Assembly: GCA_000165345.1 (NCBI GenBank)
Contig: CM000435.1
Location: 480,001-544,000 of the forward strand
Direction of reading: 5' to 3'
Length of the DNA: 64,000 nt
The translations under genes were made by a program, and so were the position numbers. Of this stretch, positions 1 through 64,000 are shown in pieces; the first letter of the stretch is position 1, and each line of letters opens with the position of its first letter. The notes under the pieces are model-generated. The model ran no database searches. It worked only from the letters and a program-made list of their open reading frames with translations, and was not told the origin of the DNA.

Positions 1-220
1 GAATGTTTGCCGGAGGGTATAAAAATGACGAAATCTACAAAATGAACGTTTCTCACTAAAAAGAAGAGATTTGACTATTTTTTGTGTGTACAATTCATCT
101 TATTTAGCCATTCTTAAATATTAACCTATCAGATTATGTTTCCATTAAATAGATACTAATTAATATAGGAGTTAGTGTTGTGCTTTCTACTATTGTAGGT
201 ATCAAGTCTATTTTAGAAAC

Positions 221-3007
221 TTATGCTGCTTCAAAACATTTAATGACGTCCAGACAGACAGATTCTGAGTTTGACCTGCAGGTAATCTTAACTAGGCAGC
301 CAAGCTCTGCATTGTTTACTATTATCGCGGTACATAAAAAGGGAGTTTTTGCAAAATAAGTACCGGAAAACAAGAGGGTGTGATTAGAGGATTCTAAGTT
401 AACATTCTCTGTATTGTCGCATGCAGCTGCATTGACTAAGGCCAAAAGTCCATTAACAGCTGAAGGGATATTTTTATATGAAAATGAGAACTTGGCAATG
501 TGCTCAATTCCGCTAGTTTCGAGAATATTCCAAACATTTTTGAACTCTCCCTGCCTCAAATAGTTAGGGATTATACAGTCAGAGTGTGAGAGAGTCATTG
601 GATCAATAGTAAATATATCATTATATCCACAATTTTCATCACCATCTTCACAATATAAATAGTCCAGTTTGCATGGAATAACATTTGAAACATTTGGGAA
701 GTGATCTTGTGTAGAATTCTGAATAAGCACGAAAATTGATTCAGCTTGCCCTGGCTCGAGTTTTGGAATAGGAGCGCTTGCTATAATCGAAAATCCATCA
801 ATTGCAGCCTCGAATTCAACATTTACATTTTTTAAGAGCACATCATTTAAAGTATTAGCAACCTGGAACTCTAGAACAATGAATTTGCCTTCATTGAAGA
901 AGTGTTTTCTTAATTGAACCAAATATTCTGATTCGCTTTCAGTTAGAGGAATAGAAGTTGAAGTGAATAAATGGCTGCCCAAATCCTGAGCAGAAATACA
1001 GCCTGAAAGTCGTTCATATATAAGGGAAACATTGACTCCAGTAGAGGTTTTATCTGAAGAGTTTTCTGTTTGGTTTTGGTTTCCTCGAGTTCTGGAAATA
1101 TTGAGAGCTTCCATAGAAGCTGAAACAGAAGTAATATTTGAAGTTATTTGGGAGCCATTGACTGTTGACTCTACGGGGTCTGTTGGTAGGGAATTTAAGT
1201 CCAAAAGAGTTTCAGGTTCGTTTGAAACGACTTTTCCAAGAATAAATGAGAGATTACGTATAGTGTCCGCCTCTTTAGATATTAAATGCTCTCCAAAAAG
1301 GCTTGAATTAGTTAAATCACACTTATTATCATCTGAATCGTCCAGTGAATCTGAAGTAGACTTGTCATCTATGATCATTGAGTAAGTGTTTGTTCGATCT
1401 CTGACTTCGTCATCATTATCTTTGGAACAAACTTGGAGAAGAGTTCTGATATCTTCTCTTAAATCATCGCAAACTAGGGCAATTTGAACCAATGCATCAA
1501 TGCTGGCAGCTCTTACTGCAGAGCTTTCTAGTATGAGCCTATTAAAAATATACCTAATAAATCTGGAGGGAGTATTGGTCTTTGGAATATTCTTCCCAAG
1601 AAATCCCAAAATTCTGATAGTAATTACAGGATACTCGCAGTCTTCTATAGTTTCGCAAGCATGATATAGAATGCTTTCCAGAATATCAGGAATCTCATTA
1701 GAAATATCAAATAATGTATCAATTACGAAAGATTTAAAATCAAGGCTTCCCTCTTCTCTCAAATTGGTCGCCAAGAATGAAAGGATATTCTTGTGTTTTG
1801 TAGGGTATTTCAGGATAAGATTCTTAGTGGCTCTGATAATATCTTTTTTTCCGCCGTCACTAATATCAGCAATAAATGCAGGGATTTGCTTGACAAGCTT
1901 GTCAAGATTATTTTCTTGAGCTATTTTGAGTAAAATAGTGAGTACTAAAGTTGCCATGATTCTATTAGAGTCGTTAAGCAAAGGCTCTAGTTCATGTTGG
2001 CACTTAAAGACAATATTTGGACTTACATTGGCTAGTTCATTAAGAATTCTGACAGCAGCGAACTTTGCCACTGAAATATTCGAGTTTAAAATCATTTGAA
2101 GGGCATTCGAAATTTGCGAAATGTCAATAAAACCAAGTGCTTTATGATTTTGTTTCTCGTGCAAAAACTTTAAAATATCGCATATTCCTCTAGAAGCCTC
2201 TAAAGATACAGCTTCACTTCTACTCTTAAGCATTGTATGGAAGCCATCTAATATCCAGCTTACGTTTTCCCATGAGGAGTCCTGCTTACAAAGAAGAAAA
2301 AACATATTCTTCATTTGTCTGAGCATCAGACAATCGCTATATACAGACTTTATTGGCATCTTGTAGAGCATCTCTATAATCTTTTGTGTTGCCAGTCGAT
2401 CATTATTTCTCAATTCGAATAAAAGTACCAAAGCGTGGTATTGCACCATTCCGTCCCTTCCTTGAATACATTCACTTATTTCATTGAGCCAGCGCCTAGG
2501 AATATCTCCGTGGCCTCTTAGTGCCAAATTATAACCACACAACAGTGCACTGCTCGCAACAAAGGAGTTCTTATCAACTATTGCAGACTTTAAATACCTC
2601 TCAACTTGTCCGATCATTGTACCATCCGCAATCTTACTTATAACCCTGAGAGAATTTGCTCTGTAACAATCATTATTGCTATTCATGTCCTTAATTAGAG
2701 AACTTATGACAACAAATGCTTCGCTTTCATTTACTTTTAAGCTCTTTATTGCTAAGTATACAAGTCTTCTTAAATCTTGGTTGTTTGATTGGAATAATCT
2801 CGTGATTCCAAAGAATAAATCTGACCATTCTTGGTCAGTAAGCCTCTCTCCACTATTGATCATATTCAAAACCTTGGTCAAAACTGTGCAGCATTTTTTT
2901 GAGTTTAAATGGGCCTCGCTAAAACATCTTGTTTCCTGCAAAATTGAGCTTTTCTCACCCAAAAAAGGATTAATTGCAACTCCCTTATCGTCACCTTTCA
3001 AATCCAT
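221..3007 (-). CDS. COPG: Coatomer (COPI) gamma subunit, 928 aa, single exon
   Basis: Full-length ORF with ATG at 3007. The N-terminal adaptin/HEAT trunk has coatomer-gamma signatures (LRRLVYLAIKSL, MVQYHALVLLFELRNNDRLA) and a C-terminal appendage domain. Internal + strand ORFs 1032-3146 are antisense artefacts. Confidence 0.92.
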   Translation of the reverse strand: MDLKGDDKGVAINPFLGEKSSILQETRCFSEAHLNSKKCCTVLTKVLNMINSGERLTDQEWSDLFFGITRLFQSNNQDLRRLVYLAIKSLKVNESEAFVVISSLIKDMNSNNDCYRANSLRVISKIADGTMIGQVERYLKSAIVDKNSFVASSALLCGYNLALRGHGDIPRRWLNEISECIQGRDGMVQYHALVLLFELRNNDRLATQKIIEMLYKMPIKSVYSDCLMLRQMKNMFFLLCKQDSSWENVSWILDGFHTMLKSRSEAVSLEASRGICDILKFLHEKQNHKALGFIDISQISNALQMILNSNISVAKFAAVRILNELANVSPNIVFKCQHELEPLLNDSNRIMATLVLTILLKIAQENNLDKLVKQIPAFIADISDGGKKDIIRATKNLILKYPTKHKNILSFLATNLREEGSLDFKSFVIDTLFDISNEIPDILESILYHACETIEDCEYPVITIRILGFLGKNIPKTNTPSRFIRYIFNRLILESSAVRAASIDALVQIALVCDDLREDIRTLLQVCSKDNDDEVRDRTNTYSMIIDDKSTSDSLDDSDDNKCDLTNSSLFGEHLISKEADTIRNLSFILGKVVSNEPETLLDLNSLPTDPVESTVNGSQITSNITSVSASMEALNISRTRGNQNQTENSSDKTSTGVNVSLIYERLSGCISAQDLGSHLFTSTSIPLTESESEYLVQLRKHFFNEGKFIVLEFQVANTLNDVLLKNVNVEFEAAIDGFSIIASAPIPKLEPGQAESIFVLIQNSTQDHFPNVSNVIPCKLDYLYCEDGDENCGYNDIFTIDPMTLSHSDCIIPNYLRQGEFKNVWNILETSGIEHIAKFSFSYKNIPSAVNGLLALVNAAACDNTENVNLESSNHTLLFSGTYFAKTPFLCTAIIVNNAELGCLVKITCRSNSESVCLDVIKCFEAA

Positions 3008-3541
3008 TTTGTTTTTTATTTCCCTCCTTTCTTATGCGAGGAATTCTTATTTAAGGGGGAAAAAAGCCTTTTTGATTACTTCAAAACAGTTTCTTGTATC
3101 CCCCCCTCAATTCTCTCACAAATACGCTTTAATGTTGCCGCTATAATCTTTTTTTGCTAACTATGAAATTTCAAATTTTTTTTTTTCTTATAAAATAATA
3201 CTCAGTCAGTTAAGTTAATTAAATCATTATACAGAACATAAAAGTTTTCATTAGCACTATTGATTATCTCCAGTACTATATATTTATATTCTTTCCTTCT
3301 TTATAAAATCATTATAGCTTCTGTATCTTACCTATATTCATTTTCCCACAAAATTAATAGCTTTATAGATAAATATTTCTGAATTTTTCTTTGAAATTAT
3401 AACACTAAGCCCGTTAATTTTGATTATTCTTTAATATTTATCTGAATGCATGGAGAAAAGTAGTGGCATGTTTCCCGCCAAAGCCCACACAGAGCATTTA
3501 ATGGAGTGAAATTGTCTTGAAATAACGAGAATATATTAGAG

Positions 3542-4310
3542 ATGGCTGAAGAGAGTTTAGATTTGATTGAGGAGTTTATTAAGACCAGGGATGAGTTGCA
3601 AAAGCGTTCCTTTTCAAGTGTTGACTGGGATGTTGATTATATACTAATGAATGAAACAGTAAGTTGGATTATAGTTATTTCTATTGAGTCAAGTAGATAG
3701 GGATAGCAAATTAGACCCAATTTCAAAAATTAATTTTCTAGCTACTACCTTGTAGAATGGCACTAAGTCAAAAAGAATGTGCTTTTATGTGTATGGATAG
3801 CCAATTAAAAGAAAATAATGAGGTACGTACATGGATTTAATAATACAAAAAATGATCAGCTTTATTGAATCGTAGATTTTAGCTGGCGAGATATTGCAAC
3901 TACCAATATGGCTTGCAAGGGAACTCTATTCTCGAGGCTTCGTTGGGATTGATTATCCGGATTTTCTTTCGTCAAAAATGTCAAACGCTTTAAGAACTGA
4001 CCCCTGTAGTGTGGACTTAAACAATATTTCACCCTATTTCTTTCAAGTTAGTGTAATTTTCCTGGGTTTACTACAAGATGAATTATTTCTCAAGGTAATT
4101 TTGGAATCCTTTCGCAGCCGCCTGGAAAAGTTGTTCCTAGTTTCAATCTATTTGCATCTGCCTAATTCTTCTGAATCTTCAAAGATGAATAATGACCATA
4201 CACAGGTATTTCTTAAATCTCTTACTTCAATCGAAAAAGATATGTTAGAAGAATCATCTATTAGTTACTTCCAATCTGCAAATGCTTTATACTGTAGAAG
4301 AGTAAAGTAG
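3542..4310 (+). CDS. PSF3: GINS complex subunit PSF3, 3 exons (3542-3658, 3742-3822, 3876-4310), about 210 aa
   Basis: Introns 3659-3741 (GTAAGT..CTAG) and 3823-3875 (GTACGT..GTAG) keep the reading frame. The spliced protein carries PSF3 motifs: VDYILMNETLLP (human DDILMSHEKLP), LQLPIWLARELY (human LELPLWLAKGLF) and TDPCSVDLNNISPYFF (human ADPNVVDLHKMGPHFY). The ORF track shows only exon 3, with a TTG pseudo-start. Confidence 0.75.
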
Positions 4311-4389
4311 GCAATTTAAATATTATATAAGAAACAAAAAAAAAACAACTTATGAAACTATAATTAAAATAAGCGAGTGAATCTAAGGA

Positions 4390-7300
4390 TTAACGCCTCT
4401 TCCTAGAGTACCCAGAGTCTACTCTTCTATCTTCGTCTTGTTCCCTTCCCCTCTTTCTGTCCTCCTTTATGGCCTGTTTTTCAAGCTCATCCCAACTTAG
4501 ACCTTCTTCTTCATCGCTTGAAAGCTCCTTAAAAGAGTCATCAGAACTTTCCTCCTCAAGATCCGAAAGATCCTCATCGTCATCGTCGTCATCATCATCT
4601 TCATCATCTTCATCACTCTCAGAATATTCTTCATCCTCATCATCATCGTCATCGTCGCTTCCGCCCTCTTCATCATCGCTATCTTCACCTAGGAAACCGT
4701 TGAAGCCTCCATTTTGTACAAAATCTTCAATATCGCTCAATATTGTCTTCAATACAGCATTCCAGTTGAGATTTTGCCTTCCTTCGTAGTAAACAATCTC
4801 CATTTCGTTAAGCCAGCGCTTAATTAAATCTAAATACTCAATAGGAATTGAGTCTACTCGTTTTACAGGCTTTGAATAGTCTTTTGTGACAAAAATCATA
4901 TCAAAGTTGCGAAGTCCCTGTTCGACCCTCTCAAATGATACAACTTCTATTTCATCCAATGAAAGTACAAATGGTGGGAACTCGAGTAGATGAACTAGAC
5001 AAGATGCTGTTGGAAAGAGTTGAACATTTGAAACCCCAGCCCTTCCTGGAACACCATAGAATCCAAGGTCTCTATAAGGAATTTCTGCTTCAAAACTATT
5101 TTTGCTCAACTCTTCAATTCCTTGTATGAATTTTTTATATTCAAGGTTATACCTTTTCTTTGTTTCACGTTCACGCTGTTCCTCCATTATTTCATCAGGA
5201 TCGTACACATTTCTACCTCTTCTCTGCTCTAAATCATCAATTTGGTTTCCTACCTCAGAGTAGAACTGAATATCTTGGGTTTTCTTTTTTCCAAGCCAAA
5301 TTGAATGTTTAAGGTGCAAATGTAAAATGACTATCAAATCGTTTTCCACAGGTTGAAATATTGCATGTTTAATGCTGGTATATAAAATATCAATTGTCTC
5401 ACCCTTGGATGAACTAAACCTGAATCCGTTGTTATGAGCCTCTAATATACCGTGTTGGCGTCTGCCCTGTCCAATTGTGGGCCGAATTCCAACATCTTTA
5501 AGAACTACTCTTTGTTTTGATCTATTGAAATCGATTGGCTGTTGATTCTTAATCATATCCTGTTCTGCCATTTCCTCCTCAAGTGTGCCTTTCTGTTTAA
5601 ATCTTTTAATTAATTCCTTAATGCTTCTGAAGATACTATTTAATGTCTTTCCATCTTCTGAACGAATCATTAGCTCTTTAATAAATACAGGGGTCTTCAA
5701 GGTACTTGGTAACTGCTCTAAAGAAATTCCTGTTGGTAGCAGAAAGTTAATTCTCAAAATAAAAGATTTCCTTCCCTCTTCCTGAGTACAGACAACATTT
5801 TTAAGTAGTCTAACGTGGAAAGGAACCAAAAGACCGTAAATTGGTACAAGGATGCTTTCCTTTGCAGTATCAACATAAATTCTACTAGAACTCCTTTCTT
5901 TTGGATACTCTTTAACAGACTTATAACTTGAAAGCTTGGAATTGAAAAAGTCCTCTTCAGAGTCTGAAATATCTCCTTTTTGGTCATTCTTTTCCTCCTT
6001 CTTACCTCCAAACCGTTTCTGAAGCTCAACAAGTTTACGTTTTCTAAGTTCTTTTTGTCTGTTTTCTATCTCCTTGAGTTCCTCTGAGTGTTCAGAGTTA
6101 TTTACTCTTCTGGCAGTTCTTCTTAGTCTATCTTCAATTATTAAATGCTCTTTAGATTTCTTTTCTTTTTTAATTTCCTTAGAATCTTTTTTTGACTTTG
6201 AATGTCTATCGTCTTCACTATCCTCTTCTGTCTCATCATCGTCAAACTCCTCTTCAGACTCATCAAGCTCCTTTTTTGTTGGCTTTTCCTTCTTAACTTG
6301 TGAAGTCTTTTCTTTCTTTACAACAGGTTTCTGCTCTTCAGGCTCTTCATCATCCAGTTCATATGAGACATGTTCCAGCTTCTTGCTACATCCTTGTGTC
6401 AGGACTTCCACATTGCCTTCTTGGGATAAAAATACAGTATCACAAATCCAAATTGCGTACTTTTTGCCATTAGAGTCCAGATTATTGAATCCAATAGATA
6501 AATTAAAAGTCATTCCTTTCTGTACTAGAACATCTGGGGACGATCTTGGGCTGATTATTAAAGAAGGATCTCTGAACTCAATTCCTATGCAATGTCCCAT
6601 AATCTTAACAAACTTTTGGGCAAGCTCGGTTCCCTTATCTTCAACTATCTTCTGGTAAATACCAGAATAAAGATCGTTAAAAGATGTTCCTTCCTTTATT
6701 CTGGAAATTAGAGTTTCCATAAGTTCCAAGCAATAATTATAAAGACTTTTCTGTTCTTCAGTTGAGTTTAAAAAGTATGTCCTCGTAATGTTTGCACAAT
6801 ACTCTCTATACTTTGAACCTATACTTAATATTATACAACCAGAGGTCAAACACAAGTTTTCATCAGAATTCTCTACTGCTTTTAGCTCAAAATTAGAGCC
6901 ACTTTGGACAAGAGAGTACACCAAATCTATATCTTCCGGATCCAAACCGTACTTTGTTTTCCAAGCATTGTGAATTGTCTTATCATCTAAAGCAGCTTCT
7001 GCACGCCTTCCAATGTTCTTGTGAGACTCTTTCAATTCTTTATCTAAAATGGTTTCGATTCTCTGCAATAACACTCCCTTCAACATCTGGACAGATAAAA
7101 CTGCTGCTTTTTTACACAGTCCAAGCTCTACTTCATCCTTGTGGCACAACAAGTAATCTATAGATGCTGTCACCATCGTGGTCTCCTTGTTACTAAATGG
7201 GTTATCTCCTGAAAACAATTCTTCGCATTGTGATGCAAATTGGCCATCCTGAAGTCCAGCAGGTTCTATTCTCCCAATAGTAGTAGTTGCTTCAGCAATA

Positions 7301-7716
7301 TTTGAAACTAGCTCCTTGTGGTTTTCAAATGATTCTTTTAGATCTCCTTTCCTATCAACTAGAATCAACTCTATATTTGGGAAATTATCCGAAGATCCTT
7401 CTAATAATTGCTGGAGAATTGATACCTTTTTTTGACTTGTAACTATTACAATTTTTTTTTTACGAGAGAATAAAATTAAAGTGTCAGAAAATTCAAAACC
7501 AAACAACCAATAATGGAGTGTCATACTCTTATAAATTACTCCATCCTCTCTAGAAGAACCTTTTCCACACAAAACATATAGAAGGTCCACTTCCCTCAGG
7601 TTTTTGAACACATTTTTATTATCATACTTAGTGTTCTCTTCCAGCCAAACCGAGTATAGGAATTGGATCCTCCTTCCAAAAGATGCAACGTCTAACTTGA
7701 CCTGATCTTTGCCCAT
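4390..7716 (-). CDS. SPT16: FACT complex subunit SPT16, 1108 aa, single exon
   Basis: N-terminal aminopeptidase-like Spt16 domain (WLFGFEFSDTLILF) followed by the dimerisation and middle domains. It ends in a long Asp/Glu-rich acidic tail. ATG at 7716. Confidence 0.95.
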   Translation of the reverse strand: MGKDQVKLDVASFGRRIQFLYSVWLEENTKYDNKNVFKNLREVDLLYVLCGKGSSREDGVIYKSMTLHYWLFGFEFSDTLILFSRKKKIVIVTSQKKVSILQQLLEGSSDNFPNIELILVDRKGDLKESFENHKELVSNIAEATTTIGRIEPAGLQDGQFASQCEELFSGDNPFSNKETTMVTASIDYLLCHKDEVELGLCKKAAVLSVQMLKGVLLQRIETILDKELKESHKNIGRRAEAALDDKTIHNAWKTKYGLDPEDIDLVYSLVQSGSNFELKAVENSDENLCLTSGCIILSIGSKYREYCANITRTYFLNSTEEQKSLYNYCLELMETLISRIKEGTSFNDLYSGIYQKIVEDKGTELAQKFVKIMGHCIGIEFRDPSLIISPRSSPDVLVQKGMTFNLSIGFNNLDSNGKKYAIWICDTVFLSQEGNVEVLTQGCSKKLEHVSYELDDEEPEEQKPVVKKEKTSQVKKEKPTKKELDESEEEFDDDETEEDSEDDRHSKSKKDSKEIKKEKKSKEHLIIEDRLRRTARRVNNSEHSEELKEIENRQKELRKRKLVELQKRFGGKKEEKNDQKGDISDSEEDFFNSKLSSYKSVKEYPKERSSSRIYVDTAKESILVPIYGLLVPFHVRLLKNVVCTQEEGRKSFILRINFLLPTGISLEQLPSTLKTPVFIKELMIRSEDGKTLNSIFRSIKELIKRFKQKGTLEEEMAEQDMIKNQQPIDFNRSKQRVVLKDVGIRPTIGQGRRQHGILEAHNNGFRFSSSKGETIDILYTSIKHAIFQPVENDLIVILHLHLKHSIWLGKKKTQDIQFYSEVGNQIDDLEQRRGRNVYDPDEIMEEQRERETKKRYNLEYKKFIQGIEELSKNSFEAEIPYRDLGFYGVPGRAGVSNVQLFPTASCLVHLLEFPPFVLSLDEIEVVSFERVEQGLRNFDMIFVTKDYSKPVKRVDSIPIEYLDLIKRWLNEMEIVYYEGRQNLNWNAVLKTILSDIEDFVQNGGFNGFLGEDSDDEEGGSDDDDDDEDEEYSESDEDDEDDDDDDDDEDLSDLEEESSDDSFKELSSDEEEGLSWDELEKQAIKEDRKRGREQDEDRRVDSGYSRKRR

Positions 7717-8170
7717 TTATCACTAATTTTGGCGAAAATCTTTATTTTCTCGTTTTCGCCTTTTTACTTTCCAGTCTCTGGTTATCTTCTGAATTGTACC
7801 TCTTAACAAAACCCCACTTTCACAGCGCCTAATAATTAATTATTTGTATAGTACAAGTAAATTGAATTATTCACTTTGATTTACGTATTGGAATTTTAGG
7901 AGAAAATATTACTAAGAATTTGAAAAAAATATGTATTCTGGCCTAAAATAATTATTTTTAATAATCTCAAGCCTTGAATTGCGAATCTATGAATATTTGT
8001 AAAATAATTACTACCGGCAATTCATTTTCTTGTCTCCAAAATGCATGCTTCAATTCCTTCTATATCTATGTTTTTTTATATGGTTAGAATAATAAATGAT
8101 AACAAATTTAATGTTCAAGACTTAATATTAAACTATTCTAAAAAAAATTATCAACTATAACGATAAAGTT

Positions 8171-9865
8171 TTATTTCTTATCTTTTGATTTTAATAGAGG
8201 TCTTTCAGCATTCTTATTAACGTTCTCATTGATCAAGTGTAATTTCTGGAATTGTTCTAGCTGCATCCTAATAGTGTCTTTGTGTAACTCACCAAGTGTG
8301 GAGTCACTTTTCAAGAAATCTATATCTTTTTCTTGAACTTGAACGTTAAGGACTCGGTCTTTTAAGTTAGGCTGAGGAGTAAATATATTTTGATCTTTCT
8401 TGACAATATTTTCTGCAATAGATTGTAGAGCTTTGCTTTCTGGATCAATTTTCTTTAGAAGCTCAACTAAATCTTCGTGGCTCCTACCTTTAGTTAATTC
8501 ATAATTTGGCCACTTAGCATTGATTGATTCTTGTTTAATCAGATTATTATATTTGTTCTGTGAAACCTCCAGAGCTTTCTTAGTTTCTTCTAGTTGTTGT
8601 TCAATACTTTGAATCTTTCTTTCCAACTCAAATTTCTCGCTTTCAAGTTTCTTGTACAAAGGTGAAGAAGTTTGTGCTTGCGGAGAACTTTTATCTTCGA
8701 TATTTGTTGATAATACTATAATTCTCTCTCTTAACATTCGTATTTGTTCATTAGAATCTTTAAGTCTCTCTGACAAATGTTTATTATCTTCTTCCATCAT
8801 GATAGAAACATGCTTGGCAGCTTCTAATTCCGAACCTTTTGATTTATAAAGTTCATCCAGTTTCTCCAGATGAGTACCAATATCAAAAAGAGACTTTTGA
8901 ATTTCATTGACGAATACTAAAGCTGAATGATCGTTATTCAAAATCGAAGCAATAACCTCGATTTTCCCGAATATAATGTTCACTGTTTGTACTATATTAA
9001 GAACCAAGTCATTTTTTGTTTCTATTCCAATCTTATTTTCCGTAGGGAAAACGGAATACTTGATATCTCCTATCCTTTGATGGATTGTACTCAATTGTTT
9101 TGATAACGTTGCAATTAACTGCGATTCGTTATTTGGGTTATTTTTTGAAACGAAATCATGAACAGCTTCCCCTAATTGGAATAAACTTTCTCTAAGCTCT
9201 TTGTTTTCCTTTTCCAAATCATTATTTGAGGGATTCACCCCTCCCTTAAATTGGTCTTTTGCATTATTTGAGAAACTAAAGTTAGAATCATGTGAACCAG
9301 GGAATTCTGGAGTCATTATTCCTGATTTTTCAGGAGCACAACAAAAAACTGAACCAATTCCACCTGAATTTGGGCTTTTTAAACCTGTATTTTGTCCGAC
9401 ACTTGGTTGAGCACCACAAGTCCCCATCCAAGGTATAAATGAATTAAGTAACTTTGTCCCTATTCCCGAATTACGTTGTTCTCTTTCTGGAGAAGGCATT
9501 GGAGAGGAAGGAACGTTCAGGTTTTGCGGTATTGAAGACGCTGGGTATGGAACGCCATTTATACTTTGGTTTTGAGCAGTAAATGTTGACATCATCAATT
9601 CTTGAGCTGGCGTAAGCTGTGTTCCTAAACCCGGAGGCTTCCCCATGACTCCAACCCTTGGAATTGGCACTTGTCTTGGAAACATCTGTGATTGAACATT
9701 TGGAGGTATTTGGCTTGATCTATTTGGCGAATGTGGAGTGCTGTATACTCCCATTCTTGGAACTGCACCTGGAAATACAGGACCATTTTGTCTTGTTGGC
9801 ATTCCCCCAGCCATGGGACTTGGAATCCCCCCCCAAGGTTGAGCGTTGAGTGGCACTTGCTGCAT
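8171..9865 (-). CDS. Hypothetical protein with a Pro/Gly/Met/Gln-rich N-terminal half and a C-terminal coiled-coil (about 564 aa)
   Basis: Long ORF. The track start at 9886 is GTG; the first in-frame ATG is at 9865. No family recognised. Confidence 0.55.
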   Translation of the reverse strand: MQQVPLNAQPWGGIPSPMAGGMPTRQNGPVFPGAVPRMGVYSTPHSPNRSSQIPPNVQSQMFPRQVPIPRVGVMGKPPGLGTQLTPAQELMMSTFTAQNQSINGVPYPASSIPQNLNVPSSPMPSPEREQRNSGIGTKLLNSFIPWMGTCGAQPSVGQNTGLKSPNSGGIGSVFCCAPEKSGIMTPEFPGSHDSNFSFSNNAKDQFKGGVNPSNNDLEKENKELRESLFQLGEAVHDFVSKNNPNNESQLIATLSKQLSTIHQRIGDIKYSVFPTENKIGIETKNDLVLNIVQTVNIIFGKIEVIASILNNDHSALVFVNEIQKSLFDIGTHLEKLDELYKSKGSELEAAKHVSIMMEEDNKHLSERLKDSNEQIRMLRERIIVLSTNIEDKSSPQAQTSSPLYKKLESEKFELERKIQSIEQQLEETKKALEVSQNKYNNLIKQESINAKWPNYELTKGRSHEDLVELLKKIDPESKALQSIAENIVKKDQNIFTPQPNLKDRVLNVQVQEKDIDFLKSDSTLGELHKDTIRMQLEQFQKLHLINENVNKNAERPLLKSKDKK

Positions 9866-10194
9866 TTTTGGGACGCCAAGTTCCACTTAAAATATCAGTT
9901 ACTTTACCTATTAAACACACAAATCTACAATTCCCGCTACTACTTTAATTCCTTACTTTTCTATTATGTCATTAGTCTTTTGAACAAATATTTTTTTATT
10001 GACTTTAAGTATACGTCTACAAAATGTCCATATTAGAAATATGTTAATATAAGAAAAAGAATACAGAATAACAAATAAATCTTTACTAGAATGACTTAAA
10101 ATACAAGGATAAACAATTATAAATGAGTAGTACAACATATCTTGCTGCTAATCTTCACTCCAGTTTTTACCTTGTCACCATTATTATAATTTTT

Positions 10195-10216
10195 GCATGC
10201 ACACACTTTTGGCGGC
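10195..10216. promoter_or_regulatory. GCATGCA palindrome-type motif (10195-10201) next to an E2F-like TTTTGGCGGC site (10207-10216), in a divergent promoter
   Basis: Lies between the start of gene 8171-9865 (-) and the start of gene 10455 (+). Motif classes known from apicomplexan upstream regions. Confidence 0.35.
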
Positions 10217-10454
10217 AACTCAGTTTTTAGATCAGCATTGGATGGCAAATGAACCAATATGTGGAGAACTTAGGTGCGGCTTAATATTTGTGTTTTTATT
10301 AAATTTTTACTCAAATGTTTAATATTTAGACACTTAGTTATCTATTTGAAAAAAATGCTGTCCTGATTTGTTAGAAGTTCTCTTAGTTATCTTCGTTGAA
10401 TAGTAAGCAAGTATAGATGGTGGATGGTAGGTTCAGTGAATATATTTCCTTAAG

Positions 10455-11024
10455 ATGCTAACCAAAAAATTAAACCGTAATTTCTTTATTCAATCAAAAT
10501 TTTCAAGAGGAATTGTATATTTTTGTGAAAGATTGGTGCCTTATTCGGTGCCAGAGTTGTATTCTACTGTTATAGATGTGGCAAAATATAGGCAGATATT
10601 TCCATGGATTTCAGAAACTGAGATAACTAAGATTTGGGGATCTATTCATAATAGAGATATTTTTTTTTCAAGACAAAAAATCAAATTTGGTATTTTTGGG
10701 GGATATTTATACTCCATTGTAGAAGGAAGGAAGCCAAATTCAATAATAGCTTACTGGCCACCAAAAGAAGTTTTGAAGATACCTATTACAATTGAGAAGT
10801 TTTCATCCTTTGTTAGATCTCATAGAACAAGTTGGGAATTTATTGGGAACTATAAATATGGCTTGACTAAGGTTTCGTGCAAACTAGAGTTTGAATTTGA
10901 TACGATTCTAATGGATAAAATAGCACAACGCTATATCAAAGATATGACAGAGACAACCATTAACACACTAATAAATCACATTAAAAAAAGTGAAAGTTTG
11001 AATACATATAGTCTGAATATTTAG
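10455..11024 (+). CDS. SRPBCC/START-fold protein resembling coenzyme Q-binding protein COQ10 (189 aa)
   Basis: The YSTVIDVAKYRQIFPWISETEI stretch matches the COQ10 family pattern (Y..V.DV..Y..F.PWC..S.V). The N-terminus is basic and presequence-like. Assignment by motif only. Confidence 0.5.
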   Translation: MLTKKLNRNFFIQSKFSRGIVYFCERLVPYSVPELYSTVIDVAKYRQIFPWISETEITKIWGSIHNRDIFFSRQKIKFGIFGGYLYSIVEGRKPNSIIAYWPPKEVLKIPITIEKFSSFVRSHRTSWEFIGNYKYGLTKVSCKLEFEFDTILMDKIAQRYIKDMTETTINTLINHIKKSESLNTYSLNI

Positions 11025-11211
11025 AAATAAGCATTAGGAACTATCAAAATAAAATACATTGTATGACTTCTTTATTTTTTTTAATAATTTGAACACGTAC
11101 AATCACGATGCACATGAATTGACTCCTATTCTCAATTATTATAGATAGCGAATAGACTATTTATTACGTAATATTTCTTATATTGATTTAATGTAAGTCC
11201 TATATTCCGTA

Positions 11212-12951
11212 TTAATTTACATTGTTTGCTGCACTGCTCGAAGATTGCGAATGTCCATCACTTATATGAGCAGCGTTATCTCTTGATTCTGCAGATGTAT
11301 GTCTTTGGACAGAACTTCTTTTGCCTCTGTCAGTCCCAGAAGCATCTGAAAATCCTTCAGAATGATAGCTTCCTTCAGAGAGACGACTTCTCCTTCTTAG
11401 TTCTCTTTGCCTAATTCCTCTTCTTATATATCTATCATTCATCTTTAGGGATCTAGCAATAGGAGAAAACCCAACAACAAGACCCAACAGTAGGCCTAAT
11501 ATCAGGCCTATAACCCACGATATGGTTCCAGAGTGAGCCATTAATCCAATTGATGCCCCAGTTCCTAATCCACCAATACCTCCCAAAGCTGCTCCAAGTC
11601 TTCCAACAAGCAATACTGACATGAAGAGATTAGTTAGAGACCCACCGAGTGAAAGAGCCCCAGCAAAGCAAGACGAAACTAGTCCTCCAACAAGCATACC
11701 AACAAATATTCCAAGACCTCCGCTACCTGCCAGCCAGTATCCACCTCCTTTCCAAAAATGTGAAGACTTAAGGCCAAGAGAGAACAGGGCAGATTGCCAG
11801 TATATAGCCAAGAAGGCCATCACCATATATGCCGCGAAAGATATTATTGATCCACTCCAAACTGGCCAACAACAACATTTGCTGAAACAGAATCCACATT
11901 TTATTTCCTCATCTGTTAAAGGAGCATTGCCCAAAGAGCTAGATACATTTGAAGCTACTGTAGATGAAGGCAAAGTTTGAGTATTCGCTGTGGTTCCACT
12001 GGAGCTTGATCCTGATTTCAAAATTGGAACGTTTTTGGTCATGAGCTTAAACCCTCCACTAGATTTCAAACATATTTTAGTATCACTATTTGCTTGAATA
12101 AAGGCTAAAGAATATTTTGAAGACTTTGTTGTATGCATATTTGGAACACTAATTGCTGAACATTCTGACTTCTCATCCTTAAGACTTAGCGACCCAGAGA
12201 TTCCGGAAGAGTCAATTGTTATCTTCTCTGCGTTTTTCAATCTTGAAAAGTTACTTGAAATGATTGACCTTTTATTAGAGGTTGAGGTTGAATCTTCCTC
12301 TTCTTTGATGTGTTTTTCATCAGTATTTTCTCCTGTTTCCTTATTTTCTTCATTACTTTCACTCTTTTCCTCTTTATTTTCATTCTTTTTTTCTTTATCT
12401 TCATTTTTTACCTCTTCTTTCTTATCTTCACTTTCTTTATCTTCACTTTTTTTATCCTTTTCATCCTTTTCTTTCTTTTCATCCTTTTCTTTCTTTTCAT
12501 CCTTTTCTTTCTTTTCTTCTTTTTCTTTCTTTTCTTCCTTCCCTTCATCACCACCTTCTTCGCTCTTTGAATCTTTAACTGGGCATTTTTTCAGAATTTC
12601 TGAACATCCTGACTCGCATACAGACAAGACCATAATTTCATTTGACAATGTTCCAATGTCTGATGACTCCTCGTTACATGCTAAAGTGCAAAATAGATTC
12701 TTTAAAAATGAAGAACATTCCGTATTTGCGCCTCCATTTAATTCTGAATATTCTTCTGCCATGGAAAGCAACTTATCAGAACAACAGGCACATGGATTGT
12801 TAGAACAATCCTCTGTACTTGATAGCAATGGGTTTTCTGTTTCTACCTTTGCTTCTGAAGCTATCGGAACTCCATTTGTGAACTTATAAGCGCATACTTC
12901 CAATAAAAGTAAAAATAATAATTTGATTGATAAACTTTTTAATGCATACAT
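11212..12951 (-). CDS. Mucin-like membrane glycoprotein with Lys/Glu repeats and a C-terminal Gly-zipper transmembrane bundle (579 aa)
   Basis: Signal peptide MYALKSLSIKLLFLLLLEVCA, then a Cys-rich module, a (KEKDEK)n acidic repeat and a Ser/Thr-rich tract. A second Cys cluster (CGFCFSKCCCW) precedes 4-5 Gly-rich TM helices and a basic/Ser-rich tail. Confidence 0.7.
   Translation of the reverse strand: MYALKSLSIKLLFLLLLEVCAYKFTNGVPIASEAKVETENPLLSSTEDCSNNPCACCSDKLLSMAEEYSELNGGANTECSSFLKNLFCTLACNEESSDIGTLSNEIMVLSVCESGCSEILKKCPVKDSKSEEGGDEGKEEKKEKEEKKEKDEKKEKDEKKEKDEKDKKSEDKESEDKKEEVKNEDKEKKNENKEEKSESNEENKETGENTDEKHIKEEEDSTSTSNKRSIISSNFSRLKNAEKITIDSSGISGSLSLKDEKSECSAISVPNMHTTKSSKYSLAFIQANSDTKICLKSSGGFKLMTKNVPILKSGSSSSGTTANTQTLPSSTVASNVSSSLGNAPLTDEEIKCGFCFSKCCCWPVWSGSIISFAAYMVMAFLAIYWQSALFSLGLKSSHFWKGGGYWLAGSGGLGIFVGMLVGGLVSSCFAGALSLGGSLTNLFMSVLLVGRLGAALGGIGGLGTGASIGLMAHSGTISWVIGLILGLLLGLVVGFSPIARSLKMNDRYIRRGIRQRELRRRSRLSEGSYHSEGFSDASGTDRGKRSSVQRHTSAESRDNAAHISDGHSQSSSSAANNVN
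12340..12560. repeat. Degenerate coding tandem repeat; three perfect 18-nt units (catccttttctttctttt) at 12462-12515
   Basis: Direct repeat visible in the sequence. It encodes the KEKDEK-type repeat of the mucin-like gene on the minus strand. Confidence 0.8.
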
Positions 12952-13415
12952 TTATTTTCAGATTGCATCTATACTACTTCTTAGTTAGGTCCAGTTTAAT
13001 ACTGGGTAATTCTTATAATGAATTACTTTTGAAATTGTACAGCATACAGAACTTAAGCTCCAGTAGTCTTTTACCGTAACTTAGCCGGAAACTTGTACTT
13101 AAAAAAATCCGTTCTCTGATTACTCAAACAAAAACACTCCTTTATATTAATATTTTTTTCCGCCTCGATATTCAATTTCCCAAAGAAGACATGTAATACA
13201 CATACGCATGCCTAAGTGCTAGCAATTTTATTAAATTTACATATATAAATTTATATATATGTATATATATTTAAAACTCTCAGTATTTTATACTTATTTA
13301 ACATTCAAGTTTAAAGCTTAGTTTTAAGTTCATATAATCTCTTAGATGGATTTTTCTGCAATATATAATATTTTTTAACCAAACTCTCATCTTACAAATA
13401 AATAAAAACTTCGAA

Positions 13416-13424
13416 TTTCCCGCC
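13416..13424. promoter_or_regulatory. E2F-type site TTTCCCGCC upstream of the mucin-like gene
   Basis: Classic TTTSSCGC E2F core in the 700-bp AT-rich intergenic region. A second TTTTTCCGCC-like site lies near 13155 and a GCATGCA motif at 13440-13446. Confidence 0.3.
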
Positions 13425-13646
13425 TCCTTTTATAGATTTGCATGCACCTAGAAGTACTAATTAAAGAAAACTACTTATTTGTCAAAACGAGAGATAAGTG
13501 GAAAGTAATTCTAGGATTAGAACTTAAGTAGTTTTGTTTGATCGACTATAGTAGGTTTTAAAACTAGACTTTGAATCAAATTATTTTACAATTTTGGATA
13601 CTTTGCGTGTGCAACAATACTAATTCATTAATATATTAGCTAAGCT

Positions 13647-15119
13647 TTAGTTTAAGGACATCAAAATATCTAGTAAGTGCTGATCTACTGCGGTTTTGTT
13701 AATGATTGATTCACATATACTGATTGCTGTAGCTTCGTCAAACAATTTTGCTAGGTACAACAATAGGTGAAAGTCGTTGAGGAGATTGCAGGAAGTCAAA
13801 GGTACTGATGTTAGCCTGGATTTAATAAATTCTGAGACATCGCTTGGTTTCTGAGGAACAATTCTATTTTCTCTGGGAAACTGTGATGAGGAAAAGAAAG
13901 GTTTTGGTTGGATAGGGGCGGACTCATTAATGCGCACTATTAGCCAGTGGGCATCAAACTTGCGGGTAGATACACCCTTTTCTAGGATTTGTGGTAGAAT
14001 CTCACCCTTATCCTCTTCTCTAATAACAATATGAGTGTCGTCCTTTAATCCTTTCTCATCAATTATTTTGTCTCTGAGAAGAGCTAATCCAAGGTCAGAA
14101 ACTGCAAACGCATTTGGTATGGGGTCTCCTCCTTGGATAGACTTACAAGGAGCAATTGTACAGCAAATAAAGCTGCTAACAGGATAGCCAGTGTAATGAG
14201 GTGTTTTTAGTGCTTCTAACTGAAGCTTTCCAAGAGTAACAATCTCATTAGAAGTTAGTACTTCGTCTCTCTCATTATGTGTGAAAACCAATCCTAAACA
14301 TTCGAGACCAAGAGATTGAGCAACTCTATCGACTGTAGATTTAAAACTATCATTTTCGAGAATAAGCTTTCCTGGTTCAGCTTTCTCATCTTGTGGAGGT
14401 TCGTAAATTGCTTCCATTACAGCTCGAATACCCATCGGATATGTACTATCTTCTCGATAGTATCCATACATCCAACCGACTCTTTGTTTCATCATACCTA
14501 ATTTTGACCTCCAATAGTCAACAAATTGCATTGCTTCAGACAAATTCATCATCTCAAGGTGGTCAACGTGTCGATAAGCTTGGTGCCTTAGTGTAACTGA
14601 AGGGGGTATTTTGTTCATTACTCCTTTTGAAATAAAGAAAGATTTGTAGGATTGCTTAAGTGGTAGGTCATCAGTGACAAAATTTCTTTCGCTTAAAAAT
14701 GAATCAAATGATTTAAAATGTGGCCCTTCACTTTTTTCCACGCTATTATTCATATCCTTAGAATCAGCAGAAGAAGAAGATGGATAGTTTGAATTTGAGG
14801 GCTTCTTTTCAAGTGGAGGAAGGTCACTTGTTGTCATATGTTTTGGCCTTTGGATGCTTTGCGTAGCAATCTGTGGAGTTGCATCAGTAATCAAATAAAC
14901 TATCGAGCCATTAAAAAGACCATGTTGAAGCACACTAAGTGAGTCTCCCTTCAGTAGTGTGTTCCCATGTGAGTCTAAACTTAGAAGTTGTTGTTCTTCA
15001 GGAACCTTAAGCGACTGAGCTATCTTTGACTTTAACATTGAAAGGTTACATGTTGAAGGAATTGTCACTCTTGATCTTCCAGAGGAAGAGAAAACCCGGA
15101 TAATCCATTCTTCGTGCAT
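13647..15119 (-). CDS. NPL4: NPL4 homolog, a Cdc48/p97 cofactor (490 aa)
   Basis: N-terminal ubiquitin-like domain. The MPN/NPL4 core matches human NPLOC4 closely: YRHVDHLEMMN, FVDYWR, VGWMYGYY and GIRAVMEAIYEPPQ (human YRHVDNIMFEN, FLDFWR, FGYLYGRY, GIRAEVAAIYEPPQ). FHLLLYLA is also conserved. Confidence 0.85.
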   Translation of the reverse strand: MHEEWIIRVFSSSGRSRVTIPSTCNLSMLKSKIAQSLKVPEEQQLLSLDSHGNTLLKGDSLSVLQHGLFNGSIVYLITDATPQIATQSIQRPKHMTTSDLPPLEKKPSNSNYPSSSSADSKDMNNSVEKSEGPHFKSFDSFLSERNFVTDDLPLKQSYKSFFISKGVMNKIPPSVTLRHQAYRHVDHLEMMNLSEAMQFVDYWRSKLGMMKQRVGWMYGYYREDSTYPMGIRAVMEAIYEPPQDEKAEPGKLILENDSFKSTVDRVAQSLGLECLGLVFTHNERDEVLTSNEIVTLGKLQLEALKTPHYTGYPVSSFICCTIAPCKSIQGGDPIPNAFAVSDLGLALLRDKIIDEKGLKDDTHIVIREEDKGEILPQILEKGVSTRKFDAHWLIVRINESAPIQPKPFFSSSQFPRENRIVPQKPSDVSEFIKSRLTSVPLTSCNLLNDFHLLLYLAKLFDEATAISICESIINKTAVDQHLLDILMSLN

Positions 15120-15395
15120 TATTTAGGCTTAATTTAGGTTCCTGAATTTTCTTTGTAAGGAAAACTTTTAGTATTTGGGTTTTGGGTCTTAGCCTTTGAA
15201 ACTTTTTAGTTTAACTTATACCTCAAGTTTTTTTATTACTCCAAAAAAAAAGAGAAATATTAAGTAATTTTTTCTCAGGGAATTCCTTTCAAACCAAATT
15301 AAGAGGATAATCTATTTCTCAAATTTTTTGGGAATATTTTTACCCTTTAGGTGCAGAAAAGAAAACTTTATACCGTTATTATGCGCACCCCCCCA

Positions 15396-15403
15396 CCACG
15401 TGG
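15396..15403. promoter_or_regulatory. CCACGTGG palindrome (CACGTG core) inside the GC-rich element CCCCACCACGTGGGG
   Basis: The only strongly GC-rich block in the NPL4 / gamma-tubulin divergent intergenic region. Confidence 0.25.
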
Positions 15404-15620
15404 GGACTGAGGCTCGACAAGTTTTTAATACAAAAGTCGCTAAAAAAGTGAAATTCAATAGTTAATAGCAACATCGAATTAATTTCAATTTGGTTACAAA
15501 GATACAGCAGTTTTACATCTTAATAGCAGGATCCGAAAGACTCAGCCGAATTTTTAGCCAAATTTGTGCTTATTTGGTACAGAAGATATTTAATTAACTA
15601 AGTATAAACTTTAATTAAAG

Positions 15621-17093
15621 ATGCCCAGAGAATTAGTTACATTACAGATTGGGCAATGTGGGAATCAAATAGGCATGGAATTTTGGAAGCAGCTATGTAC
15701 TGAACATGGCCTGGATGCCAATGGAACAGTAATCAAAGACAGTGGCCCACTTGAAGATAGGAAAGATGTGTTTTTCTATCTTTCAGATGACAGCCATTAT
15801 GTTCCTCGAGCCTTACTATTTGATTTGGAGCCTAGAGTTCTAAATAGTATAAAATCAAGCGAATTCAAACACCTTTACAACCCAGAGAACTTCTTTATTG
15901 GAAAGGAGGGCGGCGGAGCTGGAAATAACTGGGGTTGTGGTTACGATACAGGGGAGGAGGTTTATGATGAAATACTGGATATGATTGATCGAGAAGTGGA
16001 AGGCTGCGAAAGTATGGAGGGGTTTGTTCTTTGCCACTCAATTGCAGGAGGTACCGGTAGTGGGATGGGGTCTTATATTTTAGAACTGTTAAATGAACAT
16101 TATCCAAGAAAACTAATTAAAACATTCTCAGTTTTTCCAATGCTTAATAATGAGAGCTCTGATGTAGTGGTTCAGCCATATAACTCTGTGTTAACTCTGA
16201 AGAGATTAGCTTTAAACGCGGATTGCGTTGTAGTTCTTGATAATACTGCCTTGAGTGGAATAGCTGAAGATAGATTGAATTTGACGAATCCAACATTTGC
16301 CCAAACTAATGCTTTAGTCAGTACAGTAATGGCTGCTTCGACTACAACACTTAGATATCCGGGATACATGCACAATAATTTGGTTTCATTATTCTCCACC
16401 TTAGTTCCAACTCCAAGATGCCATTTTCTCGTGACATCATACACTCCAATTACAATTAGTCAAAATATACAACAAAATGTTAGGAAAACAACAACTTTGG
16501 ATGTAATGAGACGACTTTTACAACCAAGTAATATTATGGTTAGCACAAATATGAGGAAGGGGACGTATATATCAATATTGAACATTATTAGAGGTGAGAC
16601 TGATCCAATGGAAGTACACAAAAGTTTGCAGAGAATCAGGGACAGGAATATGGTAAGATTTATTCAGTGGGGCCCTGCAGCAATTCAAGTAGCTCTTTCA
16701 AAGTATAACCCATATTCTACTCAACACAAGGTGAATGGTTTAATGATGGCCAATAATACGGCTATAGCCGGCTTATTCCAGAGATGCGTAGCTCAGTTTG
16801 ATAGATTAATGAAAAGAGGAGCCTTCCTTGACAACTATAAGAAACAATCAGTATTCCAAGATGGACTTGACGAGTTTGAAAATGCAAGAGAGGTATCAGA
16901 GATGTTAATTGAAGAATATAAGAGAGCAGAGAGAAACGACTATATGCTTGCAGGTTATAATACAGATTCTGGTTCAAAGAACTTACAACTTGATGGTTTA
17001 TCTAGACAAGAACCTCCTTTAAATGAATACTCTGATGACTTGTATAATTATTACTCCAAGGAGAACAACCCAAATTATAACACTTATTGCTAA
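15621..17093 (+). CDS. TUBG: Gamma-tubulin (490 aa)
   Basis: [31 protein letters not shown]-terminus and tubulin GTP-binding motifs (GGTGSG) throughout. Confidence 0.97.
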
Positions 17094-17124
17094 ACAAAAT
17101 AAATAATTCAAATAGACTATAAAA

Positions 17125-17764
17125 TTAATTAGCACTAGTTTCGACTACCTTCCGCGTACTTCTCCTTTCTTTTCTTAGTTTTCTCTTTTCGGACCTCCTC
17201 ATGCATTTTGGGTATTCAATTTTAGGATTTACTACCAATGTCTTTATACTTGGGGGCAGAATTTGGATTTGAGGTGAGCTTATGCCATCCGCTTCTAAGT
17301 ATGGTATTTCAAACTTACTTTGATTGGATTTAATCAGCTGCACCAAACCAGACCTAACAGTTTCGTATGAATACTCGGGTTCTTTTGAACCAAGACTTTT
17401 TAGTCTCTCAGGTTCAATTTTCTCTCTTAATCCTACGCACGACATAGACAAACTTGATCCAGGAAGCCATTTAGCCATTTCATCATTATTAGCCAAGATG
17501 ACACATGGAACATTATTAATCTTGCATGCTGTCAAAATATGGTTCCCAATTCCGAGTGAAAAAAGCTTTTGAGTGAATATGACTCCAGCAATACTAACAA
17601 TATTTCGCAAAACTTCGTTGCACCCAATGAAAAAGAGCCCTCTAGACCATTTTATGTCTTTATTTCTAATATTTCTAACAACACTATTAGAAATGAGTTT
17701 GGATTTCACCAATTAAGTGAATAAACTTACCTGTTAAATTTATTATAAAATAATTCATGGGCAT
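17125..17764 (-). CDS. L7Ae/L30e-family RNA-binding protein, 2 exons (17764-17731, 17657-17125), about 188 aa; possibly an RNase P/MRP Pop3/Rpp38-like subunit
   Basis: GCNEVLRNI (L7Ae GxNExxK motif) and VPCVILANND (L30e-like) are followed by a basic tail. The track ORF starts with TTG. A 34-nt 5' exon with ATG at 17764, a 73-nt intron (GTAAGT..AAAG) and the only in-frame acceptor restore an ATG start. Confidence 0.45.
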
Positions 17765-18202
17765 CCTGAGTTAGTACTTGCCTAAAAATTAAAAGCGTTC
17801 GTCATTTTTCCCTTAAAAAACGCAGAATTGTAGGCTGAGACAAACTTACCACTTTGTTTTAGTATTTGTAAGTAAACTATGTCTCGTTCTTACAGAATTT
17901 TTTCCTCGGTCACTTCCTTTGCTGCTCGCATTCATTTGACCAAATCTCTCTTGCATAACCCGCCCATGCATCGAGCGCCGTACTTGTGGCGGTATCTGTG
18001 TACAAATTTGTGGGCTGCAGGATCAGGAAATAAGTAACTTTTTAATAAGAAAAAAACTCAGAAAGTGCACTATAACAGTATTTGGAAAAAAGAGGGCTGG
18101 GAGTTGTTCAGCGTACATAGGAGAAGGTTTGAGATCAGCTTTGTATCTGAAAGGGCCTTCTTGGATAGGTTGCATTTGCTGAATTAATCTAAGCCTTGTA
18201 AG

Positions 18203-20755
18203 ATGAAAGGAAAATATAAGACATTTTTTAGTTTCAATGTTGATATTTTAAAAGATAATAAAACAAACCCATATGGTCCCTTTTCGAGAAACGATGAGTT
18301 ATCATTTGAGGAAATAGGGTACCTTAGATATCAATTAGACTATAATGAGTTTTTCAATACTAAGGTCGACGATAAGGAAAATCTAAGTAAGGTTTGCCAA
18401 AAGAGAAACTCTTGCAGTTCAACAAATAAAGATTCCTGGGTTAAAAAGGACCTTGATTCCAAGCGGATTTCTATATTAGAGCCTGTTACCAGTGAAAAAG
18501 TTGAATTAAATAAAGTTAGCGAGGTAATTGAATCGTTAAGCTTAAATTATATACAAAAAGATCAAGCTGTAATTTCTCCAATAGATTCGCAAGACAGTAA
18601 CTATGCTGCATTTAAATTGGGTAGCTGTGGTAATTTTGACAAAAGTGAGGAAGGGGCTTCTTTTCGCTCCGAAGATAATTACTATTTGGTCTCATTATTT
18701 GGTGTTCATAAATATAACTCAGAGAAAAATTTAACTTTTGAAAAATCCCTTTTTTCTATGGGATTGATTTCAACCATGAATCCTTATCACATAAGATCTC
18801 GCTCATTTAGGGAGTCAATCATGCTAAATCACATCAATGAAAGGTACAATAATTATTCAAAGCTCCAACTATGTGCTGTCCCATATATGCTTTACCAAAT
18901 CAATTTGGCTTCTGTAACTAACAAGGATGATGCTCCAAGGTTGAACCAAAGCTCGTTTAAAACTGGTTATTCTTTTACCTTGGAAATCAACCAAAGTTAT
19001 AAGCGGACCTTTATGCTTAAAAAATTAATTGGGTCAGGAGCAAATGCGAGTGTATTTTCTTCTGATGTTTGCACAATAGTGAACGAAAACCTGGTTAGCG
19101 TATTTTCATGCGCTGTTAAAGTTCAGCATAAAGACCTTGGGCTCAATGTTAGGGAAATTTATGGTGGGCTATCTCTTTATAAGAGAAATAAAAAACGCAT
19201 AACAGGTATTATTAAGAGGGCTTCTATAGAAATTGAGAAACCTTTGATTCTGAATGAGTACCAAACAAATAGTTTTAATGAAGATATTAAAAAAAGGTCG
19301 CCGCTAGTTCAAAAAACAGCCAGAAGCTCAATAAGTACAACTTATTTACCCGGAAGTAATATACCCTCTAGTAGGAATTCGTTAAACTCGTGTTTTGCCC
19401 CTATGGATACTGCAAATGAGAATCAATCGAATGAAAATATGGCATTTAGGACTTCAGTGAGTAGCCTTGCACATACTCCAAACATAAGCTTTTATGCAAG
19501 TTCAGGAAACACTCCAATAAATAATTTTAGAAAGAGCTCAGTATCTTCTGTAAAGACAGCTAGTAGAATTTCTGTTTCTTCACACTGTTCTTGCAACTAC
19601 GTTGACTCCGCTTCTGACGGAAGTTCTTTAACCAATCCAATTGAAATCGGAGAGGGGGTAACCATATTTTGTATAACCGAGCTATATATAGTTTCTCAAA
19701 GCTCATCAGGGATGATCCAGAACATCTTGACTAGGGAGATGATGAAGGGCAACCGAGAGCAAGAAAATAATCAAAAGAATGCGGAATTAAATGACGAACT
19801 TAGCGCTTCTGTGGGTATCTCAATACTACCTACATTTTTTGGAGCGCAAAGCTTACAAAACATACTAAACGAGTTTTACCTAAGGAATGGAATGACTATG
19901 GAAGAGCCTATCCTGTTATTTCTCACTTATCAATTTGCTGAAACCCTCCTTGCATTTAATGAAATGAAAATATTACATGGAGATATTAAGCCTGACAACA
20001 TATTACTATATCCAAATCCTAGTTTTTGTGAGGAAGGCTGGAATAATGATACAAACCTGTTTACTTGTCACCCACTGATTCCAGAGAGCCATGAATTACC
20101 GATATTCATGTCAATAATTGACTTTGGGAGAAGTCTAGATATAGGAGAAATTTACAAAAACACCTTCTTTGAAGGAAATTGCCATGCAAAAAGCTTTCTT
20201 CCTCCTGTAATGTTAGAAAATCTCCCCTGGCTTCACCACATTGATATCTTTGGCATTGCCTCCACAATACATTGCTTAATTACTGGAAGATATATGGAGC
20301 TCACAAAGTGGAGCGATGAGACCCTCAGGTGCTTGGAATATAAACACACTAAAAATAAACAAGATGAAAATGATATTCTTAAAGTTTATAACTATAGAAT
20401 TAAGAACCAGAGTTCATGTCTTAAAAGAAATTGGAGAATAGAGTTTTGGAGCAATTTCATGACTAATTGTATCAACTTTTGCCCCATTCTCGACTCTAGA
20501 TCTATACCAAATTCTGCTGAATTCCAGGGCTCTCTCTGTCATAATAATAAAACTGGGCTAGTTTCAGAACAGACAAAAGGTCTTCATGTTTCCCAATCAA
20601 TTGACGAGATCTCGCGAAACATTACTGTTTTCTTAAGAAAGGTTCAAGCGGACATCATCTCGATTTTCCAAGAAGACCAACAACTCAAAACTACTCTTTA
20701 TAAGCAGCTCTTGAAGATTAGGAAGCAGCTCCAAAATGTCTCCACCTCAAATTAG
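18203..20755 (+). CDS. Bub1-like Ser/Thr protein kinase (850 aa); kinase domain C-terminal
   Basis: Gly loop LIGSGANASVF, AVKVQHK (Bub1-type VLKVQKP), catalytic loop ILHGDIKPDNILL (HGD as in Bub1) and IIDFGRSLDI (Bub1 LIDLGQSIDM). No TPR/Mad3-BUB1 homology region is recognisable at the N-terminus. Confidence 0.55.
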   Translation: MKGKYKTFFSFNVDILKDNKTNPYGPFSRNDELSFEEIGYLRYQLDYNEFFNTKVDDKENLSKVCQKRNSCSSTNKDSWVKKDLDSKRISILEPVTSEKVELNKVSEVIESLSLNYIQKDQAVISPIDSQDSNYAAFKLGSCGNFDKSEEGASFRSEDNYYLVSLFGVHKYNSEKNLTFEKSLFSMGLISTMNPYHIRSRSFRESIMLNHINERYNNYSKLQLCAVPYMLYQINLASVTNKDDAPRLNQSSFKTGYSFTLEINQSYKRTFMLKKLIGSGANASVFSSDVCTIVNENLVSVFSCAVKVQHKDLGLNVREIYGGLSLYKRNKKRITGIIKRASIEIEKPLILNEYQTNSFNEDIKKRSPLVQKTARSSISTTYLPGSNIPSSRNSLNSCFAPMDTANENQSNENMAFRTSVSSLAHTPNISFYASSGNTPINNFRKSSVSSVKTASRISVSSHCSCNYVDSASDGSSLTNPIEIGEGVTIFCITELYIVSQSSSGMIQNILTREMMKGNREQENNQKNAELNDELSASVGISILPTFFGAQSLQNILNEFYLRNGMTMEEPILLFLTYQFAETLLAFNEMKILHGDIKPDNILLYPNPSFCEEGWNNDTNLFTCHPLIPESHELPIFMSIIDFGRSLDIGEIYKNTFFEGNCHAKSFLPPVMLENLPWLHHIDIFGIASTIHCLITGRYMELTKWSDETLRCLEYKHTKNKQDENDILKVYNYRIKNQSSCLKRNWRIEFWSNFMTNCINFCPILDSRSIPNSAEFQGSLCHNNKTGLVSEQTKGLHVSQSIDEISRNITVFLRKVQADIISIFQEDQQLKTTLYKQLLKIRKQLQNVSTSN

Positions 20756-20999
20756 ATATTACTTTAATGCTTTTCTTGAGTCCCAATCTCATAAAAGGTT
20801 TGTTATTAATTGCCGCCATTTGCTGGCGGTAAATGCATGTATATGTGTGGGGTGGTAATAGTGCCGGGATTAATAATTAGTAATAGGCTTATAATTCTTG
20901 GTTAATATTGCTTTTTTTTTTTTTGTTATTCTTTTTGTTACTTTTCTGATTAAAAATTCAAATTTTGGTCTCCTTTCCAACTGTGACAAGGTCTAAAGG

Positions 21000-23107
21000 A
21001 TGCTAGGAGCCCAACAACAGAAAAGAATAGAGTCCATTCGACAGGAGTTGGACTACTGTCTGCATAAAATGAATGATGTTGATAGTGTTGGAAGAGGTAG
21101 GTTGTAATTTTTTTCAAGTAATTTTTATATGTACTAACTTGTAATCCGAACACAATTGAAGGGCTCGAAGACCTTAAGATTTTGGTCGCAAGAATGGAAC
21201 TGGGGGACATCCATGGAGTACTCTCAAGCGGCCTCTTGGACTCTGATAAGATGAGACCAATGGGCAGGAGGTTCAGCGTCAAAGTAGTTGACTATATTGT
21301 TGAGCGCTTTGGAACGGAACGCACTCTGCCCTACATCTCTTCAATAATGGCATTCTTAATTCAAGGATGCAAAGATATGGAAGTGCATGTCCAAAATTCA
21401 GCAGTCTCAACTATAGGATTAATTGCCAGCTCATTTCTTGCCGAAGAGATTTTTCAACTTAATCAGGATATTGTAGACAATTTCTTTGATCCATTATTTC
21501 AATTCTCAAAAAAGGAAAGCAATCCAACAATTCAAATTAGTTCGATTGCAGCAATTAGTTCTGCGATAGATGGGATGAGTACAAACCTAGTAATTATGAA
21601 TCTTAATAAACTTATGGGAAACTTGGTTCCAATTATGATGAATCCTAATACTTCAGAGGCATGTAGAGCTGTAGTAATTGACACTTTGAGAAAGTTGGTT
21701 GTTCTTGTCTGGACTTTTCTACAAGAAACATCTTTTGGAAGCTCTCCAGGTATGTATGATCTTAAGCAAAAGCAAAATATGGACCCAGAATTGAATGTAT
21801 GCGCAGAAGGTCTTGAATTAAAACAAGTTGAGGGTATTAACGATCATTTGATCCTCCCTATTACTTGGAAACAAATCAGCAGTATTTTTAATGGGATACT
21901 TAAAGAATTACACCCTAACTATACTACAAATAGTAAGAATACCAACGTTAGAAGTGCATCTCTCTCTCTTCTAACTGAAATCATGGTTTGTTGCTTTGTT
22001 GCACAAGCGGGAGCTCTCTTGGCTGCGCACAACAGCAATATCCCTTTGCAAAAACCCATTGATGGAATTAAAACTTATGCAGAAGTCATAATTAATGTAG
22101 TAAACCTTGGAGCTAAAGATAAGTCGCCCAAAGTTAGAGAAGTTGCTCAATATTGTATTAAAAGGCTTCAAGAGGCTAATGAAGCTTACATTCCTGATGG
22201 TAGCGAAATGATGAGTTTTACTCAAAACATACAAATAATCGAAAAGGAACAGCTCAACAACCAAAATATTTCTAAGAGTTCTAAATCCCGAAATAGAATT
22301 ATGAATGAAAATTTCTTTAAAAATGCAACCGATGAGATTTTAGTTAAGCATGTTTCGCCTCCCTCAAGCTGGAGACAAATACAACGCAACGCTATAGAAG
22401 ACAAAGACCAACAGACTAAGTTAGATATGACAACAAAGAGTAGTGAGGAAGAACAAGTTGATAAAGAAGACCAATACCCTGCTTCAGTTTCTAGTATTAC
22501 GGAAACTCAGTCAGTCCATAGTAATAGTAACAGTTTCGTGGGTGCGAACGACTTACTTCCTCAAGATAATACAAGCAATACTCAAAATTACCCTCCTCTG
22601 CATCTTACTGAGGCTGTTAACCAAAATCTATTCTTGCCAGGCTCTAAATATTCTGCAATATCTTCAAATATAAACGCTCCTCTTCCGTCTCCCCTTTATA
22701 TCGTCACTCAACCTCCAGTCATTCAAGGCAATGTGATGAACCATTCAGGTATTAATCAAGAATCAAGTGAAAAACAATTAATTCTCGAAAAGAAGGTAGA
22801 AGAACTAAGTAAAGAAGTAAAAAGACTTATTACAAGACAAAACGAACTGGAAAATGTCGCCCATGTATTAAAGATGGTTGCGATACATAGAGTGGACTCC
22901 CTGGAAGAGAAGATAAAAGGCTTGTCAGATTCCCTTAGGGAGACTAAAAAAGAAGTAAGGCTAGAAATGGACGAAATCCAGAATGAAAAGGCAACCTTGG
23001 AAGAGGACTTAAGACATTTGTCTGTAAATGAGAGAAAGGAGATTATTGGAGATTTTCGCAGGCAATTATATAACAAGGCAAAACAAATAGTAGTTGAAAA
23101 CAAGTAG
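21000..23107 (+). CDS. HEAT/ARM-repeat protein with C-terminal coiled-coil (possibly TOG/SPIRAL2-like), 2 exons (21000-21096, 21162-23107)
   Basis: The track ORF (21182) starts with TTG. An upstream ATG exon joins it in frame through a 65-nt intron (GTAGGT..TACTAAC..AG). The minus-strand ORF 20950-21282 is rejected. Confidence 0.6.
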
Positions 23108-23195
23108 TAGAGATCTTTAAGTAATGCTTCTACTTCCAAAAAACTTTTTTTTGTTAAAATACTAGGTTTAAAGATAAAAAAATTAAAAGTTATAC

Positions 23196-23747
23196 TTAGT
23201 CTGACTTTAAGTTATTCATCTTCGGGATTTTTTCAAAGCTCTTATTGAATTTCTTGGAAATATTGTCGATGTGAGGGGACACCTTTGGGCCTACAATGCT
23301 TGTGTAGAAGGAGTTGATGTAGTTCTTAAGTAAGAAAATATTGACTGCGACGGTAGTGAAAACAAAGAATCCAAGGTTTCTGAGAAAAATGGATGAAAGT
23401 GCCAATACTAAGAATGAAACAAAAGAAATGAATGGGAACTCCCATGAAATAGCGTCTATAGCAAGTTCAATCTTCTTGTTCATACATTCTGCAATGGAAC
23501 TACAATGCTTTTCGAGCATTTCAGATGTTACCAAATCCTTTTTTTTAATAGCTTCAAGTTTCTCTGGAGCTACCTTAACACAAATTCCTCCAGCCAAAAT
23601 CAAGAGAGAGAACACTGAGCAAATGAATCCGAAGAAGTTCCTTCCAAAAAAGATCATAAATGCATTAAATACGGTTGAAGCAACCACTGATTTCCACAGA
23701 GACGACCCATCGAGGAATCCCTTTATCATGCAATTGCATTCTGTCAT
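23196..23747 (-). CDS. Reticulon-like membrane protein (183 aa)
   Basis: Two long hydrophobic hairpin segments separated by a hydrophilic loop, typical of the reticulon-homology domain. ATG at 23747. Confidence 0.45.
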   Translation of the reverse strand: MTECNCMIKGFLDGSSLWKSVVASTVFNAFMIFFGRNFFGFICSVFSLLILAGGICVKVAPEKLEAIKKKDLVTSEMLEKHCSSIAECMNKKIELAIDAISWEFPFISFVSFLVLALSSIFLRNLGFFVFTTVAVNIFLLKNYINSFYTSIVGPKVSPHIDNISKKFNKSFEKIPKMNNLKSD

Positions 23748-23951
23748 CTTTTTGTCTAGTTACTCTTTCAACTTTACTAAACTGATAAATTATTAGAGAA
23801 GACTTAAAGTATTTTATTAATTATTTCCTCTAATGTCTGTTATGTCTTTCCCTCAAAAAACAATCAACGAGAACCCCCAAACCAAACTTTTTGCAACTTT
23901 TAAATAAGAGGGGTGTACCCCGAATAAAATACACAAAAATTCGAGACTAGT

Positions 23952-23959
23952 TGGCGCCA
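23952..23959. promoter_or_regulatory. E2F-like palindromic TGGCGCCA motif, about 200 bp upstream of the reticulon-like gene
   Basis: GGCGCC hexamer in a 30%-GC intergenic region; one of at least 8 such intergenic occurrences in the window. Confidence 0.4.
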
Positions 23960-24071
23960 GAAACATGAATGACAACAAAAATTAATTAAAACAGAAATTA
24001 TAAAATAGTTTGTAATAGTAATAAAAATTGTAGATTCATACTATGCATAATAATAAATATATCCTGTAGGC

Positions 24072-24965
24072 TTAGCTATTCTCCCTGGGAAATAATGCTG
24101 TTAGGAAGTCGGTTGATGTTTTTGTTATGTTATTTAAAAGATTATTTGGATACTCTATAAGCTCAAAATCGTTTCCATCCTCATTGTATAGTTCAAAGCA
24201 GATTGGAGCGGGGCGGATGTTTACATTGTAAATAGGGATCTGGTTCCTATATGCGTAGTGCAGACAACAATCCGTGCAGAGAACGCTGAATGATGTCCCA
24301 ATAAAGATCATTAAGTCAGCTTCGTTCATCCATGTTTGGGCTTTTTCCCACTCATAGAAAGTATGACTGGTATATGATTCGTCAAACAAAAGAAATAATG
24401 GTAATGATGGAGAACTGCAAGAGGGACATGACCATTTTAAATAGAAGTCCTTTGGGATCTTGTTATCTTGGTTAAAAAGCCCTTTCCAATCTATATATGA
24501 AAATTTTGAACTTGAATAGTCACAATTAGGATTTGCACATCTAAGGTAATGAATTCTTCCGTGAATTTCAATAATATTTTCTCTTGGGCAATTTGTCTGT
24601 TGCATGAGCCCATCTATATTTTGAGTGATTACTTTGATTCTGTTAGGAAAATCTGAACACAACTTTGAGAGTACTCTATGTCCTTCATTTGGTTTAGCTG
24701 TTAGAAAGCTGCTCCAGAATTTGAAGTTATTTTGAAATATAGAATACCATTTTATGGGATCTTTTCTGAAACTGCCTATTGTTGCCCAAGCCTCTAGTTC
24801 AGAATTCCAAATCGCTGAGCCATCTCCACCGTCAGATTCCGATCTAAAAAGTGGGATTCCAGAGTCCAAACTTAGCCCTGCCCCTGTAATAAAGAGAATC
24901 TTCTTGCCACTATCAAAAATCTCGCTTCTCAGACTTGCCAAGACCGTGCCAATTCTAGTGTTCAT
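24072..24965 (-). CDS. Sir2-family NAD-dependent protein deacylase (297 aa)
   Basis: FITGAGLSLDSGIPLFRS Rossmann motif and the CxxC...CxxC zinc module (CANPNCDY...CPSCSSP). Confidence 0.85.
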   Translation of the reverse strand: MNTRIGTVLASLRSEIFDSGKKILFITGAGLSLDSGIPLFRSESDGGDGSAIWNSELEAWATIGSFRKDPIKWYSIFQNNFKFWSSFLTAKPNEGHRVLSKLCSDFPNRIKVITQNIDGLMQQTNCPRENIIEIHGRIHYLRCANPNCDYSSSKFSYIDWKGLFNQDNKIPKDFYLKWSCPSCSSPSLPLFLLFDESYTSHTFYEWEKAQTWMNEADLMIFIGTSFSVLCTDCCLHYAYRNQIPIYNVNIRPAPICFELYNEDGNDFELIEYPNNLLNNITKTSTDFLTALFPRENS

Positions 24966-25447
24966 TGATGTTCAATCTACAATCAATTGCCTCTGAAAAA
25001 TAATCAACTTAATAACCCTAATAGAACTTGAGACTATATTTTTAAAGAGAAAGGATGCAAGATCAACCTAGGAAAAAAATTTCTCGTCCCCGGAACGAAT
25101 TGCTAATATGTTGAACAAAGCGACGTCTGAATTAATAACTCTATTAAAATATTAATCAGCGCTTAAATAGTTCATAGATTTCTTTATCGCACTACTTAAT
25201 TAAGAAATATCCATACTGCTAATGGAATACCTCGTCAGTACTTAGTGCTCAGTATTAGTAGTTATGTAAAAGTAAAGTAGTTTCAATTTTCTTTCATATT
25301 TACATTCGACTTCCTAATCGAAGACGTTATCAAAAAACTGTCATGATGGAATTTACTTAAACAAATATAACGTGTCTCGGCTTCTAATTCCCCGCTACTA
25401 AATATTTATTAGTACAAGATCAATGACGAGTGCCTGTGTGCTAGAAA

Positions 25448-25529
25448 GGTGTGGTGACCGAGTGGTTAAGGTGGTGGCCTGCTAAGCCATTGTGCTCTGC
25501 ACGCGCGTGTTCGAATCACGCCCACATCG
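25448..25529 (+). tRNA. tRNA-Ser (anticodon GCT/GCU), 82 nt with a long variable arm
   Basis: Acceptor stem GGTGTGG / CCACATC with discriminator G, D-arm ACCGAGTGGTTAAGGT, anticodon loop CTGCTAA and T-arm GCGTGTTCGAATCACGC. Near-identical to metazoan tRNA-Ser-GCT. Followed by a T-run. Confidence 0.85.
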
Positions 25530-25535
25530 TTTTTT
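25530..25535 (+). terminator. Pol III oligo-T terminator immediately 3' of tRNA-Ser
   Basis: T6 run directly after the discriminator base. Confidence 0.5.
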
Positions 25536-25845
25536 CCCTTTTTCTTTTTTGCATTTTAAACTTTTTCTCTATTTTAGTTAAAGAAAAAAACAATCGTTAA
25601 TTTACATATTTACATATATTTTTAATATTTATACTAATTTCCCTAGCATTAAATTCAACATGAGATAGAAAAATACAATAGATCTCGAAAGACATGATGT
25701 GAATTATTTTTGTACACCTCCTTTTTCCAAAAAACTGTTTTCATTATGCTGAAAGAAATTCATCCAAGAAATTCCATTACTAATTATATCCCTGCTTCTG
25801 CATTATCTTTTAACTACAAAGTTTCGCAATCCGACTATTAGAGAT

Positions 25846-25853
25846 TGGCGCCA
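25846..25853. promoter_or_regulatory. E2F-like TGGCGCCA motif about 90 bp upstream of LSm6
   Basis: Palindromic GGCGCC-core motif in the intergenic region. Confidence 0.4.
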
Positions 25854-25940
25854 TATCTGCTCCCGGTTAGTATCGTTGTGAGCACAAAGTTTTTGGAAAA
25901 TTAGAAGCCATAAACCAGAAGTCTAAGGGTTTTTGAAAAT

Positions 25941-26195
25941 ATGGCAGACTCTGGAACTATTAAGCAAAATAACAAGAGCCCCAGTGATTTCCTGAGACAA
26001 GTCATTGGAAGTCCGGTTATTGTTAGATTAAATAGTGGAGTTGATTATAAAGGATTACTGGCCTGCTTAGATGATAGGATGAACATTGCCATGGAAGACA
26101 CAGAAGAATATGTAGACGGAGTATTTGTTGAAAACCACGGAGATACCTTCATTAGAGGAAACAATGTTTTGTACATTTCTTCTCCTCCAAAGTAG
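25941..26195 (+). CDS. LSM6: U6 snRNA-associated Sm-like protein LSm6 (84 aa)
   Basis: Near-colinear with human LSM6: PSDFLRQVIGSPVIVRLNSGVDYKGLLACLDDRMNIAMEDTEEYV...GDTFIRGNNVLYIS. Confidence 0.88.
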   Translation: MADSGTIKQNNKSPSDFLRQVIGSPVIVRLNSGVDYKGLLACLDDRMNIAMEDTEEYVDGVFVENHGDTFIRGNNVLYISSPPK

Positions 26196-26442
26196 AAAAT
26201 TCTTTCAAGTTACCTTAAATTAAGAAATTGAATGTAAATTGTTAGACTCATCTAAAGCTGACTAGTAAATTATTTAGATAGCTTATTAGAATCCAATGAA
26301 TTTAGGTCCGTTTTTAATCTTTGTTTTTCATATTTTCGGTAATTCGTTTGACGAAAGTCTGGAATTGCGGTTAAAGGGTTTTTGATGCATAAAATCGTTT
26401 TGTTCAGATAAATTACAAGTTTAATTAAGAGAAGCAAAAAAA

Positions 26443-27594
26443 ATGACTGAAATTTCAGGTTCACTTTGGAATGCAAATAACTGGCACTGGGAAGAGAAAG
26501 ATTATTCTAAATGGGGTAAAGAAGAGCTAAGAACAATCATGGAGTCTATTAAGTATTCTTTTGAGCTCGAAGCTCCAAAATTTGAACTATCATTCTCAGA
26601 TCTATCAATCAGAGGTGAAGCGTCTATTTCGGTAAGGAAAAAACAACCGATTTTAGCCTATGAGTTTTCAATATCTGGAACTTGGTCAGTAAATGAAGTA
26701 GAAAGTCAAAAGAAGATCATTCTTGGTCAAATTACAATTCCAGAGTTCTCTGTGGATAATTATGAAGAAGACTTCCCTATTATGATCACATGCAAAGAAG
26801 TTATAAGTAAGGACTACAACTCAGAACTTATTCTTTCAGAGATGAAAAAGAAGGTGGTTGTAAAACTGAGAAAAAAACTTATGGAATTTCATAATAAACT
26901 ATTAAATAAGGAGAACGACCAAAGAAAGATTGAAACTGAGAGAGTTAAAAGAGAGGAAGAAATTAAAACAGCAGAAATTGCTAGAGTTGAGAAGGAAGAG
27001 GAGAAAAGACAAATTTACAATCAACAAATTGAAAAGGAAACGTTAATTAAACAAAGAGAATCTGAAGCATCAACTAAAACAATTGATCCTCATCCTCAAG
27101 CTCAAGGAAGTGTTTGGAATGCAAACAATTGGCACTGGGAAGAAAAACCAGAAACCAACTGGGTTATTTCTACGTTAACAAAGATGATTGAAGATCTATC
27201 AACAAATAAATCTGATTCAGGAAATTCGGATCTGATCCCAATCAGCTTCTCTGAAGTGAAAGTGACTGGGGAAGCATCCTCAAGCGTCAGAAAAGGCAAA
27301 AAAATTTGCGTCCTAGACTGCAGCGTTTTTGGGAGATTTAATGCAATCATTCCAGAAGGAATGTTAAGTCAAAACAAAGAGTCAAATCTAATTGGCTCAT
27401 TTTCTCTTACAGAGATTAATATGATGGATACGCACGATTACGGAAAGAAAATTAATTATGAATCAGCAGAATTGGGATTAAAGACGGCTGATATCCCAGA
27501 GTTTATTGATTTTAAAGGAAAAATAGAAAAACAAATTTTGGGGAGTTTAGATAGTGCGATACAAAAGTTCTGTGTTGAATTTCTAAATAAATAA
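26443..27594 (+). CDS. Aha1-like Hsp90 co-chaperone with two tandem Aha1_N domains and no C-terminal AHSA1/START domain (383 aa)
   Basis: Two copies of the N-terminal signature (SLWNANNWHWEEKDYSKWGKEEL and SVWNANNWHWEEKPETNWV), each followed by GEASxSVRK. A Lys/Arg/Glu-rich linker separates them. Confidence 0.8.
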   Translation: MTEISGSLWNANNWHWEEKDYSKWGKEELRTIMESIKYSFELEAPKFELSFSDLSIRGEASISVRKKQPILAYEFSISGTWSVNEVESQKKIILGQITIPEFSVDNYEEDFPIMITCKEVISKDYNSELILSEMKKKVVVKLRKKLMEFHNKLLNKENDQRKIETERVKREEEIKTAEIARVEKEEEKRQIYNQQIEKETLIKQRESEASTKTIDPHPQAQGSVWNANNWHWEEKPETNWVISTLTKMIEDLSTNKSDSGNSDLIPISFSEVKVTGEASSSVRKGKKICVLDCSVFGRFNAIIPEGMLSQNKESNLIGSFSLTEINMMDTHDYGKKINYESAELGLKTADIPEFIDFKGKIEKQILGSLDSAIQKFCVEFLNK

Positions 27595-27645
27595 ATAGAA
27601 TTAGCTACTATAATTTTGATATACTACAAATCTATCCTTCATGTA

Positions 27646-28239
27646 TTATTTTGAGAATTCACTCATAGCCACGTTGGTCTTTCCATCTCTTAAATCATAC
27701 ACATAAAGAACAACCTTATTGCCTTGAAGGGCCATTAGCATGAAGGATGGAGGAGCATCTGGAGTTAATGCACTAAATGCCCCTGTTGCTGTTCCAGGGT
27801 TTAGAAACAATTTACCATTTTTCTCAAAAACCCTTAATTTATGTGTGTGTCCAGTTACTAATATATCGCAATCTAGACGTCTTTGCCATTGCTCAAGAGA
27901 GCCAGGATCGTCCCATGGAAGAACCTGGTTTCCATGCATCAATCCTATCTTAAATTCTCCAATCTGTACTACTACATATTCGGGAAACACGCCATTACTT
28001 TCAGGGTCAGGATTAAAAATTGCAGAGTCCAAGTCTCCACTAACTATGTATACATTTTTGGTAATATTTTTCAGCATTTCCACGTATTCTTGCGAGCATA
28101 CATTACCTGTGCAGAGAACGTAGTTGATTTTATCAGTAGCCAGCAGCTCTCTAAAATTTGACGGCAACTCTTTTGCTCCGTAGGGAATTTTTAAATCACC
28201 AATCAATAGCACTAAATCTCCAAAGTCTGTGGAACTCAT
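27646..28239 (-). CDS. VPS29: Retromer subunit VPS29 (198 aa from the ATG at 28239)
   Basis: The metallophosphoesterase fold is colinear with human VPS29 (LVLLIGDLKIPYGAKELP, ILCTGNVCSQE, IVSGDLD, GHTHK). The track's 5' extension to 28290 starts with TTG and is rejected. Confidence 0.9.
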   Translation of the reverse strand: MSSTDFGDLVLLIGDLKIPYGAKELPSNFRELLATDKINYVLCTGNVCSQEYVEMLKNITKNVYIVSGDLDSAIFNPDPESNGVFPEYVVVQIGEFKIGLMHGNQVLPWDDPGSLEQWQRRLDCDILVTGHTHKLRVFEKNGKLFLNPGTATGAFSALTPDAPPSFMLMALQGNKVVLYVYDLRDGKTNVAMSEFSK

Positions 28240-28539
28240 TCTTATAGGAGTTGTTTGAGCTTCGGATCTTCTTATTATTAAAGCTATCAAAACTATATTT
28301 GCATAAATAAATTTACTTAAAATTCTATTAATTAATATTTACGAATCGCAGTCCTGAGGAAACTTCTTCCTTATAAAAGACTATTTTTTTAATTAAAGAT
28401 GAATACCTTAAAACCCCCAATGTATTAATTTATAGTTTTCCTACTTCTTTAGATAGCTTAGTCTCTTCTCAGACTCAAGCCTTAATTAGGGCTTTCGCAA
28501 TACCCCCCAATACCCCCAACCGAAAAATAGCCATTTGAG

Positions 28540-28547
28540 TTGGCGCC
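28540..28547. promoter_or_regulatory. E2F-like TTGGCGCC motif in the VPS29 / secreted-protein divergent promoter; GCATGCA at 28565-28571
   Basis: GGCGCC core plus the adjacent GCATGCA palindrome. Confidence 0.4.
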
Positions 28548-28710
28548 TAAAGTTTGAATTTTTTGCATGCAATGATGATTTTTTGATCTAAAAGGAGTTA
28601 ATAGATAAATAAGAAAATTCTTTATATTGGATATGTAACCTGAGATTTACAAGGAACTAGAACCTTTCTTTCGCACAACTTACTGTAAAAGTTAGGTAAT
28701 TGCTTTAAAG

Positions 28711-31700
28711 ATGAAATTTCCAAAGGACTTAATAGGCTTTTGGATATTATCGTCAATGTTTTTTATCTGTTTTTCATTAGTTTATGGTACTAAAACAGAA
28801 AGCAATGTCAAAAATAGTCTCCCATACTTGGAACTAAACAAAGGAAACAAACAAGGTCTATTGCGACAGCACAGAATGGTGGGAGAATTTTTGGAATGTA
28901 CTTATGTTGAGCATATCGATAAAAATTTACAAGATGGAAAAAATGAGGATTATTATCCAGGAACAGGAATTGATCGAAACAAAAGTAGAGTGGTTTCTTT
29001 GGAATCAATTGATATTTCGAGTAAAATCATCAAAACTTTGGAATGTCAGAAAAAAATTATTGAACGTTGGATGAAAGATATTACTAAAACTTTAAAAGAA
29101 AATTTGTTTTCAGTCATTGAAATAAGGAGCTGGAGAGAAATGACAAGACCAAAAAGCTTGAATGGAGAAGCTGGCGAAATTTTAGCAATTCTAGAGAATA
29201 AAAACTCGAGTCCATTAAATAAAGTTAAAGAGGCTGTGGAGGCATTTGAAAAGTATATAACAGAACTTCACGATGCCTACTCAGAATTCCGAAATTCTGA
29301 AGAAAAGCTGGAATCTGCTTCTACTGAAGAAGAAAAAAGAACCAGAGCACAAGTTGCAGTGTTAATTCTTGGTCAAAAGGAGAACAGAAGTCTGCTTAAA
29401 TTTACAAAGATAATACGCAACAACGCGGACGATGCAAGAGATTCAAAAAAACTTCTTGAGAAACTGTTTCCACTACTTTCTGGTGAAAGCTATAACAACA
29501 GAATTCTTCAAGCTCTGGAGCTTATTCAAATTTGTTTCTTTTTACTTAATGGTTTGAATGTTTTATCCGTATTTGAAGAACAGAGGTTATCTAATAAGTT
29601 CAGAAGGGATATGGAAAGAAGGAATTTAATTTACCAGCACAAAATTGAAAATAAAACTCTTTCAAGGTACCCAAAATTCTCAAACTCACCAAATTTTAAG
29701 GATATATCAAATTTCCTCTTGAGCTCTGTAAATAAATCAAGTGATGCTGAAAGTGAAAATAAAGTAAAAGTTGAATTTATTCAGATGTTTGATGAGATTA
29801 CTCAAGACTTTGGTATTCGTTGTCCATATTTTCTTACTTCAATATTGAGATCCGGAAAAGTTGGTCACTCTTTAAAAGGAGAAGAGTTGTTCGATTTAAA
29901 TGCAGTAAAAAATTGTCGGCTTGCATGGAAGGAAATATCTTCGTATTTATATAAAGAAGGCCAGATTGTTCCTTCAGCTGCAATTAGACAAGCATTGAAG
30001 AAAGCCCTATACAAACATGTTAAGACAGTTTATGTTTGGCCTAGAAATGCTTTAGGACTATTTAAAAGTCTTTTTGATCGTTCTGAATTTGAAAGAGCAT
30101 TTGATACTAGCAATGAAAAGAGATTTATATCCACTTGTTCTGAGGCTATAAATAAAGAAATTGGTCTAGGAACTTCCCATGCAGTTAGTTTGGACGAAAT
30201 TGCAATCATATGTTTTGATTTCTTTAATTTATTAGAGTTTTACACAGATCAGTACAACTACGGAAATCAGGAGAATGTTGGAAGAGATGGAAACACCATT
30301 CTAGCAACTAAAAAGTACGTAAATATTAATACTTTACCATCAAAAATTAAGGCAAAAGCACTGGACGTAGCTTGCTCTAGAACATTAGTTGGATTAATCG
30401 ACTTTCCGCCATTCAAATCTAATGATCTTGACAGAACGGTTATCGGTATTCTAACAACAAATTTTATGGAAACATGTGTTCAACGTATAGAAACTGTTCT
30501 TGGAGAGGCGTCGAAGTATAGAATAAGTAATCCCCAAACAATATGTACAGAAGTTAGAAATATCCTTAAGGACTATAATATGTTGTCTCAAAAGCCTGAA
30601 AATATAGAGGGTTCAATGGATATTTTTGAGCAATTTAATATTCTTGATACATCTATAGTTACAGAAACTTCAAAAGGTGCATCCAAACCCTCGGATAGCA
30701 TTGAATATCTAAAAATGCTTCAAAGTAAGCTTGGTAGCTTACAGCCAAGTTTTCAATCTACCCAAAGTAAAGATATAGGAATTTCCCCAATAAGACAGCT
30801 TGACCCTGTGAAGGCATATAATTTGGTCCGAAAAATGCATTTAGACTGGATGGAGCAAATGAGAAATGATCCAAGATATAAAGGTTTTACAGATTTAGAA
30901 TTGAAAAATAACTCTCCTTGGAACAAACAAATGAAACTTTGGCATGAATTAATCACTCCTGAATTACCTGAAGTTAGATATGCAGCATCATACCTTAACA
31001 ATAGACCTTCTAGATTTCCGTTGATTTCTGGAGATAAGAGAGGAAAACATAAAAAAATCACTCCTTTAGAGGAATTTCTTAATGAGGATTTGGATCCAAA
31101 ATATAGAGCCAGATATCCACTAGTTGAAAATGGTCCGTTCGAAGAACAAGATTTTTATTATGATGACGAATATTATAAACATCCTTATGAAGATTCTATA
31201 GCTGCTGAAGCAGCTCAAACTCGAGAATATTACATTAAAAGGAAAAATGGGAGCTATATAAAGAACGAGAAAGGAAGTTATATTAAAGAAAGAAACGGAA
31301 AGTATGTTAAAATCAATAAAGGAGATTATATTAAAGAAGGGAGAAGAAACTATATTAAAAAAGACGAAGGCTATTATACTAAAAATGGTGAGATAAACCA
31401 GCATTATGCCGCAGTTCCAGTTATCCATGGAGAACAAATCACAGCGCAATTAGTGAGACCCAATAAAGAATATAATATTAAGGCATACCAAACAAGGAAT
31501 AATGCTTTGATTAACTACTCCTATATTGACAATGGATGCAAAGGCGAAGAATTACCTTTACTCTGGGGACAAAGAGCAACCATTTTACATGAAAATATGA
31601 TTAAAGGTTTCAAAATGGTTAAATATAGAGGGAAATATGGGCCAGGACATTTTGTATCTATGGATGATATATGTTATATTTTGGAGAGAGACTTTAAGGT

Positions 31701-31863
31701 GAAAAGAAATTATTTTGAGGATATTTCCAAAGTTAATTTAATGGAATGTCAAAAATGGTTTACAGAATATCTTTCAAAACTCTGGCCGCCATTTAACATG
31801 GAAAGCTTTAAAGCTGATGTAAAAACTTTATGTTGGGATTCTGGATTTAGAGGCTGGTTATAG
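28711..31863 (+). CDS. Large secreted protein (1050 aa) with signal peptide and a tandem G-x-Y-I-K repeat block; no recognised family
   Basis: N-terminal MKFPKDLIGFWILSSMFFICFSLVYG. A degenerate 9-10-aa repeat runs KRKNGSYIKNEKGSYIKERNGKYVKINKGDYIKEGRRNYIKKDEGYYTKNGE. Confidence 0.7.
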   Translation: MKFPKDLIGFWILSSMFFICFSLVYGTKTESNVKNSLPYLELNKGNKQGLLRQHRMVGEFLECTYVEHIDKNLQDGKNEDYYPGTGIDRNKSRVVSLESIDISSKIIKTLECQKKIIERWMKDITKTLKENLFSVIEIRSWREMTRPKSLNGEAGEILAILENKNSSPLNKVKEAVEAFEKYITELHDAYSEFRNSEEKLESASTEEEKRTRAQVAVLILGQKENRSLLKFTKIIRNNADDARDSKKLLEKLFPLLSGESYNNRILQALELIQICFFLLNGLNVLSVFEEQRLSNKFRRDMERRNLIYQHKIENKTLSRYPKFSNSPNFKDISNFLLSSVNKSSDAESENKVKVEFIQMFDEITQDFGIRCPYFLTSILRSGKVGHSLKGEELFDLNAVKNCRLAWKEISSYLYKEGQIVPSAAIRQALKKALYKHVKTVYVWPRNALGLFKSLFDRSEFERAFDTSNEKRFISTCSEAINKEIGLGTSHAVSLDEIAIICFDFFNLLEFYTDQYNYGNQENVGRDGNTILATKKYVNINTLPSKIKAKALDVACSRTLVGLIDFPPFKSNDLDRTVIGILTTNFMETCVQRIETVLGEASKYRISNPQTICTEVRNILKDYNMLSQKPENIEGSMDIFEQFNILDTSIVTETSKGASKPSDSIEYLKMLQSKLGSLQPSFQSTQSKDIGISPIRQLDPVKAYNLVRKMHLDWMEQMRNDPRYKGFTDLELKNNSPWNKQMKLWHELITPELPEVRYAASYLNNRPSRFPLISGDKRGKHKKITPLEEFLNEDLDPKYRARYPLVENGPFEEQDFYYDDEYYKHPYEDSIAAEAAQTREYYIKRKNGSYIKNEKGSYIKERNGKYVKINKGDYIKEGRRNYIKKDEGYYTKNGEINQHYAAVPVIHGEQITAQLVRPNKEYNIKAYQTRNNALINYSYIDNGCKGEELPLLWGQRATILHENMIKGFKMVKYRGKYGPGHFVSMDDICYILERDFKVKRNYFEDISKVNLMECQKWFTEYLSKLWPPFNMESFKADVKTLCWDSGFRGWL
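31240..31395 (+). repeat. Coding tandem repeat (about 27-30-nt units) encoding the G-x-YIK motif copies
   Basis: Repeated ggaagttatattaaaga / ggagattatattaaaga units seen directly. Confidence 0.5.
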
Positions 31864-31919
31864 GGGAGTTTATTAAATTCTCTAATTTTTTTTTCAAGCA
31901 TGTAAATCCACAATTTGTG

Positions 31920-31929
31920 TTGGCGCCAA
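31920..31929. promoter_or_regulatory. E2F-like TTGGCGCCAA motif about 140 bp upstream of the MPP-alpha-like gene
   Basis: Palindromic GGCGCC core. Confidence 0.4.
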
Positions 31930-32066
31930 ATCTGCAATGTAGATTATTTTTATGTTCTTTTAGAATATTTGATTTATTACTAGATAATTAGCTGTAAAAT
32001 CTATAATTTGTTATACACACATTTTTAGGTTGTGACTTTTATATTTAATATGACATGTAACCGAAC

Positions 32067-33560
32067 ATGATTCAACAGAAAATTCGTCTTTTCAGACATG
32101 TATTAAGAAATATAAGTACACAGGTTCTGAGAACTAAAAAACCTATTTTTAGACAAATAAATGGTTTGAGAAGCATAGAAAGTTACAAAATTGCACCCCA
32201 AAATGGAATTGGGCCCATATTTTCCGAACTCAGTAATGGAATGAGAGTAATTACATTGGAAAATAGTAATAAAATAGCATCGCTGGGAATCATCATAAAG
32301 ATGGGTTCTAGATTTGAATCAAAGAGTTCATTTGGATCATCAAGAGTTCTTTTTAATATGATACTTTCCCAAGAAGGAAAAACTTCGCAGAATTGCTTGC
32401 CAAATAAACTGGCATTAAACGGATTAATGTTGGCAGGTGGCTTCAATAGAGAATATACTTCATTTTTATTGGAATATTTGAAAGACCAGGGAATTGAAAA
32501 TACCCAGGAATTCTTCGATGGAATATTTAAATTCTACAAAAAACAATTCAGTGATGAGGAATTAGAACTCGCTAAGAAAAATATTAAAGAGGAATTGTTG
32601 TTTGAGTTAGAGAACCCTAGTATTATGCTTAATGAACTTTTGCATTCTACCGCATGGAAAGAAAATTCCCTAGGAAATAATCAATCAACATCTTTTGATC
32701 AAGTTTCAGATCTTAATATACAGAATCTAACTGACTTCAGAAATTCAAATTTTCTTTCGCGTAATACTATAATTGTTGGAACTGGTATCAGTCACGACCA
32801 TTTAATTAAAAAGATCTTGAATTCATCAAGGAAGTTTGATATAACGGAACAAAATTCTGTCAATAATTTAAAAAATGATGAACAAACTATGAAAATTCCA
32901 AAGTATGTTGGTGGCTTAGTAAAAAATAAGTTGCCCCATTACGGTTTTACAGATATATTGATCGCATTTGAAACCAATCTGAATTGGAAAGGACGTGAAT
33001 TGGTTGCATTATCTGTACTCCAGGCTTATCTTGGTGGTGGAAGCTCCTTTAGTGTGGGAGGCCCAGGGAAAGGGATCCATTCAAAACTTTTCTTGGATGT
33101 ATTAAATAAATTTGACTGGGTTGAAAGCTGTAATTGCTTTGTTAACCAATACAGTGATACAGGATTATTTGGGATTCACATTACTTCTTACCCAGGATAC
33201 TCATTAGAATCTATTAAGGTAATAGCAAAGCAGCTTGGTAAAATGAAAAATATCAGTGAAAGGGAGCTTGAAAGAGCTAAGAATCTGGTTCTAAGTACTA
33301 TTTGTACAGCTTACGAAAACAGGAGTCATTATATGGAAGAGATTTCCAAACAAATACTTTCATACTCTGAGTTCATTGAATTGGATGAAATAATCAATTG
33401 TATCAAGAGTATAGGTATAGAAGATATCAAAAAGGTTGCGGATTTAATTCTCTCCAAGGCAGACAGGCCTACAGTAGTCGCAGTTGGGACTGATATGAAT
33501 CAAGTCCCAAATTACAACGAAATTATTTCAATAATATCTAGGCAAGTCAGCAATTATTAA
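32067..33560 (+). CDS. M16 peptidase, mitochondrial-processing-peptidase alpha-like (non-catalytic) subunit (497 aa)
   Basis: Insulinase fold without the HxxEH zinc motif. It has the MPP-alpha glycine-rich loop LGGGSSFSVGGPGKGIHSKLF and a basic, presequence-like N-terminus. Confidence 0.7.
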   Translation: MIQQKIRLFRHVLRNISTQVLRTKKPIFRQINGLRSIESYKIAPQNGIGPIFSELSNGMRVITLENSNKIASLGIIIKMGSRFESKSSFGSSRVLFNMILSQEGKTSQNCLPNKLALNGLMLAGGFNREYTSFLLEYLKDQGIENTQEFFDGIFKFYKKQFSDEELELAKKNIKEELLFELENPSIMLNELLHSTAWKENSLGNNQSTSFDQVSDLNIQNLTDFRNSNFLSRNTIIVGTGISHDHLIKKILNSSRKFDITEQNSVNNLKNDEQTMKIPKYVGGLVKNKLPHYGFTDILIAFETNLNWKGRELVALSVLQAYLGGGSSFSVGGPGKGIHSKLFLDVLNKFDWVESCNCFVNQYSDTGLFGIHITSYPGYSLESIKVIAKQLGKMKNISERELERAKNLVLSTICTAYENRSHYMEEISKQILSYSEFIELDEIINCIKSIGIEDIKKVADLILSKADRPTVVAVGTDMNQVPNYNEIISIISRQVSNY

Positions 33561-33771
33561 ATCTAAGAAAAAATAATTGTTAAACCAATACTACTACTCA
33601 TTTAGTTTCTTTTAAATAATTATTTATATTTGTTAATTTCTTACCCACAGCATTTTCTCGCCATTATGGCGGTTCACACTGCCGCCTGAATATTGTCAAA
33701 AGTAGCAACAGTGATGTTTGACAGGCTACTAATACTAATTGTTGTAATTGGAAATTTCGATTTCTTATTAA

Positions 33772-35154
<1,383 letters not shown>

Positions 35155-35259
35155 TTGGAATAATATATAAGTTATTATTTAATAGTTTATAGTCAGATTT
35201 ATGAATGATACTTAAAAAGTTAAAGTCATCTAGCACTTTTTCTAACATAGTTTTATAAG

Positions 35260-38200
35260 CTAATTCTTATCAATAGTGATTGTATAAGTTTTCTTATTTT
35301 CTCTCCTTAATTGCCACTCATCTGTGTTTTTACACGAGATTTTAACAACTTTAAGTCTGTAATATAATGAGCAGCTCAGTGTTCTTGGGGGGAGTTCAAT
35401 GAGATCTATTGTTTTGATACAATTTCCTGAAATCCCGAGCAAACCACCTAATAGTCCTGACTGAGTACATTGCCAAATCCTTAGAGCCTTTTCTACTATT
35501 GAGTACGAAGCGAGGAACTCACCCTCTTTATTAAAACACAACGCATCAACTTGTTGTGTATGTCCCTGTAGTACTCTCCACTTTGTTGCAGTTCTAAGAT
35601 CATAAACAATAATTGAACGATCGAAGCCTATTGCAAATCTTTGTGTATTTTGATGGAAGGTAATCATTGGAAAAGCGCTAACTAATATGAAAAGAACGGA
35701 TGTGACTGCTGTTATTGTTCCTTTGCGTAGTGTGGAGTCAAGTGGATCTAAGAATCCAATAGAAATATCGACCACCATATTTAAATAGGGAAAAGAATAT
35801 TCAGGGAGACTAGATACAAAATATACCAATAATGATAGTACGTTGCAAGTATAGTTTATTCCCATATAGGGATATGCTGTTCTTCCGGCATATCCAAGTA
35901 TATAAATGTATGTTTTTGGATCCAACTGGCCAATTAATTGAAGTAAATGTCTACAAGAAGTCCAAAATGGTGGGTATTGAGCCAACGTGAGCAATCTTAT
36001 ACAAAGGCAAATAATACTATTCGAAACCTTAGTGCTCACATTTTTTTTATTGTTTTTTTGTTCTATTTTGTCACTTAAACTTCCGCTATCCACTTGGAAA
36101 ATATGAGCTGCTATGAATATGTTATTTTCCCAACTAGTAAGACTGTTTCTAAGTAAGTTAGGAACGCATGTATTTTCAATATTTTTTGCTTTTAGAAGAC
36201 TTGTAAAGTTAAGAGAAAAAAGCTCCAATGCAAAAAGGAATCTCAAAGTATCCATAATGCTAATATTATTGTAATAAGAGTTTATATCATAATTTAGGTT
36301 ATCTTTGTATCCAGTGGCTTTAAAACTTCCAGTGTTCCCTAAACTTGAAGTGTTGACTATAATATTTGATTTACTAGAGTCAATGTTTAGGTTTTCCCAA
36401 GAATACCACTGTTCAGTATCATGTCTTCTGGCATATATCGGTTTAAGTAATCTCTTCTTTTCTTGTTGTTTCTCAAAATTCTTTGAGAACTTGATAATAA
36501 TTTCAATATCATAAGTTGTTATGATACTAATCAGAAATGAAAGAATAATCTTTCCTATACAAGCGCTATGAGTTCTTTTGAAAGGATGTTCATATAGAAC
36601 AATACTTAAAAAAAATAGCGAAAGATCTTCTATGCTTAAGTTTGAACAGTAATATTCGCCAGAGTTCATTATTGGAAAGGGAAGTCTATAACCTATCATT
36701 CTGCAAAGTGAAATACTACAGTATGAATAAATTTTAGGATGACCACGCCTGCATGATTCATTCCATGGAGGAATACTTTTTATTTCACTCCCCAGAGTAG
36801 AACATAAAGATCCTCCAACATCCATGTTACTTGAAGTTATGACCTCCTGCTCCAGTAAATGCAAAGACTCATCCTTATTTTCTCCGTTTGTTCTAGGTGC
36901 TGAAATTCTTAAGAATTCTTTAATAATACCAGAAAGAGTATCAATTGCTATTTCTTCGCAATAAGACAATACTTCGCTTGGGAGAGATCTAATAGCCAGC
37001 TGTAAACAATATTTTGCAGAAAGCCTCAAATATGGATTAAATACATCCAATGTCATACCTGTAATTGAAAAGAGATGGAATGGAATAAATCTAATTAAAA
37101 GTTTTTTTTGTTCAACATGTTCAATTATCCACGATAGTAGGAAATTATCCAAAAGCTGTATCGGTAGGTCCAAATTAGAATAATAAGTAAAGTAGTAATG
37201 TAAAATAACCATTTGAAGAGCAATCTGGTGCGCTGAAAAGTGCTCCTGAAGTTCTCTTGATGTATCTTGCTTTCTAAAAGATTCTATTTCATCTTGGTAT
37301 TCTAAGTCCTGTCTAAGTTCGCAAACACTACAGGAATCCACAGGATTTTCAGTTCCAAATGTTTTTTCATTTTGATTTTTAAAGTTTTGGAATTTTTCAT
37401 TTAGGGCTTTCTCACTAATATTTCTCTGGCTTAAAAATCTTTCAAGCCAAATTTTGTCTGAAGCCTCAAAACTAGAGAATACCTCGGTTTGACCATTAGA
37501 AAAGTTTAGGGTTGATTCGTATGTTCTTGATCTAAACAATGGTGCTGAATTTTCACTAGAATCTATAGGTTCTCTTTTTATTAAGTTTCTAGAATCAAAA
37601 GTTTCTCCTCTTTGAAGTGTTGAAGTTGAATTTAAACTTTCCTTTATATTATGTGGGAGCTTCGAATTTTTTCTATTAATACCAGAATTTCTGGATCTGA
37701 CTATTCTATTTACTAAATGAGAGGTACATGGAATTCCAGATAACTCGCCAATATAATAGTCATTTGTATCTATCTCTAAATTTTTTTTCCTTCCTGGTAA
37801 TCTACTCCATTCGAAAAATGGCCTCCCAGGGCAGCTACTAATAATGCTCTTATTATCTGAGATATTTAACCTGTTTTTTAAAGTTCTAACGGAAACTGTT
37901 TTAGTATCCAAATGTCTCATGATATTCTCACTCCAGTTTTCAGAAACTAGGTACCTATATGGAGGAATTCCAGTTCCATCATAAGTATGGGATCTGATCA
38001 TAGATTCCCTTGTGCCAGAATATATACTTCTAGAACGATCAACAGATTCGCATCGCTTTCCATTTCCTTGTTTATTCCTTTTTGATAGGTTGAAATAATA
38101 ATCCACACTGTTCCATATCTTCAGTCTTAGAGACAATTTTGAACTATAAGTCTTCTTTTTTAAAATATTGCAAATTGGGATAGAAATAGCATAATTCACA

Positions 38201-41200
38201 CCTGTAATTAAAGTGCTAAATTTAAGAATTGGTCTAACAGTTAGTGGGGCCATGTCCGCAAAGAGTTTACTCAGAAATTCATTGGTAGATCTCACGAAAA
38301 GAGGAAAAAGATGTTGTAAATATCTCGATGTTTTTGTATTTTTTTGTTTTTTTTTCTCAATACTTACGATATCTGCTGATACATGAGGATTAAATGCCAT
38401 GAATGAGACGCTCATACTAGAACGAACACCTAAACATCCCTGATAATAATTCTTCTCTTTCTGAAAGTCAAGCTTTGGCATATATCCAATTAATACAGAT
38501 CCAAACATAATTCCATGGTCCAAAAATTCAATTCTGTTGCTTGTTTGTATAAATCTATTTAGGCTTGACATAAGACCATAAGATAGATGGTAGTCTTGAT
38601 ATTCGCAAACATTAAGATCTAGGATTGAATTAAAACAAATTTTTGCCAGTAATAAGTGTGAATCTTTATCATATACAAAAACTATATCTCCTTGTAAAAT
38701 AAAAATAAAGTTAGATGGTTTATCAATACCAACTGAATTAATTCTTGATTCTATGGGATCTTGTCTTTTTTCGAGCTCCAAAGATAAGCTTAATATTTCA
38801 TAAGTAACTCCCTGGATTTCTGTATTTGATTGATCCTTTCTTTCGTCCCAAATACATCTATTAGTTGATTTAGGTTCAGATTTTGAAGATATACCATTTG
38901 CTTGATTATCATTTACTTTTATTAAAACACATTTCTTCTCTAAGGAAGAATGAACCAAGATTTGGAACTTGTCGTATTTAGGTGTTCCAAGTTCTCCTAA
39001 TCTATTAACATCAAATACAATAACTTTGTTAAGTGAAATTACATTCGTAAAAAATAAACCATTAATACAAGCTATAAGAGAAAATAAATTATTTGAAACA
39101 ATTTGGCCTTTAATTCCAGGTGAATTAACATTCTTTGAATAATTGGTGTTATAATTATTGCTACAATGCACATCTTTATTTTTAGATTCTCCTGTAGAGA
39201 ATTTATTTACAAAATTCTCCATTAAATCTACCTTCCAAACTAATATATTTCCACAACAAGTTAGTCCAAAAATACAACCATCCGTCACAGATTTTATTTC
39301 AATTACATTTGTTTTATGTCCACAAGAAGGTCTTGGTAGAGGAAGTTGGTAAACTACTCCATTTTCGATATTTCCAAAGAAGTGTTTGTCTTCGTTACAA
39401 TTCATCATGCTAAAAAGTCCAAATTCTCCAGTAAGACACTGCCCCATAATTTTACCATTTGATAGAGAAATTATACAATAGATCGAATTTTTTTGTTCAG
39501 TGATGCAACAAGAAAGGACGGAAATGTTATTTTTCTTATCGTAATCTGTGATATCATCCTCCCAAATTGTTCTCAAAGATTTTGTGGATTTCCAATAGAT
39601 TTCATTTTCAGTTGATCTGTAAATAATTGGATCATTTCTATTCTCAATGCTATTTTGAGAATCCATATTAAGTTTAACAGGGAAAAACATATTTTTGGAG
39701 TCAGATACTTCTACATTGTCTAATATAAAAGAATGAGCGTCATTAAAGCTTTTATAACAGTTTGAAAATGAATTGTTTGGAATAAAAGGAAATTTATAGT
39801 AAGTTGGAAGTTTTTGTTGTGATTCAATAATTGACAAGTCGAAGAATGAGTAAAATATTTTGTCAGAATTCTGCTCAATTGATATAAAATTAGTATTGTG
39901 GAGTGTCTCGCAGCTCTTTTCTAATAGAAATCTGAAATTATTTCTGTGTACCCAAATGATATCGTTATTTCCTTGGTTTTGGAAATTGAGGTCTATATTT
40001 CTACCAGACTTTGGTGATTCCTCTAGGTCATTTTCGTACAAAGTATTTATTTTGAAAAATTGCCAATAACTTGCAAGATGGCCAAGATAATTTAATTGTT
40101 CTTTATCGTTTATTTTAAAATAGTCTCTGGAAATATAGACAGGAACTGCTGTTATGTCACTATAGTTACCATAATTATCAATTTCTCTGAGATCGTGTTC
40201 AGAAAAAGCTATATTGGATTCAAATTTAGGGTTAAAATTTTGGCTAAAAAGGAAGCAAACTACTGAAGGAAGTTGAATACTGTATACTGTAAAGTCAGAT
40301 GACCATGCAAGAAAAGATACACAATGTTTTTGCTTTTCTTCATATTCCATGCTAAGAGTTCTAATAGGTGAATATGTCTTTGTTTTATTAATGCAGGCTT
40401 GTCTAATATTTAATGATATCTGAGAAAACCCAAGCCAAATTTGAAGCTTTTGTTTAATTTCCACATTTTCATTATTTTGATTAATCACATTGAGAGTTAT
40501 CGCTCTTTTTAGAGGTTGCGTTTGATGAATATCATACATTGGATCTTTAAACTCGCTTCCATTTGAAAAATTTTGTGTTGAAATTTCCATTTGTGGATTA
40601 TTTGGATTGGAATCTTCACAAATGGGCGTATTTGGGACGAACAAATCTCCAAAAGGTTGGTACCTTTGGTTTCTATTTTGAAACTGAGGCAGGAAAGTGC
40701 GTTTCCAAATTATAAGTCTGTATTTTGCATTTACGATTAAATAAAAGTCAGTTACAACAATTTGAGTTGAGAACATCTCACTTGAAGGAATAGAATAAAA
40801 ATTGATCGGTTCTGAAACAAAACATGGATGCAAGGAAAAAAATGTTGGAGCTAGCATTGGAGACTTAATTGAACAAAATTGATGAATATAAGGAGTATCA
40901 AAAGAGCTAGACTTGGATTGGTCACTTGCATTACTGCTTGACTCGAAAGCATGATCATACCTTTCAAATGAAGACCCATTAATGTCTTCTATTGAACTTT
41001 CCTGCTTGATTTGCTCATATTTAATATCCAGATCGCCCAAATTGTCCTCTATTATTATTTGATCTTGAGAATAGTTTATTGAAGAGCGAGAAGAGTTTTT
41101 GGCCAAATTATTAAATCCCGTTTCATCCTGGCTATATTTCATAAATGGTTTAGGAACATTATTTTTTTGGGGTTTTGGAACTGGACATGGGATTTCGCAG

Positions 41201-42060
41201 TGAGGAATAGGAATGAAGTGCCACCAAATTCTTATTAAGTTGCTTAAATCCCAAACTAAAACTTGACCAGTATTTAGCATTGCAGCCACAGTGTAAAAGT
41301 GAGCAGTGGGATATCTATTATCTTCACAGTAGTCAAAGAGTGAGATATTTGAAGACCATTTTAAAAGTTCAAAGTAATCATGATTGGTGGAAACATTGAA
41401 TATCATTGATTCTCCATATTCTCCATATGTATTTGTTGGATTAAAGGAGGATTTTTCATTTTTATCTTCGTACGAAAGCTGAACAGTACTTGGAGATTGA
41501 ATTTTATACATGTCTGGAGTGTCGTCATCGATTCTGTTGTTTATTCTACGTTTAGAATATGGACAGCTTGCAATTTTAAGGGCTCCACAATTTAGTCGTG
41601 ACCAAGTGTCTATTATAGTAATACGTTGATGCCCAACAAGCAACACAAACCTTTTGTCTGCGAGACTCACTAGTTGCAATACTTCGTGTTCAGCCGAGTC
41701 TGATAGTTGAGCAATACATCTTCCATTATCCAAAGACCAATATCTCATAATATTATCCGAATGCAATGTTAACAGCAACTCATCTGTACAGCTTTGTAAT
41801 AAAGGAGAGGGCGATAAAACGAAAACCATACCAATAAGTTTAATTGGACATAGAGAGTTAGGAATAAGAACGCAAGAAGGGACCAGCTCTTTCTCTGGTG
41901 AGCCCTCGATGGATTTTTTGTCCACCCTTAAAATATTCCACAAATATACATGACCAGATTTTGTACCAGTTGCGCATATTGAATCCCAACTACTACAACA
42001 AGTTAGAGTGACTTCATCCAAAACGCCTCCATCTGGTGTAATACCACATGAAAGTAGCAT
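35260..42060 (-). CDS. Giant WD40-repeat protein (about 2266 aa from the ATG at 42060) with N- and C-terminal propellers; rabconnectin-3/DmX-like is one candidate family
   Basis: WD motifs at both ends (GHVYLWNI...; ...IIVYDLRTATKWRVLQGHTQQVDALCFNKEGEFLASYS...IWQC). The track start at 42141 is TTG and overlaps a GCGGCGCCAA promoter motif; the first in-frame ATG is at 42060. Confidence 0.8.
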   Translation of the reverse strand: MLLSCGITPDGGVLDEVTLTCCSSWDSICATGTKSGHVYLWNILRVDKKSIEGSPEKELVPSCVLIPNSLCPIKLIGMVFVLSPSPLLQSCTDELLLTLHSDNIMRYWSLDNGRCIAQLSDSAEHEVLQLVSLADKRFVLLVGHQRITIIDTWSRLNCGALKIASCPYSKRRINNRIDDDTPDMYKIQSPSTVQLSYEDKNEKSSFNPTNTYGEYGESMIFNVSTNHDYFELLKWSSNISLFDYCEDNRYPTAHFYTVAAMLNTGQVLVWDLSNLIRIWWHFIPIPHCEIPCPVPKPQKNNVPKPFMKYSQDETGFNNLAKNSSRSSINYSQDQIIIEDNLGDLDIKYEQIKQESSIEDINGSSFERYDHAFESSSNASDQSKSSSFDTPYIHQFCSIKSPMLAPTFFSLHPCFVSEPINFYSIPSSEMFSTQIVVTDFYLIVNAKYRLIIWKRTFLPQFQNRNQRYQPFGDLFVPNTPICEDSNPNNPQMEISTQNFSNGSEFKDPMYDIHQTQPLKRAITLNVINQNNENVEIKQKLQIWLGFSQISLNIRQACINKTKTYSPIRTLSMEYEEKQKHCVSFLAWSSDFTVYSIQLPSVVCFLFSQNFNPKFESNIAFSEHDLREIDNYGNYSDITAVPVYISRDYFKINDKEQLNYLGHLASYWQFFKINTLYENDLEESPKSGRNIDLNFQNQGNNDIIWVHRNNFRFLLEKSCETLHNTNFISIEQNSDKIFYSFFDLSIIESQQKLPTYYKFPFIPNNSFSNCYKSFNDAHSFILDNVEVSDSKNMFFPVKLNMDSQNSIENRNDPIIYRSTENEIYWKSTKSLRTIWEDDITDYDKKNNISVLSCCITEQKNSIYCIISLSNGKIMGQCLTGEFGLFSMMNCNEDKHFFGNIENGVVYQLPLPRPSCGHKTNVIEIKSVTDGCIFGLTCCGNILVWKVDLMENFVNKFSTGESKNKDVHCSNNYNTNYSKNVNSPGIKGQIVSNNLFSLIACINGLFFTNVISLNKVIVFDVNRLGELGTPKYDKFQILVHSSLEKKCVLIKVNDNQANGISSKSEPKSTNRCIWDERKDQSNTEIQGVTYEILSLSLELEKRQDPIESRINSVGIDKPSNFIFILQGDIVFVYDKDSHLLLAKICFNSILDLNVCEYQDYHLSYGLMSSLNRFIQTSNRIEFLDHGIMFGSVLIGYMPKLDFQKEKNYYQGCLGVRSSMSVSFMAFNPHVSADIVSIEKKKQKNTKTSRYLQHLFPLFVRSTNEFLSKLFADMAPLTVRPILKFSTLITGVNYAISIPICNILKKKTYSSKLSLRLKIWNSVDYYFNLSKRNKQGNGKRCESVDRSRSIYSGTRESMIRSHTYDGTGIPPYRYLVSENWSENIMRHLDTKTVSVRTLKNRLNISDNKSIISSCPGRPFFEWSRLPGRKKNLEIDTNDYYIGELSGIPCTSHLVNRIVRSRNSGINRKNSKLPHNIKESLNSTSTLQRGETFDSRNLIKREPIDSSENSAPLFRSRTYESTLNFSNGQTEVFSSFEASDKIWLERFLSQRNISEKALNEKFQNFKNQNEKTFGTENPVDSCSVCELRQDLEYQDEIESFRKQDTSRELQEHFSAHQIALQMVILHYYFTYYSNLDLPIQLLDNFLLSWIIEHVEQKKLLIRFIPFHLFSITGMTLDVFNPYLRLSAKYCLQLAIRSLPSEVLSYCEEIAIDTLSGIIKEFLRISAPRTNGENKDESLHLLEQEVITSSNMDVGGSLCSTLGSEIKSIPPWNESCRRGHPKIYSYCSISLCRMIGYRLPFPIMNSGEYYCSNLSIEDLSLFFLSIVLYEHPFKRTHSACIGKIILSFLISIITTYDIEIIIKFSKNFEKQQEKKRLLKPIYARRHDTEQWYSWENLNIDSSKSNIIVNTSSLGNTGSFKATGYKDNLNYDINSYYNNISIMDTLRFLFALELFSLNFTSLLKAKNIENTCVPNLLRNSLTSWENNIFIAAHIFQVDSGSLSDKIEQKNNKKNVSTKVSNSIICLCIRLLTLAQYPPFWTSCRHLLQLIGQLDPKTYIYILGYAGRTAYPYMGINYTCNVLSLLVYFVSSLPEYSFPYLNMVVDISIGFLDPLDSTLRKGTITAVTSVLFILVSAFPMITFHQNTQRFAIGFDRSIIVYDLRTATKWRVLQGHTQQVDALCFNKEGEFLASYSIVEKALRIWQCTQSGLLGGLLGISGNCIKTIDLIELPPRTLSCSLYYRLKVVKISCKNTDEWQLRRENKKTYTITIDKN

Positions 42061-42453
42061 TACTTTTTCTATTAACAAAATGAAGTTTTCATTCACCACA
42101 CAATTATAGATGGATCTAATACGAAAAAAAAGCGGCGCCAATATGATTTTTCGAAGTACTTGGTATACAAAAATTCTCGGAAGTAGATTACTTCGAAATT
42201 CAACAAAAAAAAAAAAAAAATTAATAAATCCTAAGTATCCGACAAATCACACGCAAATTTCCAAAATCAGCTGAACATATCAATAAATGCCGAAGAAAAT
42301 ATCAAGTATATTTACATGATATATAGACATAAAGAATAATAAACCTAAGTGAGAAATCCAGAAAACTCAACTTTTACTAATATTTGAAGATAACTTTAGC
42401 AAGTTAGATGAGTTTGTTGTTTAAACATGATCATACAAAAATTTATGGCGCAG

Positions 42454-42460
42454 TGGCGCC
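42454..42460. promoter_or_regulatory. TGGCGCC E2F-like motif, plus GCGTCTC (42479-42485), in the divergent promoter between the WD40 gene and RPL8
   Basis: GGCGCC core. A second copy, GCGGCGCCAA, lies at 42132-42141. Confidence 0.35.
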
Positions 42461-42774
42461 TTAGACACGTATTTCATGGCGTCTCGTAGTTACCATTTAA
42501 TATTAAATTTCTCATAAAGTGTAAAAAAACTCATCGAGACAAGAATTTAGAACAAACAATAGAAAGTTAAAGTAAAAGTTATATAGAAAGATCATTAACA
42601 AAATAGCAAATTAATTATTTACTACAGAGGCGGGCAAAATATATTAGTCATTAATTTTATAATATTAAAATAAGCTGTTAATTTTTATATCGCATTCACA
42701 AGTGACCTTTGGATTATTAAGCAAACAATTTATCTTTAGACTTTTTTCAGAGGATTCAATTTAGATAGAAACTA

Positions 42775-43560
42775 ATGGGTCGCGTTATTAGAGGTCAGCG
42801 TAAGGGTGCAGGTTCAATTTTCAAGGCTAAGGTTTCCAAGAGAAGAGGACCAGTTAAGCTTCGTGCATTGGACTACATTGAACGTCATGGATATATCAAG
42901 GGTTTAGTAAAGGATATCACTACAGATCCAGGTAGAGGCTGTCCAGTTGCACATGTTTCATTCAGAGACCCTTACAGATACAAAATCAAGAAGGAGCTGA
43001 TGATTGCTGTAGAAGGACTTCATACTGGACAATTTGTATACTGTGGAAAGAATGCAACACTTTCTGTAGGAAACGTTTTACCAGTTGGTCAGATTCCTGA
43101 AGGTACTATTATCTCCTCTTGCGAGGAAAAGGCAGGCGATAGAGGCAAACTCGCTAGAACTTCAGGTACCTATGCAATTATTGTTGGCCAATCTGAAGAC
43201 GGAACAAAGACACGTATTAGACTCCCATCTGGTGCAAGAAAAACTATCAGCTCTCAATCTAGAGCAATTATTGGTATTGTAGCTGCTGGAGGAAGAATTG
43301 ACAAACCAGTTTTGAAGGCAGGTAACAATTATCATAAATACAAAGTCAAGAGAAACTGCTGGCCAAAGGTTAGAGGTGTTTCTATGAACCCAGTAGACCA
43401 TCCTCACGGTGGTGGTAACCACCAACATATTGGTCACCCATCTACTGTTTCAAGAAGTGCACCACCAGGTCAGAAGGTCGGTCTCATTGCTGCCAGAAGA
43501 ACTGGTTTATTACGTGGTGGCCGCAAGACAGCTAAGGATAAGGTAGAAAAGGGAGTTTAA
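42775..43560 (+). CDS. RPL8: 60S ribosomal protein uL2 (L8e), 261 aa
   Basis: [34 protein letters not shown]...[42 protein letters not shown]; near-universal uL2 sequence. Confidence 0.97.
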
Positions 43561-43765
43561 ATTCATAGCGAGGTAACGCATAGATAATTTCTGATCCTCG
43601 ATAATTATTTGCTACCAAGAGCTTGGGGATGATGTTTCCTTTGATGTTATATAGTATTTAATTATTGGTCAGATTTTTAACTCTATTAGTATCTAGTCTA
43701 GGCTATTAAATATTCTAATTGACTAGTTTCTTTTTGCTGCGAATCTTAGCTATAATGAATTTGTC

Positions 43766-44414
43766 TTAATTTTTCTTGTAAATCGTGTTAAGAAGTAGTT
43801 TGATCAAATAACCAACAAACAAAGCCGAGAATGTTGTCAAAAGAGCAACAATCCAGATTGCAAGTTTGCATTCACCAATAGGAATATTTATATAGGGATA
43901 TTTTGGGTCTCCCGTTGGAACCTTAGTAATACTTATCCTGCATTCCTTAAGCTTGAAAAACTCATCTATTCAAATTTTTGCTTTTATGGGTTCTTCAAAG
44001 ATTTTAAAACTTACCTGGAGATGAACATTGACAATGACTTTTATGGACCCACAAACATTGTTTATGGAAATCATGGTCACAAATATAAACTCCAATTTCA
44101 CATCCCTGAGGGAAAAAAGTTGCATGCAAATACGGCAAAATGAAAAAAAATACACTTACCTTTACAGTATCCTTCCCATCAAAGCCTTGAGAATTATAAC
44201 ATTTTGGTCTGGAGTCTATTCTAATCCTATCTGAGAATATTTGAATCTTGAACTTATGAGAAATAATTGGAAGTACTTCCAAAGAAAGACGCGAAAGTTC
44301 GTTGTCTGGGATACCCTCATTAATGGGAATGAACGATGGTATCACTGTAGATTGAGTTGAAATGAAGTCCCATATTAGAACACAAATAATAATAAAGAAA
44401 ATAGTCTTTTTCAT
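43766..44414 (-). CDS. Small type-I membrane protein, proposed 3 exons (44414-44160, 44105-44015, 43965-43766), about 181 aa; possibly TRAP-beta/SSR2-like
   Basis: Signal peptide MKKTIFFIIICVLIWDFIST. Intron 1 (44159-44106, GTAAGT..TCAG) is 54 nt and in frame. The apparent stop of the track ORF sits inside a perfect CCAG|GTAAGT donor. A 49-nt intron to an AATAG acceptor opens 66 further codons encoding a TM helix (LAIWIVALLTTFSALFVGYLI) and a basic tail ending YKKN. The 2-exon alternative (stop at 44004) is not excluded. Confidence 0.45.
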
Positions 44415-44550
44415 GTTATTATCGAATTTTCATATTTATTAAAGGGAGATCCGCCAAATTTTTTTGCAGAGAAAAAATTAAATGAATGATTGGAGAAAAT
44501 TACAAAACGATTATATTTGACATCTTTTCAAAGTAAAATAAACTCATAAT

Positions 44551-45462
44551 ATGGGCTTCAGCGGAGATAAAATAGAATCTTCGTGTAATATTCGGTCTCA
44601 ACGAAGGCTTAGAACTGATACTGCAGAGGCAGTTTTTGGCAATTTTTGGGAAGCACCAAAAAATTCAAATTTTCACTCCAGGGGAGTGAAAAAAAATAAA
44701 CAAAACTATGAACATGAGATAGCTGAAAATTCTACCCAGAAGTCAGACTCAGATTCCTTAGATAAAAAGTTTAATATTACAAACTTGGACACTCAAGAAA
44801 GATTGAGCTTTTATGAGTCACAAGGAGCAGAGCCATACCTTTCTAAGTACCCAACTATAACTTCTATACTTACAGAAACACAACCTAAAAGGTGGATGAT
44901 AATGTTTAGTAGAGCTCAATCTTCAAGTTCTAGGGATTCTAAAGATGGAAAGAATAATAAAAAGAATTCTAAAATAAATTCTTCAGGTTTAACAAACGAA
45001 GATTTACCGTTTAACAAAATGCAATTTATATGGAGTTCTGAGTTGGATGAACACAAAAGGGTCAAGTTAAATAACAAAAACAGTCCAAGTTCACAATCTT
45101 TATTATCTGACCCAAATGACCTTTCACCAATCGTAATTAATTTTCCCCACCCTATTCAGCTTCAGAATATTTCTATTCCATACGAGGTTCTAGACCCAAG
45201 GTCCGTTCCATGCGGCTCATTTATTTGGTGGGATAGAAGAGTATGGGAATATAATTTTGTTTATATGGCCAGAAGACTATCTACTAACGATGAAAAAAGT
45301 CGTAAAAAACTCAATATAGAAAACCCAGTAACTCCAAAGAAACAGATTAGAGCTTTAGGGGAAAGCAACGGACAAAGTTCTAAGCGTTCAAGACCAAAAG
45401 TAGATGCAAACCCCAAACTAAATCAGAAATCAAAGTCTCCTAAGAATGTAATTAAGCAATAA
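44551..45462 (+). CDS. Hypothetical low-complexity Ser/Lys/Asn-rich protein (303 aa)
   Basis: ATG-initiated long ORF with no recognisable domain. Confidence 0.5.
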   Translation: MGFSGDKIESSCNIRSQRRLRTDTAEAVFGNFWEAPKNSNFHSRGVKKNKQNYEHEIAENSTQKSDSDSLDKKFNITNLDTQERLSFYESQGAEPYLSKYPTITSILTETQPKRWMIMFSRAQSSSSRDSKDGKNNKKNSKINSSGLTNEDLPFNKMQFIWSSELDEHKRVKLNNKNSPSSQSLLSDPNDLSPIVINFPHPIQLQNISIPYEVLDPRSVPCGSFIWWDRRVWEYNFVYMARRLSTNDEKSRKKLNIENPVTPKKQIRALGESNGQSSKRSRPKVDANPKLNQKSKSPKNVIKQ

Positions 45463-45530
45463 AGTCAAAATTTGAGTATTATAGCAACATTTTAATATTC
45501 AGTTTATAATAATCTTCTATAGTTAATAAA

Positions 45531-47086
45531 TTAATCTTCATCGCTTTCACTAATTAATCTGTTTAACTTTCTTTTAACTGGTCTCATTGTAGGCTCGGGC
45601 GATTTAGTCTGTAATGAAGGAGTATTCTCAACAGTAGAAGATTCAGAATCTTTGTTTTCTTCTATCTTGTTCACTTTGATTTCACTCGACTGATTAGGAG
45701 CTTCAGAACTGTTTTCAGCGAGATCTTTTTCAGCTTGACTACTCAAGTTCTTAGATACTGGAGCTCCCCATTCACTAATAATTTTCGTTTCTTCTATTTT
45801 AACCTTCTTTTTATCACAACTCAAAGAAGAATCTACTTCTTTGCGAGTTTCTGACTTTTGTTTTTCTGATAAAGGTGGCCTAGAGGGAGTTTCATGAGTG
45901 TTTTTTCTTTCGTTTGATGCAGTCTTAAAAAAGCCATCCAAACATGTCTGTGAAGTCTTATTTTTGCTTTTCTTGATTCTTTCGCAATAGCTATTGACTC
46001 TAGCCTCATTGAAATTTTGTTCTTTTATAAGCCACTCCATAAGTTCTTCATACTTGGGGTTTGACCACTTAATCAAATCTTTTATTTGATTATTTTTTGA
46101 TACTAGGGGATTCTTAAAGAGCTCTCTGACCTTTGAGAAATCGAAGTTTCCTGGTATAGGATTTTTTGTCTGATCAATGTTTTTTAAAATGCTTTCAATA
46201 TTATGGTATTTTTTGAGTAATTTATAGGCTGTACTTGTTCCTATTCCTCTTATCGTTCCACAATAATCGCACCCACTCAAGATACAAAGATCAATAAATT
46301 GGTCCATATTTATATCAAGCTCAGAAAGGATCAAAGATAGCTTTATAATTTGCATACCATTTTTTTGTTTGCTTGGCGACTTATCAGTTATTTTGTTTGA
46401 AGATTCTGAAAAATTTAATTGTTTTATTTGGATTGGCGTACCAAATGTCAAAGAGTCTGCATCTTCTGTGACAACTCCATAAACTAGACCATCTTTACAT
46501 AGTTCTGCGCACTGTGCTTCCGCCTCTGATGGGGCATCTATACATGGCATTCCAAGAAAACCCAACAGTTTCTTAACATCTTCTACTTGCTTTTTTGTTA
46601 CATGTATAGTTCTAACAGATTGTTTTTTGATAAGCTCTTCATCTCCAATTTCTTGAGCTTTCTCTAGTTCAGCAAGTGCTTTCTCTCTTCTTTCATCTCT
46701 TTTTGTCAGTTCATCTTTCTTCATCTCTGGGGGAGCACCATCAAATACAAATACAGGTTTAATTCCTGCTTCTAGAAGTCTAGTGGTTCTCGAAAGCATC
46801 CCATTTATATGACTTGTGGATTCACCTGAAGAATTGGTTAAGTTACCCCACTGGCTTCCTTCTCTAATTGCTGCCAAAAACTGGTAAATCCACATACTAG
46901 CGTCTATTGCTACTCTTTTCCCTAGCAAGGAGCCGATTCCCTATAAAATTAAAGGAATTAGAAGTAATATTTAATATAGATCTCTAACTTTGTAATATAG
47001 TCTATTTAAAATGTTCAACTTACCTGCTGTTGGATACTTTTCGGAGCATTATCTGCAAGAAACTTAGTTAGGCCTTTAATTCCCAT
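45531..47086 (-). CDS. FEN1: Flap endonuclease 1 (FEN1), 2 exons (47086-47024, 46940-45531)
   Basis: The 5' micro-exon encodes MGIKGLTKFLADNAPKSIQQQ (human [21 protein letters not shown]). An 83-nt intron (GTAAGT..TTTTATAG) follows. Exon 2 begins GIGSLLGKRVAIDASMWIYQF, and XPG-N/I domains are colinear with human FEN1. The track ORF begins at an internal TTG. Confidence 0.92.
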
Positions 47087-47182
47087 ATTAAAATAAAGAT
47101 AGATTAAAATATAATTATTAGAGACTAATTTACAGCCTATTTAAATATTTACACTTTTAATGATAATTTCCCACTTTTATGT

Positions 47183-47222
47183 AATTTCACTCACCCTCCC
47201 CCTCACAGTTGTGAGTGAAATT
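47183..47222. repeat. Perfect 12-bp inverted repeat AATTTCACTCAC / GTGAGTGAAATT with a 16-nt C-rich spacer
   Basis: Seen directly. It sits 37 bp past the p24 stop codon and about 100 bp upstream of the FEN1 ATG. Confidence 0.6.
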
Positions 47223-47258
47223 TAAGGATAATTTGAGAAATAATGAAAAAAATAGACG

Positions 47259-47952
47259 CTAAATAATCCTCTGTTTCCTAAGGAAGTTCCTCATATGAAT
47301 GATTGAAAAATATGAAATAACTGATACTAATGTTAGCTGAATTATAGAGTATATTACAATTCTTTTATTTACACTCAATGCTTGCTTTAAAAACATCTCC
47401 TGTTTCTCAAACTCATATTCTCCTTCGGATACTTGGTTATTTACCTTGCTGATTAGAGAGTTAATAAATTCTTCCACATAATTTGCTTCATCCTTGCTTG
47501 CAATTGAGTCCACGTCAAGATGCTCACTTATGTTACCTGTGTCGATCGAAAGTATCCATTTCATTTGTTCTGATTTAAACCAATTAGAAGAGTCACACCT
47601 AATGCATACCTTGTGATCTCCATCTACTTCTGGAAGGTATGCAACACTACCTTTATGGTCATTTTCATTTACATGCCTACTAAAAACTTCAATATTTTCA
47701 GTGTTTTTGAAAATAACTGTGCAGTCAATACCTAAAGAAAGTATATTTTGCCCAAAAACTAAGATTAAACATACCTAAATTATTCACATTCTCATACTTT
47801 ACATGAATTGGAACAGACTTAGGAACTTCTTGAATGAAGCACTTCTCTGTACCTTCTTGAACATAAAAATATATTGCAGAATACACCCTAATACATTTGA
47901 TGATCAAAAAGAGTATTATTGCCTGAATATTAGCACTTTGAAAAGCCTTCAT
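47259..47952 (-). CDS. p24/TMED (emp24/GOLD-domain) cargo receptor, 2 exons (47952-47775, 47716-47259), about 211 aa
   Basis: Signal peptide plus GOLD start (YFYVQEGTEKCFIQEVP). A 58-nt intron (GTATGT..CACAG) restores the frame. DGDHKVCIRCDSSNW matches TMED DGTYKFCFSNRMS. The C-terminus has a coiled-coil, TM and short tail (RIVIYSIIQLTLVSVISYFSIIHMRNFLRKQRII). The track shows two separate ORFs. Confidence 0.8.
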
Positions 47953-48341
47953 AAGTTTAGGTTCATTAAAAATTATGTCTACAATAGATATTTAGGAATT
48001 GTTATACTATAGTTTTATAGGTATTTTAGAAACTATTTAACCTTAATTACTCTAATCTTATTTGGCCAAGTAGTTGAGGGGAGGTCAAAAATAAAATGTT
48101 CAAAATATATTTAGGAATTCAACAATATGATTAATAAGGGAGAAAAAGTGGGTTAGCAATGCACGCAAACAAATAAGTAGCTTGCGGCTTATTTGATAAT
48201 CTTTATTATTAATAATTATAATCATTCAAACCATACATTTTATTAAAATCGAATTGCGGCAACGCTTTTTATGTAGTAATTTTCTTGCACAAAAGTTTTA
48301 ATTATATTTTAGGGATTATAATTTATTGTGGAAATTAAACA

Positions 48342-48645
48342 ATGCACAGCAACTTTAAGGCAGAGCCTTTTCCATTATTCGTCTCTACTCAAAGTTTTCT
48401 TCCAATATCGATGATTCTCTCGCTTATTTGTAAGTTTGATTGTATTTTTTTAAAAATTTGGTTAAGTATTATTTATGTTTTATTCTCCAGCACTGGTATT
48501 TATATCGTTTTTCATTGTATATGAATTCAGATTCCCAAGATTAAAAAGAAGTTTAAAGGATGAACTAATTGTTTCATTTGCAGGATCACTTACTTTAGGC
48601 TTAGGGCTCACTTTTGCATTATTATCATTTGGTCTATATTTTTAG
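48342..48645 (+). CDS. Small 2-TM membrane protein, 2 exons (48342-48429, 48491-48645), 80 aa; family unknown
   Basis: The 61-nt intron is GTAAGTTTG..TATTCTCCAG. The spliced protein is MHSNFKAEPFPLFVSTQSFLPISMILSLISLVFISFFIVYEFRFPRLKRSLKDELIVSFAGSLTLGLGLTFALLSFGLYF. Confidence 0.4.
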
Positions 48646-49739
48646 GTTTTAGATTTAGTTTCTTTAAGTACTTTATCTCAAGCATTACTGTAATTGTTTG
48701 AATTAAGACAAAATTTAAAAAAATTAACTAAAGCAGAAGATCATAGTTAGAGATTATTATGAAAGCAATACTGAAAAAAAAAGAATTACGAATAAATAAC
48801 ACTTTGATTTAAAAAAAAAAAAGAAAAAAAAAGACCAATAGGGATTTTGCGATAGTATGGGTTTAGAAAATTATAACTCTAGAATATTCCAATCTAACTT
48901 CACCTCTTTTCTATTCGCCGAATATACTTGCATTTGACATTTTAAGCATTAATTTGTCCAATTCATTGTCTTAATAACCGGTAACCCCACACATTGAGAC
49001 AATATGTTAACCAATTATGATTTGTTAAATAGTGCGCTAAATTTAGTTAACCTTATTTAATTTCTCCTCACACTGGTGTCTCCCAAAAGTTATGATTTCT
49101 TTCGTCACTTTTTCGATTTTATATTTAACAGGCTCGACTCGGAGTATTATTTATCTCCGATAACCTAAACCGACTTAAACTTTTATAGCGGGGGTTTTTG
49201 GCAAGTTATACCTCGTAGCTAGTTACGTCCCTAATTCTGGACTTAGCTGGTTAAATAAACTAAAATTGCTTTAGCCGTGCTAATACTAAATCTCGCTGGA
49301 TGCTCACAACCCACCTGAATTGGCAGGGTTTAGGTTCGCCCTCTACCAGCAAGTCGTATCTACTTGATACGTTTTTTTCGATAAAACCAATGTATCTCTA
49401 ATTCATATTTAGTGCCAGTACTTCGTAGTTTTTGGAATTGTGTGGGCGTCCTCAGCTTGGACAGTTGGGTGAGTCCGCGCAAAGTCTTTTTAGCCTTGTT
49501 GCTTTTGTACCACTTGACTTGTGCCGGCGATGTTGTGAACGTTTAACAACAGTTTGGAGTTAAAGGATCGTTTTCTGCGCAAATATTTGGAAAAGGGGAA
49601 ATCGCGGGATTTTATTTAGATATATTTAATGTAGAAATAAATAAAACAAAATTAGATTTACCAAAAGGGTTTGAATCATTATTTTTACTATGTTAGAGTT
49701 TATGAAGTATAGTTTTATCAGAAAACTGAATAAGCAAAC

Positions 49740-51122
49740 ATGAGTAATCAAGTTGGCTTAATTTATCCTCCATTTGAATTAAGAGCTACAATTGACAAGA
49801 CTGCCAGCTTTGTGGCGAAGAATGGGGAGGAGTTCGAGTCGAGAATACTTAGTGAATCAGGGAGTATTAAGTTTACATTTTTGAATAAGGACAATCCCTT
49901 TCATTTGTACTACAAGAAGCGAATTGAGGATTTTAAGAATGGAGTTTCTATTGACAACAGTGGGCCTACGATCCCGAGGGCAATATTGGATATGAATAGT
50001 AGGAAAGAGAAGCAAATAATTGCGGAAAAAGAGGTATTGATGTTAACATCTTTCAGTGGAGGCTTTGGGTTCATGGGAGGGGCTGTTATGGAGCCTGAAG
50101 AGCCTAGGAAGGATCAATATACAATTTCTCATCCTATAATTTCAATAAAGGATGAGTCAGTAATAAAAATTACAGCAATGTATTTGGCCAGGAATGGACA
50201 ATCTTTTTTATCAGATTTGACTGCTAGAGAGTCAAACAACCCTCAGTTTGACTTTTTGAAACCTGGGCACGCATTATTTGGATACTTTGCAGATTTAGTT
50301 GAGGCTTATTCACTCTGTTTAATTCCAAATAAGAGTTATTTGAGGGGAATGAAAAATGAGTCAGAGGATCTACAGGCAATTTTTAGACGTTGCTATAAGA
50401 ATAGTCTTTGGAGAAAGAAGGAAGTTGAAACAAACAGTGGCTTACTTGAATTAGAAAACAGGGATCATGTAGACTTGGAATGGGTCGCAATTAACATCGT
50501 TGAGACAGTTGATTTTGATGATTTGAATTTGGATCTTCCTGAACCAGTTGATTTTTCTATGCTTTCAAAGTTAGTTTTAGAGTCCTCTTTAGACATGCTA
50601 AATGAAAATGATAGGAATGATCTATTAGAAAGTGAAATTCAAAATGAAGAGAGACAGATTAATGTTTTAGTGATTGAGAAAGAACAAATAAATGATAATG
50701 TTTCTGATGAATTAAATAATACAAACAATGATGATGCTTTTGAAGAGGAATTTAAGAATATAAAAATAATTAAGAACTATGTTAGAGTGCCAAAAAAGAG
50801 GGGGCTTGTAACTAAATCAGAACAAAAAAAGAAAGGTAAAATGTACAGATGTCCAATTACAGGCCAATTGATACCTGACGAGGAAATTTCAAACCATATG
50901 AGGATTTTACTGCTAGATCCAAAATGGAAGCAACAGAAAGACCAGCTAGTTCAGAGAGCGCAGCAGGAATCCGCCCTAACAGCATCTTCAAATATAGAAG
51001 AAAACCTCATCGCATTTATTACAAAGCGTCCCGATCTTTTTGGTACAATTGAAGAAGCTGTAGCAGGAACCCATGGCTTTGAAGAGAATGGAGAAAAAAA
51101 TAAAAAGCAAAAATTTCAGTAG
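49740..51122 (+). CDS. SF3A1: Splicing factor 3a subunit 1 (SF3A1/PRP21) homolog with two SURP modules (460 aa; no C-terminal ubiquitin-like domain)
   Basis: VGLIYPPFELRATIDKTASFVAKNGEEFESRI (human VGIIYPPPEVRNIVDKTASFVARNGPEFEARI). A second SURP module is present (IKITAMYLARNGQSFL). CPITGQLIPDEEISNHMRILLLDPKW matches human SPITGEKIPASKMQEHMRIGLLDPRW. Confidence 0.85.
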   Translation: MSNQVGLIYPPFELRATIDKTASFVAKNGEEFESRILSESGSIKFTFLNKDNPFHLYYKKRIEDFKNGVSIDNSGPTIPRAILDMNSRKEKQIIAEKEVLMLTSFSGGFGFMGGAVMEPEEPRKDQYTISHPIISIKDESVIKITAMYLARNGQSFLSDLTARESNNPQFDFLKPGHALFGYFADLVEAYSLCLIPNKSYLRGMKNESEDLQAIFRRCYKNSLWRKKEVETNSGLLELENRDHVDLEWVAINIVETVDFDDLNLDLPEPVDFSMLSKLVLESSLDMLNENDRNDLLESEIQNEERQINVLVIEKEQINDNVSDELNNTNNDDAFEEEFKNIKIIKNYVRVPKKRGLVTKSEQKKKGKMYRCPITGQLIPDEEISNHMRILLLDPKWKQQKDQLVQRAQQESALTASSNIEENLIAFITKRPDLFGTIEEAVAGTHGFEENGEKNKKQKFQ

Positions 51123-51145
51123 GGTATAATTATAGAGCTAGATAG

Positions 51146-53506
51146 CTAATTTTTTGATGTTCCCTTAACTATCAGTTCTTGTAATTCTGAAATAAAATGA
51201 TCGTTGTTTTCCACTCCAACCACATCAGAAATTGAGCTCATAAGAATATTTTTAAGATTTAAGTCATTTGTTGACCTTTGAAGAACACAAAGTACAACTG
51301 GTTCAGAGTCTTTGAGAGCAATAGGTGATAGCTTAATAGGCATTATTGGAGAGTTTTCTGAGTCCTTCTCAAGTAGATAGTTTGTGAATGCTAGCACTAG
51401 TAATCTTGTAATTTGTTTTAAAGCATCTATTTGCCTGGGAACAACTGAAATTGAGTTGTAAAGAAGAGCAAGAAATACCACTCCAGTTGAAATTCCTAAA
51501 AGGCTTTGAATGTACTCCTGATTATAGTATTTAAGAAGCGCTGAAAGGCTTGGGACTAGAGAAGATGTATCTCTATAATTATTAGATTGCATCATTCTAT
51601 TTGCAAGAAGTGCTGTAGTTTCCAGAATTTTTACCCCCAACTTTGCTTTGGCCATCAAGTCTTCTCTAGTAACATATTTTTCATCATATGGGTCATTTCC
51701 TCCATATATATTTCTCCAGTCATCAACAAGCTTATCAATATCTCCAGAGTATCCAAAGCCATCATGAGGTGCCAAAATATCCTGGCCTTGTCGATATCTA
51801 AAAGCTCTGGGTACAAGAGCCATTAATGGAGGCAGAATTATAGATGATGATCTAAAAATCTCAATAATTGGATCGTTACAGGCAATAATAGACTCTAATA
51901 AAACTGTCATGTAACTCTCACTAATATGAGGCATATGGAATAGACTTAACACGAAGTATCTTCCTTTCCTAATATTGAGGATTTTGTTTAAAAGCCAGCG
52001 TCTAGCATTCAAGCATGCAATATTTCTTTCTGCAAAAGAAATCTCAGAAACTTTAAAATGCTCTCCATTTTTATAGTTTGCATCTTCCACACTTGACGCA
52101 CCAAAAGAGTGCTTTGAAAACCCAAATAGTAGCTGAAAGATTAAGTCTATAGTGTCTCTTAATTCCTGATCGAGACGAAGTCTTGCCTGTAAGTGCCCAG
52201 TTGGACAGTTTTCAATTTCATCATCAAAGTAACTAACGTATTGCAAAAGGTCATTACCTGCTTCTATAATAGAATAAACCAGTGGTCCAGGTGCTTGAAC
52301 TTTTTTCTCATCTTGACTCCCAAATTCAGGAGAATTAAAAATATTGCTGTGAAGAACTTCAAAAACTTGCTTTGAAAGCATTTGATAATGTGCATTTCCT
52401 GTTGAAAATGAATAATCTCCATTTATAGAATTCTTTATTTGGTCTCTATTTTCTCCAATGTTTATTTCGTCTCTCATCTCCGAGTTATCATCCTTAGATA
52501 GGTTGTGAACTTTTATAAGTTCCCTAGCTCCTCTGACTGTTGAATATGTGGATTTTCCGAATTTGCGAATTCTATTAGAGTCTTGGTCAGCAATTTGCCC
52601 CTCTTTCAATTTATTTTTTGATCTATCTTCAGCTTCTTGTCCTACTTTTGTATTTAATTTGGACTGATCTTTATCCTCTGAAGAATCACTATTACCTAAG
52701 GGAAGATTATGCTTACGAGCAAGTAGTCTCCTATTCCACTTAGACGAATATGACTGAATTTCTGGCCTTTCCGCCATTTGCTGAAGCTGAATCCTTAAAA
52801 TCATATCAAAATCTCTCGAGGCCATTAGATTATTGTTTCTTGATGGATCATTTGAAAGACCAGAGTGATCCCAGTTTGATGGAGATGATAAGTTACATGA
52901 GATAATTTCAGATATATGTGTTTTTGTCAAAGGAGATATGTAGCTACTAAAAGGAATTTCAGGAACTGGCTCGGGCTCCTTAGAGGTGTCTTGTTCATGG
53001 CTTAAAATGTCTTGGTGGCTTCCTCTATGGCCTCTGCTTCCAGAATAGCTTCTATCATCGTTCCTTTTAGAAGAGGAGTGTTGGTTACTTGTGTTTCTTT
53101 GTTTATGTTGGAATGATGATCCATGTTGGCCTTTATTGTGTGAATAGCCTGAGTTAACTCGACTACGTCTCACATTTTGCTCGGCCTCAAAATCTGCATA
53201 ATTCTGTTGGTGTAACTCTTCTTGGATTTTAGTTGATCCCTGTTCCCTAAAAAAATCTTGATTCATCATCGCTGCTTCTATCTCCTCTACTGTTAAGGGC
53301 GTTTTTGACTTCATCAGCTCCTCAAGCCTTTTCATTTGGTTTGCCCCTTCCCGTTCCTGGTACTCTTGCTTTATATCAAAATGATTCAGGGTAATTGATG
53401 GAACCCAGTCATCGCCTACCTCGCCTACCTCAAATGTCTCATCATTATGACGATCATCATCCAAAAGTTCGTTTTCATTAATCTCAGAGTAATAGTAGCT
53501 TTCCAT
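51146..53506 (-). CDS. PAT1-like (mRNA decapping / P-body) protein, about 786 aa from the ATG at 53506
   Basis: N-terminal DETFEVGEVGDDWVP matches PATL1 DDTFGSGAVDDDWQ. A Ser/Gln/His-rich middle region is followed by a helical C-terminal domain. The track start at 53515 is TTG. Confidence 0.65.
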   Translation of the reverse strand: MESYYYSEINENELLDDDRHNDETFEVGEVGDDWVPSITLNHFDIKQEYQEREGANQMKRLEELMKSKTPLTVEEIEAAMMNQDFFREQGSTKIQEELHQQNYADFEAEQNVRRSRVNSGYSHNKGQHGSSFQHKQRNTSNQHSSSKRNDDRSYSGSRGHRGSHQDILSHEQDTSKEPEPVPEIPFSSYISPLTKTHISEIISCNLSSPSNWDHSGLSNDPSRNNNLMASRDFDMILRIQLQQMAERPEIQSYSSKWNRRLLARKHNLPLGNSDSSEDKDQSKLNTKVGQEAEDRSKNKLKEGQIADQDSNRIRKFGKSTYSTVRGARELIKVHNLSKDDNSEMRDEINIGENRDQIKNSINGDYSFSTGNAHYQMLSKQVFEVLHSNIFNSPEFGSQDEKKVQAPGPLVYSIIEAGNDLLQYVSYFDDEIENCPTGHLQARLRLDQELRDTIDLIFQLLFGFSKHSFGASSVEDANYKNGEHFKVSEISFAERNIACLNARRWLLNKILNIRKGRYFVLSLFHMPHISESYMTVLLESIIACNDPIIEIFRSSSIILPPLMALVPRAFRYRQGQDILAPHDGFGYSGDIDKLVDDWRNIYGGNDPYDEKYVTREDLMAKAKLGVKILETTALLANRMMQSNNYRDTSSLVPSLSALLKYYNQEYIQSLLGISTGVVFLALLYNSISVVPRQIDALKQITRLLVLAFTNYLLEKDSENSPIMPIKLSPIALKDSEPVVLCVLQRSTNDLNLKNILMSSISDVVGVENNDHFISELQELIVKGTSKN

Positions 53507-64000: not shown

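Follow-up and report, generated by a model that had tools for sequence, protein, structure and literature searches.

Between the genes for the coatomer gamma subunit and the FACT subunit SPT16 in Cryptosporidium parvum, a list of open reading frames (ORFs) offers little more than fragments, and this raises the question of which gene occupies the interval and how it is built. A preliminary description, made from the letters of the DNA, had placed a three-exon gene for PSF3 there. PSF3 belongs to the four-subunit GINS complex, and the CMG replicative helicase arises when GINS associates with Cdc45 and Mcm2-7. The window, meaning here the whole stretch of 64,000 nucleotides that was analysed, is an AT-rich part of C. 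parvum chromosome 7 (GCA_000165345.1, CM000435.1, 480,001-544,000 forward) with a G + C-content of 33.5%. For positions 3500-4350 of its + strand, the ORF list contains just a 52-aa ORF starting at an ATG (3542-3700) and a 138-aa ORF starting at a TTG (3894-4310). This agrees with the preliminary description, according to which only the TTG-initiated 138-aa fragment of the product is visible in the list; the 52-aa ORF has to be added. The interval is almost certainly occupied by the PSF3 (GINS3) gene of chromosome 7, which lies on the + strand, contains two phase-0 introns and encodes a PSF3-type protein of 210 aa. The gene and its neighbours are arranged as follows.

221..3007, - strand: coatomer gamma subunit, with Pfam Adaptin_N, COP-gamma_platf and Coatomer_g_Cpla
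3542..3658, + strand: PSF3 exon 1, 117 nt, 39 codons, begins at the ATG
3659..3741, + strand: PSF3 intron 1, 83 nt, GTAAGT...TTCTAG, phase 0, holds in-frame stops
3742..3822, + strand: PSF3 exon 2, 81 nt, 27 codons
3823..3875, + strand: PSF3 intron 2, 53 nt, GTACGT...TCGTAG, phase 0
3876..4310, + strand: PSF3 exon 3, 435 nt, 144 codons and the TAG stop, with the end of PSF3_N and the GINS helical domain
4390..7716, - strand: SPT16 (FACT subunit), with six SPT16 Pfam domains

In-silico splicing joined the three exons in frame (117 + 81 + 435 = 633 nt) into 210 aa and a stop codon and reproduced every coordinate of the model with 83- and 53-nt introns that had been put forward. When the same region was translated unspliced, many stop codons were met. 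The start was set at 3542 because an in-frame TGA lies at 3518 and no in-frame ATG is found upstream of 3542. An open frame is, however, poor proof of a splice model, as under a bare GT..AG rule 256 two-intron and 13 one-intron combinations from the ATG at 3542 are also open by chance. The open frame was therefore discarded as an argument for being non-discriminating, and reliance was placed on conservation and homology instead. On these grounds the three-exon model is beyond chance: the donor consensus is strong, the boundaries are kept in four other species, homology extends over both junctions and the product has an identical counterpart in public annotation. The introns are also of the type found in Cryptosporidium with regard to their donors (GTAAGT and GTACGT), their YAG acceptors, their lengths of 83 and 53 nt and their positions, which are kept in five species. 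The genome mean intron length is about 84-99 nt (PMC4637869).

The 210-aa product was searched against Pfam, and both PSF3_N and the Sld5-type GINS domain were found above their curated cut-offs. With 30.8 bits, PSF3_N (PF22466) exceeded its cut-off of 27 by only 3.8 bits; it matched residues 29-84, a segment made up of parts of all three exons and spanning both junctions. The GINS helical domain (PF05916, Sld5-type) matched residues 97-198 with 35.4 bits, where 22.3 is the cut-off. The N-terminal domain thus precedes the helical domain in the product. A small N-terminal domain ahead of the helical domain is the arrangement of Psf2 and Psf3, and the order is reversed in Sld5 and Psf1. A sequence search of the Protein Data Bank yielded 12 matches, all of them GINS subunit 3, with yeast, human and Drosophila among the sources; eleven carry the name PSF3 or GINS subunit 3, and the twelfth, 6raw_M ('AT18545p'), is in our view the Psf3 of Drosophila. 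The best match of the single sequence was yeast Psf3 with an E-value of 3.9e-13, and a profile of six sequences lowered the best E-value to 4.2e-14. Chains of Psf1, Psf2 or Sld5 were not among the Protein Data Bank matches, even at E<=10, neither for the single sequence nor for the profile. An AlphaFold prediction from a six-sequence Cryptosporidium alignment (mean pLDDT 40.9, pTM 0.28) was too poor for a fold search. Judged by both domains, their order and the Protein Data Bank matches, the assignment of the predicted protein to PSF3 is sound. The preliminary description had reached the same identity from two short strings, DYILMNETLLP and LPIWLAREL. Both are present, the former crossing the junction of exons 1 and 2 after DYILMNET and the latter lying within exon 3, and Pfam and the Protein Data Bank agree with that reading.

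Conservation was followed in an alignment of four species, namely C. parvum, Cryptosporidium sp. chipmunk genotype I, C. ubiquitum and C. canis, with C. bovis being compared separately. The exons measure 117/81/432 nt (without the stop codon) in all four aligned species without a single gap, and their variable columns fall on codon positions 1, 2 and 3 in numbers of 43, 19 and 138. Intron 1 is 83, 86, 80 and 86 nt long in the four aligned species and 180 nt in C. bovis; for intron 2 the lengths are 53, 52, 50 and 53 nt, and 82 nt in C. bovis. Such length shifts, including ones that are not multiples of three, would be intolerable in a coding region. Intron identity goes down to 53-60% between the most distant aligned pairs, and exon identity remains at 68-88%. 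Throughout the five species, GTAAGT and YAG of intron 1 and GT..AG of intron 2 are retained, and exon 2 comprises exactly 81 nt. C. bovis (VHIT02000002.1) also has three exons with introns at the same codon positions as in C. parvum. Its homologous exon 1 (L006:2692-2805) is followed by the 180-nt GTAAGT..CAG intron, exons 2 and 3 lie at L006:2986-3066 and L006:3149-3589, and its full three-exon gene (L006:2692-3589) encodes 211 aa, on which PSF3_N scores 24.9 bits, just under the cut-off of 27. The annotated PSF3 models of C. bovis and C. ryanae have 168 aa, start at an internal Met of exon 2 and lack exon 1. The N-terminal truncation seen for C. bovis probably applies to C. ryanae (P0006) as well, and both models could be corrected.

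The same gene model is present in the public databases. The C. parvum proteins QOY40509.1, WKS78879.1 and KAL5367507.1 (CPHLJ_7g1920) are 100% identical over 100% of the 210-aa product, and their sequence, locus span and neighbours are all the same as in the model described here, with nothing that differs. The 769-bp gene range with its 210-aa product is found in GCA_015245375.1, GCA_031892065.1 and GCA_048859185.1, and the DNA of the window matches these loci exactly. The first of these is the IOWA-ATCC assembly (Baptista et al. 2022), for which the authors make the blanket statement that all introns are supported by RNA-seq (PMC8744675). Through this general statement the PSF3 junctions have indirect, second-hand transcript support. 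The names of the C. parvum entries are only generic ('GINS subunit domain A') or read 'hypothetical protein', and 'PSF3' would be justified instead. In C. hominis, 210-aa proteins (OLQ17864.1 and others) of the same 90%-identity cluster are named 'DNA replication complex GINS protein psf3'; the listed member has T instead of A as residue 2, and a sister-species orthologue is thus already bearing the PSF3 name. The cluster also includes a 210-aa 'GINS complex protein family protein' of C. meleagridis, and further orthologous 210-aa models exist for C. ubiquitum, C. canis and the chipmunk genotype. Public annotation therefore already contains the gene with the exact exon structure and the PSF3 identity described here, and since the current annotations carry exactly this gene model, the finding is an ordinary one.

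Earlier versions of the gene were shorter. In the Iowa II annotation of 2004 it is a 'hypothetical protein, partial' of 144 aa (EAK90610.1 / XP_628369.1) that corresponds exactly to exon 3 and is devoid of exons 1 and 2 and of PSF3_N, and the entry of C. hominis TU502 is truncated to 110 aa. Two unnamed Logan/ENA entries comprise 138 aa, equal to the TTG ORF, and 162 aa, with a start that matches translation through intron 2. The expectation that a naive ORF call would truncate the gene was borne out by these public versions of 144, 110, 138 and 162 aa. That the gene is hidden, as had also been said, is true of the ORF list and of the earlier annotations, but no longer of the current annotations of C. 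parvum, C. hominis and C. meleagridis, which carry the 210-aa model. In an RNA-seq based re-annotation of 2015, intron-containing genes of C. parvum rose from 4.3% to 10.8% of the total, with a mean intron length of ~99 nt (PMC4637869), and PSF3 fits this class of genes. The gene is probably cgd7_1920, a link drawn only from the locus tag CPHLJ_7g1920. In the supplement of the same study, cgd7_1920/CHUDEA7_1920 is listed with an identity of 1 and a dN/dS of 0 (PMC4637869), which fits the PSF3 gene. A literature search found no paper on cgd7_1920 or on the GINS subunit PSF3 of Cryptosporidium.

Three other readings of the locus were weighed. The one that survives best, though very unlikely, is that exon 2 is skipped in the main product, with a single intron of 217 nt (3659-3875) leading to a protein of 183 aa. 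Exon 2 is an in-frame cassette of 27 codons, and a pairing of 3659 with 3875 would use the same strong donor and acceptor and leave the frame open. Its constant length in the five species, with changes that are mostly synonymous, speaks against skipping, as do its alignment to yeast Psf3, the loss of the PSF3_N match when exon 2 is deleted from the product, and its inclusion in all current annotations. It is hardly credible that only the exon-3 ORF (138-144 aa, as in the 2004 annotation) is real and that exons 1 and 2 stay open by coincidence. EAK90610.1 and both unnamed Logan/ENA entries do stop there, and the many GT..AG combinations that are open by chance would also be in line with this idea. 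However, exons 1 and 2 are gap-free with a third-position bias in the four aligned species, have homologous exons in C. bovis and supply PSF3_N, whose alignment to the yeast and human PSF3 proteins runs through both junctions. Moreover, exon 3 does not open with an ATG, and the listed ORF begins with TTG, a codon at which eukaryotic translation does not normally start. That the protein is another GINS paralogue (Psf2, Psf1 or Sld5) could be argued from PF05916, the strongest Pfam match of the product and common to all four subunits, but can practically be dismissed given a PSF3-specific N-terminal domain above its cut-off, a domain order that excludes Sld5 and Psf1, and Protein Data Bank matches that are PSF3 without exception up to E = 10.

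With the three-exon PSF3 gene being the preferred reading, its surroundings can be considered. Coatomer gamma and SPT16 had been named as neighbours, and FEN1 and RUVBL1 as lying elsewhere in the window; all four were confirmed by Pfam. The two distant genes are located as follows.

33781-35154, + strand: RUVBL1/TIP49, by Pfam
45531-46928, - strand: FEN1-type XPG nuclease, ORF-only version, by Pfam

Coatomer gamma and PSF3 are divergent, with a spacer of 534 bp between them. PSF3 and SPT16 are convergent, and 79 bp (4311-4389) separate their stop codons. As this gap is so short, the 3′ untranslated regions of PSF3 and SPT16 probably overlap as antisense transcripts. Coatomer gamma adjoins PSF3 in all five loci examined (C. 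parvum, chipmunk genotype I, C. ubiquitum, C. canis and C. bovis), and each of them has a gene of 1108-1114 aa at the position of SPT16; SPT16 Pfam matches were recorded for four of the five, with none recorded for the chipmunk locus. In three C. parvum chromosome 7 assemblies, PSF3 is likewise flanked by the genes for coatomer gamma (928 aa) and SPT16 (1108 aa). This order of COPG, PSF3 and SPT16 is simply conserved synteny in a compact genome. The idea of PSF3 and SPT16 forming a functional cluster or polycistron was rejected, because the two genes converge and are not co-transcribed. The window also contains six long ORFs, of 303-1050 aa each, without a Pfam family at E <= 1e-5.

8171-9886, - strand: ORF without Pfam family
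11212-12951, - strand: ORF without Pfam family
28711-31863, + strand: ORF without Pfam family
44551-45462, + strand: ORF without Pfam family
51146-53515, - strand: ORF without Pfam family
53944-55020, - strand: ORF without Pfam family

The preliminary description had further stated that several of the replication-related genes in the window carry E2F-like upstream motifs. In the spacer in front of PSF3, two adjacent elements were found.

3471..3482, - strand: E2F-like motif TTTGGCGGGAAA, 71 bp upstream of the PSF3 ATG
3484..3489, + strand: CCCACA, beside the E2F-like site; its reverse complement resembles the G-box-like DTGTGGGG

The E2F-like motif 4 of C. parvum is TTTGGCGGGAAV (Oberstaller 2013, PMC3734150). 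The copy upstream of PSF3 matches it exactly at 12 of 12 positions and is the sole match in the window, compared with about 0 expected. An E2F-like site is located at -66 to -83 of PSF3 in all five species, and in C. bovis it is of the motif-3 type (TTTGCCGCCA) and not of the motif-4 type. The distance from the first base of the E2F-like site to CCCACA is 12-13 nt, again in five of five species. According to the alignment, C. ubiquitum and C. canis carry CCCCACA and thereby an exact match to the G-box-like motif, from which C. parvum is one base off. Among the four aligned species, the most distant ones are 50-57% identical in the remainder of the upstream 100 bp. Judged from its sequence and its conservation, the E2F-like site probably ties transcription of PSF3 to DNA replication. 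A more tentative idea, which we regard as possible rather than probable, is that the E2F-like site and CCCACA, lying 53-83 bp upstream of the ATG with a spacing kept in five species, might form a composite promoter module for expression of PSF3 in the replication phase. If this were true and the pairing recurred at other replisome genes, it could define the S-phase regulon of the parasite, and the conserved pair might therefore merit a genome-wide look. Within the window, the pairing did not recur at SPT16, FEN1 or RUVBL1.

The statement on several E2F-carrying genes held for PSF3 with its full match, but not for the other three. Upstream of SPT16 and RUVBL1 only one-mismatch or degenerate GGCG cores were found, of a kind seen about once per 650 bp. 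FEN1 has no GGCG, CGCC or GCGC core within about 600 bp upstream and only the one-mismatch TTTCCCAC at 47167. The canonical E2F site TTTSSCGC occurs three times in its exact form in the window against 2.2 expected and is thus not enriched, and its one-mismatch form, with 98 copies against about 70 expected, is too common to inform. An E2F signature common to PSF3, SPT16, FEN1 and RUVBL1 was rejected for these two reasons.

The core of E2F-like motif 3, TTGSCGCC, was found 10 times in the window, compared with about 0.7 expected from shuffles. Its positions include 10211, 20810, 23951, 25845, 28540, 31920, 42134, 55765 and 60402, and nearly all copies are in intergenic spacers just upstream of genes (Aha1-like, M16 peptidase and several unannotated ORFs). 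No copy of TTGSCGCC in the window lies upstream of SPT16, FEN1 or RUVBL1. The motif-4 core TTCCCGCC has only one other copy in the window, at 13416-13424. It is situated between NPL4 (13647-15119, - strand) and the uncharacterised 579-aa ORF at 11212-12951 (- strand), about 465 bp upstream of the latter.

FEN1 (45531-47086, - strand) is likewise interrupted by an intron and appears shortened in the ORF list, where it begins with a TTG and lacks the first ~25 positions of the XPG_N profile. With the exons joined, the gene reads as follows.

47086-47024, - strand: FEN1 exon 1, MGIKGLTKFLADNAPKSIQQQ
47023-46941, - strand: FEN1 intron, 83 nt, GTAAGT..ATAG
46940-45531, - strand: FEN1 exon 2; the joined product has 490 aa

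For PSF3, the following course of expression can be proposed. The gene would be transcribed on the + strand, probably under E2F control through the site 71 bp upstream, as suggested by the motif and its conservation. The spliceosome would then remove the two phase-0 introns of 83 and 53 nt, and translation from the ATG at 3542 would yield the 210-aa protein with its N-terminal domain followed by a helical bundle. By analogy to GINS in general, the protein would serve as one of the four GINS subunits that bridge Cdc45 and Mcm2-7 in CMG. As PSF3 is a universal and essential subunit of the eukaryotic replisome, its occurrence in Cryptosporidium was to be expected, and the biological weight of the finding is small. 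The case illustrates that short genes of several exons, which ORF lists break into fragments, can be recovered when splice sites and homology are read directly from the DNA.

Psf3 of Saccharomyces cerevisiae, as contained in CMG structures (e.g., 7qhs_C and 3jc5_C), aligns over residues 24-200 of the product with the E-value of 3.9e-13 given above, whereas human GINS3 (2q9q_D and 2e9x_C) aligns only over residues 31-129 with an E-value of about 1e-6. Sequence identity is low, and an insertion that yeast Psf3 carries after LWLAR is absent in Cryptosporidium. The alignment to yeast Psf3 includes the DxDxxL...PC and LPLWLA blocks, and the order of the two domains is common to yeast Psf3, human GINS3 and the Cryptosporidium protein.

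Follow-up and report, generated by a model that had tools for sequence, protein, structure and literature searches.

The locus and its gene content

The window analysed here, a stretch of 64,000 nucleotides that is eukaryotic in character with a GC content of 33.5%, derives from chromosome 7 of Cryptosporidium parvum, and the gene at the centre of this analysis, encoded on its minus strand, is cgd7_2120 (CPATCC_0007910). In the four-gene order FEN1, cgd7_2130, cgd7_2120 and RPL8, the divergently oriented neighbour cgd7_2130 (44551-45462, plus strand) is a small gene encoding 303 aa with no Pfam family; its product varies in length across species (303, 300, 268, 239 and 255 aa), and its transcript is very low in the available qPCR data (PMC3305300). 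Beyond it lies the FEN1/XPG gene, whose open reading frame (45531-46928, minus strand) comprises 465 aa, while the annotated product has 490 aa and the gene a range of 1,556 nt, which implies a short 5' intron; a GTAAGT hexamer is located just upstream of this reading frame (47018-47023, minus strand). In the C. felis record (L003:1-201), the p24/EMP24 gene upstream and FEN1 are apparently fused into a single 578-aa product with PF01105 and XPG domains, and the two are separate genes in other species. ARAGORN and Rfam find a single RNA gene in the whole window, a tRNA-Ser (GCT) at 25448-25529 on the plus strand.

Read without splicing, cgd7_2120 presents an open reading frame of 136 aa (44414-44004) ending in TCT CCA GGT AAG TTT TAA. 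The evidence assembled below makes it highly likely that the gene instead consists of three exons separated by two short spliceosomal introns, and that it encodes a 181-aa type-I membrane protein belonging to an eight-cysteine family and distinct from TRAP-beta. As delimited by sequence, translation and conservation, exon 1 (44160..44414, minus strand) comprises codons 1-85 and encodes a signal peptide (approximately residues 1-22), a conserved helical segment (IP.NEGIPD.ELSRLSLEVLP) and the first invariant cysteine, C72. Intron 1 (44106..44159, minus strand) has 54 nt, runs from GTAAGT to CAG in phase 0, and is both in frame and free of stop codons in C. parvum. Exon 2 (44015..44105, minus strand; 91 nt) encodes the core of the cysteine-rich domain, GCEIGVYICDHDFHKQCLWVHKSHCQCSSP, with the invariant residues C87, C94, C102, W104, C110 and C112. 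Intron 2 (43966..44014, minus strand) has 49 nt, runs from GTAAGT to ATAG in phase 1, and holds the TAA (44004..44006, minus strand) that terminates the unspliced frame. Exon 3 (43766..43965, minus strand; 200 nt including the TAA stop at 43768-43766) supplies residues 115-181 through a split Asp codon and 65 further codons, and encodes a juxtamembrane beta-hairpin (C124...C148), a transmembrane (TM) helix and a basic tail. The spliced coding sequence thus amounts to 546 nt and 181 aa, with the C-terminus ...GECKLAIWIVALLTTFSALFVGYLIKLLLNTIYKKN (...IYKKN).

This organization had been proposed by the first-pass annotation, which postulated a hidden third exon encoding a TM helix and a basic tail ending in KKN; sequence, translation and cross-species comparison bear out that exon, and re-splicing reproduces every figure given for it (introns of 54 and 49 nt, 66 added residues, 181 aa). 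One detail requires amendment: the apparent stop, described as lying within CCAG/GTAAGT, is indeed intronic, but it begins two bases past the GTAAGT hexamer and is no part of the donor consensus. Both donors, at 44159 and 44014 on the minus strand, carry GTAAGT, a motif whose number alone is uninformative in this window (32 occurrences against 24.7 +/- 5.3 expected). The reverse primer published for qPCR of cgd7_2120 matches positions 44166-44186 exactly.

Comparative evidence for splicing

Orthologous DNA was compared from C. hominis, C. canis, C. felis, C. bovis and C. ryanae, in all five of which the order of FEN1, the small gene cgd7_2130, cgd7_2120 and RPL8 is kept. The best protein match to cgd7_2120 is a 181-aa 'putative integral membrane protein' of C. 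hominis, 97% identical over its full length. Both introns begin with GT and end with AG at identical alignment columns in C. parvum and all five other species, and their lengths vary without being confined to multiples of three: intron 1 measures 54 nt in C. parvum and, in the order in which the five species are named above, 55, 51, 42, 50 and 49 nt; intron 2 has 49 nt in both C. parvum and C. hominis and 48 nt in each of the remaining species. Part of the variation in intron 1 (window 44106-44159) resides in a T-run, which has one additional base in C. hominis and one fewer in a C. parvum-like Logan contig (P0008), so that the unspliced reading frame differs between isolates.

Coding constraint is lost inside the introns and regained downstream of them. 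Pairwise comparison of C. parvum, C. canis, C. felis, C. bovis and C. ryanae gives mean identities of 0.65-0.78 for the exons and 0.46-0.50 for the introns, with intron 2 at 0.46, and 43 of the 54 columns of intron 1 are variable. In exon 3, variable columns make up 0.48, 0.31 and 0.94 of the first, second and third codon positions, respectively, the same coding signature as in exons 1 and 2 (for exon 2, 0.29, 0.10 and 0.80), a pattern by which exon 3 is judged to be under codon-level purifying selection. Furthermore, two distant homologues, P0018 and P0021, are each encoded by one uninterrupted open reading frame, colinear with the spliced product across both junctions. Considered at the level of sequence comparison, this cross-species evidence is decisive for both introns.

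The comparison also bears on the possibility that the 136-aa unspliced (or intron-2-retaining) product is real and perhaps regulated, in which case cgd7_2120 would chiefly yield a secreted, soluble, cysteine-rich protein devoid of a TM helix and the 181-aa form would be minor. Unspliced C. parvum mRNA is translatable, since the frame runs through intron 1 without a stop and closes in intron 2 after three further residues; alternative splicing has been reported in C. parvum (Baptista et al., 10.1101/2021.01.29.428682), and the 48-nt intron 2 is annotated as coding in C. canis, C. felis and C. ryanae. Nevertheless, the in-frame state of intron 1 is not conserved, since lengths of 55, 50 and 49 nt break the unspliced frame in C. 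hominis, C. bovis and C. ryanae; the intron sequences evolve almost freely; exon 3, strongly constrained as protein, holds two of the eight invariant cysteines (C124 and C148); and the full TM-anchored protein is encoded by the intronless homologues. We therefore regard a principal role for the short form as very improbable. Some intron retention may occur, and in C. parvum it would yield a secreted 136-aa product.

The three-exon model of cgd7_2120 thus draws its junctions from comparative evidence and from evidence-based public annotation (Baptista et al., preprint 10.1101/2021.01.29.428682), and the junctions are to be read as supported on that basis; a search for transcript contigs carrying the exact 181-aa protein returned annotated genome records only. 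Distant members of the family located at L006:6001-6627 (SRR29713746) and L007:3601-4170 (JGI 3300076040) are likewise intronless, and, to judge from such distant members, both introns may be specific to the Cryptosporidium lineage.

Annotation status and mis-spliced records

The third exon is correct but already known. An identical 181-aa protein has been deposited for four C. parvum assemblies (e.g., QOY40529.1 = CPATCC_0007910; CPHLJ_7g2120), the repaired model is present in the IOWA-ATCC annotation, and 181-aa orthologues stand in GenBank for C. hominis, C. tyzzeri and C. meleagridis, so that a comparison with orthologous gene models, which the first-pass annotation had put forward as a check, comes out in favour of the exon. 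Since the exact protein is already public, the hidden exon is not new, and the corrected model adds little for C. parvum itself. The 136-aa model belongs to the 2004 Iowa II annotation (XP_628388.1 / Q5CYJ2), now obsolete although still in databases, and XP_628388.1 corresponds exactly to the unspliced reading frame, as expected from the earlier proposal that an in-frame 54-nt intron masks the splicing.

The error is of the same type as other introns that were missed in the 2004 Iowa II annotation and mended by RNA-seq-based re-annotation (PMC4637869; 10.1101/2021.01.29.428682): Isaza et al. (2015; PMC4637869) raised the number of introns in C. parvum from 237 to 688, and Baptista et al. (preprint 10.1101/2021.01.29.428682) introduced more than 1,500 gene-model updates. 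Unlike the usual missed intron, however, both introns of cgd7_2120 are masked, one by being in frame and stop-free and the other by ending the reading frame. With intron 1 in frame and stop-free, an unspliced read of the gene looked intact, and with the stop in intron 2 only three codons beyond the junction, the truncated 136-aa frame seemed complete.

Outside C. parvum, erroneous records persist. The C. canis (L002:1501-2145), C. felis (L003:1501-2136) and C. ryanae (L005:1501-2143) entries each comprise 197 aa, the 48-nt in-frame intron 2 having been read as 16 spurious residues, and the 186-aa C. bovis entry (L004:1501-2141) places the acceptor of intron 1 18 nt too early, thereby adding the residues SMFIVQ. 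Truncated, unspliced records exist for chipmunk genotype I (139 aa), C. ubiquitum (92 aa), C. meleagridis UKMEL1 (116 aa) and, in one entry, C. hominis (112 aa).

The old 136-aa model can also mislead work that builds on it, for example by ranking cgd7_2120 among the most divergent genes. The supplement to Isaza et al. (2015; PMC4637869) places cgd7_2120, with an identity of 0.885 and a dS of 0.29, among the genes for which C. parvum and C. hominis are less than 90% identical. With correct splicing, the proteins of the two species show 97% identity, and over the whole gene 16 of approximately 650 positions differ; the listed divergence is probably a gene-model artefact.

Protein architecture and predicted structure

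Hydrophobic segments are found at both the N- and the C-terminus of the cgd7_2120 protein, and a sequence scan detected no N-glycosylation sites. Modelled by AlphaFold with eight Cryptosporidium sequences, the protein reached a pLDDT of 53.6; the addition of distant members raised this to a pLDDT of 83.6 with a pTM of 0.70. The model contains helices at residues 2-21 (signal peptide), 37-54 and 152-180 (TM), and pairs of hairpin strands at 82-95/101-108 and 122-132/140-150. The TM helix, L150-I170 (43802..43864, minus strand), is delimited by hydropathy, the AlphaFold helix 152-180 and invariant columns, and is followed by the 11-residue cytosolic tail KLLLNTIYKKN (43769..43801, minus strand), which carries lysine at positions -2 and -3 only and no canonical KKXX or KXKXX signal. 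Hydropathy and the model agree with the architecture initially proposed, namely a signal peptide, a luminal domain, a single TM segment and a short tail.

On this architecture, the mature protein would comprise, after a putatively cleavable N-terminal signal peptide, an extracytosolic domain of approximately 125 residues, one TM helix and the 11-residue basic cytosolic tail, with the extracytosolic domain predicted to consist of a short helical segment and two long beta-hairpins bearing eight invariant cysteines. The protein would be inserted co-translationally into the endoplasmic reticulum (ER), four disulfides would form in the lumen, and it would stay membrane-anchored as a non-enzymatic binding or accessory module in the secretory pathway or at the parasite surface. 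In the predicted secondary structure, C94 faces C102, C124 faces C148 and C87 lies near C110; judged from this strand register, the pairs are probably C94-C102, C87-C110, C72-C112 and C124-C148, which would arrange the four disulfides as a ladder.

A small eight-cysteine family

Searched exhaustively with a profile, a set of 1.84 billion representative proteins yielded only 12 relatives, from Cryptosporidium species, from Chromera velia (two proteins, A0A0G4FD94 and A0A0G4HV93) and from Logan and JGI assemblies, with E-values for the non-Cryptosporidium members of 1.7e-21 to 1.2e-5. Across 16 sequences, 14 residues are invariant (C72, G86, C87, C94, C102, W104, C110, C112, C124, P144, G146, C148, A151 and W153), the last five of which form a motif before the TM helix, P144-x-G146-x-C148-x-x-A151-x-W153. 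The cgd7_2120 product has these invariant residues, the TM helix directly after them and the short basic tail, and is accordingly a member of a small, uncharacterised eight-cysteine membrane family of Cryptosporidium, Chromera velia and some eukaryotic assemblies. A homology search started from the distant subclade returned Logan proteins only, and the search results suggest that the family is absent from Toxoplasma and Plasmodium.

Weak Pfam matches to RING fingers (E 0.005-0.2, below the cut-off, in two of the 16 members) were considered and rejected, because the domain is extracytosolic and the matches are driven by the spacing of cysteine and histidine residues. A search of the BFVD viral structure library with the model gave no match.

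Relation to TRAP-beta

The first-pass annotation had taken the product to be TRAP-beta-like, and the general resemblance to TRAP-beta (SSR2, PF05753; PDB 8b6l_F) in size, cleavable signal peptide, C-terminal TM helix, short basic tail and KKN ending is evident. The human protein does have 183 aa and does end in KKN (KTKKN; sequence identical to PDB 8b6l_F), exactly as stated there. If this resemblance reflected descent, cgd7_2120 would encode a highly diverged orthologue of this Sec61-associated ER type-I subunit, its sequence drifted beyond recognition; the close lengths (181 and 183 aa), the same order of signal peptide, luminal domain, TM helix and short basic tail, the shared KKN ending and the canonical KKXX ER-retrieval endings of some distant family members (KKLV, KKTY) would all be compatible with such an origin.

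Direct comparisons nevertheless offer no sequence, profile or structural similarity between SSR2 and the family. The Pfam TRAP_beta profile matches none of the 16 members at E <= 1 and not the C. parvum protein even at E <= 10, against 5.5e-70 for the human SSR2 control. In hhalign, the 16-sequence family profile aligns with human SSR2 at a probability of 0.15% (E 0.39) over 9 columns, all of them within the TM helix, and in hmmsearch the same profile finds nothing among all PDB sequences at E <= 10. Used as a structural query, the model with a pLDDT of 83.6 retrieved no TRAP-beta chain among the best 50-60 PDB matches listed, though 8b6l, 8bf9 and 8b5l were among the structures searched; its predicted fold, a helix followed by disulfide-stapled hairpins, is not the luminal fold of TRAP-beta in ribosome-Sec61-TRAP structures. 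Eight cysteines are invariant in the family and none is present in SSR2, and SSR2 has two N-glycosylation sites while the Cryptosporidium family members have none.

A further difference concerns the position of the lysines in the tail. The SSR2 ending KTKKN is a KXKXX motif with lysine at -3 and -5, whereas IYKKN has lysine at -2 and -3; the shared KKN is therefore superficial and positional only. The Cryptosporidium tail conforms to neither KKXX nor KXKXX and varies by species (YKKR, YEKK, YKVH). In the non-Cryptosporidium members, a basic residue (K/R) occupies position -4 in all eight and also position -3 in five, where Cryptosporidium has Tyr at -4; the endings KKLV and KKTY hint that proteins of those lineages could undergo ER retrieval.

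Expression data point in the same direction. In the time course of Mauzy et al. (2012; PMC3305300 supplement), cgd7_2120 was near zero at 2 h and at 1e-4 to 7e-4 (relative units) at 24-72 h, an increase of approximately 100-fold, and the adjacent RPL8 peaks at 6-12 h (PMC3305300). This late-rising transcript is not the profile of a housekeeping translocon component. A literature search on TRAP in Cryptosporidium and Apicomplexa and on the cgd7_2120 gene identifiers yielded nothing relevant. Altogether, the resemblance to TRAP-beta reduces to similar length and type-I topology, the latter a feature common to very many unrelated proteins, and orthology has in our estimation almost no likelihood. 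The first interpretation was thus half right: its exon structure holds and its TRAP-beta identity fails.

Relation to cystine-knot and EGF-like modules

A second candidate assignment sees in the ectodomain a membrane-tethered cystine-knot-like or EGF-like module that late-stage parasites (merozoites or gametes) would use as an adhesin or a ligand, the protein then not being an ER resident. None of the best 50-60 PDB matches listed by Foldseek is significant, and cystine-knot growth factors (coagulogen, NGF, NT-3, BDNF, VEGF, NBL1 and PDGF) predominate among these weak matches. An EGF or knot pattern could accommodate the spacing C-x6-C-x7-C-x7-C-x-C-x11-C, and a C-x-C motif is present. The approximately 100-fold rise in transcript from 2 h to 24-72 h would favour a late-stage role, and one Chromera paralogue is labelled 'Kazal-like' in UniProt. 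That label was examined separately and discarded, Pfam giving no Kazal match.

The likeness to the cystine-knot growth factors (NGF and the neurotrophins, VEGF/PDGF, DAN and coagulogen) lies in long, twisted, disulfide-linked beta-hairpins and the C-x-C element; the cgd7_2120 protein differs from them in being membrane-anchored, in its much tighter cysteine spacing and in a pairing that, from strand register, would be ladder-like. The structural matches are far below significance, with E-values of at least 0.46, probabilities of at most 0.08, TM-scores of at most 0.24 and rmsd values of about 10-13 A, and those to NGF, VEGF and coagulogen, within the best 50-60 listed, fall at E 0.46-5. There is no family profile match either, as the Pfam EGF, Kazal and cystine-knot models match none of the 16 members, and the strand register of the model suggests a nested disulfide ladder and not a knot. 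Tails of apicomplexan adhesins carry an acidic/Trp motif, which the cgd7_2120 tail lacks, and the basic residue at -4 in the non-Cryptosporidium members fits ER retrieval better than display as an adhesin. On balance, this assignment appears unlikely.

Biological significance

The reading that best accommodates the evidence takes the cgd7_2120 product to be a membrane-anchored module stapled by disulfides, presumably without enzymatic activity, that would act in the secretory pathway or at the parasite surface; a literature search found no localisation, interaction or knockout data for the gene. A bolder proposal, which we put forward tentatively as a possibility that may well prove wrong, is that the protein represents an ancient and undescribed membrane-anchored disulfide-rich domain with no relative of solved structure, common to Cryptosporidium and the chromerids, apparently missing or unrecognisable in Toxoplasma and Plasmodium, and possibly endowed with a specific role.

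The immediate consequences concern annotation. The cgd7_2120 protein should not carry a TRAP-beta label, and a consistent three-exon model can be transferred to the mis-spliced records of C. canis, C. felis, C. ryanae, C. bovis, C. ubiquitum and the chipmunk genotype. With regard to biology, if the proposal of an ancient domain is true, the invariant juxtamembrane P-x-G-x-C-x-x-A-x-W motif and the late rise in transcript could be signs of a specific role, for instance that of an accessory subunit within a membrane complex or of a factor acting in late or sexual stages. As a conserved eight-cysteine membrane protein shared with Chromera, the cgd7_2120 product is a reasonable, if not urgent, candidate for tagging.

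Follow-up and report, generated by a model that had tools for sequence, protein, structure and literature searches.

A predicted telomerase RNA gene in the spacer between Ost5 and SF3A1 of Cryptosporidium parvum

The window, that is, the whole 64-kb stretch of DNA analysed here, is Cryptosporidium parvum chromosome DNA, and the SF3A1 protein it encodes is identical to the C. parvum protein. Between the end of an Ost5-like gene at 48645 and the start of SF3A1 at 49740 lies a gap of 1,094 bp (48646-49739). A preliminary description of this DNA had remarked that the gap holds no ORF of at least 60 aa and had named it a candidate non-coding RNA locus. We confirmed the former, the longest ORF in the gap being 40-44 aa. 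The gap is contained in the largest stretch of the window free of ATG-ORFs of at least 60 aa (1215 bp), and the second-longest such stretch (1114 bp) is an intron-containing gene. GC content was 0.40-0.48 over 49150-49600, compared with 0.20-0.30 in the flanks. Ost5, a conserved element within the gap, and SF3A1 occur in the same order, all on the + strand, in 12 of 12 species. This element, about 250 nt long on the + strand and carrying covarying helices in the 12 species, supports the general call of a non-coding RNA locus.

We analyzed the conservation of the gap with nhmmer across every Cryptosporidium species that could be retrieved, 12 in total, including three from the deep-branching gastric clade. 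All 12 species matched the block at 49131-49378 (E 1e-29 to 1e-82), in each case on the strand of SF3A1. In the gastric species, the element stands as a discrete conserved unit of 280 nt, separated from Ost5 by 1.1 kb and from SF3A1 by 1.65 kb. In C. parvum, the block delimits a predicted + strand transcript of ~248 nt (49131-49378), with a proposed 5' end at its first nucleotide and a 3' end placed at a T-run. Two GC-rich islands had been singled out in the preliminary description, with a proposal to compare them among relatives. The first belongs to the block kept in 12 species, as does the T-arm-like hairpin reported there, although its string AGGGTTTAGGTTCGCCCT sits at 49325-49342, a small offset from the coordinates first given. 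The second island (49441-49560, assigned to neither strand) falls outside the RNA and showed no sequence conservation even among close species in alignment A1; it is probably the promoter or 5' UTR of SF3A1. The sequence between the element and SF3A1 likewise lacked conservation in this alignment.

We searched Rfam with the whole window at the gathering threshold, and with 48200-50000 and 49100-49420 at E up to 10, the latter being 321 nt searched alone. In this check, as proposed in the preliminary description, no RNA family matched the conserved block, and the snRNA, SRP, MRP and snoRNA families named there gained no match at E up to 10. The returns consisted of a tRNA at 25448 and two junk matches (a CRISPR repeat and sR52, both E=7). 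The covariance models of the Rfam 15 telomerase families (Telomerase-vert, Telomerase-cil, Sacc_telomerase and others) did not match at E up to 10 either, a result that is expected for telomerase RNAs (TRs) and provides no positive support. A metagenome scan with the invariant 28-nt junction/hairpin pattern gave 0 matches, and literature searches for a Cryptosporidium telomerase RNA found none. TR prediction by computation had failed in Apicomplexa (2022 paper, PMC9841428), and the text of the Cryptosporidium small-RNA catalogue makes no mention of telomeres or telomerase (PMC9465071).

The telomere repeat of the genus Cryptosporidium is TTTAGG (PMC8848321, PMC12179316), and telomeres of gastric species are GGTTTA (PMC13125899). 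The complement of this repeat, AACCTAAACC, occurs twice in the 64-kb window, compared with 0.16 copies expected by chance. Both copies lie inside the gap, on opposite strands, at 49162-49171 (+) and 49327-49336 (-). The + strand copy forms the candidate template AACCUAAACC (49162-49171), whose core CCUAAACC (49164-49171) is the complement of 1.3 telomere repeats and is invariant in 12 of 12 species, as is the CCGAU directly before the template. The full AACCUAAACC is present in eight of the 12, with variation confined to the two 5' nucleotides (AA/AU/GA). In the consensus that RNAalifold calculated for the 12 species, the template is left unpaired. Such a template would specify GGTTTAGG(TT). 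A telomere-like 8-mer is expected by chance in about 2% of 250-nt RNAs, the count of competing loci covering the 64-kb window. Both the telomere-repeat complement, which is the most telling feature of the gap, and the option of a telomerase RNA had been overlooked in the preliminary description.

Two helices lie around the template. A P1-like helix encloses the core, with GGCU at 49131-49134 (+) pairing with AGCC at 49273-49276; in alignment A3, RNAalifold counted GC:10, GC:7/GU:3, CG:11 and UA:7/AU:3 for its four pairs. The gastric species have GGCA/UGUC, a compensatory change; in C. xiaoi and C. ryanae, the helix is disrupted. Alternative helices closing the 5' to the 3' side, CGAC/GUCG and GGC/GUC, were not conserved. 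The second helix is a hairpin, UCGGAG/CUCCGA (49139-49160, +), which ends 1 nt before the template and is 94% paired. No species differs in its four basal pairs; covariation is seen in the distal ones (AU:8, GC:2, GU:2), and C. canis and the gastric species have a longer stem, of about 10 bp. A template-adjacent helix is the common boundary element of TRs (PMC4993307), and this hairpin is a candidate for one.

A candidate pseudoknot follows the template. In its P2-like stem 1 (49188-49216, +), GCGGGG at 49188-93 pairs with CCUCGU at 49211-16; 92-94% of cells are paired, and compensatory changes affect two pairs (GC to AU, GU to CG), with CCAGGG/CUCUGG in the gastric species. The loop of stem 1 contains an invariant U-tract (49195-49199) followed by GGCAAGUU (49200-49207), which would form the P3-like stem 2 with AAAUUGCU (49263-49270, +), on the 5' side of which lies an A-rich linker. 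Of the stem 2 cells in the curated alignment A4, 86% are paired, and AA/UU changes to UU/AA in the gastric species. The two stems are jointly 88.9% paired compared with 34-63% when slid, with 4 compensatory pairs, values obtained from a hand-anchored alignment in which all compensation comes from the single gastric lineage, where the P3 register is ambiguous. Other pseudoknot registers are also possible, namely CUUGUUU/AAACAAG in the gastric species and UGGC/GCCR together with AAG/CUU. The internal U4-5 tract at 49195-49199 could also end Pol III transcription early. Within the pseudoknot loop, a variable two-part hairpin (49217-49252, +) is found in every species, rebuilt from different sequences in each clade and containing G-U pairs in 11 of 12. 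Covariation extends to most helices of the RNA: the nested helices are 96.6% paired, compared with 31-45% with partners slid, and RNAalifold returned 45 pairs for the 12 species, 11 of them with compensatory changes.

Distal to the core, the RNA folds into a three-way junction (49295-49350, +) with a P5/P6/P6.1-like arrangement. In the closing stem GCUGG/CCAGC, 100% of cells pair, the gastric species using G-U. The longer hairpin, AACCC(A)CC...GG(CA)GGGUU at 49308-49330, carries a CG to UA change in the gastric species; in C. xiaoi and C. ryanae, the change is from CG to UG. The mini-hairpin AGG-UUCGC-CCU (49332-49342) has a stem that is invariant in the 12 species and a loop in which one position varies (UUCGY). 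At the junction nucleotide 49331, eight species have U, and the other four, C. canis and the gastric species, have A. We regard this junction as a candidate distal TERT-binding element. It also contains the inverted copy of the template, the anti-template GGUUUAGGUU (49327-49336, +), which is a perfect template complement in eight of 12 species; in the remaining four, C. canis and the gastric species, the sequence is GGUUAAGGUU. The anti-template corresponds to the T-arm-like hairpin of the preliminary description. A template/anti-template helix appeared in the single-sequence fold and in an 8-species consensus; as a constrained helix, it was dropped once the gastric species and C. meleagridis were added, because it showed no compensation and better local pairing was available.

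The block ends in a hairpin, CGUAUC...GAUACG, followed by U7 (49355-49378, +). Pairing in this hairpin is 100%, including a single U-G in C. ryanae. The T-run after it measures T6-T8 in 12 of 12 species and was the sole terminator-like site found in 48600-49800. A Pol III-like T7 had been noted in the preliminary description; the run is preceded by a hairpin in every species, and only its position needs correction, from 49373-49379 to 49372-49378. The tRNA gene of the window likewise ends in T6. The hairpin and U7 are likely a Pol III-type terminator and a La/LARP7-type binding site. Beyond the run lies the motif AAACCAAUGUAUC (49384-49396, +), whose AAACCAATnTATC occurs 5-7 nt past the T-run in 12 of 12 species and is kept even in the gastric species, where SF3A1 is far away; a box for 3'-end formation and a CCAAT-type element are both conceivable roles for it.

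Upstream of the block, the element ACCGGTAACCCCACACATTGAGACAATA (48977-49004, +) is kept in the seven intestinal-clade species. In this clade, its core AACCCCACA stands at a distance of about 146 nt upstream; C. xiaoi and C. ryanae likewise have a CCCCAC core in their upstream sequence. AACCCCACA resembles snRNA-type USE motifs (PMC8287931) and is a possible promoter element. The upstream comparison in alignment A1 further yielded a block TGCGCTAAAT (49033-49042), a near-palindrome TCTCCTCACACTGGTGTCTC (49063-49082) and a T/A-rich stretch TCACTTTTTCGATTTTATATTTAA (49105-49128), all on the + strand and presumed to be promoter-proximal elements. Because a T5-7 run occurs within 49033-49128, we argue that a Pol III transcript would start downstream of it. 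The conserved RNA of the gastric species starts with GGCA, and TATAAAG stands 21-27 nt before this start, a suitable spacing for a TATA-like box; the A/T-rich box of the C. parvum group is too near the proposed 5' end for a classical TATA box.

We propose that the gap between Ost5 and SF3A1 probably holds a telomerase RNA gene of ~250 nt on the + strand, at ~49131-49378, whose predicted parts together follow the usual layout of a TR. In the model that we infer, the gene would be transcribed by Pol III, and its RNA would bind TERT and support telomerase activity. TERT would copy the single-stranded template 5'-(AA)CCUAAACC-3', adding GGTTTA/TTTAGG repeats at chromosome ends, and the hairpin immediately 5' of the template would halt copying at the template boundary. 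The short helix GGCU/AGCC would close a core comprising template and pseudoknot, in which the invariant U-tract could make base triples. The distal three-way junction with its invariant mini-hairpin would serve as a second TERT-binding, activating element, and the terminal hairpin and U-tail would provide Pol III termination and a site for a La/LARP7-type chaperone.

A different conserved, structured small RNA, such as a lineage-specific snRNA-like, 7SK-like or processing RNA, could also occupy the block, in which case the telomere-complementary 8-10-mer and its inverted copy would be the arms of a long-range helix or a coincidence. The perfect complementarity of the two 10-mers in eight of 12 species, and their pairing in the single-sequence MFE structure as well as in the 8-species consensus, favour such an RNA, as does the failure of any Rfam telomerase family to match. 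Moreover, Li et al. list 72 conserved Cryptosporidium ncRNAs of unknown function (PMC9465071), so conserved RNAs that carry no functional annotation are common in Cryptosporidium. However, the supposed arms do not covary: changes at the 5' end of the + strand copy (AU, GA) and in the middle of the other copy (A) are both uncompensated. In the 12-species consensus, the template has no partner, and the second copy is engaged in local pairing within the junction, with a compensatory change of its own. The chance that one given 250-nt RNA contains a 10-nt telomere complement is roughly 0.1-0.3%, and the boundary hairpin, the U-tract pseudoknot and the junction are all placed as a TR requires. We therefore consider another class of small RNA quite unlikely.

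We also weighed whether the block is a cis-acting part of an mRNA, either the long 5' UTR or promoter of SF3A1 or the 3' UTR of Ost5, or a TR processed from such an mRNA precursor. The constant order of Ost5, element and SF3A1 on one strand in 12 species would suit this explanation, and fungi offer a precedent for a TR made by processing of an mRNA precursor (PMC9564094). Against it, the gastric element is a discrete 280-nt unit more than a kilobase from either gene, with its own upstream TATAAAG and its own hairpin and T8. The sequence between element and SF3A1 is not conserved, and a constant T6-8 after a hairpin would be odd inside a 5' UTR. These points make an mRNA part very unlikely. An RNase MRP/P-like or Sm-class snRNA gene centred on 49441-49560, with an Sm site at about 49430, had been suggested by raised GC and by two local strings only, the RNase P/MRP CR-I-like GAGTCCGCGCAAAGTC (present at 49471-49486) and the Sm-site-like AGTTTTTGGAA (present at 49427-49437), but both lie outside the conserved block, neither is kept in C. 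sp. chipmunk, C. ubiquitum, C. canis or the others, and no P/MRP, snRNA or SRP model of Rfam matched at E up to 10, so that this extremely improbable gene is effectively refuted by lack of conservation.

To choose between the strands, we compared folding energies: the RNAalifold consensus reached -37.4 kcal/mol on the + strand compared with -25.9 on the - strand, and the summed MFE of the variable hairpin was -159 kcal/mol compared with -97. The 27 G-U cells of the + strand become A-C on the other, so that 394 cells out of 408 pair on + and 374 on -. We chose the + strand because of the consensus fold, the G-U pairs, the T-run and the sequence of the gastric species; single-sequence folding z-scores did not discriminate, being alike for the two strands (-1.95 vs -1.98). 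An RNA from the - strand, with AACCUAAACC at 49336-49327 as template, would have an equally good 10-nt match in C. parvum and the same folding z-score, but it has next to no probability, since folding energy, G-U pairs and T-run all favour + and its template would read AACCUUAACC in four species, C. canis and the three from the gastric clade, and would thus fail to specify the GGTTTA repeat of their telomeres (PMC13125899).

Returning to the telomerase RNA that we favour, we compared it with known systems. Ciliates are alveolates, as is Cryptosporidium. Ciliate telomerase RNAs are about 150-200 nt long. The candidate resembles ciliate and plant TRs, which are Pol III products (Telomerase-cil, RF00025; plant TRs of Fajkus et al., PMC6765143, PMC8287931), in its small size (about 250 nt, compared with about 250-300 nt in plants), in an upstream CCCAC-type element with the template within 200 nt of it, and in its template-adjacent helix, short core-closing helix, small candidate pseudoknot and 3' U-run terminator. 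It differs from them in its internal U4-5 tract and shares no sequence or covariance-model similarity with them; ciliate TRs, moreover, have a simple stem-loop IV (PMC4993307), whereas a three-way junction is found here.

TRs are characterized by a pseudoknot that contains a triple helix and, distally, by a three-way junction whose short P6.1-type hairpin is highly conserved (PMC4993307). The candidate junction, located 3' to the core with template and pseudoknot, runs in the order known from the CR4/5 of vertebrates and fungi: a stem that closes it, then a hairpin of greater length, then a tiny, highly conserved hairpin whose loop has 5 nt (PMC4993307). This likeness may reflect homology or convergence. 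Cryptosporidium TERT is present with a recognisable CP motif (PMC5405514), which is part of the CR4/5-binding surface in vertebrates (PMC4993307). The P6.1 of vertebrates and fungi has a 4-bp stem and a 5-nt loop (PMC4993307), whereas the candidate has a 3-bp stem and a 5-nt loop; their invariant A between P6 and P6.1 is mostly U in the candidate. Unlike in vertebrate and fungal TRs, no H/ACA or Sm biogenesis domain follows the junction. A CR4/5-type junction with a P6.1-like hairpin was thought typical of animals and fungi. To our knowledge, the telomerase RNA of Plasmodium, about 2 kb long, is the only apicomplexan TR known. The candidate shares its phylum and functional class with this RNA, but Plasmodium telomeres are GGGTT(T/C)A (PMC12457308), in contrast to TTTAGG in Cryptosporidium. 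Unnamed intermediate-size C. parvum ncRNAs (Li et al. 2022, PMC9465071) have been added to the CpBGF annotation (PMC12179316). The candidate fits the description of these ncRNAs, which were left without a functional assignment in that study, and might be among them (PMC9465071).

The anti-template invites a more speculative proposal. We know of no precedent in a TR for a perfect internal template complement such as that at 49327-49336. GGUUUAGGUU might act as an intramolecular switch that, before TERT or a chaperone remodels the RNA, masks the template or mimics the G-strand of telomeres. On the same reading, the candidate would be a miniature TR that joins ciliate/plant-type biogenesis (snRNA-type promoter, Pol III, U-tail) to a CR4/5-like junction with a P6.1-like hairpin, a junction ancestral to eukaryotes. 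We put this forward as an unlikely idea.

TRs diverge fast, so each lineage needs its own search. If the template reading is true, altering CCUAAACC to CCUAGACC would lead to a matching change in newly added repeats, and a homologue with template CCCTAAACCC in species with TTTAGGG telomeres would count as strong independent support. The "empty" 1.1-kb spacer of a very compact genome would then be occupied by a gene. If the prediction is true, the 250-nt RNA and its 12-species structural alignment would provide a handle on Cryptosporidium telomere biology. The gene would also add an alveolate data point beyond ciliates for the evolution of TR architecture and polymerase use, and would bear on whether the CR4/5 junction predates the split of animals and fungi from alveolates. 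Finally, few drugs exist against this pathogen, and the RNA would be a parasite-specific target.

The gap at 48646-49739, proposed in the preliminary description as a non-coding RNA locus, is indeed free of ORFs of 60 aa or more on both strands and is the longest such stretch within the 64-kb window; the runner-up (54802-55915) corresponds to an intron-containing gene with Atx10 homology in the annotation of the matching C. parvum assembly. The SF3A1-like ORF (49740-51122) was matched at every residue on a 1.36-Mb C. parvum chromosome (GCA_035232765.1), and its protein groups with those of C. parvum, C. hominis, C. tyzzeri, and C. meleagridis. The left neighbour (48342-48645, + strand) is an Ost5-like gene encoding an 80-aa membrane protein, with a single 61-nt GT..AG intron. 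The locus is therefore an intergenic spacer of a very compact apicomplexan genome. Gene calls of C. sp. chipmunk, C. ubiquitum, C. canis, C. ryanae, and the gastric species lack the Ost5-like gene; tblastn found Ost5 in all species so tested (C. canis, C. xiaoi, C. ryanae, and three gastric species). A motif kept in intestinal-clade species, AATCGCGGGA (AAT[CT]GCGGGA; 49600-49609), precedes the start codon of SF3A1 by ~130 nt and is probably a promoter motif of that gene.

The telomere repeat of Cryptosporidium is TTTAGG (PMC8848321, PMC12179316). The 10-mer AACCTAAACC, the complement of 1.67 telomere repeats, has exactly two copies in the 64-kb window, against 0.16 expected by chance. Both lie inside the gap, on opposite strands (49162-49171, +; 49327-49336, -), which suggested a telomerase RNA (TR) gene. 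A telomere-like 9-mer, AAACCTAAA (48641-48649, - strand), overlaps the Ost5 stop codon and is also kept in the chipmunk genotype; its place within coding sequence makes a chance match the most likely explanation.

We retrieved the syntenic regions via SF3A1 orthologues from C. meleagridis, C. sp. chipmunk genotype I, C. ubiquitum, C. canis, C. xiaoi, C. ryanae, two further species from sequencing-run assemblies, and the gastric species C. serpentis, C. muris, and C. andersoni (n = 12 with C. parvum). A search profile covering the two 10-mers and their surroundings gave one match per species, always on the SF3A1 strand, with E-values from 1e-82 to 1e-29; the weakest came from the gastric clade, which branches deepest within the genus. 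In every species the element lies downstream of Ost5 and upstream of SF3A1; in gastric species the distances are 1.1 kb from Ost5 and 1.65 kb from SF3A1. Spacers around the RNA are much longer in the gastric species, where a peroxiredoxin (AhpC-TSA) gene also separates EMP24 from Ost5 (584-1520, 930-1809, and 1076-1492 in the gastric-species regions L009, L012, and L013, respectively); intestinal species have none there.

The conserved unit spans ~49131 to the T-run at 49378. This T7 run had been noted before, and its true position is 49372-49378; the strings quoted in the preliminary description are likewise all present, displaced by one to a few bases from the positions given there. The locally raised GC content was also confirmed (0.40-0.48 across 49150-49600 vs. 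0.20-0.30 in the flanks). Upstream by ~55 nt, the near-palindromic TCTCCTCACACTGGTGTCTC (49063-49082) is kept in the seven intestinal-clade species and may bind a factor or belong to a longer precursor. Past the T-run by 5-7 nt, the motif AAACCAATnTATC (49384-49396) occurs in 12/12 species, including gastric species with SF3A1 at a distance of 1.65 kb; candidate roles are a 3'-end formation box, a CCAAT-type element, and a segment of some longer precursor. Beyond it, the sequence is unconserved even between the closest species. We therefore dropped two suggested family leads, the RNase P/MRP CR-I-like GAGTCCGCGCAAAGTC in the second GC island and the Sm-like AGTTTTTGGAA, both of which lie outside the conserved unit. 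Rfam gave no family match in the gap (E up to 10, permissive filters); its sole match in the window was a tRNA gene (25448-25529, 57 bits).

The + strand copy keeps its core CCUAAACC unchanged in 12/12 species, preceded by an invariant CCGAU, and varies only at two 5' nucleotides (AA, AU, or GA). The other copy differs in C. canis and all three gastric species, whose + strand has GGUUAAGGUU there; as a - strand template, this form would specify TTAAGG. We rejected this reading because gastric telomeres are GGTTTA (PMC13125899). Folding energies were lower on the + strand for the consensus (-37.4 vs. -25.9 kcal/mol) and, summed, for the variable hairpin (-159 vs. -97 kcal/mol), and 27 G-U cells in the structure model become A-C mismatches when read on the other strand.

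On the + strand, a core-enclosing helix (GGCU 49131-34/AGCC 49273-76) shows a compensatory change in gastric species (GGCA/UGUC) and is disrupted in C. xiaoi and C. ryanae. The template-adjacent hairpin (49139-49160), with four invariant basal pairs and covarying distal pairs, stops 1 nt before the template (49162-49171), which is predicted to be unpaired in the 12-species consensus. Pseudoknot stem 1 (GCGGGG 49188-93/CCUCGU 49211-16) becomes CCAGGG/CUCUGG in gastric species, with two compensatory pairs, and its loop opens with an invariant tract of U4-5 and continues with GGCAAGUU. After a variable hairpin (49217-49252), a two-part stem of 36-51 nt differing in sequence in every clade, and an A-rich linker, AAAUUGCU (49263-70) can pair with the loop GGCAAGUU as stem 2 (GCAA/UUGC, changed to GCUU/AAGC in gastric species). 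A three-way junction (49295-49350) comprises a closing stem (GCUGG/CCAGC), a hairpin (AACCC(A)CC...GG(CA)GGGUU; CG replaced by UA in gastric species and by UG in C. xiaoi and C. ryanae), and an invariant mini-hairpin (AGG-UUCGC-CCU). The T-arm-like hairpin noticed earlier forms the P6/P6.1-like part of this junction. A terminal 6-bp hairpin and U-run (to 49378) close the unit, ending in T6-T8 in 12/12 species, which likewise favours the + strand. In a standard MAFFT alignment, pairing in the nested helices reached 96.6% vs. 31-45% with partners slid by 1-3 columns, and RNAalifold predicted 45 pairs, 11 with compensatory double changes. The pseudoknot stems, in a hand-anchored alignment, were 88.9% paired vs. 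34-63% when slid, with four compensatory pairs, all from the gastric lineage, where other registers are also possible; the pseudoknot is less secure than the nested helices.

The junction also contains GGTTTAGGTT (49327-49336), a perfect 10-nt complement of the template in 8/12 species, with one mismatch in C. canis and the gastric species. In the consensus fold this segment is predicted to pair locally with AACCC; it could alternatively mask the template.

We infer that Pol III may transcribe the RNA. An upstream AACCCCACA element (~48983-48991) resembles the USE motifs tabulated in PMC8287931; the internal U4-5 tract counts against this polymerase. The window's only tRNA gene is directly followed by T6 and then more T-runs, and so illustrates Pol III termination within the window itself.

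Taken together, the RNA at ~49131-49378 is probably the Cryptosporidium telomerase RNA. Its layout is that of a canonical TR (PMC4993307), with a template, a template-adjacent helix as the presumed boundary element, a helix-closed core, a putative pseudoknot with a U-rich strand, and a distal element, here the three-way junction with its very short, highly conserved 5-nt-loop hairpin. Size and U-run terminator are like those of ciliate and plant Pol III-transcribed TRs (PMC8287931). Cryptosporidium TERT keeps the CP motif (PMC5405514), in vertebrates part of the CR4/5-binding surface (PMC4993307), a fit to the CR4/5-like junction that is only suggestive. The main rival, a conserved structured RNA with a different function, appears improbable. 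The uncertain pseudoknot and 5' end and the unexplained perfect internal template complement detract from the TR reading. In its favour, a 10-nt telomere complement would arise by chance in one given 250-nt RNA only a few times in a thousand, and here its 8-nt core is invariant genus-wide, exactly 3' of a conserved hairpin, with the other expected domains around it.

The literature searched yielded no Cryptosporidium telomerase RNA, and attempts to infer a TR in Apicomplexa were unsuccessful according to a 2022 paper (PMC9841428). A systematic C. parvum small-RNA survey described 72 conserved ncRNAs of unassigned function, and mentions neither telomeres nor telomerase (PMC9465071); our locus may already be among its unnamed entries. 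The candidate RNA matched none of the curated families and mixes ciliate/plant-like with animal/fungal-like features.
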